From Nymphaea colorata (Eukaryota), in assembly GCF_008831285.2 (NCBI RefSeq), contig NC_045138.2, forward strand, positions 29,450,001-29,514,000: DNA of 64,000 bases, written 5' to 3'. The position numbers and the translations under genes were made by a program. Positions 1 to 64,000 of the stretch are shown here, piece after piece. Each line of letters begins with the position of its first letter. The first letter of the stretch is position 1. The notes under the pieces were generated by a model. The model was given only the letters and a program-made list of their open reading frames with translations. It had not been told where the DNA came from and ran no database searches.

Positions 1-130
1 CCAGTCCCCCTCTTCTTGTACATAATTGGTTATAGTTTTTCCATATTGGTTCATTTTACCAATGGAAAAATTTTGTTTCAAAAACTGTTTATGCATCTAG
101 TAATTCAAACATTACCCAAGGATTTCTTAC

Positions 131-464
131 TCGTGTGCTGCTTTAAACAAGAACATAAATATGAATGCTGATGATAGAGGGATATTCATAAAGGCAACAA
201 ATGTTACAGCTGAGTAATATATCTGAAAATTAAAAAAGCCATTTATAGGATGTAAAAATATTGTCATATGGATGGCAGTACAGAATTTTACAACAATCAA
301 CAGTACTTTCAAGCATGGAATAGAGATAACTGCTAGAGCAGTAACAAACAAGCCACAACTACACAAAACATTTGCAAATGAAAGGAGGCAGTCTAAGATG
401 ATCATCAATCAGATGAATGACAACATGGTTCTCCAAACAAAGCACAGAAAAAACACAGGATAAA
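131..464 (-). pseudogene. Two exon-like fragments of an unidentified hydrophobic (membrane?) protein
   Basis: On the minus strand, a GT donor at 305-306 and an AG acceptor at 223-224 join ...ISIPCLK|IYYSAVTFVAFMNIPLSSAFIFMFLFKAAH in frame. Next donor at 129-130. An in-frame stop lies upstream near 410. Family not recognised. Confidence 0.35.
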
Positions 465-539
465 TGTGAAGGACCTTCAGCAGCCTATTATAGAATATTA
501 CTTCACTTTGGAAAAGAAAACCTCATGTAGCACGTGTAC

Positions 540-1011
540 CTTTTCAAACCTCTCAGGAATGATAGATATATCCCCCTTTTCCAGTGCACTAAGGCCCCAT
601 GACTACAAACCACTGCTTACCGACGAGTGGCTCTATGACCTATTATATACAGGTGCTCCATTTAATTTGACTAGACTGTTTTGCAAAAAACCAATTATGT
701 TATGATATATATAGAGAGAAAATTCCTAACCTCCCCACCACACTGTGATCTTGGTAGTCTTGATGTAGAAGATTCCTTCTTCACAGCAAGACCAGCCTCT
801 TCGAGATCTGCCCACAATTTGTTGAAAGCTTCAAACAGATCAAGTCCACTGAAATAACAAAGTAGGAGACTCAGGCATCCGTAAGATCAATTCCATCCTT
901 TTTAATGACATTAAGTATTGGGATGCCCAGTTTTCTTACAAGAACATAATCATTATGATCATGTACAGGGTTTATCTTTAGCAGTCCAGTTCCAAATTAT
1001 TTGTCAACATA
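540..1011 (-). pseudogene. Valyl-tRNA synthetase (organellar-type) fragment, 3 degenerate exons
   Basis: Exons ~893-1011 (YVDK*FGTGLLKINPVHDHNDYVLVRKLGIPILNVIKKDG), 731-848 (GLDLFEAFNKLWADLEEAGLAVKKESSTSRLPRSQCGGE) and 540-639 (VIEPLVGKQWFVVMGP/..ALEKGDISIIPERFEK) match consecutive ValRS motifs (FGTG..K..P.HD.ND; GLDRFEAR; VIEPL.S.QWFV). AG acceptors and two GT donors are visible. One premature stop and one frameshifting deletion. Confidence 0.85.
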
Positions 1012-1208
1012 CTGCCTCAGAGGATTTCAGCAAATTAATTTTTCATGTATATTAACCAATTTAAAGGCAAACTATCCTGCAAAAGTAGGATGTAGATGCA
1101 CAGGTAACAAACAGCTATATGATATGCAATAAGAGCAATAAATGCATATATCTACCTCAGAATCGTCCAATCCTTACTAAAAGAACAAAAACTAATTTGA
1201 AGGGGTAC

Positions 1209-1502
1209 CATTGAATCCCTTGACTGCCGCTTGGATGACATCCTTCGTGTGACGCTCATAAACGCTCAAGTTCGTGCAAGTCTCGTCGAACACGTGATCT
1301 GCACAGTCAGACCAAGAGCCCCGTTCAGCGTTTTTGCACTGTAAGAGGGAACCGCACAGAAGAGAAGAACCTGCAGGACGGGAGGGCAAAAGGAGTTTAC
1401 CCAAAGCGAAGGAGACGGACCGATCGATCGATCACTAAATAGTGAAATCGCGAATCGATGGATCGACGAGCGAGGGACGAGGTCGAACGAACTCTTCTCC
1501 AC
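1209..1502 (-). pseudogene. Kinesin motor-domain N-terminal fragment (kinesin-7/CENP-E-like)
   Basis: Exon 1209-1298 (AG at 1299-1300, GT at 1207-1208) spliced to the donor at 1399-1400 reads SVSFAL|DHVFDETCTNLSVYERHTKDVIQAAVKGFNG, the F.FDHVF...GFNG segment before the kinesin P-loop. The upstream exon is frameshifted and no P-loop exon follows. Confidence 0.75.
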
Positions 1503-4049
1503 TTCGCTACTCTGTCTCTCGACCTTTTAGATGCCCCCCCTTCCCTTCTAAGCAATGATCATAGCGATCGACCTGCATTGGTCTTGTGGGTCAAGATTTT
1601 TCTCAAGCCCTAATGAGAGAGCAGAAAAGCTGAAAGAGCGAGGGAGACGGAAGGAAACTTACCAGCGGAAGGATAAGGGATAGGAGCTCCTGCTCGTAAT
1701 TTGGAAGGATGAACTGCGGCAACCCACCGACGAAATCTGCATCCTCCTCCATCGTCGCGCCATCGAGGATCCAGCCTCCTCCCATCGAGAGAGAAGGAGA
1801 GGGTGCTTTCCTTCCCGGGAACTCGGCGGGAAAAAGAAAGCCCTCCTAACAGAATAGCCGTTGAGAGGTGTTTCTTGAACTTCTTGATTTATTGTGACCC
1901 CTTTTCATTCTAACTCTGAAAAAATTACAAATAGGCGCCACAGCCGCTCAACTTTTCAAACATCACAATGATAACCCCAACTTTTGCACGAAGTCTCAAA
2001 CAACCGCTTACTCATAAAAACAATTAAAATAGCAGAGAACATGATAAAAATGCCACTTATCATTTAAAAAAAAAAATTAACATAAAAAATGAGAAGGTGA
2101 TATTTTTTTTTTAATTTAATTTTTCATTTCGAATGTTGTATGATATTTCATGTCCATCAAACGTGCCCTCAAGTTATTGCTAGTAATCCTTGTTGGTTGA
2201 ATCAGTGTGTATCAACTGATTCCCTCCATTTTTTATTTTTAAATCAGTTTGAAATATTCTAAACTATTTTTTAATTCAAATAAATAGTTAGTTCCTATTG
2301 TATTTTATAACTTAAATAAGAAATTATATTTGATTTTGTGTATGATTTATAAACTTTGTTATATTAAATGAATTATTATATTCATTTAAATTTTAAAAAA
2401 ATAAATTTTAGAATATTTGGCAATTAGAGTCAGAAAAGCGAAGCCACCTACCCATCTTGTATATTGTTGAGACTTTATTGATTTGTAAATATATTTTAAA
2501 TTTTTATTTAACTATTTTTATTTTTTAATATTTTTAATCAATTCACAGCCAATCAATGGACCGGCGGCCTGGCCGGCCAATTTGGTGTACAAGGCGGCAG
2601 GAAGGAATAATAAGAGCTGTGTGACTCATCATTCATAAAACAAATTAAAGACGGTTGCACAAGGAATTTAATGAAAACAAATTACAATAGTAAATAGTAA
2701 ATGAATTGTGTTGAAGCTTTTACTTCGAAGCAAGGGGTTCAATATGACCACTGTTTGCATAGCAACTTTAGGTGAATGTCATTTTGTGAAAAGATCACAT
2801 TCTCGTTGTGAATTATTTCGTCTAATCTCGACATTCAACTCTAGAGATGGATGTATGTCGGTTCATGGAAAAAATGCATACACTCTTGAAGAGAAGAGAA
2901 GTTTATCATGAGCATTTTTTACATCAATTGAGACATTATAAAAGTTTTTTTTTTTTTTCTATTTCAAGTGTTACTGGAGCAAATCCGAATCCAAGTCCAG
3001 ATCTACTTAGCTGGTCCGCACCTAAACCACTCTTAGCGTTAACTTTAGGAGCGTCTGATGCTCCAACCTTAATCCGATAACAATCAACACAAACGAAATC
3101 CAATTACGGCTCCGACTACTTGAATTTGGGTTCAAGCTCAATCTGGATTACATATGAACCATTGATATCTCTAGACAAACGCTGAATAGCAATCAAAGTG
3201 ACCAGATAATCGTTATCTTCGTTCGTATCCATGTCGTTTTACATTGTCCAGTATTAATGTCTACCAAAAAGAAAGTAAGAAAGGAAAGGCAAGTTTATTC
3301 TAGTGTTTCGGTTATTGTCTAGAGATATCAATGTACCAAGACAGGACATAATCGGTTCGTGTCATGCAGAGTTCTTTTCTGCAAATGTACTAACCAAATT
3401 TGTCTTAATTAAGAGACTATTTAATAAGAATGCTACGCTTTTGTTGCGTGATTATGGATATTATTTTGTAACCCAACAATCAAAGCTTAGCTATAATCGT
3501 TATATATTTTCTGAAACAATAAGCCGTGTTCTTTTTTGACTCCGTGGGTCCGAGATGCAGACTCCGTTGAAGCACGCATGGAGACTGAGAATTTTTTGAC
3601 CGGATCGAATATGGGTCCGGCTGACCAGGTCAGGCTCGGGCAAAACTTCTTTGTCCCCTCTTCGGTCAAACTTGCTGCTCAACAGAGGACCCTAAAATTT
3701 TGACCACGTTCATGGCTAAGAGAGGAAAGAAGCCTCTGGTGAGAGTCAACCTCACCGAGTTCGAAGAATTCCAAGGCTATCCAATCTGAATTCCAAGGCT
3801 ATCCAATCTGCCTTTTTTAAAATTTAAATTTACATGTAAATTTTAAAATTTTTTACTTATTTTATATCAAAATTTTGAAAAAATAATATTTCGATCTTAA
3901 TCAAAATTTAAAAGCTTTAATTCGGCCCTCATAAACAATTTCTGGAACTGTCGATTCTCATTTCTGAAAAAATAAATATTTCGATCTTATAACATGGCTT
4001 CTCTTTTCCTTGGAACTGTCGATTCTCATTTTGATAATTATTTGGACCT

Positions 4050-5008
4050 CTTCCTCAATAATCTTGTTGCTGCCCATAATTGTTCTTCGGAACAAAGTTT
4101 GCAATGAGGGCTATAGAATCTACGGCTTCTTCATTTTCCTCAAGGTTAGACTTTTGCATAAAAGAAAAGACCCTGCAATACATTTAAAGTGATAGTTCCT
4201 TCCTAGTCTCAATACTGATTTTGGATGCAAGTACTCAGGCGGTAGCCATTTGAATATGTGATGGACCAAATCATCTTCGTCCACTGGTTTAAACGTAATA
4301 CGTAATGGCTAGCTGGTGTGCTAAACTCTTGGCTTTATGAATATTAGCATCCATGTTCATTGACCGCCTTTGGAGGTCTTGAAGCGGAGACTTTAATTTC
4401 ATGATCCTCGATCTACAATGGGGGCTGCATACAAGTTCTTTAAATATTTTCAAATTTCAGCAGCTGTATTTAATCCTACAAGTTGGGTATGGATGTTCTC
4501 TGAGACTGATGATTTAATCTAGCCCATTAAGAGCTGATCTTGATGCAGCCAATGCAAATAGTCTTGGTTTATAGCTTTGGTTTGAGGATCAAACTTCAGG
4601 CTTAGTGCCATCAATGAAGCTAAGGTCATAGGAGATTGATAGATGGGTAAAATGAGATTCACAAATCATGTAGTTTTCATTCTTAAGTTTGATACACAAA
4701 AGATGCTGCTGATTGTCTGGATGCATGAACCGTACCAGTATTTCGATTGCCTGCAGGAACTGAGCTGCCGAAGGGATTGGAGGATGAAGCCATGATCTTT
4801 GAAACAAAGGATGAAGATTTCTAAAAGATTGCCACGATTTAGGAACTAGAATGTTGAAGACGTCTGCTGACAATCTCCCTTGATCTCGAATGCCATAATA
4901 AAATTGAAGAGACACAGACTTTGCTAAAGTTCAGTCAGTGTGTTCTACATCTAAGAAGTTTTTCACTTTCATTATTTTTCTCTCGTCATCAAATCACACG
5001 CTATTACA
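4050..5008 (-). mobile_element. Degenerate Ty1/copia gag remnant with PBS-like site
   Basis: Minus-strand peptides IKLKNENYMI...YDLSFIDGTKP, DYLHWLHQDQLL and PVDEDDLVHH resemble copia gag (UBN2-type) motifs. Degenerate PBS TGGCATTCGAG near 4886-4896. Many stops. Boundaries approximate. Confidence 0.6.
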
Positions 5009-5394
5009 TAGGAAGTTTTAACACACTTTGCTAAAGAGCCTTTGCCATTAGATCCTCCATTTCTTTCTTTCCTTGAGCAGAATGTATGTTGAATCTTCTT
5101 GCATTTTCTTCTTCAATGTTATTTCCTTCAAATGCTTTGTTTCTCCTCTGAGTTGACGTGCTTTTTCTTCAATGGTATTATTTCTTTTGTCAGCCAGAGC
5201 ATCCTTTTTACCAAGTGGTGACTGCTGTCATAATTTATTTCAAGTGGTGGTTGCTGCTCAGCATCATTTTTGCCAAATGGTGGCTGTTGAACATGATTTA
5301 TGCCAAGTGGTGTCTGCTGCTTGTTAACAGGCCTATCATACCCAATAGAGTCAGAGGAGTAGAAGGGAAGAACAGAGCCATATTGCTGGCTATC

Positions 5395-5830
5395 TAAAAT
5401 AATCAGTCGTTCAACAACTGGCCTCTCCCCCCTTGAAGTTTCTCATAACGAAGAAAAGAACCAGTTGATCTTAATATATATATATATATATATTATTTCA
5501 TCGGAATCTTATAAGCACATTGTCCACCTTATTCGATGACGACCAATGCTTTATGAAATCCGCAGGCCTCATCATTCATCATGGATAACCTCCACATCTG
5601 TACAGAATTCAAATGGCACTCGCAGGTGCAAGAAATTTTCTTCTTTCACTGTGAGCAAATTACCCCAACGAGTCTGTAGAAAAGAGACAAACAGAAAGAT
5701 AGGGATAAAAGCAGCTACCATTATGGCTTCTTGCGAGATACAGATCGGTTCGATCTGCTATGAAGGATTTGGGGGTTGGAGGGATCACTACTGGCTGTGA
5801 CGAGAAGAATTTTTTAAATCCAAGCATCTA
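5395..5830 (-). mobile_element. LINE (L1-like) remnant, paralogous to 47280-47690
   Basis: Clear nucleotide similarity to 47280-47690, which adjoins sequence carrying L1 endonuclease motifs. Confidence 0.4.
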
Positions 5831-6899
5831 GCGTTATGTTTGCTGCAAATAGGAATCAGTGGAGACTCCAACTCCTTAACCTTTGCCCCCCTTTGTAATC
5901 GAAAACGGATTCCTCAGCAAATTTTAATCCTCTACCCTTCTCTCTGGTTGCCCCAATGACCCCTTAGCCTCCTTCACCTGCATCTGTGAACCCGTTATAC
6001 TCATCGACTTAGCCATCTTCTTAATCTTCGGCGACTGGATGCTTTTAACACTGTTCTCCTGTTTGCCCCTCTTGGCTTCTAAAGTCATTTCTCCTCCAGT
6101 ATGTCAACTTGATTGGCCTGAGAAATAGAAATATCCTCCATATTTGTTTGTTGAACTTTCTGTTTCACGCTCTCACTGGCCTTAGCGTCTCCACTCCCCT
6201 CCGTCTATTTGGGAACCTTAAGCAACGGGCATTTTTCTGGAGAGTGAAAGTTCACCTCACAGCATCTACAAAACCTCAGATGGTTATAAACCACCTGTGC
6301 TTGAACAAAACATCAAACCCCAATATCAACTTCCACTTCAGGCTTCAATTTAGCCTTCTATATATCAAGCCTATGTCTTATTCACTTTCATTTTTGAAAT
6401 TTTTATTAATTTGTACAAACTCATCAACGAGACTTCAGTTACCGTACAAGATTAAATTGTCTTTACATTGAGTTTTTAATTTATCGCACTTAGAAGATAC
6501 GTGCATGGCGTCGATCCTCATCGCTCCACCTGATCGACTGACCCCTTTTTTGCGTAAAATTTGTCGATATCAATACCGAATTCAAGCAATTCTCTAGTAC
6601 TTATTTTTTTAATATGTGTCATCCACATCGAATAATACATAGGCCGTACTTGCAGCTTTGCCGCTTGCCATGCGTCCCAAGACCTGCCAGATTGAAATAT
6701 ATAATGTGTGCAGCAACTAACTACCTAACTCTAGAATTTCTTTTTTCTTTTTTCTCTTGATAGTTGACACCAGCATTATTAATGTTGACTGTAGACTTCA
6801 CGTACCCAATTCTGGCAGGGGATGATATGTTCTTGGGCGTATAAAGTAAGAAAGGGTAATAGAATTGGTGAGGCCTCGATATCGATAGACTTTATGAGC

Positions 6900-7200
6900 G
6901 AAACGGCACAAGAAATTCAGTAAAATTTGACGTGGAGAGATGGAAAGAGAGCCGGCCATACTGGCTAGCTTGGAACTGCCAACGTTCTAATTCATGGATA
7001 GAGAAGGCATCAACAGGAACGACAGCAGCCACACCATCTGGGAGTAGCTGACATCAACCGGCAAGAATTCGGAAGTAACTCTCTCCTCTTTTTCTGGCAG
7101 ATGGTTTCGTTGAAGAATAGTTCATTACGGATTGAATAGTAACATCGAAGAGTATTCCATAACCGATTTTTCTTGCGGTGTGACTTTCTCTATCGTCCGC
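6900..7200 (+). repeat. Locally duplicated non-coding module (also ~15860-15960, 21520-21615, 38100-38280, 48620-48860, 53810-54040)
   Basis: Shared strings such as GGAACTGCC..CGTTCTAATTCATGG, GAGAAGG.ATCAACAGGAACG and ATTCGGA.GTAACTCTCT occur in varying subsets at these positions. Confidence 0.75.
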
Positions 7201-7789
7201 TGCCACAAGCATACACAAACCACAGACACGAACACCGGCATCGATAAAGGGGGTTTTCTCTCTTCCATCACGACAGCACATGCTTTGCTTCTACTCTTTC
7301 ACGAGGACGAGTTCGATAGAACCCGATACCTTCCACTTGGGTCACGCCCCACCACTTTCCTCTGCCTCCAGCCCGCTTTCACTAAATTAATCTCTCTGTT
7401 TCGGCGCAGCTCTTCGCTTCCGTCTCCTCTGCCTTTGCTGCTCCTGCCTCCTGCTACGCTTCTTTGTTTCTTTTCTTAACTATTTGTAGAAACTTAAGAG
7501 CAAACGGTGAATCTGATAGCACTTAACGTATATGATTTTTCCAGTAATGAATCTCAGTTTTCAAATTTGTCTAATTTATGAAGGATTTTTGTTTGGCGAT
7601 TTGAATCGCGCTTGACGAATGAGGAGATCAAAGCTTCACCAAACATCCCTCAATGTTTGTTTATTTTTACATTAGTATCTGCAAATATTTGCTTTGTCTT
7701 ATATGTGAGTGCCCCTTCATATGTGAAAATCTATGAATGGCTGCCCCCTCCAGAAAACTTTTCTAGCTCCGCCACTGCTTCCATGTAGC

Positions 7790-8500
7790 TGCATCGAACA
7801 AGGGACAGGCAGCCACACTAACAATGCATCGTCCAGACACAAATGGCGCGAAAGCAACTGGACCCATTAAGAAAAAATGGTGGTGTGGACTACTAAGACT
7901 TGGAGACGGAAAAAGATGAAAGTGAAGCAATTGGGGAAACATAGAGATGATGATGGGCTGGGCGAGAAGCGAGGCGCCATGATGGTTGTGAGTGTGCTGA
8001 TAGCAACGCTTACTTTACCAGGCCGCCCTCAACCCTCCCGGTGGCTTCTGGCAGGATGACAAATTTGAATCACCAGGCAACAGCACCGCTGCAGCACCCA
8101 TCGTACCGTCGGCCATTCTTTACGCACCCGCAGGCACTGCAATCAATAGCAAATCTGTTCTCTTTCAATGGTTTCTGATAGCTAACACGGTGGCGTTATT
8201 TGCATCTTTGGTCATCATTTTGCTCTTGACCAGCGCCATAACAGTTAGGCGGCGGCGTATGATGTGGGTGTTGATGGCTACTATGTGGATCTCTCTCTTC
8301 TCCGTAGCGTTTAGTTTCTTCTGTGGATAATGGTCATGCTGCGGGGAAATTTGACATGCCCAGCAGTCACATATATGGTTGCATTTTTGTTAGGCTTCTT
8401 TGCCCTGCTGGTGCTGTTGCACGCTTTGATTGGCTTGAAGGAGCTCTACCGCTGGTTGAAGCAGAAACTAAGATCGCACCGTCGAAACGTTGACTCTGTT
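7790..8500 (+). pseudogene. ANK-PGG copy A: orphan PGG/transmembrane exon, frameshifted
   Basis: LGEKRGAMMVVSVLIATL, then a +1 T at ~8015 breaks TYQAALNPPGGFWQDD. A 1-nt deletion relative to copy E lies at ~8327. No ankyrin exon was found upstream. Confidence 0.85.
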
Positions 8501-9668
8501 CTTCCTCTCTCTCCCTCTCTAATACAACAACTTCATTCCGATGGTGGCTTGGGCTATCTTATCGGCCAAGGCAAGTTGTTGAAGTCGACCGTGGAGCATT
8601 ATCTCCGAATCTATTGACCCTTGTCAAGATGAGGGAGATACCTCGACAAATCATCCTGCTGGAATTTGGAGTCCTGCAGCATGCTCTCTAGGTTTATTGG
8701 AAATATTTTGGAAACCTTCCTCTCTTACGTTATATTGTATTTTACGAAAGATTTCCGTTAGTCTGTATTGTCGTACAAGTATGAACTTGTGATCTGAGTG
8801 CCAAATATCATAATTGTGCATATGCTGTCTGTCGCAATTTGTGGTGACAACGGAAAAACCCTTAGCTAGCTATCAAATGGAGAGAGGTTAGAATACTGAA
8901 CCAAAAGCAGCATTCTAATTTGATCCTACCCAAGCCAGACATTTGAGAAAACAAGAACTGTTCTGTCCTTGTAGGTCTCATACCCTCATTTATTGGAATT
9001 CATACAGCTGAAGAAAACCTAATAAGTAACTCTTGTAAATCATTTTTATAATCTATTTACAGTAATCTTTAAACTGTAATTGAAATGAAAACGTCAGATT
9101 CTAGTTTTCCTTTGAATTTGACAGTTTGGAATTTGGATTCTAGAATTGAAAATAACGTGTTTGTAAAATAAGAATTAAAATTATAGAATTGATAAATTAA
9201 AACCAATCATGACATGTGCCGTAGGTTTAAGAGAATTCCAAAATTTTAGAATCATAATTCATAATTCCCAGCCCCTCGATAGAATCACAATTCTGAATTT
9301 TGATTTAGGAATGAGCATTTGATTCTGGAATCAAAATCATTTGTTTGATAAATACAATTTTCATTTCAACAAAAATGATAATTTTACTTTTAGAATTCCA
9401 CAATTCTGACCTCTACAAACACCCCCTTAGTGTAGAGGGTATTTTCATATCTTTCTTGAAAGGAAAATCTTTTCGTTCTTGTCCTTGAAGGGGTTGTTTC
9501 TTTTTCTATCATGAAGAGCATCTTCAATAATTTTATCATCAAACACCCTTCTTATACTATGGGCTCTTTCTCTCTCTCTCTCTCTTTCTCTTTCTTTGTA
9601 CATAGGGGACCTTTTGTCTCCAAATTTTGTTATATATTCTCATTTTATCGGCTCTTTCTTCCTCTCTT

Positions 9669-9897
<229 letters not shown>

Positions 9898-9984
9898 CTC
9901 TCCTTTCACCAGTTGCGTGAAAGCGTCCGATCCTTTAATTGAATTTTTAAAAACACGAAAAAAGGCCGTCGGGAATATATGGAC

Positions 9985-10960
9985 CAGATACATGGTTTTT
10001 AAATGAAAGAATTGTAAGGCTCCTGAACCTGATGGCTTTTGAATAGGGAAAACTTGTAAAACAAGATAACAAGCCTCACGTTGTCTTTATCCCAAAATTT
10101 TTTGGAATGAATGTCAATGATTATAGGCTAATCACACTTTGAAACCGCGTGTATAAATTTATTACCAAAGTCATCATCTTTGACAGGATGAAGACCATGC
10201 TAGCAAGGGTGATTGAGAGAGAACCGGCAAGAGGTTTTCTACCAGGCAGGTTGATCCAAGATTAACAACAGCTGGCATAGACACCAAGGATAGTCGGTTC
10301 TTTCTCAAGCATGGCATTGAGAAAGGCTGTGACAGAATTCATTGGATCTTTTTGAAGAAGGCACTTTGATATATTGATTTCCATCATCAATGAGTGGAAG
10401 GGCAATATTTTGATAGCTAAAGCAGCGTACATCAGGGTGACCGATGCCACCATTATTGTTTCTCGTGGCTATGGAAGTTTTATTCCAGGAGGCTGAAGTG
10501 GAATTAGTCAATAAGAGAATTAAAACCCCTAGAACTGTTGGTATTTGAAGCCCCTAGTCCTGTTATATGTTTTGCAGATCATGTAGTAATGCTTCGTGCA
10601 GCCAATATTTATTCTATCAGAAATATCAAGCGATCCTTGAATGGTTATGGAAGTAGAATGATTATGGAAGTAAAGCAGAAGTCGACAGTTGATTATAATT
10701 ATAGACTTGTTTAGTTATAAATGAACATGCATGTTATTATTGGGACTGAAAGCAAGAACAACAGACTCTACGTGGGCTGCTGTAGAAGGAAATACTTGAG
10801 GGGAAGAAATTTATTGACTTGCAAAAGGAATGAAAAACATTTATGGGCATGGAACGACATGCTGTGCGATTGGGAGGAGACGAGTCACGAAGTGTTATCG
10901 AATATTGGCGTCGTGAAGATTTGTAAACTTTGGAATGAGGATCCTCCACCAGCTCATTAT
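9985..10960 (+). mobile_element. LINE (L1-like) reverse transcriptase remnant
   Basis: Fragmentary CKAPEPDGF, FIPK, DYRLITL*NRVYKFITK and GFLPGRLIQD correspond to the L1 ORF2 motifs KAPGPDGF, LIPK, DYRPISL.N..YK and F..GR.I.D. Many stops. Confidence 0.7.
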
Positions 10961-12075
10961 CATAATTGAGGATATGGAGAGACCTTGTTTCAGCCAGGAC
11001 ATCACGGTAGTGTATGATTGGTCCTGTGGCTGGAGACGACAAATTGATATGGGGTGATGGGGAGGTTCTGAAGCCGAAATCAAGGACATCTATGCCATAA
11101 TCAGAGTGAAGGAGATAATTAAGCAAATTGGATATAAATGGGCATGGAGGAATTGCTTTTAAGAGCACTTATGTATATAAACAACTAAATACATAAAATT
11201 GTTAATGTGAAAACAAATAAACTTTGAAAGGCAGGTGTGAACAATACCATGTGGCTCTGCCATTGACATTAAATATCCTTCAACCCAATACTAATAATTT
11301 CTCTCAATGCCATCATCATAGTAGTATTCTTGAGAAGCAAATGGCCATTGCACGCCACTCTGACCGGCCAGTCAAATACATTCTTGACTACCTGCAACAG
11401 TAGGTTGGAATTGCTGGTATTCTTCATGGTTGGAGAAAGTATCAGGGACGATAAGCGGTGAAACCGTTCAACGACTTGGATTTAGCGTCAACTGGCAAGA
11501 TTTCGTAGGTAACTCTCTCACTTTTAGTTTAATTGATACTGGGCAGTATGTTCAAGCCTCAAACTCAAATTAATGAATTTGCTTTCGTTTTGTTGGTAAT
11601 CTTCCTCTATTAACAAAAAACAAATTATATATTAAATATATTATCTTTAGTCATGTGTAATTAGAAAACAGTTAATTCAATGGTTAGTAATTGTCAGCAT
11701 TTAATATTTTAAAGATAATCATTAAAAAATCATATAAACTAAAACAAGAAACATTTACCCTCGGAAATGCGAGGAAATATGTGGCGGGAGGGCATCTGAT
11801 GGGATTCGAGGGTTTTGTTTCCCTCTTATGCTTTTAATTTTTTTATGATATTGGGGCCGTCCATTTGAACAGGATCGATCGGCACTTAAATTGAAGGACT
11901 AATATATATATATAGTTTCAGTCACAGACAAGATTAAATTGTCTTTACATTGATTTTGTAATTATCTCACTAAGTTCGAACATGGATCGTAGTCAAGCTT
12001 GGACTGCCATATGAATCGAACAAGTGATGAGACAAAAACTTCAATTGACGTGCCGCCGCATTTTTACATTATTTT

Positions 12076-12375
12076 TAGGGGTGGGGGCAGGGCCGATCCA
12101 GTCCGGCAAGGGCTGGTCCAATCCTGCCCGTTGGGCCGAGTGGGCAGGCCTGGCCCAGCCCAGCCCAGCCCGCCCTCTGACTGCAGCAACGGTGACGGGG
12201 GAGAAGGGAGATGGGAGCAGAGAGGGAGAGGGGGAGCGGAGAGGGAGAGGGAAGCAGAAGGGGACGGAGGTAGAGTGGGAAAGAGGGAGTGGAGAGGGGA
12301 AGCGGGACAGGGGAGAGGAAGGGGGGCGGGAGTCGGGCCGGGCCGGGCCGGGGGTGGGCCCGACGCCAAGACCTA
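12076..12375. mobile_element. hAT-like MITE (300 bp, GC-rich)
   Basis: TAGGGGTG...GACCTA termini and a perfect 8-bp TSD ATTATTTT (12068-12075 and 12376-12383). GGCCC/GGGCC subterminal repeats. Confidence 0.75.
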
Positions 12376-13402
12376 ATTATTTTGCCCAGTAGCGGTGGCC
12401 CAGCTTCAATATTTGCTTTTTTTTTTAAGTATGTGTGCCTCTTACGGTACAAAAGTTATCGGAAAAGTGCCTTTCATCAATTTATTTTTTCTGGCTCCGC
12501 CGCAAACGGGCGGCTTTCTTCAGTTAAAAAAGATAAAGGACACAAGATGTCGGACGTTTTTGCCGTAGAAAGCTCGCCATCTGATTTTCGAGGTTGAGTT
12601 GTGCAGGTATAAATCAAAGGGAAAAAAAGGTTGGAGTATTTTAGATTTTTTTATAAAATAATTATTCATTTTAAACTTTTAATTTTTTTCATAGCTTTTT
12701 TATTCATATAAAATGTTTTCTTTTACTTTAATCAAGGGTATTTCGGTTATTATACACACGTGAACAACACAACCCGTTTTCCTGAATTTCTCCTTTCTTG
12801 CAATCTGTCACCGAATGCACTAATTATTCATATTATTATTTAAAATGGGAGCAATTTTTTTTTTAATATCCTTCTCTTTTTCATTTCTTTTTTGTTTATT
12901 GAGCACCTGAACAATTTAGTTGAATACCCAGAACATTAAATTTCTCTTGCTTTTCATGAAAAAAATTAAAAAAAAATCACATACAACTCCTAATTAAAAT
13001 AAAATCACGTATGCGGCACCGTTTGAGGAGATTGCAATATGGCCGCTATCTTTGGCCGATAATGCCAAGCGACTGAGTCTTAGTAACTTTTCCAGGAGGG
13101 ATCTCTTTGCTGAAGTTGGTAATGATATTAGGAAACTTTCCTGTTACTTTCTATTGGCTAGATCTATAGTTCTTTCTTAGTGCCCAGAGGTATCACTGAA
13201 TCGAGTTCACAGAGTCGTCTATCACTTTTTGCTAGAGCAAGCATACTGGTCCTAGAAATAATTCTGCTGAGATCTTCTTTTGCAAAAGCTGGATACTTTT
13301 ATTAATTACATTTGAAGTTGGATCGTGAAAAGCAGTGTTGGAAATCTGTGTGAACGTGCAAGTGGGTTGTCAATTACGAACTAAAGTGGTACGTTATATA
13401 TG

Positions 13403-13948
13403 TTTATGAGGACACAGCTGTACTGCTTGAGCTTGTAAGGGAAGATGGAGCTCATCTTAGAAAGAGTTCTAGTGGACTGTGAGGACACCCCTCTCCACAT
13501 AGCAGCCATGCGGGGACATGTTGAATTTGCAAAGTTGGTTCTGCAGTTAATGCCGCGGTTTGCTACCTACAATCATCGATCGGAACGGGCTCTCCCCATT
13601 GCACTTGGTCATGCAAGAGGGAAAGCAGAGATAGCTAGAGTATCCTCAGAGTGGAGACCGGCCTTTGCTTTCTCAAAGACAAAGATTGCAAAAATCCTTT
13701 ACGCGTAGCGGCCATCAAGGGCTTCATACAAGTGGTAGAACAGATCCTAGCGGCCAACCCCAAGTGCCTGCCTGAGGTGACTCCCCAAGAAGGCACGGTC
13801 CTGCACTTGACTATCCGCAATAATAGGGTGGAACTACTGAGGTTCTTCTTGGGTAGGGAAGACAGCGGGAAACTTGTGAGCAAAAGGGACTATCATGGCA
13901 ATACAATCTCGGATTTGGATTCAAAAATCAAAAGGCAACAACTCTGAG
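13403..13948 (+). pseudogene. ANK-PGG copy B: ankyrin exon, start lost, frameshifted
   Basis: TPLHIAAMRGHVEFAK, KNPLRVAAIKG and TVLHLTIRNNRVELL fall in different frames. GT donor at 13949. The ATG region present in copy E is deleted. No PGG exon follows before the next ankyrin copy. Confidence 0.85.
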
Positions 13949-14049
13949 GTAGCTGCAGCCTCCCATAGTACATGGTGAGTTTGGTTGGTGTGAACGAGAG
14001 ACTAGGGGCTTTGAGCTAAGTTAGACATAGCTGGTCTCTGATTTCTCTG

Positions 14050-14700
14050 GACTTGGATATTTCTTTTTTACAAGATCTGATCTTCATTCAACTTATCTTT
14101 GTCATCAAGCAATTCAGTACACAACCCTTCAACACTTTCAACATGTTCCTTATCTTTATCTTCACACTACACTATAAGCCAATTTCCCTGAGATTGAACT
14201 TGATTTTGCGAAACTCAATTGTTGGCCCGGAGAGAGCTTTTGTGAGTATCAGTTCGATTCACTGATTTTATGAACGGACTCTCTACTTTTCTGTTTGACA
14301 GCCATTTCTTTGACGAAAGCATGCATGAAACACCAGATCACTTTCAGCAAGATATTTACCTCTGTGTAGGATGGAGGATAGAAGATCATCAATTTCAAGA
14401 TTAGGTATAAGATGAGATCAATAATTCTGTCAGTAATTTGGCCAAGATAAGAAACTTATCAGTTTCTGTCAATTGGTTTTTGCAACATACTAATATTCAG
14501 ACATGTTGACAAAACAAGCGTCAACAAGTTTTTGCCTTGGGAATCAATTTTTTTGTGTTTGTATTTTCAAATATTTTAGTGGTAGTATATATGAACTATA
14601 ACTATTGAGAGTCAATTTCAGCTTGATATAATTTAATTAAAACTATTCAAATTTACATGCACGGTTTGCTTGGTTAAATGTTCTGAAATCAGGAAATACA
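14050..14700. repeat. Block duplicated at ~42080-42980
   Basis: Shared CAAGATCTGATCTTCATT..ACTTATC, GAGATTGAACT.GATTTTG and ATTCAAATTTACATGCACGG in the same order. Confidence 0.8.
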
Positions 14701-15229
14701 AGCGACTTTTTTTTTTTTTTGAGGAATTGGGTAAAATCCTGGGCCTGTTAATTTTTAACACCATGACAAAAGGTGCTAGGGTCGTAAAGAAAAAAAAGAA
14801 AAAAGTATTGAAACAATGGCATTGTGAACTGCGTGTTTTGCTGCTTCTCAGTGTGCCAAAACTGTCTAAGATAATGTCCATGCATGTGTAAATGGAAAAA
14901 GTAAAAGAAAACAAAATGAAGAAATGTAACAGTTGAATTGCTTCAAACGGCATGTTTAAGATGATAAGGAGAATTGGAAAGAGGTAAAATAAAGAAGAAA
15001 ACTTGAGAATAAAAAAAAAAAAAAAAAAAAGCCGACATCGCCCATTCTTTGATGCAGCCATCGACCAAACAACATCAAAGCCACGTACTTCTGAGACCAT
15101 TCAGATGGGGGTAGGCTCCAAATATTATTGGCACATTAACAAATGACAGAGAATGAGAATAGATCATGAGGTGAAGGACAGAGTCACTCCCTCCCCTTTC
15201 AAACCGAAGAGGCTAAGAATAACAATGAC

Positions 15230-15790
15230 GACTCACAGGGCACCGCCTGCAAATAAACGTTGCTTACAAGTCGAAAGCGAACTTGTATACCCCTTTTTCT
15301 AACAAAGCCTAATTCTCATCAATCGCTTTCCGCAAGCTTCTGATCCTTTTCCCCACATCACCTAAAAAGCTTTTACGCTAATGAGCAACGGCTCATCTCA
15401 CACGCTCCAACTTCAAAGAAAGAAACCTGAATCCGGGGACAACCATCACCCGTGTTTCTCTAGGCATCTATAATCGCCACAATACAACATTCCTTCTGAC
15501 CGGCCGCAATGACTAAAATATCGGAAACAATGAGAAAATTTAGCCTTCCTATTTTGAGCAAAGTGAGCATGGATTAGAAGAGGGCAATGGTCAGACGTAG
15601 GTCCTGCTGCATGATCTCCTTAGGTGGGCACTTCAGCTACTTAATGGTCATGCTTTCTTTTTAAAAGCAATGATCTCTCTACACATTAGGGAGGACATTT
15701 TAACCCTAACTTTGACGGGTGAGCTGCACCCCACCTTCTCAATGTCTTTCACTAGAATCTTAAATACACGTACGCCCCACCTTCTTATCC
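15230..15790 (-). mobile_element. LINE (L1-like) endonuclease-region remnant
   Basis: Minus-strand TSDHCP motif near 15580-15600. Nucleotide similarity to 46750-47100. Confidence 0.55.
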
Positions 15791-16054
15791 GGTGACGACC
15801 CAAGGTATCGGACATATGCGCGGTAGAAATCTTGCTTGGCCGCTTTATGAGCCGTCAGAGAAATTCGATAGGGCACCGGCTGGCTTGGAGCTGCCGACTT
15901 TCTAATTCATGGAGCTCACGAAGAATAATCGAGTTTAAACTCTAGATTAAACCGAACATCTCAGGTGGCTACGTTATTTTGATATACAGTGATGAGCTGT
16001 CTCACTAAGCAAATTCAAAGTCTTCTTCAAATATAATGACATCATGCCAATATA

Positions 16055-16486
16055 GGAAAGGGCAGAAAGAGGGAGCAGCTTTACACGAGAGAGAAGCAAG
16101 CTGCGTCTAGGGCAGCGTGAGAGAGAGTCAAGGACGGCAGGAAAGAGAGTGTGTAAAGATCGAGAGAGGGAGGGAGAGAAAGATGGAAACTTTCTTCTTC
16201 TCTTTTGGCGTTAACTTCTCAACATATCATTTTAGTAAAAGAAGGCTAACATTTAAAGAGAATAAAAAAAACTGAAAAACTTAACGAGTAAGTTTAGCAA
16301 CTCGTAAATCGTGCTTTCTCACTATCCCTCCCCTTCAACTTTTTCAGGTTCTGTCATTTTCACACACTTTCTCTTGTTTCCACTTTTCACTCCTTCACGC
16401 ACTCACGTTTTTTTTTTTTTTCTCTTTTTTTTCCACGAGCTCCACACGTTCTCACGAGCTCCTCCACTTCAGGAGTTAGAGCAACA
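16055..16486 (-). repeat. 3' LTR of minus-strand copia (terminal ~85 bp missing)
   Basis: Matches ~20868-21348. The TGTTGGCG... end seen at 20781 is absent. Confidence 0.9.
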
Positions 16487-16495
16487 ATCTCCCCC

Positions 16496-19400
16496 CTAAT
16501 CCTGATGTGGCCCGAGCTCTCGAACACCAAGTACGTGTCGCATTGTTGCCAACTTTGTCGCTGGTAATGCCTTTGTCATAAGATCCGCTCGTTGTTCATC
16601 TGTGCGTACAAAATCCACAATAATATGTCCTCTTTCGACACATTCTCGAATGAAATGGAACTTTGTATCAATGTGTTTACTACGTCCATGAAAAACTGGG
16701 TTCTTCATCAGTGCGATTGCGGACTTGTTGTCCACATACAACTTCACCACTTGCGGCTCTCTCCCAATCAGTTCGGCCAAGAGTCCTCTAAGCCAAAGTG
16801 CTTGACATGCTGCCGCAGTTGCTGCCATGAACTCAGCCTCGCATGAAGACAGAGCAACAGTCTTCTGCTTTTGCGAGTTCCATGAGACTAGGCTTTCATT
16901 TACATAGAATGCCATGCCTCCGGTGCTTTTCCGATCATCAACGTCGCCCGCCAGGTCACTATCCGTGAACCCGACAATGACTTCTTCTCCTTTTCCTCTG
17001 GTGTATACAAGACCGAAGTAGATTGTGCCTTTTAAATAACGCAAAATCTGCTTCACTGCTTTGTGGTGCATCACTGTCGGTCTCTCCATGAATCTACTAG
17101 CTACACCGACAGCATACGAAAGATCTGGTCTTGTGTGGAGAAGATACCTTAGACATCCGATGACTCGTCGATACTTAGTTGCATCCATCGGTTGTCCTTC
17201 GGGATCCTTGTTCAATTGTGACCTTGGTTCCATAGGAATTTTAGTAGGATTGCAATCAAACATACCAAATTGAATTAGTACCTTTTTGGCATAGGCTGCT
17301 TGTTTGATCCAGATACCGTCTTCACCTTGTTCCACCTCAATCCCAAGGTAATAGGTGAGCAGGCCGAGGTTGCTCATCTCGAACTCAACCATCATCTGCT
17401 GCTTGAATGATGCGATTGCATCCGAATCCTCCCCTGTTACAATTAGATCATCAACATAAACTCCGACGATGATACCGGTGCGGTCTTTTCCCCTCGTATA
17501 CATGGCTTGTTCAAGCGCGCACTTTGAGAACCCAAGGTGCTTCAGGCTTCGATCCAGCCGCGTGTTCCAAGCACGAGGTGCTTGTCGGAGGCCGTACAAT
17601 GCCTTGCTTAGTTTGAGCACCATATGCTCCTTGTTCTTCACCGTGAAACCTTCTGGCTGAGTTACATAAACCTCCTCCTCAAGTTCGCCATTGAGGAATG
17701 CTGATTTGACGTCGAGGTGATGAATTTGCCACCCACGGTTGGCTGCGACGGCAAGGATGACTCGCACGGTGTCGAGCCTGGCGACTGGCGCAAACACCTC
17801 ATCGAAGTCGATCCCTTGCCGTTGAACATAGCCTTTTGCGACTAATCTGGCCTTGTGCTTGATCACCTCTCCGTCTGAGTTTTTCTTTAATTTGAACACC
17901 CATTTGAGTCCGATTGCTTTGGTTCCAACCGGTAGGGTTGTCAGCGTCCAGGTTGAATTTTTTTCAATGGATTCAATCTCCTTGGCCATCGCATCCACCC
18001 ATGCCGGTTGGCCCATTGCCTCTTGGTAACACGATGGCTCCTCTATTGCCGCAAGCATGGCCTCTTCTTCGACGTCTTCATCATCGAGCTCGACATGCCG
18101 AGCGTCTCGCATGATATCGTCGATATGTCTATACCGAACGGGTCCGTCATTACTGTCTTCCATCTCCGAGGTTGCGGCAGTTTCATCCGCCAGCAATCTC
18201 TGAGCCGGCGTCACCACCGGCGTTGCTTCGCCACCCATCGGTGTCGATGAAGAAGTAGGGTAGCCTAGATCCATGGATAGCGACCTTCCTGCTTGTTCGC
18301 TTGCAACTGAGTTGTCCACTGTTGATTCATCCTCAACAGTGAAATTCGACGAATCACTGCCTCCTGCATCCATGTTCCAATTCCACTTTAATTTTTCTTC
18401 AAATTTAACATCACGACTTACATGGATTCTCCCGCGCCGCGGATCGAATAATCGGTGTGCCTTGCAGCCATCCTCGACGCCGAGATACACCATTGGCTGG
18501 CTGCGATCATCAAGCTTCTTGAGGTGTGGTGTTGTCACCATGGCATGCGCCGTGCAGCCGAATAATCGAAGATGTGCAAGATTCGGCTTCCTATGACTCC
18601 AAGCTTCATACGGGGTGCACTCGCCCATGGCCTTCGTAGGCAAGCGGTTCAACAGGTAGACTGCGTGTCGTACCGCCTCTCCCCAAAATCTTCCCGGCAT
18701 GCTCATGCTCTTGAGGAGAGATCTTGCCATCGCCATCACTGTCCTGTTCCTCCTCTCCACCACACCGTTTTGTTGTGGTGAGTATGGCGCAGTGAGGTGT
18801 CGCGCAATGCCCGCCTGTTCACACACATTGGCGAACTCAAGAGAGAGGAACTCGCCTCCACGATCGGTCCTGAGCGTCTTGACGCGATGCCCGCACGCGT
18901 TCTCGGCCAGCGCCTTGATCTTCATAAACGCTGAGCATGCCTGGTCTTTTGTTCTGATCACGCACAACCACATCCAACGAGTGAAGTCATCAACTATTAG
19001 TAAGAAATAGCTATTACCGGCAGGGGTGGGTGGCGTGATCGGGCCGCAAAGATCAGCGTGCAAGAGTTCGAGTGGCTCCTTCGCTCGATAGATGGCTGCC
19101 GACGGGAACGACTGTCTCGTCTGCTTCACCACCAAACACTCCCGACATAACTGAGCGGGATGAGAGATAGGCGGTACCCCGGTTGCCATCTTCTTGTTTA
19201 CAAGCATCTTGACGTGGCCAAGACGAGCATGCCACAACCATGCCGGATCTTCGAGGTTTGCCAAGAGACACACTGGCCTTGCAATCTGCAGCTCGATGCG
19301 ATAGAGACGATTTGGCGTGCGTCTCACCTTCATGATCAACTGCCCTGGATTTTTGACAAATACCTCTAGTTTGTCTTCATCCATAACCACCTTGTGGCCC

Positions 19401-19630
19401 ACCTCAGTGAGTTGCCCGAGACTCACAATGTTGCTGCGAAGCTTTGGAATATAATATACTTCCTGGAGCAGCCATTGATCATCATTTTTGCATTTAAAAA
19501 GAATTGAACCCTTACCCATGATCTGCACCGATGAGCCGTCGCCGAACTTCACCTTGCCGGTGATTGCCTCGTTCAACTCCCGAAACTTGACCTTGTCTCC
19601 GGTCATGTGGTTGCTGGCACCGTTATCCAA
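16496..19630 (-). CDS. pol: Copia pol (protease-integrase-RT-RNase H), 1044 aa open frame
   Basis: [92 protein letters not shown]. Confidence 0.9.
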   Translation of the reverse strand: MDNGASNHMTGDKVKFRELNEAITGKVKFGDGSSVQIMGKGSILFKCKNDDQWLLQEVYYIPKLRSNIVSLGQLTEVGHKVVMDEDKLEVFVKNPGQLIMKVRRTPNRLYRIELQIARPVCLLANLEDPAWLWHARLGHVKMLVNKKMATGVPPISHPAQLCRECLVVKQTRQSFPSAAIYRAKEPLELLHADLCGPITPPTPAGNSYFLLIVDDFTRWMWLCVIRTKDQACSAFMKIKALAENACGHRVKTLRTDRGGEFLSLEFANVCEQAGIARHLTAPYSPQQNGVVERRNRTVMAMARSLLKSMSMPGRFWGEAVRHAVYLLNRLPTKAMGECTPYEAWSHRKPNLAHLRLFGCTAHAMVTTPHLKKLDDRSQPMVYLGVEDGCKAHRLFDPRRGRIHVSRDVKFEEKLKWNWNMDAGGSDSSNFTVEDESTVDNSVASEQAGRSLSMDLGYPTSSSTPMGGEATPVVTPAQRLLADETAATSEMEDSNDGPVRYRHIDDIMRDARHVELDDEDVEEEAMLAAIEEPSCYQEAMGQPAWVDAMAKEIESIEKNSTWTLTTLPVGTKAIGLKWVFKLKKNSDGEVIKHKARLVAKGYVQRQGIDFDEVFAPVARLDTVRVILAVAANRGWQIHHLDVKSAFLNGELEEEVYVTQPEGFTVKNKEHMVLKLSKALYGLRQAPRAWNTRLDRSLKHLGFSKCALEQAMYTRGKDRTGIIVGVYVDDLIVTGEDSDAIASFKQQMMVEFEMSNLGLLTYYLGIEVEQGEDGIWIKQAAYAKKVLIQFGMFDCNPTKIPMEPRSQLNKDPEGQPMDATKYRRVIGCLRYLLHTRPDLSYAVGVASRFMERPTVMHHKAVKQILRYLKGTIYFGLVYTRGKGEEVIVGFTDSDLAGDVDDRKSTGGMAFYVNESLVSWNSQKQKTVALSSCEAEFMAATAAACQALWLRGLLAELIGREPQVVKLYVDNKSAIALMKNPVFHGRSKHIDTKFHFIRECVERGHIIVDFVRTDEQRADLMTKALPATKLATMRHVLGVRELGPHQD

Positions 19631-19633
19631 GTA

Positions 19634-20779
19634 TCAGGTGTCGGTAGTTTCTTTACCGTGCTCGGTCCCGTGCAGTTCGGGCCATACTTGCTCTTCATTC
19701 AGCAGGACGGCTTCCTGTCGTTTCTGCCATTCTTGTCTCTCAGGTGCCGCGGGCACTGCTTCTTCTAACTCTGCAAGCAACAGAGTTGGTTCGGTGTCGT
19801 CAGTTTGTGTGAGATGCGCCTCTTCCTTCTTTTTGGGAGCCTTGCACCGGTTCGCATAATTCCCCAATTCGTTGCAATTGAAGCAACGGATGTGACTCTT
19901 GTCACGACCATCGCCTCCAGAGCCACCTACTCTGTCTTTCAGTGGGAAGTCGCCTCGTCCGCCTCTCCCGCGCCCTCTACCGCGCCCGCGACCACCCCGG
20001 CTGCGAACTCCTCCTTCCCTGTGACTCGTCTCCCTTCGGGTCAACGACGGGTCGCTGCCGCTTCTCTTCTGCCGTGCCTCCCACTCAGCTTGAGTGAGAA
20101 GCAGTTGTGCATCGCCGTTGCCACCGGTACCGAATGCTCGGGGACGAGAGCGTTCTTCGTACGTCTTGAGTCGTCCCATAACCTCTTCAAACAACATTGT
20201 GTCGAGGTCGCAAAATTGCTCTATGCCCGCGATTACGCTAAGAAACCTATTTGGAACGGTGTCAAATAGCTTCTTGACTAAGGCGGCATCGCTTAGGGTG
20301 CCCTCTAAGTTGGCATACCTGACGGACATTCCGGTGAGCCTGCCCGCATATTGATCCAACGACTCTCCTTCTTGCATCCTCATGGCGTCAAAGTCACTCT
20401 TCAACGTCTGCAGGCGTGCATTCCTCACGCGATCTGCCCCGACAAATCTCGTCTTGAGGCAATCCCAAACCTCCTTCGCCGTCGCCTTCTTCGCCACTTG
20501 CATTAGGAGATCATCTGGGAGGGCTTGGAGAAGATGCGACCTCGCCTTCTTGTCCTTCCTCGTGTCAACAGCCACACCGGCCATCGGCTCGACTGCCTCC
20601 CAGACGCCTTGATCTTCCATCATGGCCTGGACCCTAATCACCCAACTGGTATAGTTGGTCACCGTAAGCAGCGGATATTGGAACGTCCCGCTGGCAATCT
20701 CCCGTGCTGCCTCGTTTGTGATGATCGACATCGGCTTGAATCGAGGGAACTTTGGCATACAACCTGGCTCTGATACCAA
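19634..20779 (-). CDS. gag: Copia gag with CCHC zinc knuckle
   Basis: YPLLTVTNYTSW, TAKEVWDCLK, an RGG tract and CFNCNELGNYANRC (His replaced). In frame with pol and separated only by TGA at 19634-19636. Confidence 0.88.
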   Translation of the reverse strand: MVSEPGCMPKFPRFKPMSIITNEAAREIASGTFQYPLLTVTNYTSWVIRVQAMMEDQGVWEAVEPMAGVAVDTRKDKKARSHLLQALPDDLLMQVAKKATAKEVWDCLKTRFVGADRVRNARLQTLKSDFDAMRMQEGESLDQYAGRLTGMSVRYANLEGTLSDAALVKKLFDTVPNRFLSVIAGIEQFCDLDTMLFEEVMGRLKTYEERSRPRAFGTGGNGDAQLLLTQAEWEARQKRSGSDPSLTRRETSHREGGVRSRGGRGRGRGRGRGGRGDFPLKDRVGGSGGDGRDKSHIRCFNCNELGNYANRCKAPKKKEEAHLTQTDDTEPTLLLAELEEAVPAAPERQEWQKRQEAVLLNEEQVWPELHGTEHGKETTDT

Positions 20780-20780
20780 A

Positions 20781-21348
20781 TGTTGGCGTTCTCCCGCTAT
20801 TTACACTCAATTCCTCTCTTTTGGCAAAATGAAGAGAGGGGACCGTAGGCTGCAACACACCAACGAGGGAAAGGGCAGAGAGAGGGAGCAGCTTTAGATA
20901 GAAGCAAGCTGCGTCTAGGGCAGCGTGAGAGAGAGAAGCAAGCTGCGTCTAGGGCAGCGTGAGAGAGAGTCAAGGACGGCAGGAGAGAGAGTGTGTAAAG
21001 AGCGAGAGAGGGAGGGAGAGAAAGATGGAAACTTTCTTCTCCTCTTTTGGCGTTAACTTCTCAACATATCATTTTAGTAAAAGAAGGCTAACATTTAAAG
21101 AGAATAAAAAAAAACTGAAAAACTTAACGAGTAAGTTTAGCAACGTTTAGCAACTCGTAAATCGCGCTTTCTCACGATCCCTCCCCTTCAACTTTTTCAG
21201 CTTCCGTCATTTTCACACACTTTCTTTTGTTTCCACTTTTCACTCCTTCACGCACTCACGTTTTTTTTTTTTTTTTTTTTTCTCTTTTTTTTTCTCACGA
21301 CCTCCACACGTTCTCACGAGCTCCTCCACTTCAGGAGTTAGAGCAACA
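20781..21348 (-). repeat. 5' LTR of minus-strand copia (568 bp)
   Basis: TGTTG...CAACA termini, 2 nt from the PBS TGGTATCAGAGCC. Confidence 0.92.
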
Positions 21349-22479
21349 TATATTACTACTTTCAATCACAAATTGGTTGGCTTCTTTGGACTTTAATACT
21401 CCTCAGTGCCAATATCTCAAAGGACAACCGCATGGTCTTGTCCAGTAAGGGAAAGACAGGTAAGACCCAAGATATCGGATGTTTGCACAGCAGAAATCTT
21501 GCATCCCAGCTTTATGAGAGCCGCCCACACTGGCCAGCTTGAAACTGCATCCCGACGTTCTAATTCATGGGCTCCACCATGAATAATTTAGTTCAAAACC
21601 TAGATTAGGCCGAATAATTGGATGAAAGAATGTGAATCTTAATACATGCTGAAAGAATATGAACTTAATGTAGACCTAAAAGAGACTCAGGTGTGCCAAT
21701 GCTCAGTCTTTATATTAGCATTGTCAGAGAAGTCTCATAATCTCATTTACTATTTTTCTACATCCCTCATCAAAAAATTCCAAAAAAACTGGTGATTTCA
21801 TTGTTGACCGCGTGCTTCTCTATCAATAGCAGCGGTGGACTCCGACAGCGGCTTTCCGGTGGACCCCGACAGCGGCTTAAAGGAAAAGTGGGACGGGATG
21901 ATGGGACACATGGTTCCACTCCAATAATAATTTCGAGGATCAAAGGTAAACTTGGGTTGTCCTCGCCTCTTTGGACTGAAGCGACTTATATATGCCACTA
22001 ATGTGCGCCAAATTTTCTTTCGAAAGATGTTCTTGGTTAACAGAAAAAAGACAACCTAGCTGAAGTCATCTTGCGGCAAATGCTGCTCACTCAAAGTGAA
22101 GGTGGAAAAAAAAAGAAGGAGCTGCCACGGAAAAAGGAAAAAAGAAAGTGTGGGGAATGGTATGTCAAGTGGTGGAAACCAAATGAGGAAGGAAAGACCA
22201 TTCCACAAAAATGTGGTGTCGTGATTCTGTATAAAGAGGCAAAGAGGATACTGGTCTTACGGTACTAGTATAAAGAGGCAAAGAGGATTCTGTATAAAGA
22301 GCTAATGTGATCATCAAAAAATGAGTTAGCAGGTGGATCTCAAGGTACTAGAGCTGATTCAAGGAGCTTATGTGATCATCAAAGAATGAGCCAAGTAAAA
22401 ACATGACACAATGAAAAGGATCAGAGAACCAAAGGAAATGACGGAATAGCCATATAAATATCTATGTTTCTGAGATTTA

Positions 22480-23640
22480 TGGTTAGATCCGTATCTCTAG
22501 AGATCCTACGATATGGATAGCTATGCCCCACCGTCGGCCGTCTGGTTCCTCTGATGAAGCTGGGAAACGAATGTCTTGAGAAAGGAGCTTTATGCACGTC
22601 TCTTTTGGAACGGATATATTTGTAATGACGTGTTTCATTTTCCAGTTTTTTATTTTATGTTGGCAGTTATGTTGGACGAGAAAATCATGTGCTGTTTTGT
22701 GTGTGGAGTCTGAACAGGCCGAACCACGTTAATCCCTTATTTCAACAGACTCCTTGCGGATGACAGAGTCAAAAGTTTTGGTTGGCCCCTTGCTAGTCGA
22801 TGCCATTTGTGCCAGAAAGAAACTGAAGACGCCAATCATATCATATGTTCCTAACCTGTATTTTTGCTAAGAGGGTATGGAGATTTTGGGAGGAGAAGGT
22901 CGACAGAAAGTTCCCTGATGCCAATGAAATCGAGGATTTCACTAAGAAATAGGTGACCTATTCGTTTAAGAGAGGTTGGCTATCTAAGATCTAGATTACG
23001 GGGCTCTCTCTAATCATTAGTTTCTCGTGGAAGAGTAGAAACGGAGCTTTCCACGAATGCCTCAAGCCAAAGCCATACGACATCTGTACAAAGATCTGGG
23101 AAGGCACTCAGTTAATCCATGTGTCTAGAAGTCAATTCCAAAAACACGCAGCGGAAACCAAGATGTGGCTGATTACATCTATGAACCCCGACCTGTGGCC
23201 TCCTCCCACTACGACGAAGCACGACCTCCATCTTCCAGTGTGTAAATTCCACACCGGTTTCAAGGTGGCTTTTGGTCTCGGTAGCACAATCGTGGGTTTC
23301 ATCTGTACATGATGACACAAATCAATTTTGTCTGCTCGTCGGCAAGACTTTTGGCCAATTTTGGACAGTATTGCCTCTGTGGTGCCTATGCTATCAGACT
23401 CTTGGTTGGTAACATGTCTTGGAGGAGAAGAATTAGACAATGGAACTACTTTATGGCTTCGTCTGAAATGCACAGGCTGAAGAATTTTCTTTCCATTAGT
23501 AACTGTTTCCTATATCTCATGTGTCGTGGATTATCCTAACTCATGATCTCCTTTTTTGTCTCTCTTTTTGTCTTTTTGTACATCTGTAATTACTTTAATT
23601 TGTGGGCAATAAAAGTAGGGGGCTTTTCCCGAGCAGGTTT
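22480..23640 (+). mobile_element. LINE (L1-like) 3' remnant (zf-RVT / RNase H-like region)
   Basis: Broken C..C...ETEDANH zinc-finger-like motif at ~22800-22840 and WPPP at ~23195, followed by a T-rich tail region. Heavily degenerate. Confidence 0.5.
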
Positions 23641-25924
23641 GCAGCGGAATGAAATAGGAGTGATCTAAGTACGGACATGGTAGAGGGCAAGGATGACTAT
23701 AGTGGCTAGATGTAGGGATGACTATAGTACAAACATAGACTACTCGAGGTTGAAACACCCCAAGAAAAGAGAGGAAAAACTACCGGAGGTTGAAACACCT
23801 CAAGAAAGAGAGAGAAGAAAAAAAAAACATTTCTAGACAATAAGTCATTTAACTATAAAAAAATAGAAAAATCAAATATATAATTTAACACCACAATAAT
23901 ACAAACAAGAAGAGTGGAAAGAAAGTGGGCAAATGGAGTAATAGTAAAAGAAAGACGACATCATAGCTGACGATGAGAATGTGCTCCTCAAGGTATTACC
24001 CTCTTCTCAAATGCAGAAAAAAAAAGAAAGAGGTGACCATATTTTATTTTCTTTTCTATGTTATTCATTGTCAATCAGAAACTAGAAACTGAGAGAATCA
24101 TAGATGGAGCAGACCTAAGGAGTTTTCAAAAATTGAAAGTGTCAATACAAATACTAAACGATAACTGAACTAGAAATAATGAAAATCTAAAAAGTAGAGA
24201 AACAAAAGTAAATAGAAAGACAGAGTGCAAAGATTTCTTTCTCATGGTTATGGAGAGAAAGAGATTGAGAGATATCGGGGCTTTTAGGAAAAAAAAAGTA
24301 GGACCAGCATTAAAGCGGACTAAAAATGGTCCTCAAGAAAAAGGGGAAATGATGGTTTTGAGCAGTGCACGATCCAGTTGCGTTACCACATAATTGCTCA
24401 CATTAAACCTCATAAAATTAGTTTAATATATATATTAATGTTATGATATATTTGATTGTTGTATATAAAAATGCTCCATCAAAAAAAATTTCTGAACCCG
24501 TGTGCCCCTCATGCTTTTCTTATTCCGATTTTGTTTTTTATTTTTATTTTTATTTTTATTTCTTTGTTAACTTTTTTATGTGATTGTTATTTTTCTTTTG
24601 CTCAAATAAATTGGTTACCATTGTCGCAACAAATGCGAATGAGTATTATATGACCAGAAGTTTCTCCGGTATAATACAACAAAGTTTGTATATTTCGACG
24701 ATAAAACAAAAAAATCTTAAATAAATTTAAAAAAAAATTAAAACATTTAAAAAGTCTTAAAAATTAAAAAAAATCATTATAAATATAAAAAAAATGTAAA
24801 AGAATATGTATAATACGAACTTTTTTACGTTTTTTATTTTCTAATATTTTTTTAAAAAATATGTTTTGTACAAATATTAATCGGCAAACTATGTTTTGAC
24901 GTAACCGTTTTTTTTGTGTTGGTTACGCATCGTCACCAACTTTTGTTTTTATTTTTAACGAACTTTCAATTTATTCTCTCCCCATTATTTTTTATGTTGT
25001 CCTCTCTCTCTCTCTCTCTCTTAAAATGTACGGGGGTCTTTCATGTGCCCACTCAAACCCAGTAAAATTTCAAAGAAAGCATGAAAGCTTCTCAACCCTC
25101 ACGTTCCCTATTTAAGAAAGGACGATGAAACGACGGAACCATCCGGCTGGAAATCCGAGTTATCAGAACGAGGGAACCATCTGGGAGTTGGCATCAGCCG
25201 GCAGCAAATCGATTTGGAGGTAACTCTCCCATCTATCGGTTGGTTTGGCCAAATATGGCTTGCGGAATCCTCCTTCTCTGGCAACCACCCGTTGCCTCTT
25301 TTCTTCTCTTCTCTCATATTGCAGGCACTGTATCTTCCTTCCCTGCGGTTTAGCAAGAGAAAAATGAGGGCCGTTTAGGAGTGGACTTACAACTAAGTCA
25401 GTAAAATACTTGCATACGGCCACCACGGGAACACCGGCACCGGAAAAGGTGATTTTTCCCCGCCCAGCAAGCGGGGTTACTCTCGCTTTTCGTTCTGCCA
25501 TCCGTCAGATCTGATTAGTGTACGTTCACCATATCTTATAACATCTGTATGTCCGCCGAATCTGACAGCGTCGTCGGCGTCGATTGCTTGCGAGTGTCGC
25601 CATTATTTATAGTTATAATACTTTTTTTTTTTTGAGGCGCTTATGTGTTAATTTGGGGTTGAGTTTTAATAACTTTAAATCCAAGACCGTATAAAAAAGT
25701 GTGTTTTAGTAGATGTTCAAATTAAACAAATTGAAGATCTTAATAACATGGGTTTTAAATACATGTTGCATGTTAAAAACGAGAGATTTAAAGTTATGAA
25801 AGGTGATTGGATCATAAATCCATGAATTTAAAGATCTTAGAATCTTAAATCATTGCAGATCAACACAGCCTTAAGGTTATTTTTGGTATATGGTCATGCA
25901 TCAATTCTCACAAGGGCTTCTCAA

Positions 25925-26212
25925 CAGTGGCGGCATAGTCACATGTGGACTGGTGTGGGTAGGTGCCGGTTCTTTAAAACTCCTTTATTTTTATAGTGAG
26001 AAATTTAATATTTACTTTCATACATATACAAGTGTCCTTTTAAATATAAATGTTTATAAATAGGTCACTCTCCCTAAGCCAGCTCTTTAAAACTACTTTA
26101 TTTTCACATTGAGAAATTCAATATTTACTTCTATACATATACAAGTGCCCTTCTAGATATAAATGTTTATAAATAAGTGTCGCTCCAATTAATTTTTTTT
26201 GACTCCCCACCA
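25925..26212. mobile_element. hAT-like MITE with internal tandem duplication
   Basis: CAGTGGCGG left end and eroded CCCCACCA right end, with an 8-bp TSD CTTCTCAA at 25917-25924 and 26213-26220. Internal ~110-bp unit duplicated (~25970-26075 / 26083-26185). Confidence 0.6.
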
Positions 26213-28249
26213 CTTCTCAATCTTGTTACCTGTGATTTCACTCTGCTCTATCTCTTATATACTGTTGCACTATAAGATCGTGAATAGCCTATTCGGTACC
26301 ATACGGTCGACACACTAAAAACACAGTTGGTTTTAAACTAACTTTTAAAAAAATTAATTTTTTTGATCATTTTTAAACGATTGGTTTATGTGTTTGAATA
26401 AGAAGATGAAAATATACTTTTTTATAAATAACCTAGGAGTTGTAGGTCATTCACTTCCTTTTAAAAAACAATTTTATCTAAATGACTTCGACAAAACTCC
26501 CTTTTTATCATCTGAACGTGTTTGATGTGTAAAGCAAATTCACTTTTTACCTCGGCTGCTTCCCATCTTGCAATCCGTATTGAACTCATTCGTGAAAAAA
26601 GCTTGTCTGGAATGCTCACGGGTGGAAAGCTTGACAAAACCCGACCATTCATCATTATTATTAAATTTTTTTCATCATTATTATTAAATTATTTTCATGA
26701 TGAAGGTATTCTTTTTTCTAAATGTGTCAGACTATTTCACAATTTGCTTGCCAGCTTTAAAGTCATTTTGGTGATGAGCAGGAAAACTAAAAATTTTATT
26801 TGTGAGGGTCAAATTATAGTTTCAAAATTATAATATGTCAAAATAATATTTTTTTTTAAATTTTAATGGAAAACAACAATCTTTTTGAATTTAACATGTA
26901 AAATAAAAAAGTTAAAGGAGTGGGAGGAGGGTAAAGGTAGGGCCACTGCCGGCTCCTTCCGTGGTCCAATCGCTGGTGATGAGTGAATTAAGCACATTAA
27001 CTTTTAGTTTAATACCTTAAAACAATAAGATTGAGTTTTGATTCTTTGTGGATTTGAGATATGCCTTATTTTGATATCCACTATTCGATTTTAAACGTAT
27101 ATTAACATGTAGCATGAATTTCAAATCAGTGTATTGAGATCTTAAGGTTGTTAAAACACATCTTTTTTGCGTAGTCCGAGGCTATTAAACGCAATCTAAT
27201 TCATGGTGAATCTCTTTCCCAAAAACAAATGGTTTTGTTGATTGGTGACGCCTTGTCACAATTTGTTTTCAATGGATTTTCATTTTGTCAGCGTTCTTTA
27301 ACAAAAAGAAAAGCGTGAAATAGCGTATGAAAAATGCTTGGAGCAAAACAGAAAACTTAAAAAATCAATTTCGATCCAGGTGGATGACCGTGTGCGGCAC
27401 CCTCAAGAGAGAAAGGTTTGATCATGCAATATGGCTTTTAAGTTGGCAGATTATGGGAAGCACCACTGTTTGCTTGATAGTTAATCTCGAGGTAGAAGTG
27501 AATCAAGTTGACATGGACTCTTCTACCACTTTTTGCGTGAGGAAGCACCACCATTAAAAAAAAAAATGCAGACACAGCGGCACAAGCCCAAGATGCATTT
27601 CCACAATAGTTGATCTTTATAAACATGAGCTGCTCTTGGAAATAATTCTGATCGAGATCCTTTTTTTGTCAAAGCAGGGAAGTTAAAGAGAGAGAGAGAG
27701 AGATTTGCACCCATGGATAGTTTGAAACAATGTACTCTTAAGGGTGACATAAAAACTCTGCAAGACCTAGTAAACGAAGATGGACAAATTTTAGACAGAG
27801 TTCTGGAGGACTGGGAGGAAACCCCTCTCCACATAGCAGCCAGGATGGGACATGTTGAATTTGCAAGGTTGGTGCTGCAGCTAAAGCCGGAATTTTCTGC
27901 AGTCAAAGACCAGAACGGGCTCTACCCGCTGCACGTGGCCTCTGCACACGGCGATGCAGAGATTGCTAGAGAGATCCTCCGGAAAGTTGGAGAGAACCGC
28001 ATGACAATGGATGTCAACAGCCTATGCCTTCTCAAAGACAAAGATGGCAAAAATCCTCTACATATAGCAGCTCTCAGGGGCTCGAGAGAAGTGGCGGAGG
28101 TGATCCTAGCCGCCAACCCCAGCTGCCTGCAGGATGTGACTACCCAAGAAGAGACGGTCTTGCACTTGACTGTCTGCAATAATAGGGTGGAACTGCTGAA
28201 GTACTTCTTGGGTAAGAAAGATATAAGAAGCCTTGTTAACCGAAAGGAC

Positions 28250-28576
28250 TGTCACGCAAATTGGAGGAGATCAAGGGAGGAGATCAAGAACCGTTGAGGA
28301 GAACGTTGGAATTGAGGAGAACGTTGAAATTATATAAGGAAATAATATTTTAAGAAAGACCCAAATCTGCCTTCATCTTCTTTGTACCGTTGCCTCAACG
28401 AGTGACTATGGAACGCTTCCTATTATATTGTAATCTCATATAAAGAGCAAGTGTACCTTGAACAAAAACGATATAATGAAAAACAGAGCTCCTCCTTCTT
28501 CTACGGTGGATGTAGGCATCTAAGCCGAACCACGTAAATTCTGTTGTGATCTTTTTCTCTTTGGCTCAACTTATTA
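28250..28576 (+). repeat. 5' LTR (327 bp)
   Basis: Differs from the 3' LTR by a 13-bp duplication and 3 substitutions (by eye). Confidence 0.93.
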
Positions 28577-28623
28577 TGGTATCAGAGCATTATTCGTGAT
28601 CTTGGCATCCAGTCGTCTCCACC

Positions 28624-31600
28624 ATGGCCGAATCACAAATCAATAGGGATCAAGGCAGCAATTCAAGTGATGGTATAAGGAAGTCTACGGCTGATCAAAA
28701 TAACACCTTGAAGATCACAACAATGCTTCTAAATGGATCAAATTATCTAGGATGGGCGAAAGCAGCAATACTCTTTCTTAGTGGGCGATCAAAATTTGGC
28801 TACGTTACTGGTTGATCCAAAATTTGATGAATGGCAATCTGAAAATGATTTAGTCATGTCTTGGTTAATAAATTTCATGGAGCCTAGTGTTTCAAATATG
28901 CTTGTTTATCATGAAACGGCTAAGGATATATGAGATACTTTAAAGGAAGTATATGGGGAACAAAACAGTTTGGCTAGAGTTTATCAAATTCAATTAGAAC
29001 TTGCTCATCTCTCAATGGGAGACAAGTCGATACAATCTTATCTCAGCCAATACCGTAGTCTATGGGAGGAACTAATGCAATATCGCCCTGCTACAACTGA
29101 CCCAAATGTTTATAGACAACATTTGGAAGAAGATAAAATTTTTCGTTTCCTTGGTGGACTCGGAATAGAGTTTGAGAGTGTTAGAAGTCAAATACTCATG
29201 ACAAATCCATTGCCAAATTTTAATCAAGTTTGTCAAAGCATACAAAGAGAGGTTGCTCGCCGGAAAGTTATGAATCCGGAAAAGAAAAGTGAGGCTGCTG
29301 AAGATACTAGTGAAAAACTAGCGTATCAAACTCGTTCAGAACCACGGCCCAACAATTTCAGATCTGATATCAAAGGCGGTGAAAATGTGACCATCATGCA
29401 TAAAGGAAGAAATCGGTTAAAATGTTCATACTGCAAAAAGACTGGACACATTAGAGAAATGTGTTGGGAGCTAAATGGAAAGCCATCTTCAAAAGAGAAG
29501 TCACTTTCATCCAACAGCCCCAACACAGCCAACTTCATCACCCGTGAAGAGTTAGAAAAATTTTTCCAGCATTTTTCTAAGACAAATCTGGTTTCTACTC
29601 AGCCTATTGGAAATTCGTCTGAAGGTACGCACCATGCCTTCATTACTCATTCAAAAAATCTTGGATGGATCATTGATTCCGGGGCCACCGATCACATGAC
29701 CGGTGACCCCTCTAAAATAGTTAATTTAACTCTTGAAAAAAATCGGCATGTATTCACGGCCGATGGCACACCCATTCCTATAGAAGGCATTGGGGAATCT
29801 TGTTTCTTAAAATCAAATAAAAGTTCTTGTGTGCTTTATATTCCTAAACTTTCTGCCAATCTTATATCTATAAGTAAGATAACTAAAGATTATGACTGCT
29901 TAGCTATTTTCTCTCCAAAGAATGTGATTTTTCAGGACAAGAAGTCGAGGAAGGAGATTGGTAGAGGGTATGAGCACAACGGTCTATATGTCTTAGACAA
30001 CATTGAGGTTGGTCTTCTTGCTCGTGCGGAAAAGATATCTGATTACAAATTGTGGCACTCTTGGCTTGGTCATATTTCAGATAGGTCGCTGAAAATTCTT
30101 GTTCCTAACGTCAAACCTGATGGGCATTCTTGTGATGCATGTGAATTCTCAAAATCGACTAGATTACCTTTTCAAAACCCTGGAAAAAGGTTTGTAGAAA
30201 ACTTTGATTTAATTCATTCTGATGTTTGGGGCCCAGCCCCAGTTGAGTCTCATTCTAGATATAGATACTATGTTTCTTTTATTGATGATAAAACTCGCAT
30301 GACTTGGCTTTATTTTCTAAAAAATAAGAGTGATGTTGCTAAAACTTTTGAGGAATATTATGAGCTTGTATACACGCAATATGAGACCAAAATAAAAAAA
30401 TTACGGTCGGACAATGGAGGTGAATATGTCAATAAAATTCTTGATGATTTCATGAAAAAGAAAGGCATATGTCCCCAACTCACTTGTGCCGGTACTCCCC
30501 AACAAAATGGGGTTGCCGAACGCAAGAACCGACAATTGCTTAGTATTGCTAGGTCCCTTATGATGAACATGAATGTTCCCATCCGTTTTTGGTCTGAAGC
30601 AATAGGAACTGCTTGCTATATAGCAAATAGAATACCTAATTCGAGCATTAACGGTCAAATTCCAATTCAATTACTTCTAAACAAATCAGTTTCTATTAAT
30701 CATTTTAAAGTTTTTGGATGCAAATGTTTTGTTCATATTCAAGAAAAATTTAAGAATAAATTAGAAAAAAGAGCTATGAAATGCATTTTTCTTGGATATG
30801 CAAGTAAAAAGAAAGGGTTCAAATGTTATGAACCTCATTTAAAAAAATTCTTTGTGACTCGTGACGTAAAGTTTTTTGAGCAAGAACTGTTTTATGAGAA
30901 TGACGTTCAGGGGGAGACAAAAACATAAACAACTTGTTGACATTAGTCTCCCACAACCTTTGGTAAGCATAAGTAAGTATTCCAATGCAAATCAACTTCT
31001 TGGGAACCAAAATCAAAGTGACGACAATCAACATCCTCAGTCTAATGAAGCTGATCGTACTATTGTTCCTCAAGACAATGAAATATCTCCAAGGCCAACC
31101 CAAAAAGCCGTGACTGAGCAACTATTACGGAGATCGTCTAGATCCACCAAACCACCAACCAGGCTAAGTGATTTCTATACATACTTATCTTTTGACAAAA
31201 TTCATTCCATTGATGATTATCTGACTTTTGAAAATTTGTCAAAATCATATCGAGATTATGTATTGAATACTTACCACCATGAAGAGCCTAAGAATTTCTT
31301 GCAGGCAAACAAGGACCCAAGATGAAGAGACGCCATGAAAGAAGAACTAAAAGCACTATAAAGAAACCACACTTGGGAAATGGTGCCTCTACTAGAAGGA
31401 AAAAAGGTTGTTGGGTGCAAGTGGGTGTACAAAATAAAATATAGGAGTGATGGATCTGTCGAGAGGTTCAAGGCAAGGTTGGTTGCAAAAGGATATACTC
31501 AAACCGAAGGGATCGATTATAATGAAACATTTGCTCCAGTTGCAAAAATGAGCTCTCTCAGAATACTACTATCAGTAGCTTCAAACAAAAGGTGGGAACT

Positions 31601-32812
31601 TATGCAGTTGGATGTAAAAAATGCATTCTTGCATGGTGACTTAAATGAAGAAGTCTTCATGGAAACTCCAGAAGGCATCAAAAGTGAAAAGGGATATGTG
31701 TGTAAACTGAAGAAGGCCCTATATGGTTTAAAACAATCTCCCCGGACATGGTTCTCTTGACTCAGGCTCTTGTGAAAATTGGTTTTTCCAAAAGCACGTC
31801 TGACTATACCATGTTTATCTACAATCGTGCTTCTAAGGTCACCATATTGCTGGTTTATGTAGATGATATTATAATAACAGGAGACGACATTCAAAACATG
31901 ACACGAGTAAAAGAGTATCTCAATAAAGAATTTGAGATAAAAGACCTAGGAAGATGGAGATACTTTCTTGGCATTGAAGTGGCACAATCGGATAAAGGAG
32001 TGTTTATTTGTCAAAGAAAATACACTCTAGATCTCTTCAAAGAAACTGGTTACTTGGGGACTAAGTGTGCTGATACTCCCATGAAAATCAATTGCAAGCT
32101 AAGAAATGAAGAAGGGGAACCAGTTGAAAATGTTCAAAGTTTTCAAAGACTTATTGGAAAGCTTATCTATCTTACTGTGACTAGATCAGACATCACATAC
32201 GCAGCCAATCTTGTGAGTCAGTTCATGCATAAGCCTATGTCAACTCATGTAGAAGCTGCACATCGAATTCTAAAATGTTTGAAGGGGACTCTGGGGAGAG
32301 GAATCTTAATGAGAAGAAACGATTGTCTCAATGTCATTGGATATACAGATGCTGATTGGGTAGGAAATCCAAACGATAGAAGATCAACTTCAGGATATTG
32401 TACTTTTGTGGGTGGAAATCTAGTATCATGGAAAAGCAAAAAAAAATCTGTAGTAGCTCGATCAAGTGCAGAAGCAGAATATAGAGCCATGGCTACCTGC
32501 ACATGCGAGTTGATATGGACTAGAGCCTTATTAAAGGACATGAACATTGAACATAAAGAACCGATGAAATTAATGTGTGACAATATGGCGGCAATTCATA
32601 TCAGTGCTAATCCCGTCTTTCATGAAAGGACAAAACACATAGAAGTGGATTGCCACTTTGTTAGAGAAAAAATCCATAGTGGAATTATTGAAACACCTCA
32701 TGTCAGAAGCGAACATCAGTTGGCTGATATTTTCACAAAAGCTCTCAGCAAAGAAAGACATCACACTATTGCAAACAAGTTGGGACATATTGATATATGT
32801 GCACCAACTTGA
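28624..32812 (+). pseudogene. Copia gag-pol broken by several stops and frameshifts
   Basis: [80 protein letters not shown], spread over 5+ ORF pieces. Confidence 0.92.
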
Positions 32813-32821
32813 GGGGGATAC

Positions 32822-33135
32822 TGTCACGCAAATTGGAGGAGATCAAGAACCGTTGAGGAGAACGTTGGAATTGAGGAGAACGTTGGAATTATATAAGGAA
32901 ATAATATTTTAAGAAAGACCCAAATCTGCCTTCCTCTTCTTTGTACCGTTGCCTCAACGAGTGACTATGGAACGCTTCCTATTATATTGTAATCTCATAT
33001 AAAGAGCAAGTGTACCTTGAACAAAAACGATATAATGAAAAACAGAGCTCCTCCTTCTTCTACCGTGGATGTAGGCATCTAAGCCGAACCACGTAAATTC
33101 TGTTGTGATCTTTTTCTCTTTGGCTCAACTTATTA
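32822..33135 (+). repeat. 3' LTR (314 bp)
   Basis: TGTCACG...CTTATTA followed by the TSD AGGAC. Confidence 0.93.
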
Positions 33136-35432
33136 AGGACCTCAATGATAAGAGTGTCTTTAATTTGGCATCAGACTCCAACAACTTCGAGGTAACAACT
33201 CCCACCCACTTAATTTAGTTCAGGCTGAGTTTGGTTGGTTTGATTGAGGGGCCAAGGGCTTTGAGCTAGGTTTGACACAGTTGGACTGGCTCTAAGTCAA
33301 GTCCAGATAATTCTCTAAGATCCCGTGGCCTCTCCACTGAAATTCATGATTTTCATAAGTCTAACTATGGAACATGACTTGAATATCTAGAAGATATCGA
33401 CTGAAAAATACAAAATCAAAAATTTTCGGATGTGAATAGAAGGGACGACCATGGTGACACCATTTTTGGGTTTGCCATCAATCGGTAACAATTCTGAGGC
33501 AACAAGTTGAGTAACTCTAACTTAAGAGTTGGGCTCGATCGAGCTCATACTTTGAGCGTGGAATATGAAATGATCATTCAAGCTCAAGCTGCTAACTGGC
33601 GCTCCGTCGTCTGTTTTTGTCTATGCTGATAAAAAAACCTCACAGAAGGCAGAAGCAAATAATCCAACAGGTGCACTCTATCCACTTGACTCTGCGATTG
33701 GACTTAAAAAGATTCAAACTTGGGGAACTCGACTACAGTCACTTAAAAGAGGGGGTCTGAACTAGGCAGACCACCAAATATTTGATAAGTTGAGCACTGA
33801 TCAGTCCAATTTGGTACTAACTGGTCGGGTTGGCCATGATCAATTTGCTAGCTAGCTCAGATATTTAGGGTTAGTTTCTCCCCGAAGGGGTCTTAAAATG
33901 AGCAGAACCAAGCACTTTCCAGTTGCATTTAGGCCTGTGTGGTGGCATACAATAACCGTCGGAGTCGGTTCTGATAAGGACTAAAATTAAGGATTCATAC
34001 TGGTTCTTGGGTTTAATATATGTGGATGAATGGCCTAATTTGGACTAGATCTACCACAATTTTTTTTTATCAAATTTCACTTAAGCAGTTCTCAAATTGT
34101 ACATATGAGACTCTATGTTGAATGCTTAGTAAAAGGTCATGTACATGTTTATACAGGTAAAGGAAGCTGTTCGTTCGATTGAACATCTGCGGCAGGCTGG
34201 AAGCGCTGTGGATACGGAGGCCCAAAATCCTCCAGCTGTGCCATCTAGTGAAGGAGTAACCGATCGTTCCGCAGGGAACCATTCGAAGAAGCCTTTTTGG
34301 AGAAGAGCAAAACATTGTTGTTGGGGAACAAAATGAAATTAGGATGAGTGAGACGAGAGGCGCCATGATGGTCGTTAGTGTACCGATAGCTACTCCGCCC
34401 TTTAATATTTACTCGTATGTGGACGAAGATGCATATTACTAGAGCGCAGGCACTGCAGTTGTGTTTGTGATAGCTTACGCAGTGGGATTGTTTGCATCGT
34501 TGATCATCATAACCATTAGAAGGCAATTCATGATTTGGGTGTTGATGGTCATTATGTGGGTCTCCGTCTCCTACGTTGCGATTAGTTTCTCATTCGGATT
34601 GCATATCATAATGAGAGAGACAAACTTAAAATATGTAAGTGTGTCTTTGTTTTCCTGCATGGGGTTGTTTGCTTTGTTGCTCATATTGCACAAAGTGATT
34701 TGCTTGAGAATAACATGTGTGTATGCTGTCTAAATATGAGTGTAGCTAGGTTGTTCAACTGAGCGCTTAGCAAGATATATGTACTGCTCGTTCTTGTGCT
34801 CAAAATACAATATTATTGATGTGTTACCTATAAATCGGAAATGTTTGTACATAAAGAGTACACATGCCTAAAATAGAGAATATGTTAGATGCTTGCTCAA
34901 GGCGGACCATGGAGTACTTTCGAGACATTAAATGGTTGGCACCTTCACAAGCCTCTGAGAAGCCACCACATAGGCATCTGAATAGCAATTTTGTCTTTTT
35001 CCTAAAAAGATGACAGTTTTTTTTTTAAAAGGGTATTTTCTCGCTTTACCTATAGGAGGTTGCTAATTTTTGTTATCAAAGGCATTCTCATCATTTTAGC
35101 AAGAGGTTATTTTGTCATTAGTTCAGTTACCATGCTATAAATGATTAGGATTGATCATGTAATTCCTTCGAGGCTTTTGGTAATAGGAATGCAGCATTAC
35201 TTGAACCACGTGCAGTATGGTATAAATACTGAAGTTCGTTTTGTAAAAGCGGACAAACAGAACAGAACAGAACATAAGGCACATTCGACCTTCTGCACCT
35301 TCTCCATCTCTCTCTGTTTTCTGCTTAGTTTTCTTCGTTCTCTGCTAATTCTTGTGCTCCGTTCGACATATTTGGCTCTTTAATTCATAGTATCATGCTT
35401 CAAATTAGGCTAGGAAGAAAGAAGTGAGATAT

Positions 35433-35479
<47 letters not shown>

Positions 35480-35482
<3 letters not shown>

Positions 35483-35800
35483 AAAACAGAATTGTTGTTC
35501 TTAAGAACTTGTGCATGCAGAAAGGTTATGGACTCTAAGCCTATAAAAGGCACAGGTCTGCAACAAAACTATCCTAATTACGGCCATCCTCTGATCCTCA
35601 GGTTCGGGGGCACTTATTGGAAAATAACTATACATACCAACCCACCACAAGTACTACTCTTTGGGGAACAACTATATATGAACTATATTTCAGATTTATA
35701 GTAGTAGAAAAAAACCATGGAAACCAAAAGTGTGAATTAGAGTCCGTAACTACATATGTGATTGTGCATTCAACAATGACATATAATAAGCGGTCACAAT
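35480..35800 (+). repeat. Block duplicated at ~41540-41860; the adjacent 35820-35945 is duplicated at 55510-55635
   Basis: Shared AAGGTTATGG.CTCTAAGCCTATAAAAG, GAACTATATTTCAGATTTATA and GTGAATGTCGAAAATCTCA. Confidence 0.8.
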
Positions 35801-36479
35801 AAATATATTTCAAAAGGAGTATTCGATAATTGTTTGTAGGTTGATTGTTTTTGTGAATGTCGAAAATCTCATGGAAGAACTACAACATTTGGAATTGCTC
35901 ATTGTGCATTTTATGAGAGAAAAAAATAAAATTAAATTAATTTTACCACCTAAAGTGCATCATTCTGCCTAAATAACCAAAATTTAATGGTTCAATGTTT
36001 ATCTTTAGACACCTATCTGTAGTTTAATGCCTCAAGCTTTTCGGAAGAAGAGAGAGATGAAATCCTAAGCTGGAAGGATCCAAGGGGATATGAATCTGGA
36101 TCTTGGTGGAAGAGGGGTTTGGTTGAGGGGATCCGCATAGGATATGGATTTGAGGTCAACTCTTCAACTTCCTCAATATTGATCTGGTCAATTGAAAGCC
36201 TTTTGTGATGCTTGTTTCACTGACCTGGTCAAGATCCATATTTAATTAATTAGTTCTGAGCAGTCAGCAATGCATTTAATGAAGTGTACATCATGTGATC
36301 AATTGGCATACTTATGCATATATTTTTCTAATGACGGGGGCGCGCCAGCGACTGGGGACATCGATTATAAAAATTAAGTGCGTCATGTGTTTTCATTTTG
36401 AATATTCTTACCACCTTTATTTAATCATCCAAAATCAACTCTATCATATTGGGCCGTGTATATATATATATAGTTAACA

Positions 36480-36720
36480 GGAGTTTGAGCTCGATCAACC
36501 CCTCCCCACATCCTCCTCATTCACTTTAACATTCATTGGACTTTTTTAATGCTCGCTTTTAATATTTCAAAGGACAAGGGCATTAGTTTTGTGCTGTTCA
36601 TTTTTAAGGAAAAGATGGGCTCATGATAGCTGGCCTTCATTGTAATGGGATGATGAGACACATGGTTCCACTCCAACAATTCTGTTGATCAAAGCAAATT
36701 TGGCTTGCAGTCACGACTTG
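36480..36720 (+). repeat. Short dispersed repeat (also ~37420-37620, 43670-43780, 45055-45270, 46250-46300)
   Basis: Core AACATTCAT.GGACTTTT occurs in each copy, usually preceded by TCCTCATCATTCAG-like sequence. Confidence 0.75.
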
Positions 36721-38638
36721 TATATGCCATTAATTTATCCGGAATTTTCTTGCGTCAATATAGTCATCACTAAAAGATATTCTTAATAAAGAGAAAGAAA
36801 CAATTTTTCTGTAGGGACAAAAAAAAATGGCCAATATGGTCATCACTAAAGATATTCTTAGTTATGAGAAAAAGACATTTTTTTGTAAGGAAAAAAATTG
36901 AAAAAAATAAAGTTTTAAGATTCAATAAATCTCAAATGAAATGATTGTGTCATTTCCTATATGTAGATTGTTATAACCAGTGTATTTCTCTGAGTTGGCA
37001 TTTTTGTTTTTTTTTTTGTCATGTTCATATTGTTATTTCATACTCATGTCACCATTTCATCTCCATTATTTTATATCTCTGTCATTATATCATATTTATT
37101 ATTTTATATATTTATTATTATCTCATGTCATGTCATTATCTCATATCTTTCTTATTATCTTATGCTACTTTTTGTCATTATGAAAATGAGATAATGACAA
37201 AAATATTAGTATATATTCGTTGTGTATGTGCAATGTTAAAACATTGAAGTAAACGTAATAAGATGTGCGCTGGTTGTGTACAGTGGCGTAGCGTACATAA
37301 GTTGATCTACCTTTGAATTATAAATACTCTTCAATGCCAATATCTCAAAAGAGAAACACATGGTTTTGTTTAAGTTGGGAGAGATTAGAGATAAGACCCA
37401 AGAAATGGAAGGAGGAGTCTGAGCTCGATCGTTTCCCATCCCCACCCCCGAATCCTCATCATTCAGCTTAACATTCATTGGACTTTTCTAATCACCTCGT
37501 TTAATATTCCAAAGGACGATCGCATTACTTTTGTGTTGCTCATCTTAAAGGAAAAGATGGAAATATGATAGCTGGATTTGATTGGGATGGGACACATGGT
37601 TCCACTCTCATGATCAAAGTTCAACTTAGGCGTGTGGTCCCCTTCTTTGACTGAGTCTAAAGAGGTCGGAAGACTCTCCCTTGTTCTTGTTTATGGAGTT
37701 GAGTTATGTGGGTATCAACCAGTGCCTTGCTCTATGTTCCTTGAATTGTCTCCTTTTGTTCATAAATGCTTTACTTTCAACCGTAACGCTAACGACGGGT
37801 GACATGTGCAGCGAATTTTCTTTTGCGTAGTCATCACTAAAGATGTTCTTGGTTAAGAGGTCTTCCTTCCAGTCGTAACGTTGACGTCGGTTGACTGAAA
37901 TTTTTTCAGCGTCATACGAAATATGTTCTTGGTTAAGAGAAAAACGTGTCGTCCTGTTTCTTGTTTCTTGAGTCATGATGTTATTGGTTAGGAGAAAAAC
38001 GTGTAGCCTTGTTCAACGCGTGGTTGTGTTCAGTGGTGGAAATCTTGCGTTTCCTGTTTTATAAGAGCTGGAACGGGTTATGTGCACCGAGAGAGAAAGA
38101 GCTGAGCCGGTCAGACTGGCTTGCTTGGAACTGCCGACGGCAGCCACACTATCTGGGAGCAGTTGACACAAATTCGGAGGTAACTCTCTCCTCTTTAGTT
38201 GGCAGCTGGTTTGGTTGAAGAATAGTTGATTACGGTTGAATGGTAACGTCAAAGAGTATTCCATACTCAACTGCTTTGATCTATATCCACATTGCTGGGG
38301 CAACTCTAAGTCAAGACTGTAAGCGGGTACTGTTTCCAAGTTTTTTAGTCGGTTTTGAAAATGTGGTCTCTTTGTTTAGGACCTTAGGTGGCACATATAA
38401 AACCTCGTTTTTCATAAATAACCAAAAGAGAGGTAAAGTTTATCACTCCCTTTTATAAAACCAGGATTTCTCAAACTCAAAATTTCCTCAAATGTCCTAT
38501 TTTGGTGGCACTCAACCTCCCTGACAGTCTGGTATCAAATCCAGGTTTTGGGTTTTGCCTCCAACCGTCCATTTTATCGATTATGATAAAGGATGAAAAT
38601 TATGGATCGATAAGGATTCTTTCGTTTAGTGTATATAT

Positions 38639-39367
38639 ATGTATGACATAAATGGCCTAACTTGGGTTGAATCCACTGGCGCAGCCAAGTGTAGGCAGTC
38701 GGACCTAAACCTGCTGGAAGCCGGCCGTAGTTCCTCCAGTGGTGTTGCACCTGTTGACAGTCGAAGAAGGTCAATGGATGTGGAGGCCCAACATCCTGCT
38801 GTGCCAGTGCCACCACGTGAAGGACTAGAAGCTCAAATGAGGCTGAGCGAGAAGAGAGGAGCGATGATGATTGTGAGCGTGCTGATAGCAACGCTGACTT
38901 ACCAGGCCACCCTCAACCCTCCTGGTGGCTTCTGGCAGGATGACAAGCTGCGGAACGCATCCAATACCACCTTATCAGTACAACCCTTTGCAGATGACCA
39001 CTTCGCAGGCATAGCAATCAATGCTCGATACGAAGGCTCCTACAACAACTTTGTGAAATGTAATGCGGTGGGATTATTTGCATCGCTGGCCACCATCTTG
39101 CTGTTGACAAGCGCCACAACCATTGAGCGGCCGATCATGATCTGGGGGTTGATGCTTGTAATGTGGGTCTCCGTCTTCTCCGTTGCATTTAGCTTCGTCT
39201 TCGGAGTACGCTTGATCGCGGCTGGAACGATGACAAAAACTCTAGCAGTGCTTTTGTTATCCTTTATCTCGCTCCTTGGCATACTGCTTGTAGTGCACAC
39301 ATCGATAGGCGTGAGGGAGCTTCGAAGCTGGCTAAAGAATAAAATGTCATGCCGTGGAGCTGCTTAA
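38639..39367 (+). CDS. ANK-PGG copy D: stand-alone PGG-domain membrane protein ORF (242 aa), no ankyrin exon
   Basis: RLSEKRGAMMIVSVLIATLTYQATLNPPGGFWQDD plus 3 further hydrophobic segments, uninterrupted. The first ~20 codons derive from sequence that is intronic in copy E. Confidence 0.7.
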   Translation: MYDINGLTWVESTGAAKCRQSDLNLLEAGRSSSSGVAPVDSRRRSMDVEAQHPAVPVPPREGLEAQMRLSEKRGAMMIVSVLIATLTYQATLNPPGGFWQDDKLRNASNTTLSVQPFADDHFAGIAINARYEGSYNNFVKCNAVGLFASLATILLLTSATTIERPIMIWGLMLVMWVSVFSVAFSFVFGVRLIAAGTMTKTLAVLLLSFISLLGILLVVHTSIGVRELRSWLKNKMSCRGAA

Positions 39368-40299
39368 TTGATTTGTGTGCTGTCTCAGTTGTTCGGACTA
39401 AGGTGCGGATGTGGTCATATTTGATATTATTCAGATATGTGACTCATAATATAGAGATGCATATATGTCTAAATAAGTATACGAGTTGTTCCAACAAGCG
39501 TTTAGGATAGGCGCTACCTAATAAATGAGCTAAAACAAATCATCGCTTTTTCCAAGGTTTACATATTAATATATTTATATAAATAAAAAAAGGCAAACAT
39601 TTTTGAATCCGAAATCTGATTTCATAATCAGATTCTAATCTTTGAATTCACATCTGAACCTGAATCCCCATTTCAAACTGAATCTGGCTGACTTTCAAAA
39701 TATATAAACATTGAATATATGATATTTATTTAAAACTAAATCTGATCTAAAACTGAAAGCGAATTTCACCACATATTTATGTATATCTTATCTGAATCCA
39801 AATCGGATCCGATATCATGTCTGAAATGCAAGTTCGATTTGATTTGTTAATTGGATTTTTTTTTGAAACAATTCATCGTCTATTAGATCTAAAACAGATA
39901 TTTAACATCCCTACCAAAAAACGTAAAACTAGACGTGCTATTTGCTCGTTTAACAAGTAGCTCTTGTGATTTGTTTATTTGGTACTATATACGTGGTCAT
40001 ATTTCATAAACTCTTCTTGTCCTTTAAGACATAACTTTAGTCATGATGTGGAGTTAGAGATCTCTTCCTCTCTCAGTTCTTCATTCAAAACACTGTTGCA
40101 TTATGTATATATATAGTCACCCAGCTCATTCATTCATGAAAGTCATCCGATCCATCACAATAGATATTAAAACAAAAAGAAAAAAGTGAATAAATACTCT
40201 ATAATGAAAATATCCGTATCTTTTTTTTCATACGATATGGACCGGACAACCCTCATCAGTAGTTGGGCCCAGAATTATTATTATTATTATTAGTATTAT

Positions 40300-40332
<33 letters not shown>

Positions 40333-40689
40333 TATATATGTCTCTCTGTGTGTGTATTCCCACTTCAAGCTAAAAAAAAATGATCTGTATAGCTCATCAC
40401 AAATCCATGTTTCTGCCTTTTCTGTTTAGTTATACGATCGCTTTCTAAGCGTTCATTAGTTGCATTCAATAAATTTCTGAACTAGATGTTCCAATTCTTA
40501 AGGGAACTCAAAAAAATTGAACTAATAACACCGAGTTCCTATTCTTCAGTTTCCTTTAATCACAAACCAAACCTACACATGAACGAGTCTTACTATCATA
40601 ATGCATACCGTTACTCAGACATTCTCGTACTGAGCAGGGGGCTTCAAAATTCCCAGATGTATAACCATCAGGAAGATAGGGGGTGATTC

Positions 40690-40900
40690 TCATGTCTTTC
40701 ATTTGGGATAGTGGTTCTGATAGTAAGCTTCATTCTCCCATTGGAGTAATATTTTCATGCCTTACCAAGAGGGTGGTATCAATGTTAATGACTTCACATA
40801 CTAGAACAGGGTATGCGCTTAGGAATGCAAAGTACAGCGATGGTTTAGCTGGAAAAGGCTCTATATTTTCATTATTCGAGTGGTGGCCTTATGTGTACAA
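40690..40900 (+). mobile_element. LINE ORF2 C-terminal remnant
   Basis: FIWDSGSDSKLH/..WSNIFMPYQEGGINVNDF resembles the L1 motif FLW.G...H.V.W..IC.P..EGGLG..D. Confidence 0.45.
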
Positions 40901-43900
40901 TCCGGTTACAAATCTACGTTATAGATGATAAATTTAGAGAAATACTTATATACATATTTTTACACTTTTGTACATACTAACAGGCCATCTCTCAAACTAC
41001 CCTGTCCAATAGTCATCCTGGAATTCAAGTCCTGCAATGAGCAACCATTGGAATAAAAAATAACTTGACAATTAGTAATTGATTCAATATCGAACTGAAA
41101 TTTTCAAATGTAATAAACATTTTTTACTAATACCATGTTTGATGGGGCATGGTGACTTTAAGAGCTTCATCTTTAGACAAAAAATTGAGAGACAATGACA
41201 TGTGGTCTAAGACACCACTGTCAATCATCCAAGCACCCTGTTTGTGAACATATCATACCCGCACAATTTGACTGAGCGTTGGGCAGTAGTGTGTGCATTG
41301 TATTCATCCATAGTAGGGACAGGGGCTCCATCCTTACTTGGAATAGGTGAAACGTCAGACTATTAAAGCATTGAAATGCATTTTGTCTTCATATGTGGCA
41401 TTTGCATTATCAGCTTTTTGTTTTCCTGCTTTGAAATTTGGAGGGTATCCATTTTGCTTGAAGTATCCAGCTATTTGGCAGGAACAAAAAAAGTGAGATA
41501 TGTTTATATATAAGTTACTGTCTCTTTCATATATATTTTCGAAAACAGAATTCTTGTTTTCAAGAACTTGTGAGTGCCGAAAGGTTATGGGCTCTAAGCC
41601 TATAAAAGACACAGTCTGCAATAAAACGATCCTAATTACGGCCATCCTCAGGTCCAGAGAAACTTATTGGAAAATAACAATACATATAAGAGCCATATTT
41701 TAGATTCTCTATACCAACCCAACGCAGGTAGTACTATTTGGGGAATAACTTTGTATGAACTATATTTCAGATTTATAATAGCGAAAAAAAAAACCATGAA
41801 AATCAAAAGTATGAATCAGAGTCTATATGTGATTGTCCATTCGACAATCACATGTAACCAAAGAGGGATCCCCTTTCAAAACTCAGATTTGGCCAACCAG
41901 AAAGCATTGATGCACATACATGATCATGAATGTGGGCTGTAGAAGCAGATAAAAACAGACAAGACTAAACAGTCTCAACCTGACTGTCTTTGAGTGATAG
42001 TCATATAAACGTGAAAGCGGACAGACTTTAGTTTTTTCTATTCGTGAATGTGTTAAATATGATAAGAAAGCTCTTCTCTGGACTTGGTTATTTCTGTACA
42101 AGATCTGATCTTCATTGAACTTATCCTCATCATCAAGAGATTGAGTACACAACCCTTGAACTCTTTCAGCATGTATCTCATTTTTTATGTTCAAGAATCC
42201 ACTACATGCCAACTTCTTTGAGATTGAACTCGATTTTGAGAAACCCAATTTTTGGCCCAGAGAGAGCTTCTTGTGAGTATGCAGTTCGATTCACTGATTT
42301 TATGAAGGGAACCTCTATTTTTCTGTTTGACGGCCATTTCTTTGACGGAAGCATGAAACACCAGATTTTCGGCAAGATATGTATCTCTAAGGAGGATGTT
42401 GGGGTGAACATCAAGATAATGTAAAAGCATATTTAACCACGTCAATTCTGAAACAGCACTTGCTAAAGGTTCTTATTCTGCCTCTACAGAAGATCTGGAA
42501 AGAGGGCGTCGTTTATTTGATGTAGCAGTTGACCAAACTCTGTTCAAAAACTCCACGTATATGTGATGTGTTCGTAGAAATACCTCCAATAAGTTCGAAA
42601 GCAAGAAAGCTAAATGCTATTGGCCCTTGATCCGGACTGGCACGACGGTAGGAGTAGGAAGTTTTCATTTGTTACCAAGAAAACGTTTCCTCAAGTGCAT
42701 AAGACGGAATCATTCTGTCGCAAATTTGGAAAGCTAGATGATGAGAACGTTGGATTCTGTCAATTGGTTTTTGTAACATGCTAGTATTCATACATGTTGA
42801 TATGAGCGGGAACCATAATCCTATGTTTGTACTTGTACATTTTAGTGGTAGTATATGTGAACTGCAACTATCGACAATCGACTTCAGCATGAGATGAGTT
42901 AGTTGAAACCATTCAAATTTACATGCACGGTTAGTTTGCATGGTTAAGTGTTCTGAAATCGGGAATTAAAAGTAACTTTTTTTTATTAGAAATTGGGAAA
43001 TAATCACTTAATTCATTGACTAAAATCTTGGGCGCTGACTCTATTGTATAACTTTTAATTCACTTTTAGCAGCATGATAAAAAGTGATAGGTCCTAAAGT
43101 AGCAAGTGACAGAACCAGTGGTAGAGACTATCCCATCTGGTAGATCAGGAAAGTTCATCTAAATAAAGGAACTATTGTAAGTATAAACGTTTACGTTTAT
43201 TAACACTGTGGGACAATGAGTTAATATATAACTTTAGCGGGTGAGAACAAGAGGTACGCTTTAAATAGGTTTGACATGGCCAGGGGTTAGTGGGGCAAAG
43301 AATACTGCAAAATCTCTATTAAAATAAGGATGCAACATTCGTCACATATTACGCAAGCAAAAATGTTACCATCATATGAAGATTGAACGAATTACGAATT
43401 GAAAACCAATCACTCACAACTTGCAGAGTCAAATGTTACTTTATAGACTCATTAACAACAATTCACCAAGGTTTCCACGATTAAGTTGGGTGACATGGCT
43501 ATGCAATTATCGAATCCCACTGAGACACTCTAGAAGTCATGATAGACTCCAATAAATTGTGTTCCGTATCAAATGACTCAGGCTCTCCTTAGATGAAGGA
43601 TTGCCAAGATTGAGCTGTAATAAAAATAACAGCGGGAGTCTGAACAAGGCTGCCTTTATTCACTGTTTGATCTCGATTCCCGTCCCCCCACCCCCATCAT
43701 CTCCATCAACTTTTAAACATTCATCGGACTTTTCCAATCCTCGCTTTTAATATTTCCAAGGACAAACGCATTAATTTTTAACTTGGGTTGAATCCGCCTT
43801 GTGGGTTTTGTGGGAGTCTAGAGAATGACATACAAAATAAAGTTAATCACTTGAACAGGTTTGTCTGAGCAAAGTAGTTCACGCTTTTGCTAGGAGAGGC

Positions 43901-46329
43901 CACGGAATCACAATACTTTTCATTTCTAAGTTGCACAGGCAGAAATATTTACACGGCCAAAGATTAGTAGTTACAAAAGGAAGTGTAACATTTGTCGCAG
44001 CACACAAGAAAAAAAGTTGTGGGGATCCGCTGGTGAAGATTAAATGAACTATGAACCGAAAAACAATCCCTAACAACTTGCAGGATCAAAGCTTATATTA
44101 TGCTAAGCATAAATCTCATTCGTCAGTATGAGAATACATTTCCAGCTGATTTGGATCTTTCTCCGGACTATTATAACAGTTGGAGAGCGACATTTCATGT
44201 GTTATGTAGGGGGGAAAACATTTCCCCAGTTATATAAAACGGGATCGCTCTCATTCATTTTGGAAACATTTATACAATTCATACGGCGTGTAGTGAGAAC
44301 CAAGTGTTGTCTTGGCATCGAATTTAATGTTTGTAGCAAACATTTGACTGCGTCTGTAGATCCGTTCTTTCGACTATTATCGATCAGGAACGACTATAGA
44401 CTTGGTCCAAATAAAAATTTTGGTAAATAAAAATCGTGGTTGATGAGCTCGCAACGTTATCAAAAAGATAGGTGACTTGGTCCCTGATCACTCGTGCAAG
44501 GTCTGGACAAATTCTTCAACTTGACCTTAGAAATAAGAAAAGGCAGACAGACTTTTCTCTCGCAAGTTCCAAATATTCAACGTTATTGTCATAGCATTCA
44601 AATGCTTGTTTATTATTATATGGTACACAATTTTGTTTGTTTGGATCGATAGATTTTTAGTTGTTCTATACGTTTCCAGGGATATATTGCCCATCGATCC
44701 ATCCCAATGAGCCGCCTGTCGAATCAGGAGCCATCATGCTTCCAAGCAAGTAAAATTCTGCATGACAGGGGTATATTGTATTGCTCTCCTTTCTCTTCAG
44801 CACTCCCGGGATCCATCTTACCGGATCTAGGAACCAGCCTTTATTGAAGAAGCAAAAGAGTCCATTACCAAAAGTCAAGAGCAAGCCAACCGGCTCCTTC
44901 CGACAACGCGCCTCTGATCCTTCCTCTCCTTTCAAGCCAATACATCTTTACATTGGAAGAGCAAGTCCATTACTACGTTTGTCTCAACTTATCGCATATC
45001 TTAAACATTGGGCGGAGTCTAGGCACAGCTTCATTTATTATTTGTCAGACTGATCTCAATCGTTTCCCGTCCCCATCCCCATGATCCTCATCATTCAGCT
45101 TAAACATTCATTGGACTTTTCTAATCCTCACTTTAAATATTTTCAATTCATTGGACTTTTCTAATCCTCTCTCTTAATATTTTCAAGGAGCAAGTCACAA
45201 ATTTTGAGTTGTCCGGAAAAGATGGGGCCATGATTGTTGGACTTGATTGGGATGGGGTGACGGGACACATCTTCCTCATCCGTCAAGTAAATGGACTTGA
45301 TTGAGATGGGATGATAGGACACAGAACCCCTGTCTAAAATGCAGTGACCAGACCAGTCGAGTCAACGATATCCGCCTTCTGGGTGCGAGAGTTAGGAATT
45401 TTGCAGTAGAACTAAACTACAGTATCTAGATTCTAACCAAAGCTTAAACATAATTTTTTGAAATTTTTATATAGGTTTTTTTTTTCTAAGTTACATGTAC
45501 TTCTTTTTTAAATTTGAAAGGGAGGAGGAGGGGGGGTTTGCCGTTTGCTTTTCCCACAAAACTATAAGATGGACGGCAGCCTATAGTTGGTACGGCGGGG
45601 CGGGTGGCCCACGCGAGTCCCTTGGCTTTTGGGTTTTGGTGGCACTCGACCTTCTAAAAAGACTTGTTTAAATCTTGGGTTCTTGCAAAATTAAGTCATC
45701 GAAATGTCTACATCGCCTGCTTATAGATCTAGCGTTTAGGATTTCCAGTCTACAAGCATTCTCTGTGATTTTTGTATGTAACATGTATTGATTTGCGGGA
45801 ATAACGGGAATGGCTTTTGCCGTTGTAAAATCCGTGACAAATATGATGGTTTTTTTTTTTTTTATTTCTAAATGTACCTGTCTGAATATTCAAGTGATTC
45901 ATTTAGGCAGCTTTTCTTTGCTAAAAAGTTGAAAAAAAAAATGCTAGATAGTACCAAACAGATGTTAGTAAGTGGAGAGAGAGAGCCTCAGATAGGTGTA
46001 TTACTAATGAGCGGTCCATTGTATTGATACTAGAGGTATCGGAACCTGATATAAAGAAGGTAGAAGCCTGTACAACAAATGCTCTACCCACTTGACTCTG
46101 TCATTGGATCACTTTGGTGAGGGTGGTAATGATGTTGGGGGACTTATTACTTTTCAGTCAATTCTCAACTTGATTTGGGGCTTACGAGTTACTCCAGATA
46201 AAGATATATTCTCGAATTAATTAAGTCAGAGTACGTTACGTAAAAGAATAATCCTCATCATTCAGCCTTAACATTCATTGGACTTTTCTAAATAATCCTC
46301 ATTATTGAATTGCTTCAAACGTCATGTTG

Positions 46330-47690
46330 GCGATGATAAAAAGAAAGGAAAGGGGTCCGTTCCATAAAACTCGTGGGGTCCGGGCGCACACCTAGCCTTA
46401 AGTGAGGAAACAACAACGCGGACCTCTTTAATGGTCACATGCTGCAATAAACGAGCATTCTCAGTATCACTAACTCTTGGGCCTACCTTAAGGGCTCCTG
46501 GTAACTCGCCTGAGCCCTCTTCTATTTTCAAAACATCTTTATAGAAGTTTTCACATATTTGTCTAATAGTACCTGCATCTTCAGTTTCCTGGTCATTATG
46601 AAGTAACGCATGAATATAATCCTTAGACCTTCTCCCTCTAACCTGAGCCTGTTAATATGCAGTATTAGGGTCATTCTCAACCATCCATGTTTTCCATGAC
46701 TTCAGCCTCCATGAGCTCTCCTTCTTTGCAAAAGAGGCTACCAGCTCGTCCTTTAGGACCCTATCATGCGCATTCGCTTCATGCACCCCTTTTACTAACA
46801 AAGCCTGGTTCTCATCGATCGCTTTCCTCAAGCTTCAGTGCCTTTCCCCTGCATCACCAAAAAGATGTCATGCTAATGACCATGGGCTCATCTCGTGCTC
46901 TACAATTTCAAAGATACCTGAACCCAGGGACTTCCATCATCTGTATCTCTCCAGGCATCTATAATCACCACAACACAACCTTCCTTCTGATCCCAATGAC
47001 TAAAATATCGGAAAGAATGAGAGAATTTAGCCTCCCTGTTTTGATGAAAGTGAACATGCCGTGAAAGGGGCAATGGTCGGACATAGATCGGGAAAGGAAT
47101 CGCAGTTTGCTGTCCATTCCACATTTCCCGTTCCATCCTTGATTTATAATACACCAATTGGGCCTGCACCGCAACAGAGCCATTCTTTTCTCCCTGGTTT
47201 GCCGAAGTGAAACGCCTACCTGGATCAGAAAGACATTTAAGCTTGCAGTTTAAAATGAATTTACAACAGACATGACAAGAAATAATCAGCCGTTCAACAA
47301 CTGACCGCTCCCCACTTGAAGTTTCTCATAATGAAGAAAAGAACCAGCTGAATAATTAAAAAAAGAAAGTAACTTTCACTGGATTCTTAAATGCACATAT
47401 CCACCTCCTTATCGGTGACAACCATTGCTTTATGACGTCAGAAGGCCTCAATCATTCACCAACCTTCACAGCTGTACAGAATTCCAACGGACACTCGCAG
47501 GCGCTTGAAATTTTCTTCTTTTCACTGTGAGCAAACCACAAACAGTCTGTTGAAAAGAGGAAAAAAAAAAAAAAAGGATAAAGATAGAAGCAGCTACCAT
47601 CATGGCTTCTCGCGAGACAAAGATCGGCTCCATCTGCCGTGAAGGTTTTGAGGGTTGAAGGCATCTTTACCGGTTATGATGAGCAGAACT
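46330..47690 (-). mobile_element. LINE (L1-like) remnant, endonuclease to pre-RT region
   Basis: WCIINQGW...LSRSMSDHCP (endonuclease) and VTIKEVRVVVSSLKARCAPGPHEF (EEIK.A.....KAPGPDGF) on the minus strand. Confidence 0.7.
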
Positions 47691-48939
47691 AGAACTCTTT
47701 TCATCCAAATATCTTGAGAATTCCCGTTATACTTGTCAACTTGGTCATGTCACCTGATTATTTAGAGTTATCCAATTATTTAACTAAGGTCATCCATAAA
47801 TAACTGGGTGACTCTAAAAAAATTAGAGCCACTAGTATTCAATATATATATATATATAGTCAAACGGAAAAACGTGCATTCTGTTCAGTGAAACCCAAGA
47901 GTGGTTTTGGTTCAGTGGGACCCACGATCGGGGTGGAAATCTTGCGTTTCCTGATTTATAAGAGCTGGAACGGGTTAACTACCTACACATGGCACAAGGT
48001 CACGACAATGCAAGCACATAAAACAAAGAATAATCAACGCAAATGAAAACAGTCATAAGAAAAGATGTAGGGAGAAAAGGCCACCCATTCGTCAGGCCAC
48101 AGAACACAAAACGCAGAATATAGTCATTTATTCATCAAACAAACGACCGAGAAACACATAAAACAGAACCTACCTAATAATAATAATAATAATAAAAACA
48201 ACTAACAGCACACAAATAACAGCAAGGTAGGGTGTACATACCAGTAAGAGAGACGTCCTATAGGCGGGCCCTCCAGCAATGCTGCAATCTCACGGCGTGC
48301 AGTGTAATGACCGTTGAACTTCAGAGGTATTTGGGATTGAGAATTGGGGGTTTAGGGAGAGAACCGTGGTTAATTAGGACTACTTGACTCTTGAGCTTTT
48401 TTTTTTTTCATTTTTATTTAATTTTAATTTGTTTTAATTAAAACAATTAATCTGTCCTTGAGGCGTACGCCTCAAGCACTGAACGTGCCACATATGGAGG
48501 CGTACGCCTCAAGCACTTGAGGCGCATGCTTTAGGGATGCGTGCGCCTCACACCATGCCTCAAGACGTTTTTTTAAAAAAATGCCTTGAATCGTTCATGA
48601 ATTGTAAGCTTCTTACAACATTGCTGCCAACGTTCTAATTTATGGATAGAGAAGGTATCAACAGGAACGGCGGCAGCCAAAAAGCCTCTCGTAGTACTAG
48701 TTGACATCAACCGGCAAGAATTCGAAGGTAACTCTCTCTTCTTTAGCTGGGAGATGGTTTCGTTGAAGAATATAGTTCATCACGGAAACATGAAACAGTA
48801 CTCCATACTCAACTGCTTTTTCTCGCAGCGTGTCTCTCTATATCGTCCGCGACTCCGCTGCCATACGCATGCACCAACACGCCGGTTTTCTCTCTCGCGT
48901 TTCAAAAAAGGGTTTGTTTTTTTTTTGGTCGCCCGATAA

Positions 48940-49365
48940 ATTTAAATTTTTCTATGGCTTATGAAAAGGGGTATCTCGGCCATCCGTCAGACCTCATGGG
49001 CGTGTGGTCATCGTCTACCAAATCAGACAGGATCGTCCGCCAGATCTGGAATCTCGTCATTATGGTCGCCGTCCGGCGGAATCTGACCACGTCGTCAACA
49101 TTCATTGCTTGCGGTTGCTGCCGTTGCTTGTTCTTTTTTGCCCACCACGGCTTCTCGCTCATCTTCTGCCGTCGGGCCATCTAAATTTCTACTTTCTTGG
49201 AGTTTTGTCATGGAAAAGCATTATTGTTACTATGTTTCAAAATGGGGGCACTTTTCCTTTTTTTTTTTTTTTTTTTTTTCAAAGATGTTTTTCACTTTTT
49301 CAATTTTTTTTCAAACGGTTGTTCTTTTTGTAATATGAAAAACACTTTCGTCGCTTGAGTGAAGG
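48940..49365 (+). repeat. Block duplicated at ~54080-54535
   Basis: Highly similar CCGTCAGACCTCATGGGCGTGTGGTCAT...AACACTTTCGTCGCTTGAGTGAAG. Confidence 0.85.
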
Positions 49366-49375
49366 CCTTTGTTTA

Positions 49376-49651
49376 GGTTGTGTTTGATTGTTTCGGATTT
49401 TAAATCTAGAGTATAGTTTGGATATGATGTTTTAAAATGTTAGGTTTTAAAAATCTTGGATTGATGCACTTCCTCAGCCTCTTTTTTTTCTTCCCTTCTC
49501 CACCTTCATGGGTAGATCTGAAACCCACATCTGAAGCCAAATCCCCCCTTCGATTTGAGATCCATGGATTTTAGCATTCTCACGGTTTTAAGGTCTACAG
49601 TTTGATCAACCTCAAATTTGCTCAGCAATTCCGATGCTATCGAACACAACT
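49376..49651. mobile_element. PIF/Harbinger (Tourist-like) MITE, 276 bp
   Basis: TIR GGTTGTGTTTGA / TCGAACACAACT with TSD TTA on both sides. Empty site in the paralogous block at 12891-12910 (TTTGTTTATTGAGCACCTGA). Confidence 0.8.
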
Positions 49652-49654
49652 TTA

Positions 49655-50137
49655 TTGAGCACCTGAACATTCAACGTTTAGTTGAATACCCAAAACATTA
49701 AATTTCTCTTGCCTTTTACGACAAGAATAAAGACAAAAACGCATGCATCTCTTAATTAAACTAAAATATAAGCGTTTGATTAAGCAATATGGCCGTTAAC
49801 TTTGGCGGGTTATGCCAGGCGACTGAACCTTAGTACCTTTTCTTGGAGGGATCTCCTTGGTGAAGGTGGTAATGATATTGGGATACTTTCTTCTTACTTT
49901 TTGTTGGCCAGGTCTATAGGTCTTTCCTTAGTAAACTGAATTGAGTTCACGCAGTCTCGTCTAACATTTTTTGCTTGAGCAAGCATACTGGTCTTAGAAA
50001 TAATTCTGATGGAGATTTTTTTTTGCAAAAGCAGGTACTTTTATTTATTATATTTGAAGTTGGAAAGTGAAAAGGGATGTTGAAAATCTGTGTGAACGTG
50101 TAAGTGGGGTTGTCAATTACGAACTGAAATAGTACGT

Positions 50138-50140
<3 letters not shown>
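49655..50140 (+). promoter_or_regulatory. Upstream region of copy E, duplicated upstream of copy B (12899-13400)
   Basis: Collinear similarity ending at the ankyrin exon in both copies. The promoter role is inferred from position only. Confidence 0.45.
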
Positions 50141-50213
<73 letters not shown>

Positions 50214-50650
50214 TATCCATGGATAGAAGGGTGTACAGGTGTGCTGTTGATGGGGACACAGCTGCACTGGTTGAGCTTGTAAGGGAATACGAACTCATCT
50301 TAGAAAGAGTTCTAGTGGACTGTGAGGATCCTAGCGGCCGAACCCAGGTGTCTGCAGGAGGTGACTGCCCAAGGAGAGACGGCCCTGCACTTGACTGTCC
50401 GGAATAACAGGGTGGAACTACTGAGGTACTTCTTGGATAGGGAAGACATCGGGGGCCTTGTGAGCAAAAGGGACTGTCATGGCAATACCATCTCGGATTT
50501 GTCTTCAAAAGGCAACAACTATGAGGTAACTGCCTCCCACTTAATTTTGTTCAGGATGAGTTTGCTTGGTTTGAATGAGATACTAGGGGATTTGAGCTAC
50601 GTTCGACATAGCTGGGGCGGCTTAAGTCAAATCAAATGAAAGCTTGAAGG

Positions 50651-50952
50651 GGGCTTTTTGATGGCACTTCATCTATTCAGGTTTTCTGAAAGACATCTTT
50701 TATCATTTTTGAAAACATGGTCTGTTTGTATAGGTGATACACCAAAAAAACCTGGTTTTTTGGATGGATAGATTTTTTCACTCCCTTGTCCTATTAAAAG
50801 TCACTTTTTCTCAATTGTCCAATTTTTGTGGCACCCGATCTCCTCAAAAACCAAGTTTTTGCAGCACCCAATCTCTTCAAAAATCTGGTTTAAAAACTTG
50901 GTTTTGAGCTTCACCACCAAAACTTAGTTTTGGGATGTCATCCAAATGGCCC
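50651..50952. mobile_element. Tourist-like MITE in the intron of copy E (related sequence at ~38330-38570)
   Basis: Imperfect TIR GGGCTTTTTGATG / CATCCAAATGGCCC. TSD not clean. Confidence 0.4.
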
Positions 50953-51065
50953 ACTAAGACATGGCCTGCCTGATCAGATGTGGCGTCTAGGTAAACCAAG
51001 GCTATTCCATTAACTGCATAAAAATTGGAATGGTAGCATGGATCGTAAGCGAATTTTCGGCTTAA

Positions 51066-51070
<5 letters not shown>

Positions 51071-51141
<71 letters not shown>
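51071..51141. repeat. (AT)n microsatellite (others at 35436-35480 and 50140-50209 (AT)n(GA)n)
   Basis: Directly visible. Confidence 0.95.
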
Positions 51142-51144
<3 letters not shown>

Positions 51145-51459
51145 GCCTAATTTGAGTTGAATCCATTGACGCATCCAAGCGTAGGCACTGACCGGGACTG
51201 TTTGCGTATTAGTGCCATTCAGCCATTTTATTATATATTTATTTTCTCAACCGGAAGTTTTTTAATTTACTTAATACGTATAATTAGTACTCTTCAGTAC
51301 AAAATTTTCCGCTGGGCCTCTGGTTGGATCTAGCATTTTTTTGGCCAAATTTCACTTGAGCGAATCTCAGATTGTATATATTAGACGCTTGATTGCTGAT
51401 CACGAGGCCAAAGGGTTCTCTTATTTACTCTCTCTTTCTCATTATATATTATATTATGC

Positions 51460-52152
51460 ATGCAGATAATGGACGCTCTTGAATCGAACCCAAACCTGCT
51501 GGAAGGCGGCTGGAGTTTCAGTGGTGTTGCACCTTTTCACAGTTCAAGGTCGCTGGATGTGGAGAGCCGACATTGTTGTGCTGTTTCGCCTGGTGAAGGA
51601 GTGCAAATCGAAGCTAGGCTGAGCGAGAAGAGAGGGGCGATGATGATTGTGAGCGTGCTGATAGCAACGCTGAGTTACCAGGCCGCCCTCAACCCTCCTG
51701 GTGGCTCCTGGCCGGATAACAAATCTGACTCCGCATCCACTGCCGCCTTACTAGCACCCTTCCCCCCTGCGGTTGTCGTTGGAGATGAACACACTGCAGG
51801 CACAGCAATCAATGCTACACGCTTCCCCTACGCAGCCTTTGTTGTGTCTAATGCGGTGGGGTTATTTGCATCACTGGCCACCATCTTGCTCTTGACAACC
51901 GCCAGAACCATTAAGCGGCCGATCATGATGTGGGGGTTGATCTTTATTATATGGGTCTCCGTCTTCTCAGTTGCGTTGAGTTTCGTCTTCGGATTAATGT
52001 TGATCGCACATGACATGCCGTTGATTGTATCTCAGATTTTTTTGTCGTGCATGGGGCTATTTGCCATACTGCTCATATTGCCGACGGCGATATGCGTGAG
52101 GAAGCTTATAGGATGGGTAAGGAAACAACTGTCATGCCGTAAAACAGTTTAA
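51460..52152 (+). CDS. PGG-domain exon of copy E, uninterrupted 230-aa ORF with its own in-frame ATGs
   Basis: RLSEKRGAMMIVSVLIATLSYQAALNPPGGSW plus 3 further hydrophobic segments. ATGs at 51460 and 51469. Confidence 0.6.
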   Translation: MQIMDALESNPNLLEGGWSFSGVAPFHSSRSLDVESRHCCAVSPGEGVQIEARLSEKRGAMMIVSVLIATLSYQAALNPPGGSWPDNKSDSASTAALLAPFPPAVVVGDEHTAGTAINATRFPYAAFVVSNAVGLFASLATILLLTTARTIKRPIMMWGLIFIIWVSVFSVALSFVFGLMLIAHDMPLIVSQIFLSCMGLFAILLILPTAICVRKLIGWVRKQLSCRKTV

Positions 52153-52574
52153 TTGACTTGTGTGCTGCCCCGGAGTGTTTGGAATATGATGAACTCTTTT
52201 GATATGTGACTTATAACATGGGGATGCATATATAATTGCGAGTATGTCTAAGAGTTGTTCAAACAAGCGTTTAGAAAGGCTGCCACTTCCATACAAAAAA
52301 CTATTCAAGTCAGATGTATTTTTATTGCTATCCACTTTTTCGAATGTTTGTATATTTAGACTCTAATATGAATAAAGAAAAGTCACCACACGGCATTAGG
52401 TACATGGTTACCCTACGCTCGTCGAATGTTGCAGCGGAGAGGACTTCTCCTCCCCCTGCACATTTCACAGCAAATTTAAATGTTCGTTTTCCTTTTTTTT
52501 AAAAAAATCATGCAAGAGGAGCGTACCTTACACCAGAGGTTAGTGGGGCCAAGAATTCTGCATAGGAAGTAATT

Positions 52575-53000
52575 TTGACAATCGGATGAAGATTAAATAA
52601 ATTATGAACTGAAAAAGAATCACTAACAACTTGCCGGGTCAAAGCTTATATTATGGAAAGCACAAATGACATTCGTCAACATGAGAATTTACTTCCACCC
52701 GATTTAAATCTTGCTCCGGACTGGCATAACAGTTGGATTTGTTACATAAGAGGGAAAACATTTCCCCAGTTGTACAAAACCGGACCACTCTCATTCATTT
52801 TGGACAATGTAAGGGCATTGAATTCTGTGAAACGGGTTCTGCAACATACTACCATTCATACGTGTTGTCAGAACAACAAATGAATCAAACATTTTAGTGC
52901 TTCTATAGATCCGATCTCTCGAGTATTCTCATCAGGAAAAGACTATAGACTATTGGTCTAAAAAAAGTTTTGGTAAATAAAAATCGTGGTAGATGAGCAC
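52575..53000 (+). repeat. Block duplicated at ~44030-44450; also 54780-55160 versus 43020-43440
   Basis: Shared GGGAAAACATTTCCCCAGTT.TA.AAAAC, TTTTGGTAAATAAAAATCGTGGT and GGAAAGTTCATCT. Confidence 0.8.
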
Positions 53001-55861
53001 TATGGAATTTTTTTTTCTCCATTTGCTTTCTATTTTAACTCTCATTTTATCTCCACGGACTCACACAGGCAGCATCAGTTTATGTCTTAGAGAATATTTA
53101 GGGCCTGTTTAGGAAAGGGAACAGTTTGACACGGTTTCATGAATATGTTCCAAGTATTGAATTGACGCCCAATTAATGGAATTTGTAAGTTATCAATATG
53201 AACGCCGAACCTATAAAATGACAAGGTTGAGATCGATGTGGGCTAAGGTTTTTAACTGAATTAGCATTTGCAGGTGTTGATCCTGTTTTAGGTCTCGTTA
53301 TTTCAATATATAGGTAACAAGGATTAAAAACTGTTAAAAAATCGTACTTTTATTCCAAATTAGAAGTTGATATGGAGAATGGTTTCTAAACAAAATAGAA
53401 ACTGTAATCATTAGTCGATCTATATCGTTAAGTAAATGTTTCTCTATTTTTTTTTTCTTCCCAAACTGCGGGCATGACAATATACTAAAACTTAGAGAGA
53501 GAACACCATTCAGTGTGTTTATATGAATCCAAAAATGTGCGTCTTCGTTCAATGTGCCTCTATATTATTCATTTAACCATTCCAATCCGATCGAAGGCAC
53601 TCGAAGGAAGCAGCTGGTGGTATACCAAGTTCGTCTCAACTCGGTTTAACGATTAACGAGTTGTGTTTAGGTGAGTTTCTAATTATAATTAAATCCCACG
53701 TAGAAACTTACTCATGTTGGACAATGAATTGCCCAAGTTAACGAATCAAGTTCAAGCTAGCCAGGCGTGCCGTGTAAATCCTCCATGCCTGTGCACTATA
53801 AATTCAATAAAATTTGACGTGGAGAGATAGAAAGAGAGCCGGCCAAGGAACTGCCAAGATTCTAGTTCATGGATAGAGAAGGTATCAACAGGAACGACGG
53901 CAGCCTAAAAGCCTCTCGCAGTACTCGTTGAGATCAACCGGCAATAATTCGGAGGTAACTCTCTCTTCTTGCGGAAACATCAAACAGTATTCCATACTCA
54001 ACTGCTTTTTCTTGCAGCGTCACTTTCTCTATCGTCCGCTGCGATACGCATAGCTTTTTTTTATTTTGGTCCCCCGATAGATTTAAATTTATGGCTTATG
54101 AAGAGGGGTTTCTCGGCCTTCCGTCAGACCTCATGGGCGTGTGGTCATTGTCTACCAGATCTGACAGCATCGTCGGCTTGCCGCCCGCCGGATCTGGAAT
54201 CTCGTCATCATGGTCGCCGGGCCGCGGAATCTGACAACGTCGTCGACATCCATTGCTTGCGGGTGCCGCCGTTGCTTGTTCTTTTTTGCCCACCACGGCT
54301 TCTCGCTCATCTTCTGCCGTCGGACCTTTCTTTCACGTATCACATGCTCGCCATCTAAATTTCTCCTTTCTTGGAGTTTTGTCGTGGAAAAGCATTATTC
54401 TTACTATGTTTCAAAATGCGGGCATTTTTCCTTTTTTTTTTTAATTTTCAAAGATGTCATTCACTTTTTCAATTTTTTTTCAAATGGTTGTTATTTTTGT
54501 AATATGAAAAACACTTTCGTCGCTTGAGTGAAGCTTTTGTGTTTCAAACGGTTGTTATTTTTTGTAATGACATCGGGAGACTTTCTTGCTACTTTCTGTT
54601 GGCTAGGTCTATAGTTCTACATTAGAAATAATTCTGATGGATTAGTGGTTAGTGGGGCCAAGCATTCTGCAAAAGTTTGTAAAAAAGAAAAAAGTGCATC
54701 ATTGTTCCCAAAGCAGAGGAAAAAATTTTGACAATCGGATGAAGATTAAATTAATTATGAACGATATTTAAGATTAAATAAATCTTGGGCCCTGACTCTG
54801 TTGTTTTAATTGATTTTTAGGAGCATGAAAAAAAGTGATAGGGCCCCAAAGTAAAAGGTGACTGAACCAGAGCTAGAAGCTATCCAATCTGGTAGATAAG
54901 GAAAGTTCATCTGAGTAAGTGACATCATATTTCTAATAGAGTAGCCTAATTTGTGTCATTGACCTCCATTTTCCGCAGATGCAAGTTTCCTACATATAAA
55001 TCAATCTACTTATAGACGTTTATGTTTATTAATAATGTGGAAGAATGAGTTGAGATATAACTTTACGCATAGAACGCAAGAACAAAGTGCTACAATCATA
55101 TGAAGATTAAATAAATTATGAAGCACAATCACTAACAAATTGCCAGGTCAAATATTATACTTGCAAGGTTTCGTGCTCGTGTTTATGTTTGTGATTTTTT
55201 TTTTCTTAAGAAATGGGCTCAAAAGAGACAAAATACTCAGCGACAGGCTTTAAATAATTGCTTCTTTTGTTTAGCTTTTTTTTTTTTTTTCATAAGGTGA
55301 TTTGTAAGAGGAAAAACCTTGGGCAGGGCGAGAAATTTTAATTACAAACTTCCAATTAAATTAAGTTGTTGACAAATAAATAAGCATCTTGTTAGTTACT
55401 TTTAGTAATTAAAGTGCATCTTTCTCTGAGACTAAATAAATATAATGTCTATGAGATCCATTACCTTCAGTCGTAATAAGCTGTCACAGTAAGTATCTCT
55501 CAAAAGTGGCACTCGATAATTGATTGTAGTTTGATTGTTGTTGTGAATGTCGAAAATCTCAGGAAAGAACTACACCATTTGGAATTACTTATTCTGCATT
55601 TTATGAGAGAAAAAAATAAAATTAATTTAATTTTACAAGGGAAAGGGTTTTCCATGAACTAAACGAGAACTGGAAAAAGGAAAAAATCGTCCATGACGTG
55701 AATTGTGTTATGTAGTTGTATTGTACGAAATTATACATAGCCAAAAGAGGCTTATGAGTTAAGCCTCCAAAAGGAAGTAAAAGCTTCTCCCTCACTTTTT
55801 TTTTTTTTCAGAGCTTGTAGGGTAACCATGTTATTCGAATATTAATGTATGGTTTCAAAAA

Positions 55862-56096
55862 GGGGTGTTCGATCGCTTGGTCTAAAATCCTCAAGGATTT
55901 GAGTACCGTAGATTTAAAGATCAGTTCTTCCCTCTTCCGATATTAAATCCCACCTTTCCTGAATTCAAAAAGGTAAAATAAGAGTTTTGATGAACCATAG
56001 ACTTTATTGTGGTTCTTTGGCCATATCAGCAAAAGCATGTCATATCAGGTCCTCGTAAGACAAGTAGGTTTTAAATTGTAAGTAATCAAACGCACC
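55862..56096. mobile_element. Tourist-like MITE
   Basis: Imperfect TIR GGGGTGTTCGAT / ATCAAACGCACC, TTA/TAA on the right side. Confidence 0.5.
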
Positions 56097-56688
56097 TTAA
56101 AGGGCTGATACGAGCCTTAGTCCGAGTAGGCCTAACCAAGGCCAAAGGCACGGCCACAGTGAGAGATCACGGCTCAATGGAATTAAACTTCGAGCCTAGA
56201 GCAAATGCAGTGGGAGGTGCGGGAGGATATGCAACGGCTCTAGGACATGAATGAACTAGGTGAAGACCAGCAATTGGGGGAATCCGCGAGTTAGGATACT
56301 AGATCCATAGGACTTCTTTGGTATAGGCCATGGTCCATTCTTGAGTCGTATCGAAACCCAAGTCTCTAGAGTCGGTCTAGGACGAGTCTAGGGAGGTCTC
56401 TTGGCTGAATTGAGCTCAGCTCAATGAGGTTAAGGGATGTGTCAAGTCCGAAGTTTGGGCGGCAACCCGGACGAGGTCCCCACCTTGAGCTCACAAGGCT
56501 CAAGGGGCGTCTAGCTAGGACTTAGCCGTTTTTCACTTCTTGATTTGCTTTATTTGAGTTTGCGCCAATTCGGTTTTGGATTCAAACTTACCAAGGCGGG
56601 TTGTGCCTTGGATCCGTTTTGCTTTAGCATGTTCTGGATTTGGATTTGGGCTGGTTCCATGCATGGGAACCAGATTTATGTACTCATG

Positions 56689-56696
56689 TATATAAG
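56689..56696 (+). promoter_or_regulatory. Putative LTR TATA box
   Basis: TATATAAG ~585 bp into the LTR, followed by a CT-rich tract typical of plant 5' leaders. Confidence 0.5.
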
Positions 56697-59171
56697 GTTT
56701 TGATTCATGTGTAAATGGAGGGAATTTTGGGAAATCAAGGTCATTTGCTTCTTTGCTCTCTCTCTCTCCTCACTTCTCTCTCTCTCTTCTCGTGTCTCTC
56801 TCTCTCTCTCTCTCACGTTCCCTCCAATCTCTTCTCCCAAGACCAGCATGCTGGCCCTCTACTTCCCCTTCCCCCTCACGTCTTCCTCTCCTCTCCTTCC
56901 CAACTCCTCACTATCTCCCCTCTCTTTCATTTACATCAATTCTCGTTGAAGAAGAAGGTGAGGGCTTTCTCTTGGGTGAGCCACGGCCCTAGGAGTTATC
57001 ATCGTCTTCATCTTCGCATCTACCCAGCCACGTCTTGGGTGCAATATCTCTGCTACATCAGAGATATTGGAGGCCTAAGTTGAACAAGGAGGCTGCGTCT
57101 TCATCCAAGGAAGGACAGCAAACCCACGGTTTCCTCATACAAGGTTAGTTCTTGGATTCCTAAGGTGAAAGCTAAGCAACTACGTTGGTTTGGTTTGATC
57201 CAAGGTTTGACTTACAAGAAGAGGAGAAGTCTCGAGTCACAGCCGAGATTCCCTTCTTTTCCACGGTTGAAACTTGATTTAAACTAAGTTTTACGTGTCT
57301 TAGAAGATCCTAGGCATTGAGGCTTTCCTAGTTGAGAAATCACTCAAGGAAACGGCACAAGAAGAGTCGATCGATTCTAGTTTTCATCCGCGGTCCATCT
57401 CTGGAATTTCGCCGGCAAAATCAGAATCCCATCCTCAAGAAATCACGGTGAGACCATCTTGGACATGGGAATGGACCATATAAGGTGATTCCACGCAAAG
57501 AAAGAAGAAGATACACATTGGTTTCGCGAAGAACGGCCTAGGCGATAGCAAGCACCAAGTCACCGGGAACTTCTGGTTTTCCGGCGACCTCTGCCATAAT
57601 TCCGGCCACATTTGGGGGATTCTGGTCATCATCACCCAAGGACCAAAGTGCCCTTCCTTGCCACGAAGTGGGACCATCATTTCCAAGGGTAAGTCCGTCC
57701 AAAAGTACTCCAAGGAGATATCGCATGGAGAGGAGATTTTCTAGGCGAGAATTAAGGGGAAACTCCTACATTCTAGCTTCAAAAAGTGGTACGAGCTTCA
57801 TCCTTACCCATCTAAGTCTCTCCTAGCCCTTCATCCAGATCCTTAGGAGAAGATCCGACCCTTGATTTGCACGTGATTTGGAAGAGAATCCCCACATTTG
57901 GAATCATCATTCCACAAGGCGCCACCTCGCCACATTTGACTACATTGGAGGAGCCGGCGCCACTAGTGCCCACATTTGGAGGGATTTGCTCTTTAGTTTA
58001 GGTGATTCAATCATTAACCATCCCTAGATCCCAGCCACATCACATCCCACTTACCACCTTTGAATTTTCAGCCTTAGATCTAGAGGATTATCCTAGGTTC
58101 AAGTGTAGGAGTCCACCTTTTGATCCCACGTCAAACTCACTCACGTGATCCCTAACCCTCCTTAGTTCCTCATTAGCTCTCTCATTTAAACCCAAGCCAC
58201 TCGTTCAATCATCCTTGAACCTAACCACCAATTCCTAATCAACATCCCACATTCCCTTGTCTTAAGCCACCTCATTCTAGACCTCACACCCTTAGATCAT
58301 CTTCCCTTACACCGTAGCCGAAGCCGTCCAAGCCCCTATCGCTCCTAACCGGCCCTAAGCCAGCCACACTTAGGATCATTACCAAGCTCTACGGCCGAGC
58401 TTTCCTCTATTGACTGTAGTTAGGTAATTCCTCAGCTAAGACCAAGCTGAATCCACCCATCCCCAGCCACGACTACAGCATTTGGTGTGCACCCTTGGGC
58501 ATTTCATCCACTCGCCCAAGCGAATTGAGGTTGCTATCACCAAGCAACCGGATCCCGTGTGCTACCACGGCACTCAGCCAGGTGGGCTGAGCTAAGAGGC
58601 TCTCTCTCAGCTATATCTAGAGCCTACTGCCACACCCGGAGCAGCAGCATTTGTATCAGCTCCGTCAAAACCAGCAGCAGCAACCGAGTTGAAGAGAAGA
58701 CATCAAAGACTTTACCAGCGATCTTCTCCAACTTGGCGTCTTACTTGGCGTTGCAGCACCTTCCACCTTGGTGTCCCGATTTTCTCAGCTACAACCTGAC
58801 GTCTGGAATTCATCCTCAACAGCACCTACAGCAGATCATCAAAGAATTCCAGAAGATTCATCAAATGAACCCCGAGCAAGCCTTGGGGAGGTACTTCATT
58901 TAGACTAGTTAGATTTGCTATTTTCCTTGCATAGTTTTGAATCGCTTCCGCATTTGTCCAGTATTCCTGTAGTTTTTCGGTGGCCTAGAGCCTAAGATCC
59001 GGCTACAAGGAGTGTGTTTGGTCTGAGTCTAGCCTTAGTTTCCTCTTTGAGTTGTGTTGGTTCAATCTTTAGGCGTCTTTCGACCCGTGTGGACCCTCTA
59101 CGAGGATCTTGGGTGTAGGATCGACTCTAGGACTGGGCTGTCGCCTATACCGGAGTTAGGTCCTACCAATT

Positions 59172-59184
59172 TGGTATCAGAGCC
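59172..59184 (+). other. Primer-binding site 1 (tRNA-iMet)
   Basis: TGGTATCAGAGCC. Confidence 0.85.
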
Positions 59185-59340
59185 AACGTGGAGGATTCCG
59201 TTGCTTGTTTACATCTTGTGAATTCAAATTCTAGAGTTTATGTTGCTCATAAGTGCAAGAAAGATCGATTTTGGTCAAAGCGGGTGAAAGTTGGAAAGGA
59301 GAGTTCCAAACTTATCCGGCTGATACCAAACCTATCAGTT

Positions 59341-59353
59341 TGGTATCAGAGCC
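59341..59353 (+). other. Primer-binding site 2 (tRNA-iMet)
   Basis: TGGTATCAGAGCC. Confidence 0.85.
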
Positions 59354-59915
59354 ATCTTGAGAGGCCGCCGCACTCAGTTTTCAGATTCCAGCAGTGTTAG
59401 TTTGGTTTGATGGTAGCATAGCAGAAACTCATCCTCTTCAGCCTGCATTTTTTTCAGTTTCTGAAAAACCAGAAACTACGCCGGATTCCGGTGGCCGGCG
59501 CTGTCAGATCCGGCATCAGAATTGGTCAAGGTTAGGCTCGTTGGAAGCGCCTACGTCTCAGGAATCTCCAGTCCAAATTTCAGATTTTTTTGAGTTACGG
59601 GTGAAAAGTTATGATTTTTTGAGTGGACCCCTATCACTGGGGGAGTCCTGCGCGGTTGAAGAGCAAGCCTAGGCGTGACTTTCAGAAGAACGAGTGCTTT
59701 CCTGGAGCAGAGTTAGAGCTTGATCTTGGTGGCGTTGGATTCCTTATCGTGTCTAGTATTTTGCTACCAAGTTTCGTGATTTTTGGACATCGAGTTAGAG
59801 AGTTACAGAATTTATAAGTGTCGTGGTTTTCAGCTTTTAGTAGTTCAGTTTGGTGTTTGAAATAGATAGCTTAGAAAGTTTTTAAGCATTTGTTTTGATT
59901 TAAGAGAAGGCAAGA

Positions 59916-61706
59916 ATGATGGAAGAAGGTGCGTATCCCAGAAGTTTAGATGTTGATTTAGTGTTTAGCACCTATTCTTACGGAAAACTCGTGGAAGAGA
60001 AGATTTTAGTTCACAGAGAAGATTGGAGTTACGGCCCACAGTTCATCAGTTTCTTGATTGGACAAAACCCGAGATGCGACATCATCCTACGAGATGTCAG
60101 TGTAATGGGTTATCATTGTGTGATTGAAGTGGACAAGGGGACCTGTAACATTAGGATCACCAATAGGACCTTAGTGGGTCGACTTAGGGTTGCAGGAAGA
60201 GTAGTCAACCTGGGTGAGCTTTTACAAGTTTATCCAGGAGAAGTGATACAAATAGGAGACATGAGTCATAAGTTTGTGTTGGAAGAAATCCCAGCACCCA
60301 AACCCGTCAAACAAGTAGGGAAACCTGGAAATAGTAACCCAGGAAAGTCATCTCCTAACATTGAAGAGATGATACGACAAGCGCTCTCAAAGATGGATGA
60401 GATATTGGACAACGTGAAACAAGAGAAGCCTCACGTGGAGTTAAGGAGCAACACGTCCAAGGGCATGGTTCCGACCAACATGAAGAGCAAAGAGCTACTC
60501 GGACCAGCTACTCCGCCACCTCGCACGGAGCACATGAGCAAAGGCAACGGAAGCAAGAACCAAGGCATCATGAGTGCGGTGTCACAACCACCTCCAAAGA
60601 AAACTGACAACACTAAAGCCTACCGCAAGGCCTACTCAACTAAAGGCCTTACTCAAAAATCCGAGGTCCCTCAGACCAATTATCAACCTAAGAAAAGGGA
60701 CGAAGTAAGCAGGAACAAGAGAGATGAAATGCACCAAGCGGTAGAGACAATCAAATGTGAAGTGCCGAACAATAGCCTCAAGGGCAAGGGTGTTCATGAT
60801 CAAGCTATAGTTGAGGAGCCATCCAACAACTCAAGTGATGGCGAATCATTGAAGACATGGACTACCAATGAGTTATTGGCTGAAATAGAAAGCAAGTGTC
60901 AAGAGTGCGAATCTATTGAAGAGACACTTCCAAGTGAAGATTCTTTAGGATCACATGAAGAAAGAGCTTCAATCTCTACAAACTCAATGCACGCGTCTAG
61001 TCCCAACCAAGCATTAGATACGTACAAAGAAGAATCTTTAGTGTGTACAGCTCTAGCTTCACCCAACATGATGGAAGTGGAAGAATCAAGCGAGCTTCAA
61101 CCTCTTGAGATCATACAGCCAGAAGACAAGGTGGAGCTAATCCGTTGTCAAATGCCAGAAGATCTTAACCTTGAAGATCAAAGGAATGATGTAGAAAAGG
61201 CAAGCAGCATGGACTCTAATGATCCCATGGAAATAGAAGGAGATGAAGAGTCCAGCCAGCGAAGCGAGGATCATCCATCATATCCTTCCACAATAGAAGA
61301 TAAGGCAGATCATAAGGAGGGTGGAGCGGATTCAACTGACTGCTCACAGATTGTGGAAGAGTTACAACTACAAGCAACCCAAGAGTTAGCTTTCCACATG
61401 ACGTGCTCACACCAAGACCAAGGTAGCGGACCACGGGTGGAGCAACTTGAAGGAATACCCTCTTGTCAGAATCATCCACAGAGCGAGGATACGTGGTTAG
61501 CCCCTATTGAGATGAGTGAAAGTGATCAACATGCTAAGCTTCGTTGCATCCAAAAGTGGCAAGAGGAAGTGCAAGAGGAATTAGTAGGATTCTTTCTGAG
61601 TTTGAAGATGATTTCTTGTGCAGTTCTGATGATGATCACACTATTACTTTGGAGCCAAGACCATCATTCAACCAATATAAGGCTCCTCAAGAAGATCCAC
61701 GAGTGA
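59916..61706 (+). CDS. ORF1 of the LTR element: N-terminal FHA-like domain plus long basic then acidic low-complexity region (596 aa)
   Basis: FLIGQNPRCDIILRDVSVMGYHCVIEV...IRITN...RVAGRVV...QVYPGEVIQIGDMSHKFVL (60051-60281) follows the FHA pattern hhIGR.P.CDI.L....S..H..I...GD.I.IG. Confidence 0.75.
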   Translation: MMEEGAYPRSLDVDLVFSTYSYGKLVEEKILVHREDWSYGPQFISFLIGQNPRCDIILRDVSVMGYHCVIEVDKGTCNIRITNRTLVGRLRVAGRVVNLGELLQVYPGEVIQIGDMSHKFVLEEIPAPKPVKQVGKPGNSNPGKSSPNIEEMIRQALSKMDEILDNVKQEKPHVELRSNTSKGMVPTNMKSKELLGPATPPPRTEHMSKGNGSKNQGIMSAVSQPPPKKTDNTKAYRKAYSTKGLTQKSEVPQTNYQPKKRDEVSRNKRDEMHQAVETIKCEVPNNSLKGKGVHDQAIVEEPSNNSSDGESLKTWTTNELLAEIESKCQECESIEETLPSEDSLGSHEERASISTNSMHASSPNQALDTYKEESLVCTALASPNMMEVEESSELQPLEIIQPEDKVELIRCQMPEDLNLEDQRNDVEKASSMDSNDPMEIEGDEESSQRSEDHPSYPSTIEDKADHKEGGADSTDCSQIVEELQLQATQELAFHMTCSHQDQGSGPRVEQLEGIPSCQNHPQSEDTWLAPIEMSESDQHAKLRCIQKWQEEVQEELVGFFLSLKMISCAVLMMITLLLWSQDHHSTNIRLLKKIHE

Positions 61707-62545
61707 ATCGTGAAGGCCCAATGGCTAAGAGTGGGCACATTGAATCGTATGAGAACAAGGAAAGATCTTTGTCCACCCATTCTCTATTACAACAACAGAT
61801 GATACATCCTAAGGAGGGTGGACAACAACAAAATGAAGAGGTGATTCACAGAGATAAGAATGAAAAACTCTACCCAAAAAGATGGAGAGCATTCCAGTAC
61901 TCAGAGTCACCAAATTGCAATGAAGAGATGTGGAACCCCTCGAGTTCATGTGAGGATTACAAGTCGGAGTCACCAACATCAATTGACTCCAACGACATGA
62001 GCGCAACTGAGGTGCAATGGGCAGTACAGAGTAATTGTAAACAGAAAGACTACATCATCAACCAACAAGTACTACAAGCAGGTGGGCGCCTATGGCAAGC
62101 CCACGACAGAGGGAAGGCCCTCGCACATCAGGAGGGCACTATTGAGCAGCTACAAGGGCTGCAAAAGAGGGCTATAGGGCAACTCCCAAGGGATTATAGT
62201 CCTAAACAAGTGCAAAAACCACTACAACATGGTGGTAGAAAGTGGCAACCACATGACCGTGGTAAAGCCATGTCAACGAATGAGATCCAGAATGATGAAA
62301 GGCTGCTTGGGCAACCAATGAAGCGAATTGGACAGTTACCTCGAGACTATGGTCCAGACACATTGACCATAGCTAAACTCAGAGTTAAAAGGGCCATGTT
62401 CAAGGTTTATTCAAGAGGCCCAAGAAGATGTTTCCTCCATCTTAGGAACTCAGTGAAGGTGTTACCCAGAGACTATGGACCAGGGAGGAAACACAAGGTG
62501 AAAGATGACTGCGTGCGTCAGAGCCACCAAGAAACAAGTTCATAA
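61544..62545 (+). CDS. ORF2 of the LTR element (333 aa as called), probable frameshifted continuation of ORF1, with HDRGKA / LPRDY repeats
   Basis: Overlaps ORF1 in the -1 frame. Contains ILSEFEDDF...DHTITLEP and ~50-aa repeats. Stops 38 nt before the 3' LTR. Confidence 0.7.
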   Translation: MHPKVARGSARGISRILSEFEDDFLCSSDDDHTITLEPRPSFNQYKAPQEDPRVNREGPMAKSGHIESYENKERSLSTHSLLQQQMIHPKEGGQQQNEEVIHRDKNEKLYPKRWRAFQYSESPNCNEEMWNPSSSCEDYKSESPTSIDSNDMSATEVQWAVQSNCKQKDYIINQQVLQAGGRLWQAHDRGKALAHQEGTIEQLQGLQKRAIGQLPRDYSPKQVQKPLQHGGRKWQPHDRGKAMSTNEIQNDERLLGQPMKRIGQLPRDYGPDTLTIAKLRVKRAMFKVYSRGPRRCFLHLRNSVKVLPRDYGPGRKHKVKDDCVRQSHQETSS

Positions 62546-62569
62546 TGAGCTTGGGGACAAGCTCGATTT

Positions 62570-62581
62570 AAGGAGGGTGGA
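62570..62581 (+). other. Polypurine tract
   Basis: AAGGAGGGTGGA, 2 nt before the TG of the 3' LTR. Confidence 0.8.
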
Positions 62582-62583
62582 TC

Positions 62584-64000
62584 TGATACGAGCCTTAGTC
62601 CGAGTAGGCCTAACCAAGGCCAAAGGCACGGCCACAGTGAGAGATCACGGCTCAATGGAATTAAACTTCGAGCCTAGAGCAAATGCAGTGGGAGGTGCGG
62701 GAGGATATGCAACGGCTCTAGGACATGAATGAACTAGGTGAAGACCAGCAATTGGGGGAATCCGCGAGTTAGGATACTAGATCCATAGGACTTCTTTGGT
62801 ATAGGCCATGGTCCATTCTTGAGTCGTATCGAAACCCAAGTCTCTAGAGTCGGTCTAGGACGAGTCTAGGGAGGTCTCTTGGCTGAATTGAGCTCAGCTC
62901 AATGAGGTTAAGGGATGTGTCAAGTCCGAAGTTTGGGCGGCAACCCGGACGAGGTCCCCACCTTGAGCTCACAAGGCTCAAGGGGCGTCTAGCTAGGACT
63001 TAGCCGTTTTTCACTTCTTGATTTGCTTTATTTGAGTTTGCGCCAATTCGGTTTTGGATTCAAACTTACCAAGGCGGGTTGTGCCTTGGATCCGTTTTGC
63101 TTTAGCATGTTCTGGATTTGGATTTGGGCTGGTTCCATGCATGGGAACCAGATTTATGTACTCATGTATATAAGGTTTTGATTCATGTGTAAATGGAGGG
63201 AATTTTGGGAAATCAAGGTCATTTGCTTCTTTGCTCTCTCTCTCTCCTCACTTCTCTCTCTCTCTTCTCGTGTCTCTCTCTCTCTCTCTCTCACGTTCCC
63301 TCCAATCTCTTCTCCCAAGACCAGCATGCTGGCCCTCTACTTCCCCTTCCCCCTCACGTCTTCCTCTCCTCTCCTTCCCAACTCCTCACTATCTCCCCTC
63401 TCTTTCATTTACATCAATTCTCGTTGAAGAAGAAGGTGAGGGCTTTCTCTTGGGTGAGCCACGGCCCTAGGAGTTATCATCGTCTTCATCTTCGCATCTA
63501 CCCAGCCACGTCTTGGGTGCAATATCTCTGCTACATCAGAGATATTGGAGGCCTAAGTTGAACAAGGAGGCTGCGTCTTCATCCAAGGAAGGACAGCAAA
63601 CCCACGGTTTCCTCATACAAGGTTAGTTCTTGGATTCCTAAGGTGAAAGCTAAGCAACTACGTTGGTTTGGTTTGATCCAAGGTTTGACTTACAAGAAGA
63701 GGAGAAGTCTCGAGTCACAGCCGAGATTCCCTTCTTTTCCACGGTTGAAACTTGATTTAAACTAAGTTTTACGTGTCTTAGAAGATCCTAGGCATTGAGG
63801 CTTTCCTAGTTGAGAAATCACTCAAGGAAACGGCACAAGAAGAGTCGATCGATTCTAGTTTTCATCCGCGGTCCATCTCTGGAATTTCGCCGGCAAAATC
63901 AGAATCCCATCCTCAAGAAATCACGGTGAGACCATCTTGGACATGGGAATGGACCATATAAGGTGATTCCACGCAAAGAAAGAAGAAGATACACATTGGT
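62584..64000 (+). repeat. 3' LTR (truncated by the window end)
   Basis: No mismatch seen versus 56106-57522. The ORF track shows identical peptides at offset 6478. Confidence 0.93.

Follow-up and report, generated by a model that had tools for sequence, protein, structure and literature searches.

The element at positions 56106-64000 of the window, the 64,000-nucleotide stretch of Nymphaea colorata contig NC_045138.2 analysed here, is a young LTR retrotransposon copy. Judging from its anatomy and family history, we consider it highly probable (about 85%) that it belongs to an old, diversified, pol-less lineage in which the single open reading frame (ORF) is the husk of a gag-pol frame, with an FHA domain in place of the capsid.

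Element Structure and Recent Movement

Both LTRs are direct and open with TGATAC (at 56106 and 62584), and when compared up to the window end (56106 onward versus 62584-64000) the pair was identical at 1417/1417 comparable bases, indicating that the element moved recently. The terminal PPT abuts the start of the 3' LTR at 62584, and the element measures ~9.5 kb with its 3-kb LTRs, of which at least 7.9 kb lie inside the window. The TG-starting LTRs of ~3 kb, Met PBS and PPT of the original prediction are all present, with one amendment: a Met-type PBS does lie at 59341 as had been assumed, but there is a second one at 59172, and the LTR probably ends at ~59168. A single DNA contig is continuous across 59165-59497 and 15 RNA reads from another copy exit the element behind 59165; the 5' LTR therefore most likely ends near 59168, which gives an internal region of ~3.4 kb with two PBS. 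The region around the second PBS is predicted to form a hairpin (z -3.0; 1 of 200 shuffles equally stable).

Features of the element (window coordinates):
56106-59168, + strand: 5' LTR, ~3.06 kb, identical to 62584-64000 over 1417 bases; 3' end probable, alternative end 59337
59172-59184, + strand: PBS 1, Met-type, which lies 3 bases after a CA
59320-59349, + strand: 12-bp hairpin, predicted by structure prediction to occlude PBS 2
59341-59353, + strand: PBS 2, Met-type; downstream letters also in the distant relative P0003
59354-59918, + strand: non-coding leader
59919-61706, + strand: first of the two frames that make up the single ORF, read as 595 aa and broken near 61.59 kb
59952-60293, + strand: FHA beta-sandwich, residues 12-125, without the pThr-binding Arg, Ser and Asn
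61314-61325, + strand: internal site with exactly the 12-base PPT sequence
61538-62545, + strand: second frame (335 aa), covering the ORF's C-terminal part and homologous to the C-terminal parts of P0002 and P0003
61811-61822, + strand: further internal site with exactly the 12-base PPT sequence
62081-62482, + strand: repeated short protein motifs, GGRxWQxHDRGKA twice and LPRDY[GS]P three times (62183, 62336, 62462)
62549-62583, + strand: chromodomain-tail remnant, overlapping the terminal PPT (62570-62581)
62584-64000, + strand: 3' LTR, the portion inside the window, cut by the window end

Coding Region and Missing Enzymes

The interior carries one 2.6-kb sense coding region (59919-62545), which a single frame break in the window copy turns into two overlapping frames (one of 595 aa counted from the first ATG, the other of 335 aa); the window sequence and the contigs disagree at this break in each of the 4 DNA runs. 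Basic segments occupy residues 128-300 and the final 160 aa of the protein. In the repeated motifs, found in 7 of the 26 relatives described below, residues are kept and synonymous sites are near saturation (pS 0.56-1.16, pN 0-0.15) within windows chosen by residue identity, while the whole 50-codon unit gave a pS of 0.74 and a pN of 0.56. A reading of LPRDYGP as a remnant of the integrase GPY/F motif was unsupported, with no profile match.

Motif scans, Pfam and a chromovirus profile detected no capsid, protease, RT, RNase H or integrase in the element, bearing out the predicted absence of gag-pol motifs. Knuckle, protease, YxDD and integrase motifs were all absent from six-frame scans (+ strand), seven element-derived queries yielded no match to gag-pol Pfam families, and a profile from 15 long natural chromovirus gag-pol segments matched the element's six frames at the PPT tail only. 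An NCBIfam search of 6 proteins returned nothing relevant. The gag-PR-RT-RH-INT-chromodomain frame of an autonomous chromovirus (Reina) is absent, with only the tail remnant left.

The FHA Domain

The N-terminus of the ORF, which had been claimed to be FHA-like, matched Pfam PF00498 at 30.0 bits (E 7e-7; cut-off 20.7); this part, residues 1-128, is unbroken in the window copy. Its structure model, built from a 20-row alignment, reached a pLDDT of 85.4 (46 from the single sequence alone) and returned 89 PDB matches in Foldseek at E<=0.001; among the matches listed, all were FHA-fold. Both the profile match and the model uphold the claim and show a genuine FHA fold. The proposed kanadaptin-type likeness fared less evenly: the kanadaptin FHA was the best Foldseek match (E 2.4e-6), but in a second structural comparison (VIA; Z up to 13.3) it tied with many other FHAs. 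The domain may also resemble that of PS1, a candidate donor. A viral fold library gave three matches at E<=0.001, all generic FHA-like. Protein searches with the element FHA found no plant host FHA protein at E<=0.001, the only non-family matches being three tandem-FHA proteins, two of them named as bacterial, and a word-indexed protein search with residues 1-200 gave no match among 445 candidates.

A canonical pThr pocket comprises the Arg after Gly, the Ser of SxxH, and the Asn or His of the beta6-7 loop (for the roles of these residues, see PMC3071787 and PMC4157861). At the positions set by alignment the window copy has Gln49, Met63 and Val86, none of the three; across 29 family domains the Arg occurs in 9, the Ser in 1 and the Asn in 4, and no domain (0/29) holds all three together. 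A His-Pro-Ser loop is present in 20 of the 29. Judged by these residues, the FHA is not a canonical phospho-reader, and their loss makes it unlikely that the suggested host-signalling decoy works by reading phospho-signals.

Fewer contigs, of lower depth, cover the FHA segment than the remaining ORF in X7 and X8, contig depth not being equal to copy number and not being used as such. This may point to a sister family without the FHA or with a more diverged one, and is only a lead; among the 15 of 33 joints listed, no contig spans the joint.

A Diversified Family in Nymphaea thermarum

The same FHA was found in 26 Nymphaea thermarum gene models at a median identity of 32% and nearly gap-free, with internal gaps absent from 25 of 27 near-complete domains (116 columns). 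Among 1.84 billion representatives, 23 of 26 matches were N. thermarum models; 42 metagenome loci included none with this FHA or with element DNA, and 50 pattern matches in viral contigs included 0 relatives. Family counts exclude the three non-family FHA matches and their cluster mates, as well as P0001 (87% to the C-terminal part), which carries a copia gag fragment and looks chimeric. None of the 26 models, which are our only source for the relatives and for which annotation selects open frames and predicted introns could hide pol, matched a pol Pfam family or held a capsid domain. The predicted non-autonomous family is supported by these 26 relatives, whose models show no pol family.

The FHA tree has two main clades, and the pol-less layout occurs in each. 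The same PPT tail as in the element ends 7/26 models, with 274-731 aa from FHA start to tail, and behind the tail six distinct peptide read-throughs lead into different LTRs; one relative's model reads through the PBS and both LTRs. A gag zinc knuckle follows the FHA in two relatives, scoring 17.1 bits in P0017 and 6.5 bits in P0024 where the best of 1600 shuffles reached 5.2; the window copy and the other 24 relatives have none. P0034 retains a chromodomain stub (16.3 bits versus 4.3 in shuffles). The LPRDYGP C-terminal region adjoins the tail in both clades and also in the pol-free DNA of the window element, suggesting that pol was lost before the radiation. Four relative models with close locus numbers sit on one 330-kb contig.

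A pattern search with the tail retrieves chromodomain ends of gag-pol frames. Locus L038 encodes gag, PR, RT, RH and INT in one frame, and locus L009 has repeats at 5.1 kb, a Met PBS and a short LTR, dimensions that match the Reina sizes in the available part of PMC6317226. The tail is likely that of autonomous Reina-like chromoviruses, the clade being placed by resemblance and not by an RT tree. With the tail in the window copy and 7/26 relatives, the knuckle in 2/26 and the chromodomain stub in 1/26, the element is chromovirus-derived and non-autonomous. The original prediction of a kept accessory protein stands in that the ORF is maintained across the family, but this ORF is what remains of a chromovirus gag-pol frame rather than free-standing cargo.

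Selection and Expression

Under a neutral null both frames stayed stop-free in 0.2-1.2% of runs, with mismatches less conservative than observed, and sequence comparison supports long-term protein-level constraint on the family ORF. Within the 40 of 1223 rows listed, 25 coding substitutions (8 synonymous, 17 not) fit the neutral expectation (P 0.12-0.41), and both recent substitutions inside the FHA were synonymous. These recent variants, compatible with neutrality, bear in part on the dN/dS comparison that had been proposed. None of the outcomes named beforehand as contradicting the prediction (no FHA match, a divergent gag, or relatives lacking the ORF or with dN/dS near 1) was cleanly observed. 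With ~6% of each run read, three RNA runs holding LTR reads (13, 3 and 452) had no reads on 59392-62472, and a run search with the element listed no RNA run as holder.

Possible Role and Alternative Explanations

Our best guess, at slightly less than even odds, is that the ORF protein is a phospho-independent, cis-acting adaptor that packages its own RNA in helper particles. A putative Reina-like helper, a chromovirus sharing the Met PBS and PPT tail, would copy the element and supply RT, RNase H, integrase and capsid in trans. The protein would bind the RNA from which it is translated through its basic stretches, a role suggested by charge because most copies, the window's included, lack the knuckle; where relatives keep a knuckle, binding could also go through it. 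Docking, either onto helper Gag or onto a host factor present where the particles assemble, may then be the task of the FHA surface together with the repeated LPRDYGP motifs. More tentatively, the family could be a satellite retrotransposon lineage whose Gag capsid was replaced by a captured, de-phospho-sensitised FHA and which has long been diversifying into many LTR families. Each of these would then produce an adaptor that hijacks a chromovirus helper, and would carry additional primer sites for the plus strand.

An unlikely alternative role is that of a host-directed effector, either a pseudo-FHA decoy or a family-specific anti-silencing factor, whose site of action would be the nucleus or meiotic cells and which would aid transcription or transmission of the family. 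Its fold is indeed host-type, and protein and LTR diverge fast together, comparable to the fast co-divergence of the VANC proteins of VANDAL DNA transposons. The His-Pro-Ser loop and the top Foldseek rank of kanadaptin fit a kanadaptin/DDL/PS1 type. PMC3071787 describes PS1 as an FHA protein of meiosis, and PMC7264820 places the products of extra ORFs from other plant elements in the nucleus. However, the FHA has lost its pThr pocket, the protein searches gave no plant host FHA protein at E 0.001 (the non-family matches were the three tandem-FHA proteins), the frame derives from gag-pol, and ORF-less copies could exploit any factor that diffuses freely.

In another alternative, the FHA belongs as an accessory domain to a lineage of autonomous FHA-Gag-Pol chromoviruses and was selected there, with the pol-less elements being repeated deletion products and passive carriers. 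The knuckle and chromodomain remnants in relatives and the near-neutral recent variants agree with this, and annotations may filter out pol-bearing models or hide pol in predicted introns; yet capsid and pol domains occur in 0/26 models, the LPRDYGP region beside the tail in both clades implies pol loss before the radiation, and the internal repeats are under protein-level constraint, so that we regard it as somewhat less likely again. Passive or one-off capture of a fragment of a host gene, as in Bs1, or a host FHA gene family that happens to sit in LTRs, would imply no role in transposition. The ORF has no RNA reads in three runs, the window copy is frame-broken, and the four models on one contig could be a tandem host cluster. 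Against this, 29 domains retain frame and fold at a median identity of 32%, the element's PPT tail ends 7/26 models, one model reads through the PBS and both LTRs, and the identical LTRs record recent movement, making such capture improbable.

Comparison with Known Systems

Non-autonomous LTR elements have been thought to be either non-coding or Gag-keeping. If a long-lived pol-less lineage has indeed held a host-type signalling fold under selection, such parasites can evolve proteins of their own, and a small folded domain offers a handle on how non-autonomous RNA wins the particles of its helper. There is a consequence for annotation too, since 7/26 N. thermarum models bear the name 'FHA domain-containing protein' and would count as host genes.

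In the literature searched, no description was found of a pol-less LTR element keeping an FHA protein. TR-GAG elements, in the available part of PMC4350172, are likewise non-autonomous and recently active, with an LTR-PBS-one sense ORF-PPT-LTR layout and a gag-derived ORF; they are, however, <4 kb with a recognisable Gag in that ORF, whereas the element is ~9.5 kb with 3-kb LTRs, an FHA and no capsid domain, and gave no gag Pfam or profile match. LARDs share the size (>4 kb), long LTRs, lack of gag-pol domains and movement in trans, but their interiors are drawn as non-coding in PMC6696364, unlike the conserved protein-coding frame here. Reina chromoviruses (PMC6317226, in part) have the Met PBS and a chromodomain tail overlapping the PPT, and knuckle spacing is the same in two relatives; they are autonomous elements with a mean size of 5.5 kb, for which no extra ORFs are listed there, and the element's clade is placed by resemblance only.

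Ogre, Retand and Athila, with extra ORFs (plant mobile domain, Transposase_28, Athila ORF1), and maize Bs1 are likewise LTR elements with a non-gag-pol protein, some host-derived. According to PMC6317226, PMC7264820 and PMC11963269, the Ogre/Retand/Athila-type ORFs lie mostly beside intact gag-pol and often antisense, whereas the element has no gag-pol and a sense ORF; Bs1-type transductions are described in few copies, and FHA is absent from the 12 extra-ORF domains listed (threshold E<=1e-10 in at least 5 elements). With canonical FHAs (kanadaptin 4h87, DDL 3vpy, NIPP1 2jpe, Rad53 FHA1 and plant PS1), the element domain shares the beta-sandwich and the structural Gly and His, but it has lost the pThr-gripping Arg, Ser and Asn/His and has 12-25% identity to solved FHAs. 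The satellite retrotransposon lineage, if true, would be the retrotransposon counterpart of phage satellites that carry their own interference proteins.

Element structure and genomic setting

Both direct repeats of the element begin with TGATAC, at 56106 and 62584, and they are identical at all 1417 of the bases that can be compared, the 3′ LTR running past the end of the window. Because of this identity the element is a young insertion, and the LTRs, Met primer-binding site (PBS) and polypurine tract (PPT) of the original prediction were all recovered. Capsid, protease, RT, RNase H and integrase were all missing when the element was searched by motif, with Pfam and with a profile derived from 15 natural chromovirus gag-pol segments, which upholds the predicted absence of gag-pol; the element relies on a helper for every enzyme.

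Features of the window
7949-8341, 34335-34600, 38630-39367, 51400-52152: four or more copies of a PGG-domain gene (ankyrin-transmembrane type), clustered in tandem
16087-21281, minus strand: Ty1/copia element, ~5.2 kb, gag frame of 388 aa, pol frame of 1045 aa, LTR fragments matching at 95-98%
28276-33134, plus strand: Ty1/copia element, 300-bp LTRs 297/300 identical, Met PBS at 28577, pol split in three frames
59172 and 59341: two Met-type primer sites, 169 bases apart
59919-62545: coding region, two overlapping frames
Adjoining 62584: purine tract (PPT)

The PGG-domain cluster forms the host neighbourhood of the insertion, and the plus-strand Ty1/copia element interrupts an ankyrin-repeat gene (27629-28297). 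Both Met-type primer sites sit within a 34-base local duplication, with a 12-bp hairpin predicted over the second (59341); this pair (59172-59353) could offer a choice between two priming positions or be a trace of inter-family recombination. The 5′ LTR most likely ends near 59168, since a single DNA contig covers 59165-59497 unbroken and RNA reads from another copy depart from the element sequence behind 59165.

Coding region, FHA domain and expression

Contigs from all four DNA runs disagree with the window at the frame break near 61.59 kb (in run X1 at entire depth), and the break is therefore probably private to the window copy or an assembly error. Within the window, exact DNA copies of the PPT 12-mer are confined to 61314, 61811 and 62570. 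The inner two (61314, 61811) are in frame, and 9 of the 26 relatives have the corresponding word internally; the family may therefore be characterised by additional plus-strand primer sites.

The predicted FHA beta-sandwich at the ORF N-terminus was borne out by a Pfam match (residues 46-113, 30.0 bits), an AlphaFold2 model from a 20-row family alignment (pLDDT 85.4) and Foldseek, which ranked the kanadaptin FHA first (E 2.4e-6). The proposed kanadaptin-type likeness has weak support from that ranking, and in VIA-align 50 FHA-fold entries were largely tied at Z 11-13; the likeness to the PS1 type is presumed. At the phosphothreonine-gripping positions, as defined for Rad53, PS1 and kanadaptin in passages of PMC3071787 and PMC4157861, the window domain has Gln49, Met63 and Val86. 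Of the 29 domains of the element and its relatives, 9 have the Arg, one has the Ser, 4 have the Asn and none combines all three, with the structural Gly and His retained in 27/29 and 28/29. Protein searches at a cut-off of E 0.001 brought up no FHA of a plant host as a donor, and the only matches outside the family were three tandem-FHA proteins.

Internal gaps are absent from 25 of 27 near-complete FHA domains (116 columns), the relatives being gene models themselves chosen for open frames. Under a neutral null at comparable identity, both frames stayed stop-free in only 0.2-1.2% of runs, and mismatch BLOSUM was -0.71 to -0.88 versus -0.45 observed. Three LPRDY[GS]P copies in the element, in windows picked by residue identity, gave pS of 0.56-1.16 against pN of 0-0.15; these repeats have diverged at synonymous sites, whereas the PPT 12-mer is exact at the DNA level. 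Selection appears as long-term constraint but not among recent coding substitutions, where 8 synonymous and 17 non-synonymous changes (n = 25; 40 rows of 1223) match neutral expectation.

RNA reads also count against selection on the ORF: LTR reads from diverged copies occurred in three runs, but none covered the ORF (~6% read, unspecified tissue). Diverged LTR copies gave 452 reads on the plus strand in run X24 (window 56464-56715 and 58770-59165); many start after a loose end that resembles an adapter, at 56546, 56665, 58770 or 58982, and some exit the LTR into other sequence. The relatives' LTRs seem to drive transcripts.

Family and chromovirus origin

Part of the internal region is present in 20 listed runs, whose labels give ten coded organisms plus a plant metagenome, and three of those listed contain at least half of its words; comparison of four of these runs with the element gave 299-515 contigs each, at identities from >99% down to <90%. 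Protein searches returned 26 gene models with FHA, all from Nymphaea thermarum (closest 72% identical; median FHA identity 32%), in agreement with the prediction of a family that keeps the ORF. The window's PPT-tail ending is shared by 7 of these, an LPRDYGP-type motif by 7 and internal PKEGG words by 9, and P0003 reads LTR, PBS, ORF, PPT, second LTR. Because peptides beyond the tail vary by subfamily and none of the 26 models matches the window LTR or leader, LTRs have turned over and the ORF has been retained. Tandem FHA pairs occur in P0012 and in P0013. Four close models (P0005, P0010, P0033, P0034; locus numbers 25915-25927) lie on one 330-kb contig, possibly as a tandem element array or domesticated cluster.

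Searching with the tail pattern gave 43 stretches in 42 metagenome loci, most being a chromodomain end. Locus L038 holds gag, PR, RT, RH and INT within one frame, and L009 has a repeat at 5.1 kb and a Met PBS, which resemble Reina values in the table of PMC6317226 and suggest assignment to Reina by resemblance. In coded organism A, 46 contigs match the element's final bases from 62547 with different sequence upstream; this PPT end is therefore shared with other families. When profiles of autonomous loci were applied, P0017 showed a gag knuckle following its FHA, as did P0024 at a weak score, these two belonging to different main clades; P0034 has the stub of a chromodomain. The ORF is thus the husk of a gag-pol frame in which the FHA precedes the knuckle, in the capsid's place. 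Seven loci (L032:1-2630, L036, L041, L017, L020, L037, L040) carry the chromovirus PPT tail with no open chromodomain frame before it and are possible further non-autonomous derivatives; the element's FHA is absent from them.

Possible function

Gag acts in cis, for the RNA that encodes it. Because the ORF is retained by many separate LTR families and descends from Gag, we tentatively favor a cis-acting adaptor (rough probability 0.45). The simplest account of this retention would be a benefit to the encoding RNA: basic segments of the protein would grip element RNA, and the pocket-less FHA and repeated C-terminal motifs would dock onto helper Gag or a host factor as putative partners. A host-directed decoy or anti-silencer, weighed beside the preserved fold and missing pocket, is distinctly less probable. 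Slightly less probable again is a passive remnant of an autonomous FHA-Gag-Pol lineage, set beside the knuckles and near-neutral recent variants on one side and the long-term constraint on the other. Passive capture, or a host gene family, is the least credible reading, given alongside the LTR-flanked P0003 and the clustered models.

Relation to known systems

A full-text literature search found no paper on FHA inside an LTR element (supplements could still mention an FHA expansion) and none joining Nymphaea, FHA and retrotransposon. FHA is not listed among the domains of extra ORFs tabulated in PMC6317226, which applies a strict threshold, and it does not occur in the portions of PMC7264820 and PMC11963269 covered; the water-lily genome paper (PMC7015852) does not mention it in its main text. 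As TR-GAG and LARD elements are described in PMC4350172 and PMC6696364, the window element works like both but lacks a defining feature of each.

What the first reader, a model, noticed from the sequence alone, without database searches (positions are those of the whole stretch)
62066..62485. Peptide repeats in ORF2 keep their amino acids while codons change: internal evidence of purifying selection
Seen: IGQLPRDY is encoded ATA GGG CAA CTC CCA AGG GAT TAT (62174) and ATT GGA CAG TTA CCT CGA GAC TAT (62327), so 7 of 8 codons differ and all changes are synonymous. HDRGKA is CAC GAC AGA GGG AAG GCC (62102) versus CAT GAC CGT GGT AAA GCC (62252), with 4 of 6 codons differing synonymously. A third LPRDYGP lies at 62462. 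The repeat period is ~150 nt (LQ.GGR.WQ.HDRGKA...IGQLPRDY.P). Inference: these are old, protein-level-selected short linear motifs, so the cargo protein is or was functional rather than random filler.
Basis: partly seen in the sequence, partly recalled or inferred. Interest (0 to 1): 0.72.

Follow-up and report, generated by a model that had tools for sequence, protein, structure and literature searches.

The report
Gag-less retrotransposon protein with selected repeats
A young water-lily-type jumping gene that lacks the usual replication genes carries one long protein whose short repeated motifs keep their amino acids while the DNA changes, so the protein was likely kept by selection, possibly to help the element borrow a related element's machinery.

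Summary
All codons are as stated. Across the whole 44-codon unit, 26 amino acids are identical and 16 codons silently recoded; neutral models expect about 12-15 and 4-6. The repeats lie in a young LTR retroelement (LTRs identical over 1,417 nt, Met PBS, PPT) with no gag or pol domain. 'ORF2' is not a separate gene: the frameshift near 61,590 is absent from most or all contig depth in four runs, and three diverged Nymphaea thermarum relatives carry the same layout in one frame: an FHA fold lacking its phosphate-binding residues, linker motifs, LPRDYGP-type copies, and a tail across the PPT. LPRDYGP is conserved across subfamilies 27-44% alike; HDRGK and the first/second-unit duplication are subfamily-specific. 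An internal control exists: three PPT-like repeats keep identical codons (DNA-level), the peptide repeats do not. The repeats resemble the GPY/F segment of chromovirus integrases, but my tests of that were mostly not significant. Expression is untested. Verdict: a protein-coding non-autonomous retroelement family with a selected accessory protein; function inferred, not shown.

The parts
56106..59168 (+). 5' LTR, about 3.06 kb, begins TGATAC
   Evidence: direct repeat at offset 6478, no mismatch over the 1,417 nt visible; end set by the PBS
59172..59183 (+). primer binding site, initiator-Met type (assignment from PMC3605345 passages and recall)
   Evidence: directly behind the LTR
59320..59352 (+). 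second PBS copy (59341-59352) held in a perfect 12-bp hairpin with its upstream complement
   Evidence: z -3.9, 1 of 200 shuffles as stable
   Evidence: one-frame relatives P0002, P0003, P0004
59952..60293 (+). FHA-fold domain without the Arg, Ser and Asn that bind phosphothreonine
   Evidence: Pfam PF00498 26.6 bits, cut-off 20.7; model pLDDT 75-89 over the domain; Foldseek FHA hits from E 2e-5; residues
60360..60419 (+). predicted helix after the FHA fold, possible coiled coil
   Evidence: predicted only
60591..60638 (+). conserved motif PP[RK][RK]T-x5-YR-x2-[YF]S
   Evidence: present in 4 of 4 full-layout proteins
60858..60899 (+). conserved WT-x-x-[ES]...EI/V...C motif
   Evidence: alignment; P0004 by eye
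61313..61325 (+). internal PPT-like copy 1 (reads KEGG), DNA-identical to the PPT
61585..61600 (+). frameshift of this copy (real mutation or assembly error)
   Evidence: absent from 635.1 of 635.1 contig depth in X1, 272.4 of 363.7 in X7, 290.2 of 430.7 in X8, two contigs in X3
61810..61822 (+). internal PPT-like copy 2 (reads KEGG), DNA-identical to the PPT
62072..62203 (+). repeat unit 1: LQxGGRxWQxHDRGKA ... IGQLPRDYSP
62222..62356 (+). repeat unit 2: LQxGGRxWQxHDRGKA ... IGQLPRDYGP
62402..62482 (+). last module VYxRGPRxxFxxxRNSxxxLPRDYGP, the most conserved stretch of the C-terminal half
   Evidence: 15 invariant columns in 27 across four proteins, 117 of 10000 shuffles
62543..62548 (+). 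two adjacent stop codons, present in X1 contigs, absent from X3, X7 and X8 contigs
   Evidence: table 3
62549..62583 (+). in-frame tail AWGQARFKEGG spanning the polypurine tract (62570-62581); DNA shared with many other elements
   Evidence: (39-53 contigs per run join here with other upstream DNA)
62584..64000 (+). 3' LTR, cut by the window end

Best explanation
The repeats are amino-acid-conserved motifs near the end of the only long protein of a water-lily-type LTR retroelement that has no gag or pol domain, and that protein likely works as an adaptor that helps its own element use a related autonomous element's machinery. Shown: the element anatomy, the silent recoding, one reading frame with an FHA fold in diverged relatives, loss of the FHA phosphate-binding residues. 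Inferred: selection on a helper-dependent element's protein is easiest to keep if the protein favours the RNA or cDNA that made it. The basic, PRDYGP-ended repeats would be duplicated, remodelled copies of the segment that opens the chromovirus integrase C-terminal (GPY/F, SH3) domain; they would contact the helper integrase or the nuclear import route, with extra copies adding avidity. The FHA fold would be a phosphate-independent binding surface, the following helix an oligomer contact, the acidic middle a spacer. The double PBS and triple PPT-like tracts would be the matching DNA-level aids. Odds: protein-level selection about 0.9; acting for the element itself about 0.6; integrase origin of the repeats about 0.45.
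For: Silent recoding far beyond neutral models. Same layout in one frame, without stops over 653-743 residues, in P0002, P0003, P0004 at 27-28% identity to the window in the N half and 35-44% in the C part. P0002's gene model holds the same LTR-derived text at both ends with the PBS peptide behind the first, so that relative is also LTR-flanked (by eye). The three length changes with contig depth over 50 net to 3, 15 and 63 nt; the two that shift the frame have depth 4.8 and 12 (5 indel rows were not shown). No new stop among 38 coding variants (chance 0.13). Three KEGG repeats keep identical codons while LPRDYGP does not. In the Beta vulgaris supplement 4 of 8 Reina-clade integrases read PRFYGP behind an LQPYRQ stretch and 3 of 8 end in WG; the family has P[HR]..K/C...PRDYGP and then AWGQ in the same order and frame. 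The paper links the basic stretch before GPY/F to a possible nuclear localisation signal.
Against: Integrase homology is not statistically shown: profile alignment lands on PRxYGP but 31 of 150 shuffles score as high; of 24 pairwise unit tests only 2 had under 50 of 1000 shuffles (8 and 27), and the tail tests were not significant; Pfam SH3_Tf2-1 does not hit any family member at E 10 although it hits a real integrase at 2e-24. The window copy is frameshifted yet has identical LTRs, and differs from X1 contigs at 4 places in 1.2 kb, so a broken copy may have moved without its own protein. X1's family ends the frame before the tail. P0001 has 3 of its 17 differences inside motif cores, and P0003 reads LSCDYGP and LPRDNGP. 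Selection among close copies is weak (p 0.046). No expression, binding or helper data.
Confidence: 0.4

Rival explanations
1. The protein acts on the host (anti-silencing factor or decoy, as proposed for VANC-type accessory proteins). The FHA fold was captured from a host gene, and the repeats are host-binding short motifs with no link to integrase.
For: Captured host-like FHA fold with rewired binding face; long low-complexity linkers with short conserved islands; precedent for accessory TE proteins built from host domains with many predicted host contacts (PMC13547354 passages); weak integrase statistics. A trans-acting protein fits a broken copy that still moved.
Against: A purely trans-acting benefit is open to free riders, yet at least three diverged subfamilies keep the frame. 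No DNA-binding domain found. The donor of the FHA was not found.
Confidence: 0.27
2. Selection is historical. The motifs were constrained in ancestors (or the units came from two diverged parents by template switching); present copies only carry the frame along while they spread on their cis signals.
For: Frameshift in this copy, early stops in X1's family, motif-core changes in P0001 and P0003, 22 of 38 top variants are not silent.
Against: Major length variants between species stay in frame; 2-2.2 kb frames stay open in three relatives; the unit 1/2 duplication is younger than the subfamily split yet shows strong silent bias.
Confidence: 0.22
3. The constraint is on RNA or DNA (packaging signal, structure, or a frame kept open only to avoid decay of the RNA), and the peptide likeness is a by-product.
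For: The KEGG repeats and the AWGQ tail of the same frame are DNA-level signals.
Against: Third positions change most and second positions least (17 against 2 of 26); an open-frame-only null still expects about 14-15 identical residues, not 26; a folded FHA domain is kept.
Confidence: 0.06
4. Chance match or cherry-picked motifs in random filler.
For: Motif blocks were picked after the fact; the unit is short.
Against: Whole-unit tests with the linker included reject it; four relatives keep the motif.
Confidence: 0.02

Closest known systems
LARD / TRIM non-autonomous LTR retrotransposons
   Same: Long LTRs, PBS, PPT, no gag or pol; must borrow a helper.
   Different: Defined as lacking coding regions (PMC5818461 passage); this family has a 650-875 residue conserved protein.
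TR-GAG elements
   Same: Non-autonomous, one retained frame.
   Different: Their frame is Gag; no Gag or protease domain among 70 stop-free stretches here nor in P0002-P0004.
Additional ORFs of plant LTR retrotransposons (Retand TRP28, Grande, Ogre, Athila ORF1, ATLANTYS ASY2-like, orchid demethylase)
   Same: Conserved accessory proteins of unknown or inferred function, some built from host domains.
   Different: Those sit beside gag-pol, mostly in non-chromovirus lineages; here the accessory frame occupies the place of gag-pol, runs in sense across the PPT, and carries an FHA fold. No paper linking FHA with an LTR retrotransposon came up.
Reina-clade chromoviruses (likely helper lineage)
   Same: Met PBS, frame extending across the PPT into the 3' LTR (as in Bingo1-4 and 7), WG at the chromodomain end, PRxYGP-like motif.
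   Different: No RT, integrase core or chromodomain; LTR of 3 kb. CRM integrases also share LHLR and LPRxDGP with the last module, so the clade is not settled.
FHA domains (Ki-67, kanadaptin, DDL, Rad53)
   Same: Fold and Pfam cut-off met; structural Gly and His kept in 4 of 4.
   Different: Arg, Ser and Asn that contact the phosphopeptide (PMC3071787 passage) are replaced in 4 of 4.

Membership tests
Non-autonomous LTR retrotransposon | two LTRs with PBS and PPT | tested here: met
Non-autonomous LTR retrotransposon | no gag-pol domains | tested here: met
   0 of 70 stop-free stretches of 40 aa or more in 56107-62700 hit a retroelement family at E 0.05
Non-autonomous LTR retrotransposon | target-site duplication | not testable with these tools
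   3' end lies outside the window; no genome held
LARD | internal region without coding capacity | tested here: not met
   conserved long frame
TR-GAG | Gag (and protease) domain | tested here: not met
   the copia Gag in P0001 is a fused neighbour in that gene model
Chromovirus, Reina clade | placement by RT/RH/INT phylogeny | not testable with these tools
   the element has none of these domains
Chromovirus, Reina clade | chromodomain at the end of the frame | tested here: not met
   no Chromo hit; only a short WG-containing tail resembles its end
Chromovirus, Reina clade | frame runs across the PPT into the 3' LTR | tested here: met
   P0002-P0004 and X3/X7/X8 contigs; not in the window copy or X1
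Integrase GPY/F (SH3_Tf2-1, PF24626) module | significant profile match of the repeats | tested here: inconclusive
   best alignments land on GPY in 16 of 24 tests but are mostly not significant; 31 of 150 shuffles; no Pfam hit
FHA domain | beta-sandwich fold and family profile | tested here: met
FHA domain | phosphothreonine-binding Arg, Ser, Asn | tested here: not met
   replaced in 4 of 4 proteins

The most novel reading that the evidence does not exclude
A class of helper-dependent retroelements that replaced gag-pol with a purpose-built hijacking protein: a captured, rewired FHA fold plus multiplied fragments of the helper's own integrase tail, acting in cis to commandeer the helper's particle or integration complex, supported by duplicated priming signals. 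This would be a plant retroelement counterpart of satellite elements that encode their own piracy proteins.
Probability: 0.25. Interest if true: 0.85.

Novelty: new variant of a known kind. Interest (0 to 1): 0.58.

Why it matters
Non-autonomous LTR elements are usually treated as non-coding passengers or as keepers of Gag. A family whose only protein is neither Gag nor Pol, yet is conserved across subfamilies under 45% alike and still spreading, raises a testable question: how does a dependent element gain from its own protein? The answer is either cis-acting piracy of the helper or manipulation of the host. It also warns that FHA 'genes' in Nymphaea annotations (P0002-P0004) are mobile-element products.

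Tried and rejected
No whole genome was held, so no genome-wide copy set or dN/dS. Word-indexed protein searches with ORF2 residues 170-335 and with ORF1 found nothing (0 of 292 and 0 of 7071 candidates); the full HMMER scan found 3 relatives and a search with P0002 one more. Metagenome scans found no relative (83 and 300 pattern matches, none confirmed). Four viral loci are chance motif matches in unrelated text. Atlas search of the repeats gave only scores under 0.8; of the FHA only generic bacterial FHA clusters. PDB sequence search with the repeat alignment gave a weak TALE-repeat match (E 0.013) and uS4 (E 0.92), rejected; Pfam SLED (E 0.004, below cut-off) rejected. Single-sequence fold was poor (pLDDT 47). 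Integrase patterns found nothing in viral contigs; 4 of 5 genome-contig hits were chromovirus integrases, L008 was dropped as unrelated. A recalled likeness of the FHA to plant PS1 could not be tested: the supplement is a picture and none was readable for the other paper. Expression: no RNA holder listed and no RNA reads were laid, so it stays open. No complex prediction was obtained. Earlier scan notes: nothing.

Full report
Observation. I tested the whole unit, linker included, to avoid picking. Over 46 aligned codons pS is 0.73 and pN 0.32. Over 44 codons with 55 mismatches, 26 residues are identical and 16 codons are silently recoded. Neutral duplication gives 13.4-15.0 and 4.8-6.3; no run of 4000 reached 26 in any of 12 settings, and one run in one setting reached 16 silent codons. 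The settings that forbid stops behave the same, so keeping the frame open does not explain it. A null that keeps mismatch density in blocks of 9-24 nt gave 0 of 20000 in 8 settings. Only this frame shows it (22 of 26 residues; others 4-14).

The element. The repeats lie in an LTR retroelement: 5' LTR 56106-59168, PBS at 59172, PPT at 62570, 3' LTR from 62584, with no difference over the 1,417 nt visible. With the rate of 1.3e-8 quoted in PMC5818461 (passages) my arithmetic gives an upper bound near 80,000 years, unless the assembly merged the LTRs. None of 70 stop-free stretches in six frames hits a gag or pol family. The last 45 nt before the 3' LTR are shared with 39-53 contigs per run that carry other DNA upstream, as expected of a signal shared with helper families.

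One protein, not two. Contigs from four runs of four studies (organisms A, B, D, E; X1 may be the window's own source) lack the frameshift near 61,590 in all or most of their depth. Contigs drop rare variants, so the break may be a private mutation or an assembly error. P0002, P0003 and P0004 carry FHA, the PP[RK][RK]T..YR motif, three KEGG, two LPRDYGP-type motifs and the AWGQ tail in one stop-free frame of 653-743 residues. They are 27-28% (P0002, P0003, N half) and 35-44% (C part) identical to the window; P0003 is 32-33% identical to the other two, which are 68% alike. P0002's gene model repeats the same LTR-derived text at both ends and has the PBS peptide after the first copy (by eye), so that subfamily is also an LTR element; introns in that model could hide sequence. 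The two stops at 62543-62548 are in X1 contigs and not in X3, X7 or X8.

What is conserved. The last module (VYxRGPRxxFxxxRNSxxxLPRDYGP) has 15 invariant columns in 27 (117 of 10000 shuffles; a 10-column window was not significant, 1866 of 10000). IG[QR]LPRD[YNF]GP precedes it in all. HDRGK is not kept in the distant three (PHRGK, WPAHGG, THMDK), and the extra unit occurs only in the window and P0001. Among close copies the signal is weak: of the 40 best-supported variants (434 more were not shown) 38 are coding, 16 silent against 10.8 expected, p 0.046, none a new stop. The length changes with depth over 50 net to 3, 15 and 63 nt; frame-shifting ones have depth 4.8 and 12 (five rows not shown). 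P0001 differs at 17 of 153 residues, 3 in motif cores.

An internal control. The same frame holds three KEGG repeats whose 13 nt are identical to the PPT and occur nowhere else in the window's first 56 kb. All three full relatives also have three. These are DNA-level repeats; the LPRDYGP repeats beside them are recoded. The contrast shows both kinds of constraint in one frame.

The FHA. It passes Pfam's cut-off in 4 of 4 proteins, folds with pLDDT 75-89 given three relatives and matches FHA structures (46 chains at E 0.001 or better). Gly and His are invariant, but the Arg, Ser and Asn that contact the phosphopeptide in Rad53 (PMC3071787 passages) are replaced in all four. It likely does not read phosphothreonine. 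Its donor was not found.

Origin of the repeats. In the Beta vulgaris integrase alignment (PMC3605345: passages and supplement 2) Reina-clade rows read LQPYRQ, then 15 residues to PRFYGP (4 of 8 rows exactly), and 3 of 8 end in WG; CRM rows read LHLRK and LPRxDGP. The family has P[HR] then 14 or 17 residues to PRDYGP, and AWGQ later in the same frame. I tested this with four integrase ends fetched from contaminant contigs. The profile alignment fell on PRxYGP but was not significant (31 of 150). Pairwise, 16 of 24 best alignments fell on GPY, partly by construction, and only 2 beat 50 of 1000 shuffles; tails did not score. Those integrases come from distant plants and the alignments are shallow, so the idea is open, about 0.45.

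Mechanism. Shown: a conserved, non-Gag, non-Pol protein in a helper-dependent element. Inferred: for selection to hold such a protein in several subfamilies, it should favour its own template. I favour an adaptor that binds its own RNA or cDNA and docks on the helper integrase or import route through the basic PRDYGP repeats (0.40). Host manipulation (0.27) and a relic carried along (0.22) remain live; the broken but young window copy fits them better. Expression and binding are untested.

Known comparisons. Extra ORFs in plant LTR elements are common and mostly sit beside gag-pol in non-chromovirus lineages (PMC6317226 passages; PMC11963269 passages; PMC7264820 first third; PMC13547354 passages). 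LARDs are defined as non-coding and TR-GAGs keep Gag. Searches listed no paper on an FHA-bearing LTR element or on this Nymphaea family; one search listed 25 of 82, none with 'forkhead-associated'. The library lacks most subscription journals, and repeat libraries were not searchable, so the family may already have a name. Unread supplements (for example the eORF tables of PMC6317226) could bear on novelty.

Verdict. New variant of a known kind; interest 0.58.

Noticed in passing
window 59320-59352: Second PBS copy 170 nt behind the first, locked in a perfect 12-bp hairpin (z -3.9). P0002's gene model also shows two PBS-like peptides before its start, so the double PBS may be a family trait.
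   Followed up: partly
window 61313-61325, 61810-61822, 62569-62581: Three identical 13-nt PPT-like tracts; three KEGG in each of P0002-P0004. Possible extra plus-strand priming sites.
   Followed up: partly
window 61865-61975: KLYPxRWRA[FY]..SPNC motif kept in P0002 and P0004; a short SESP repeat here matches a 63-nt in-frame loss in X7 and X8 contigs.
   Followed up: no
window 16087-21281 (minus strand): Copia-like element (label from reading the translation) with gag and pol frames separated by one stop at 19633/19634, LTR pieces 95-98% alike.
   Followed up: no
window 28276-33134: Second copia-like element, LTRs 99% alike, pol in several frames, inserted behind an ankyrin-like frame.
   Followed up: no
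window 7900-52150: Tandem cluster of at least four ankyrin-repeat/PGG-like membrane protein genes or remnants (label recalled, not scanned).
   Followed up: no
L005, L006, L007, L009: Short contigs in four prokaryote genome assemblies encode plant-type chromovirus integrase ends, likely contamination.
   Followed up: partly
P0001: Gene model fuses a copia Gag with this family's repeat region: a nested or neighbouring insertion annotated as one gene.
   Followed up: partly
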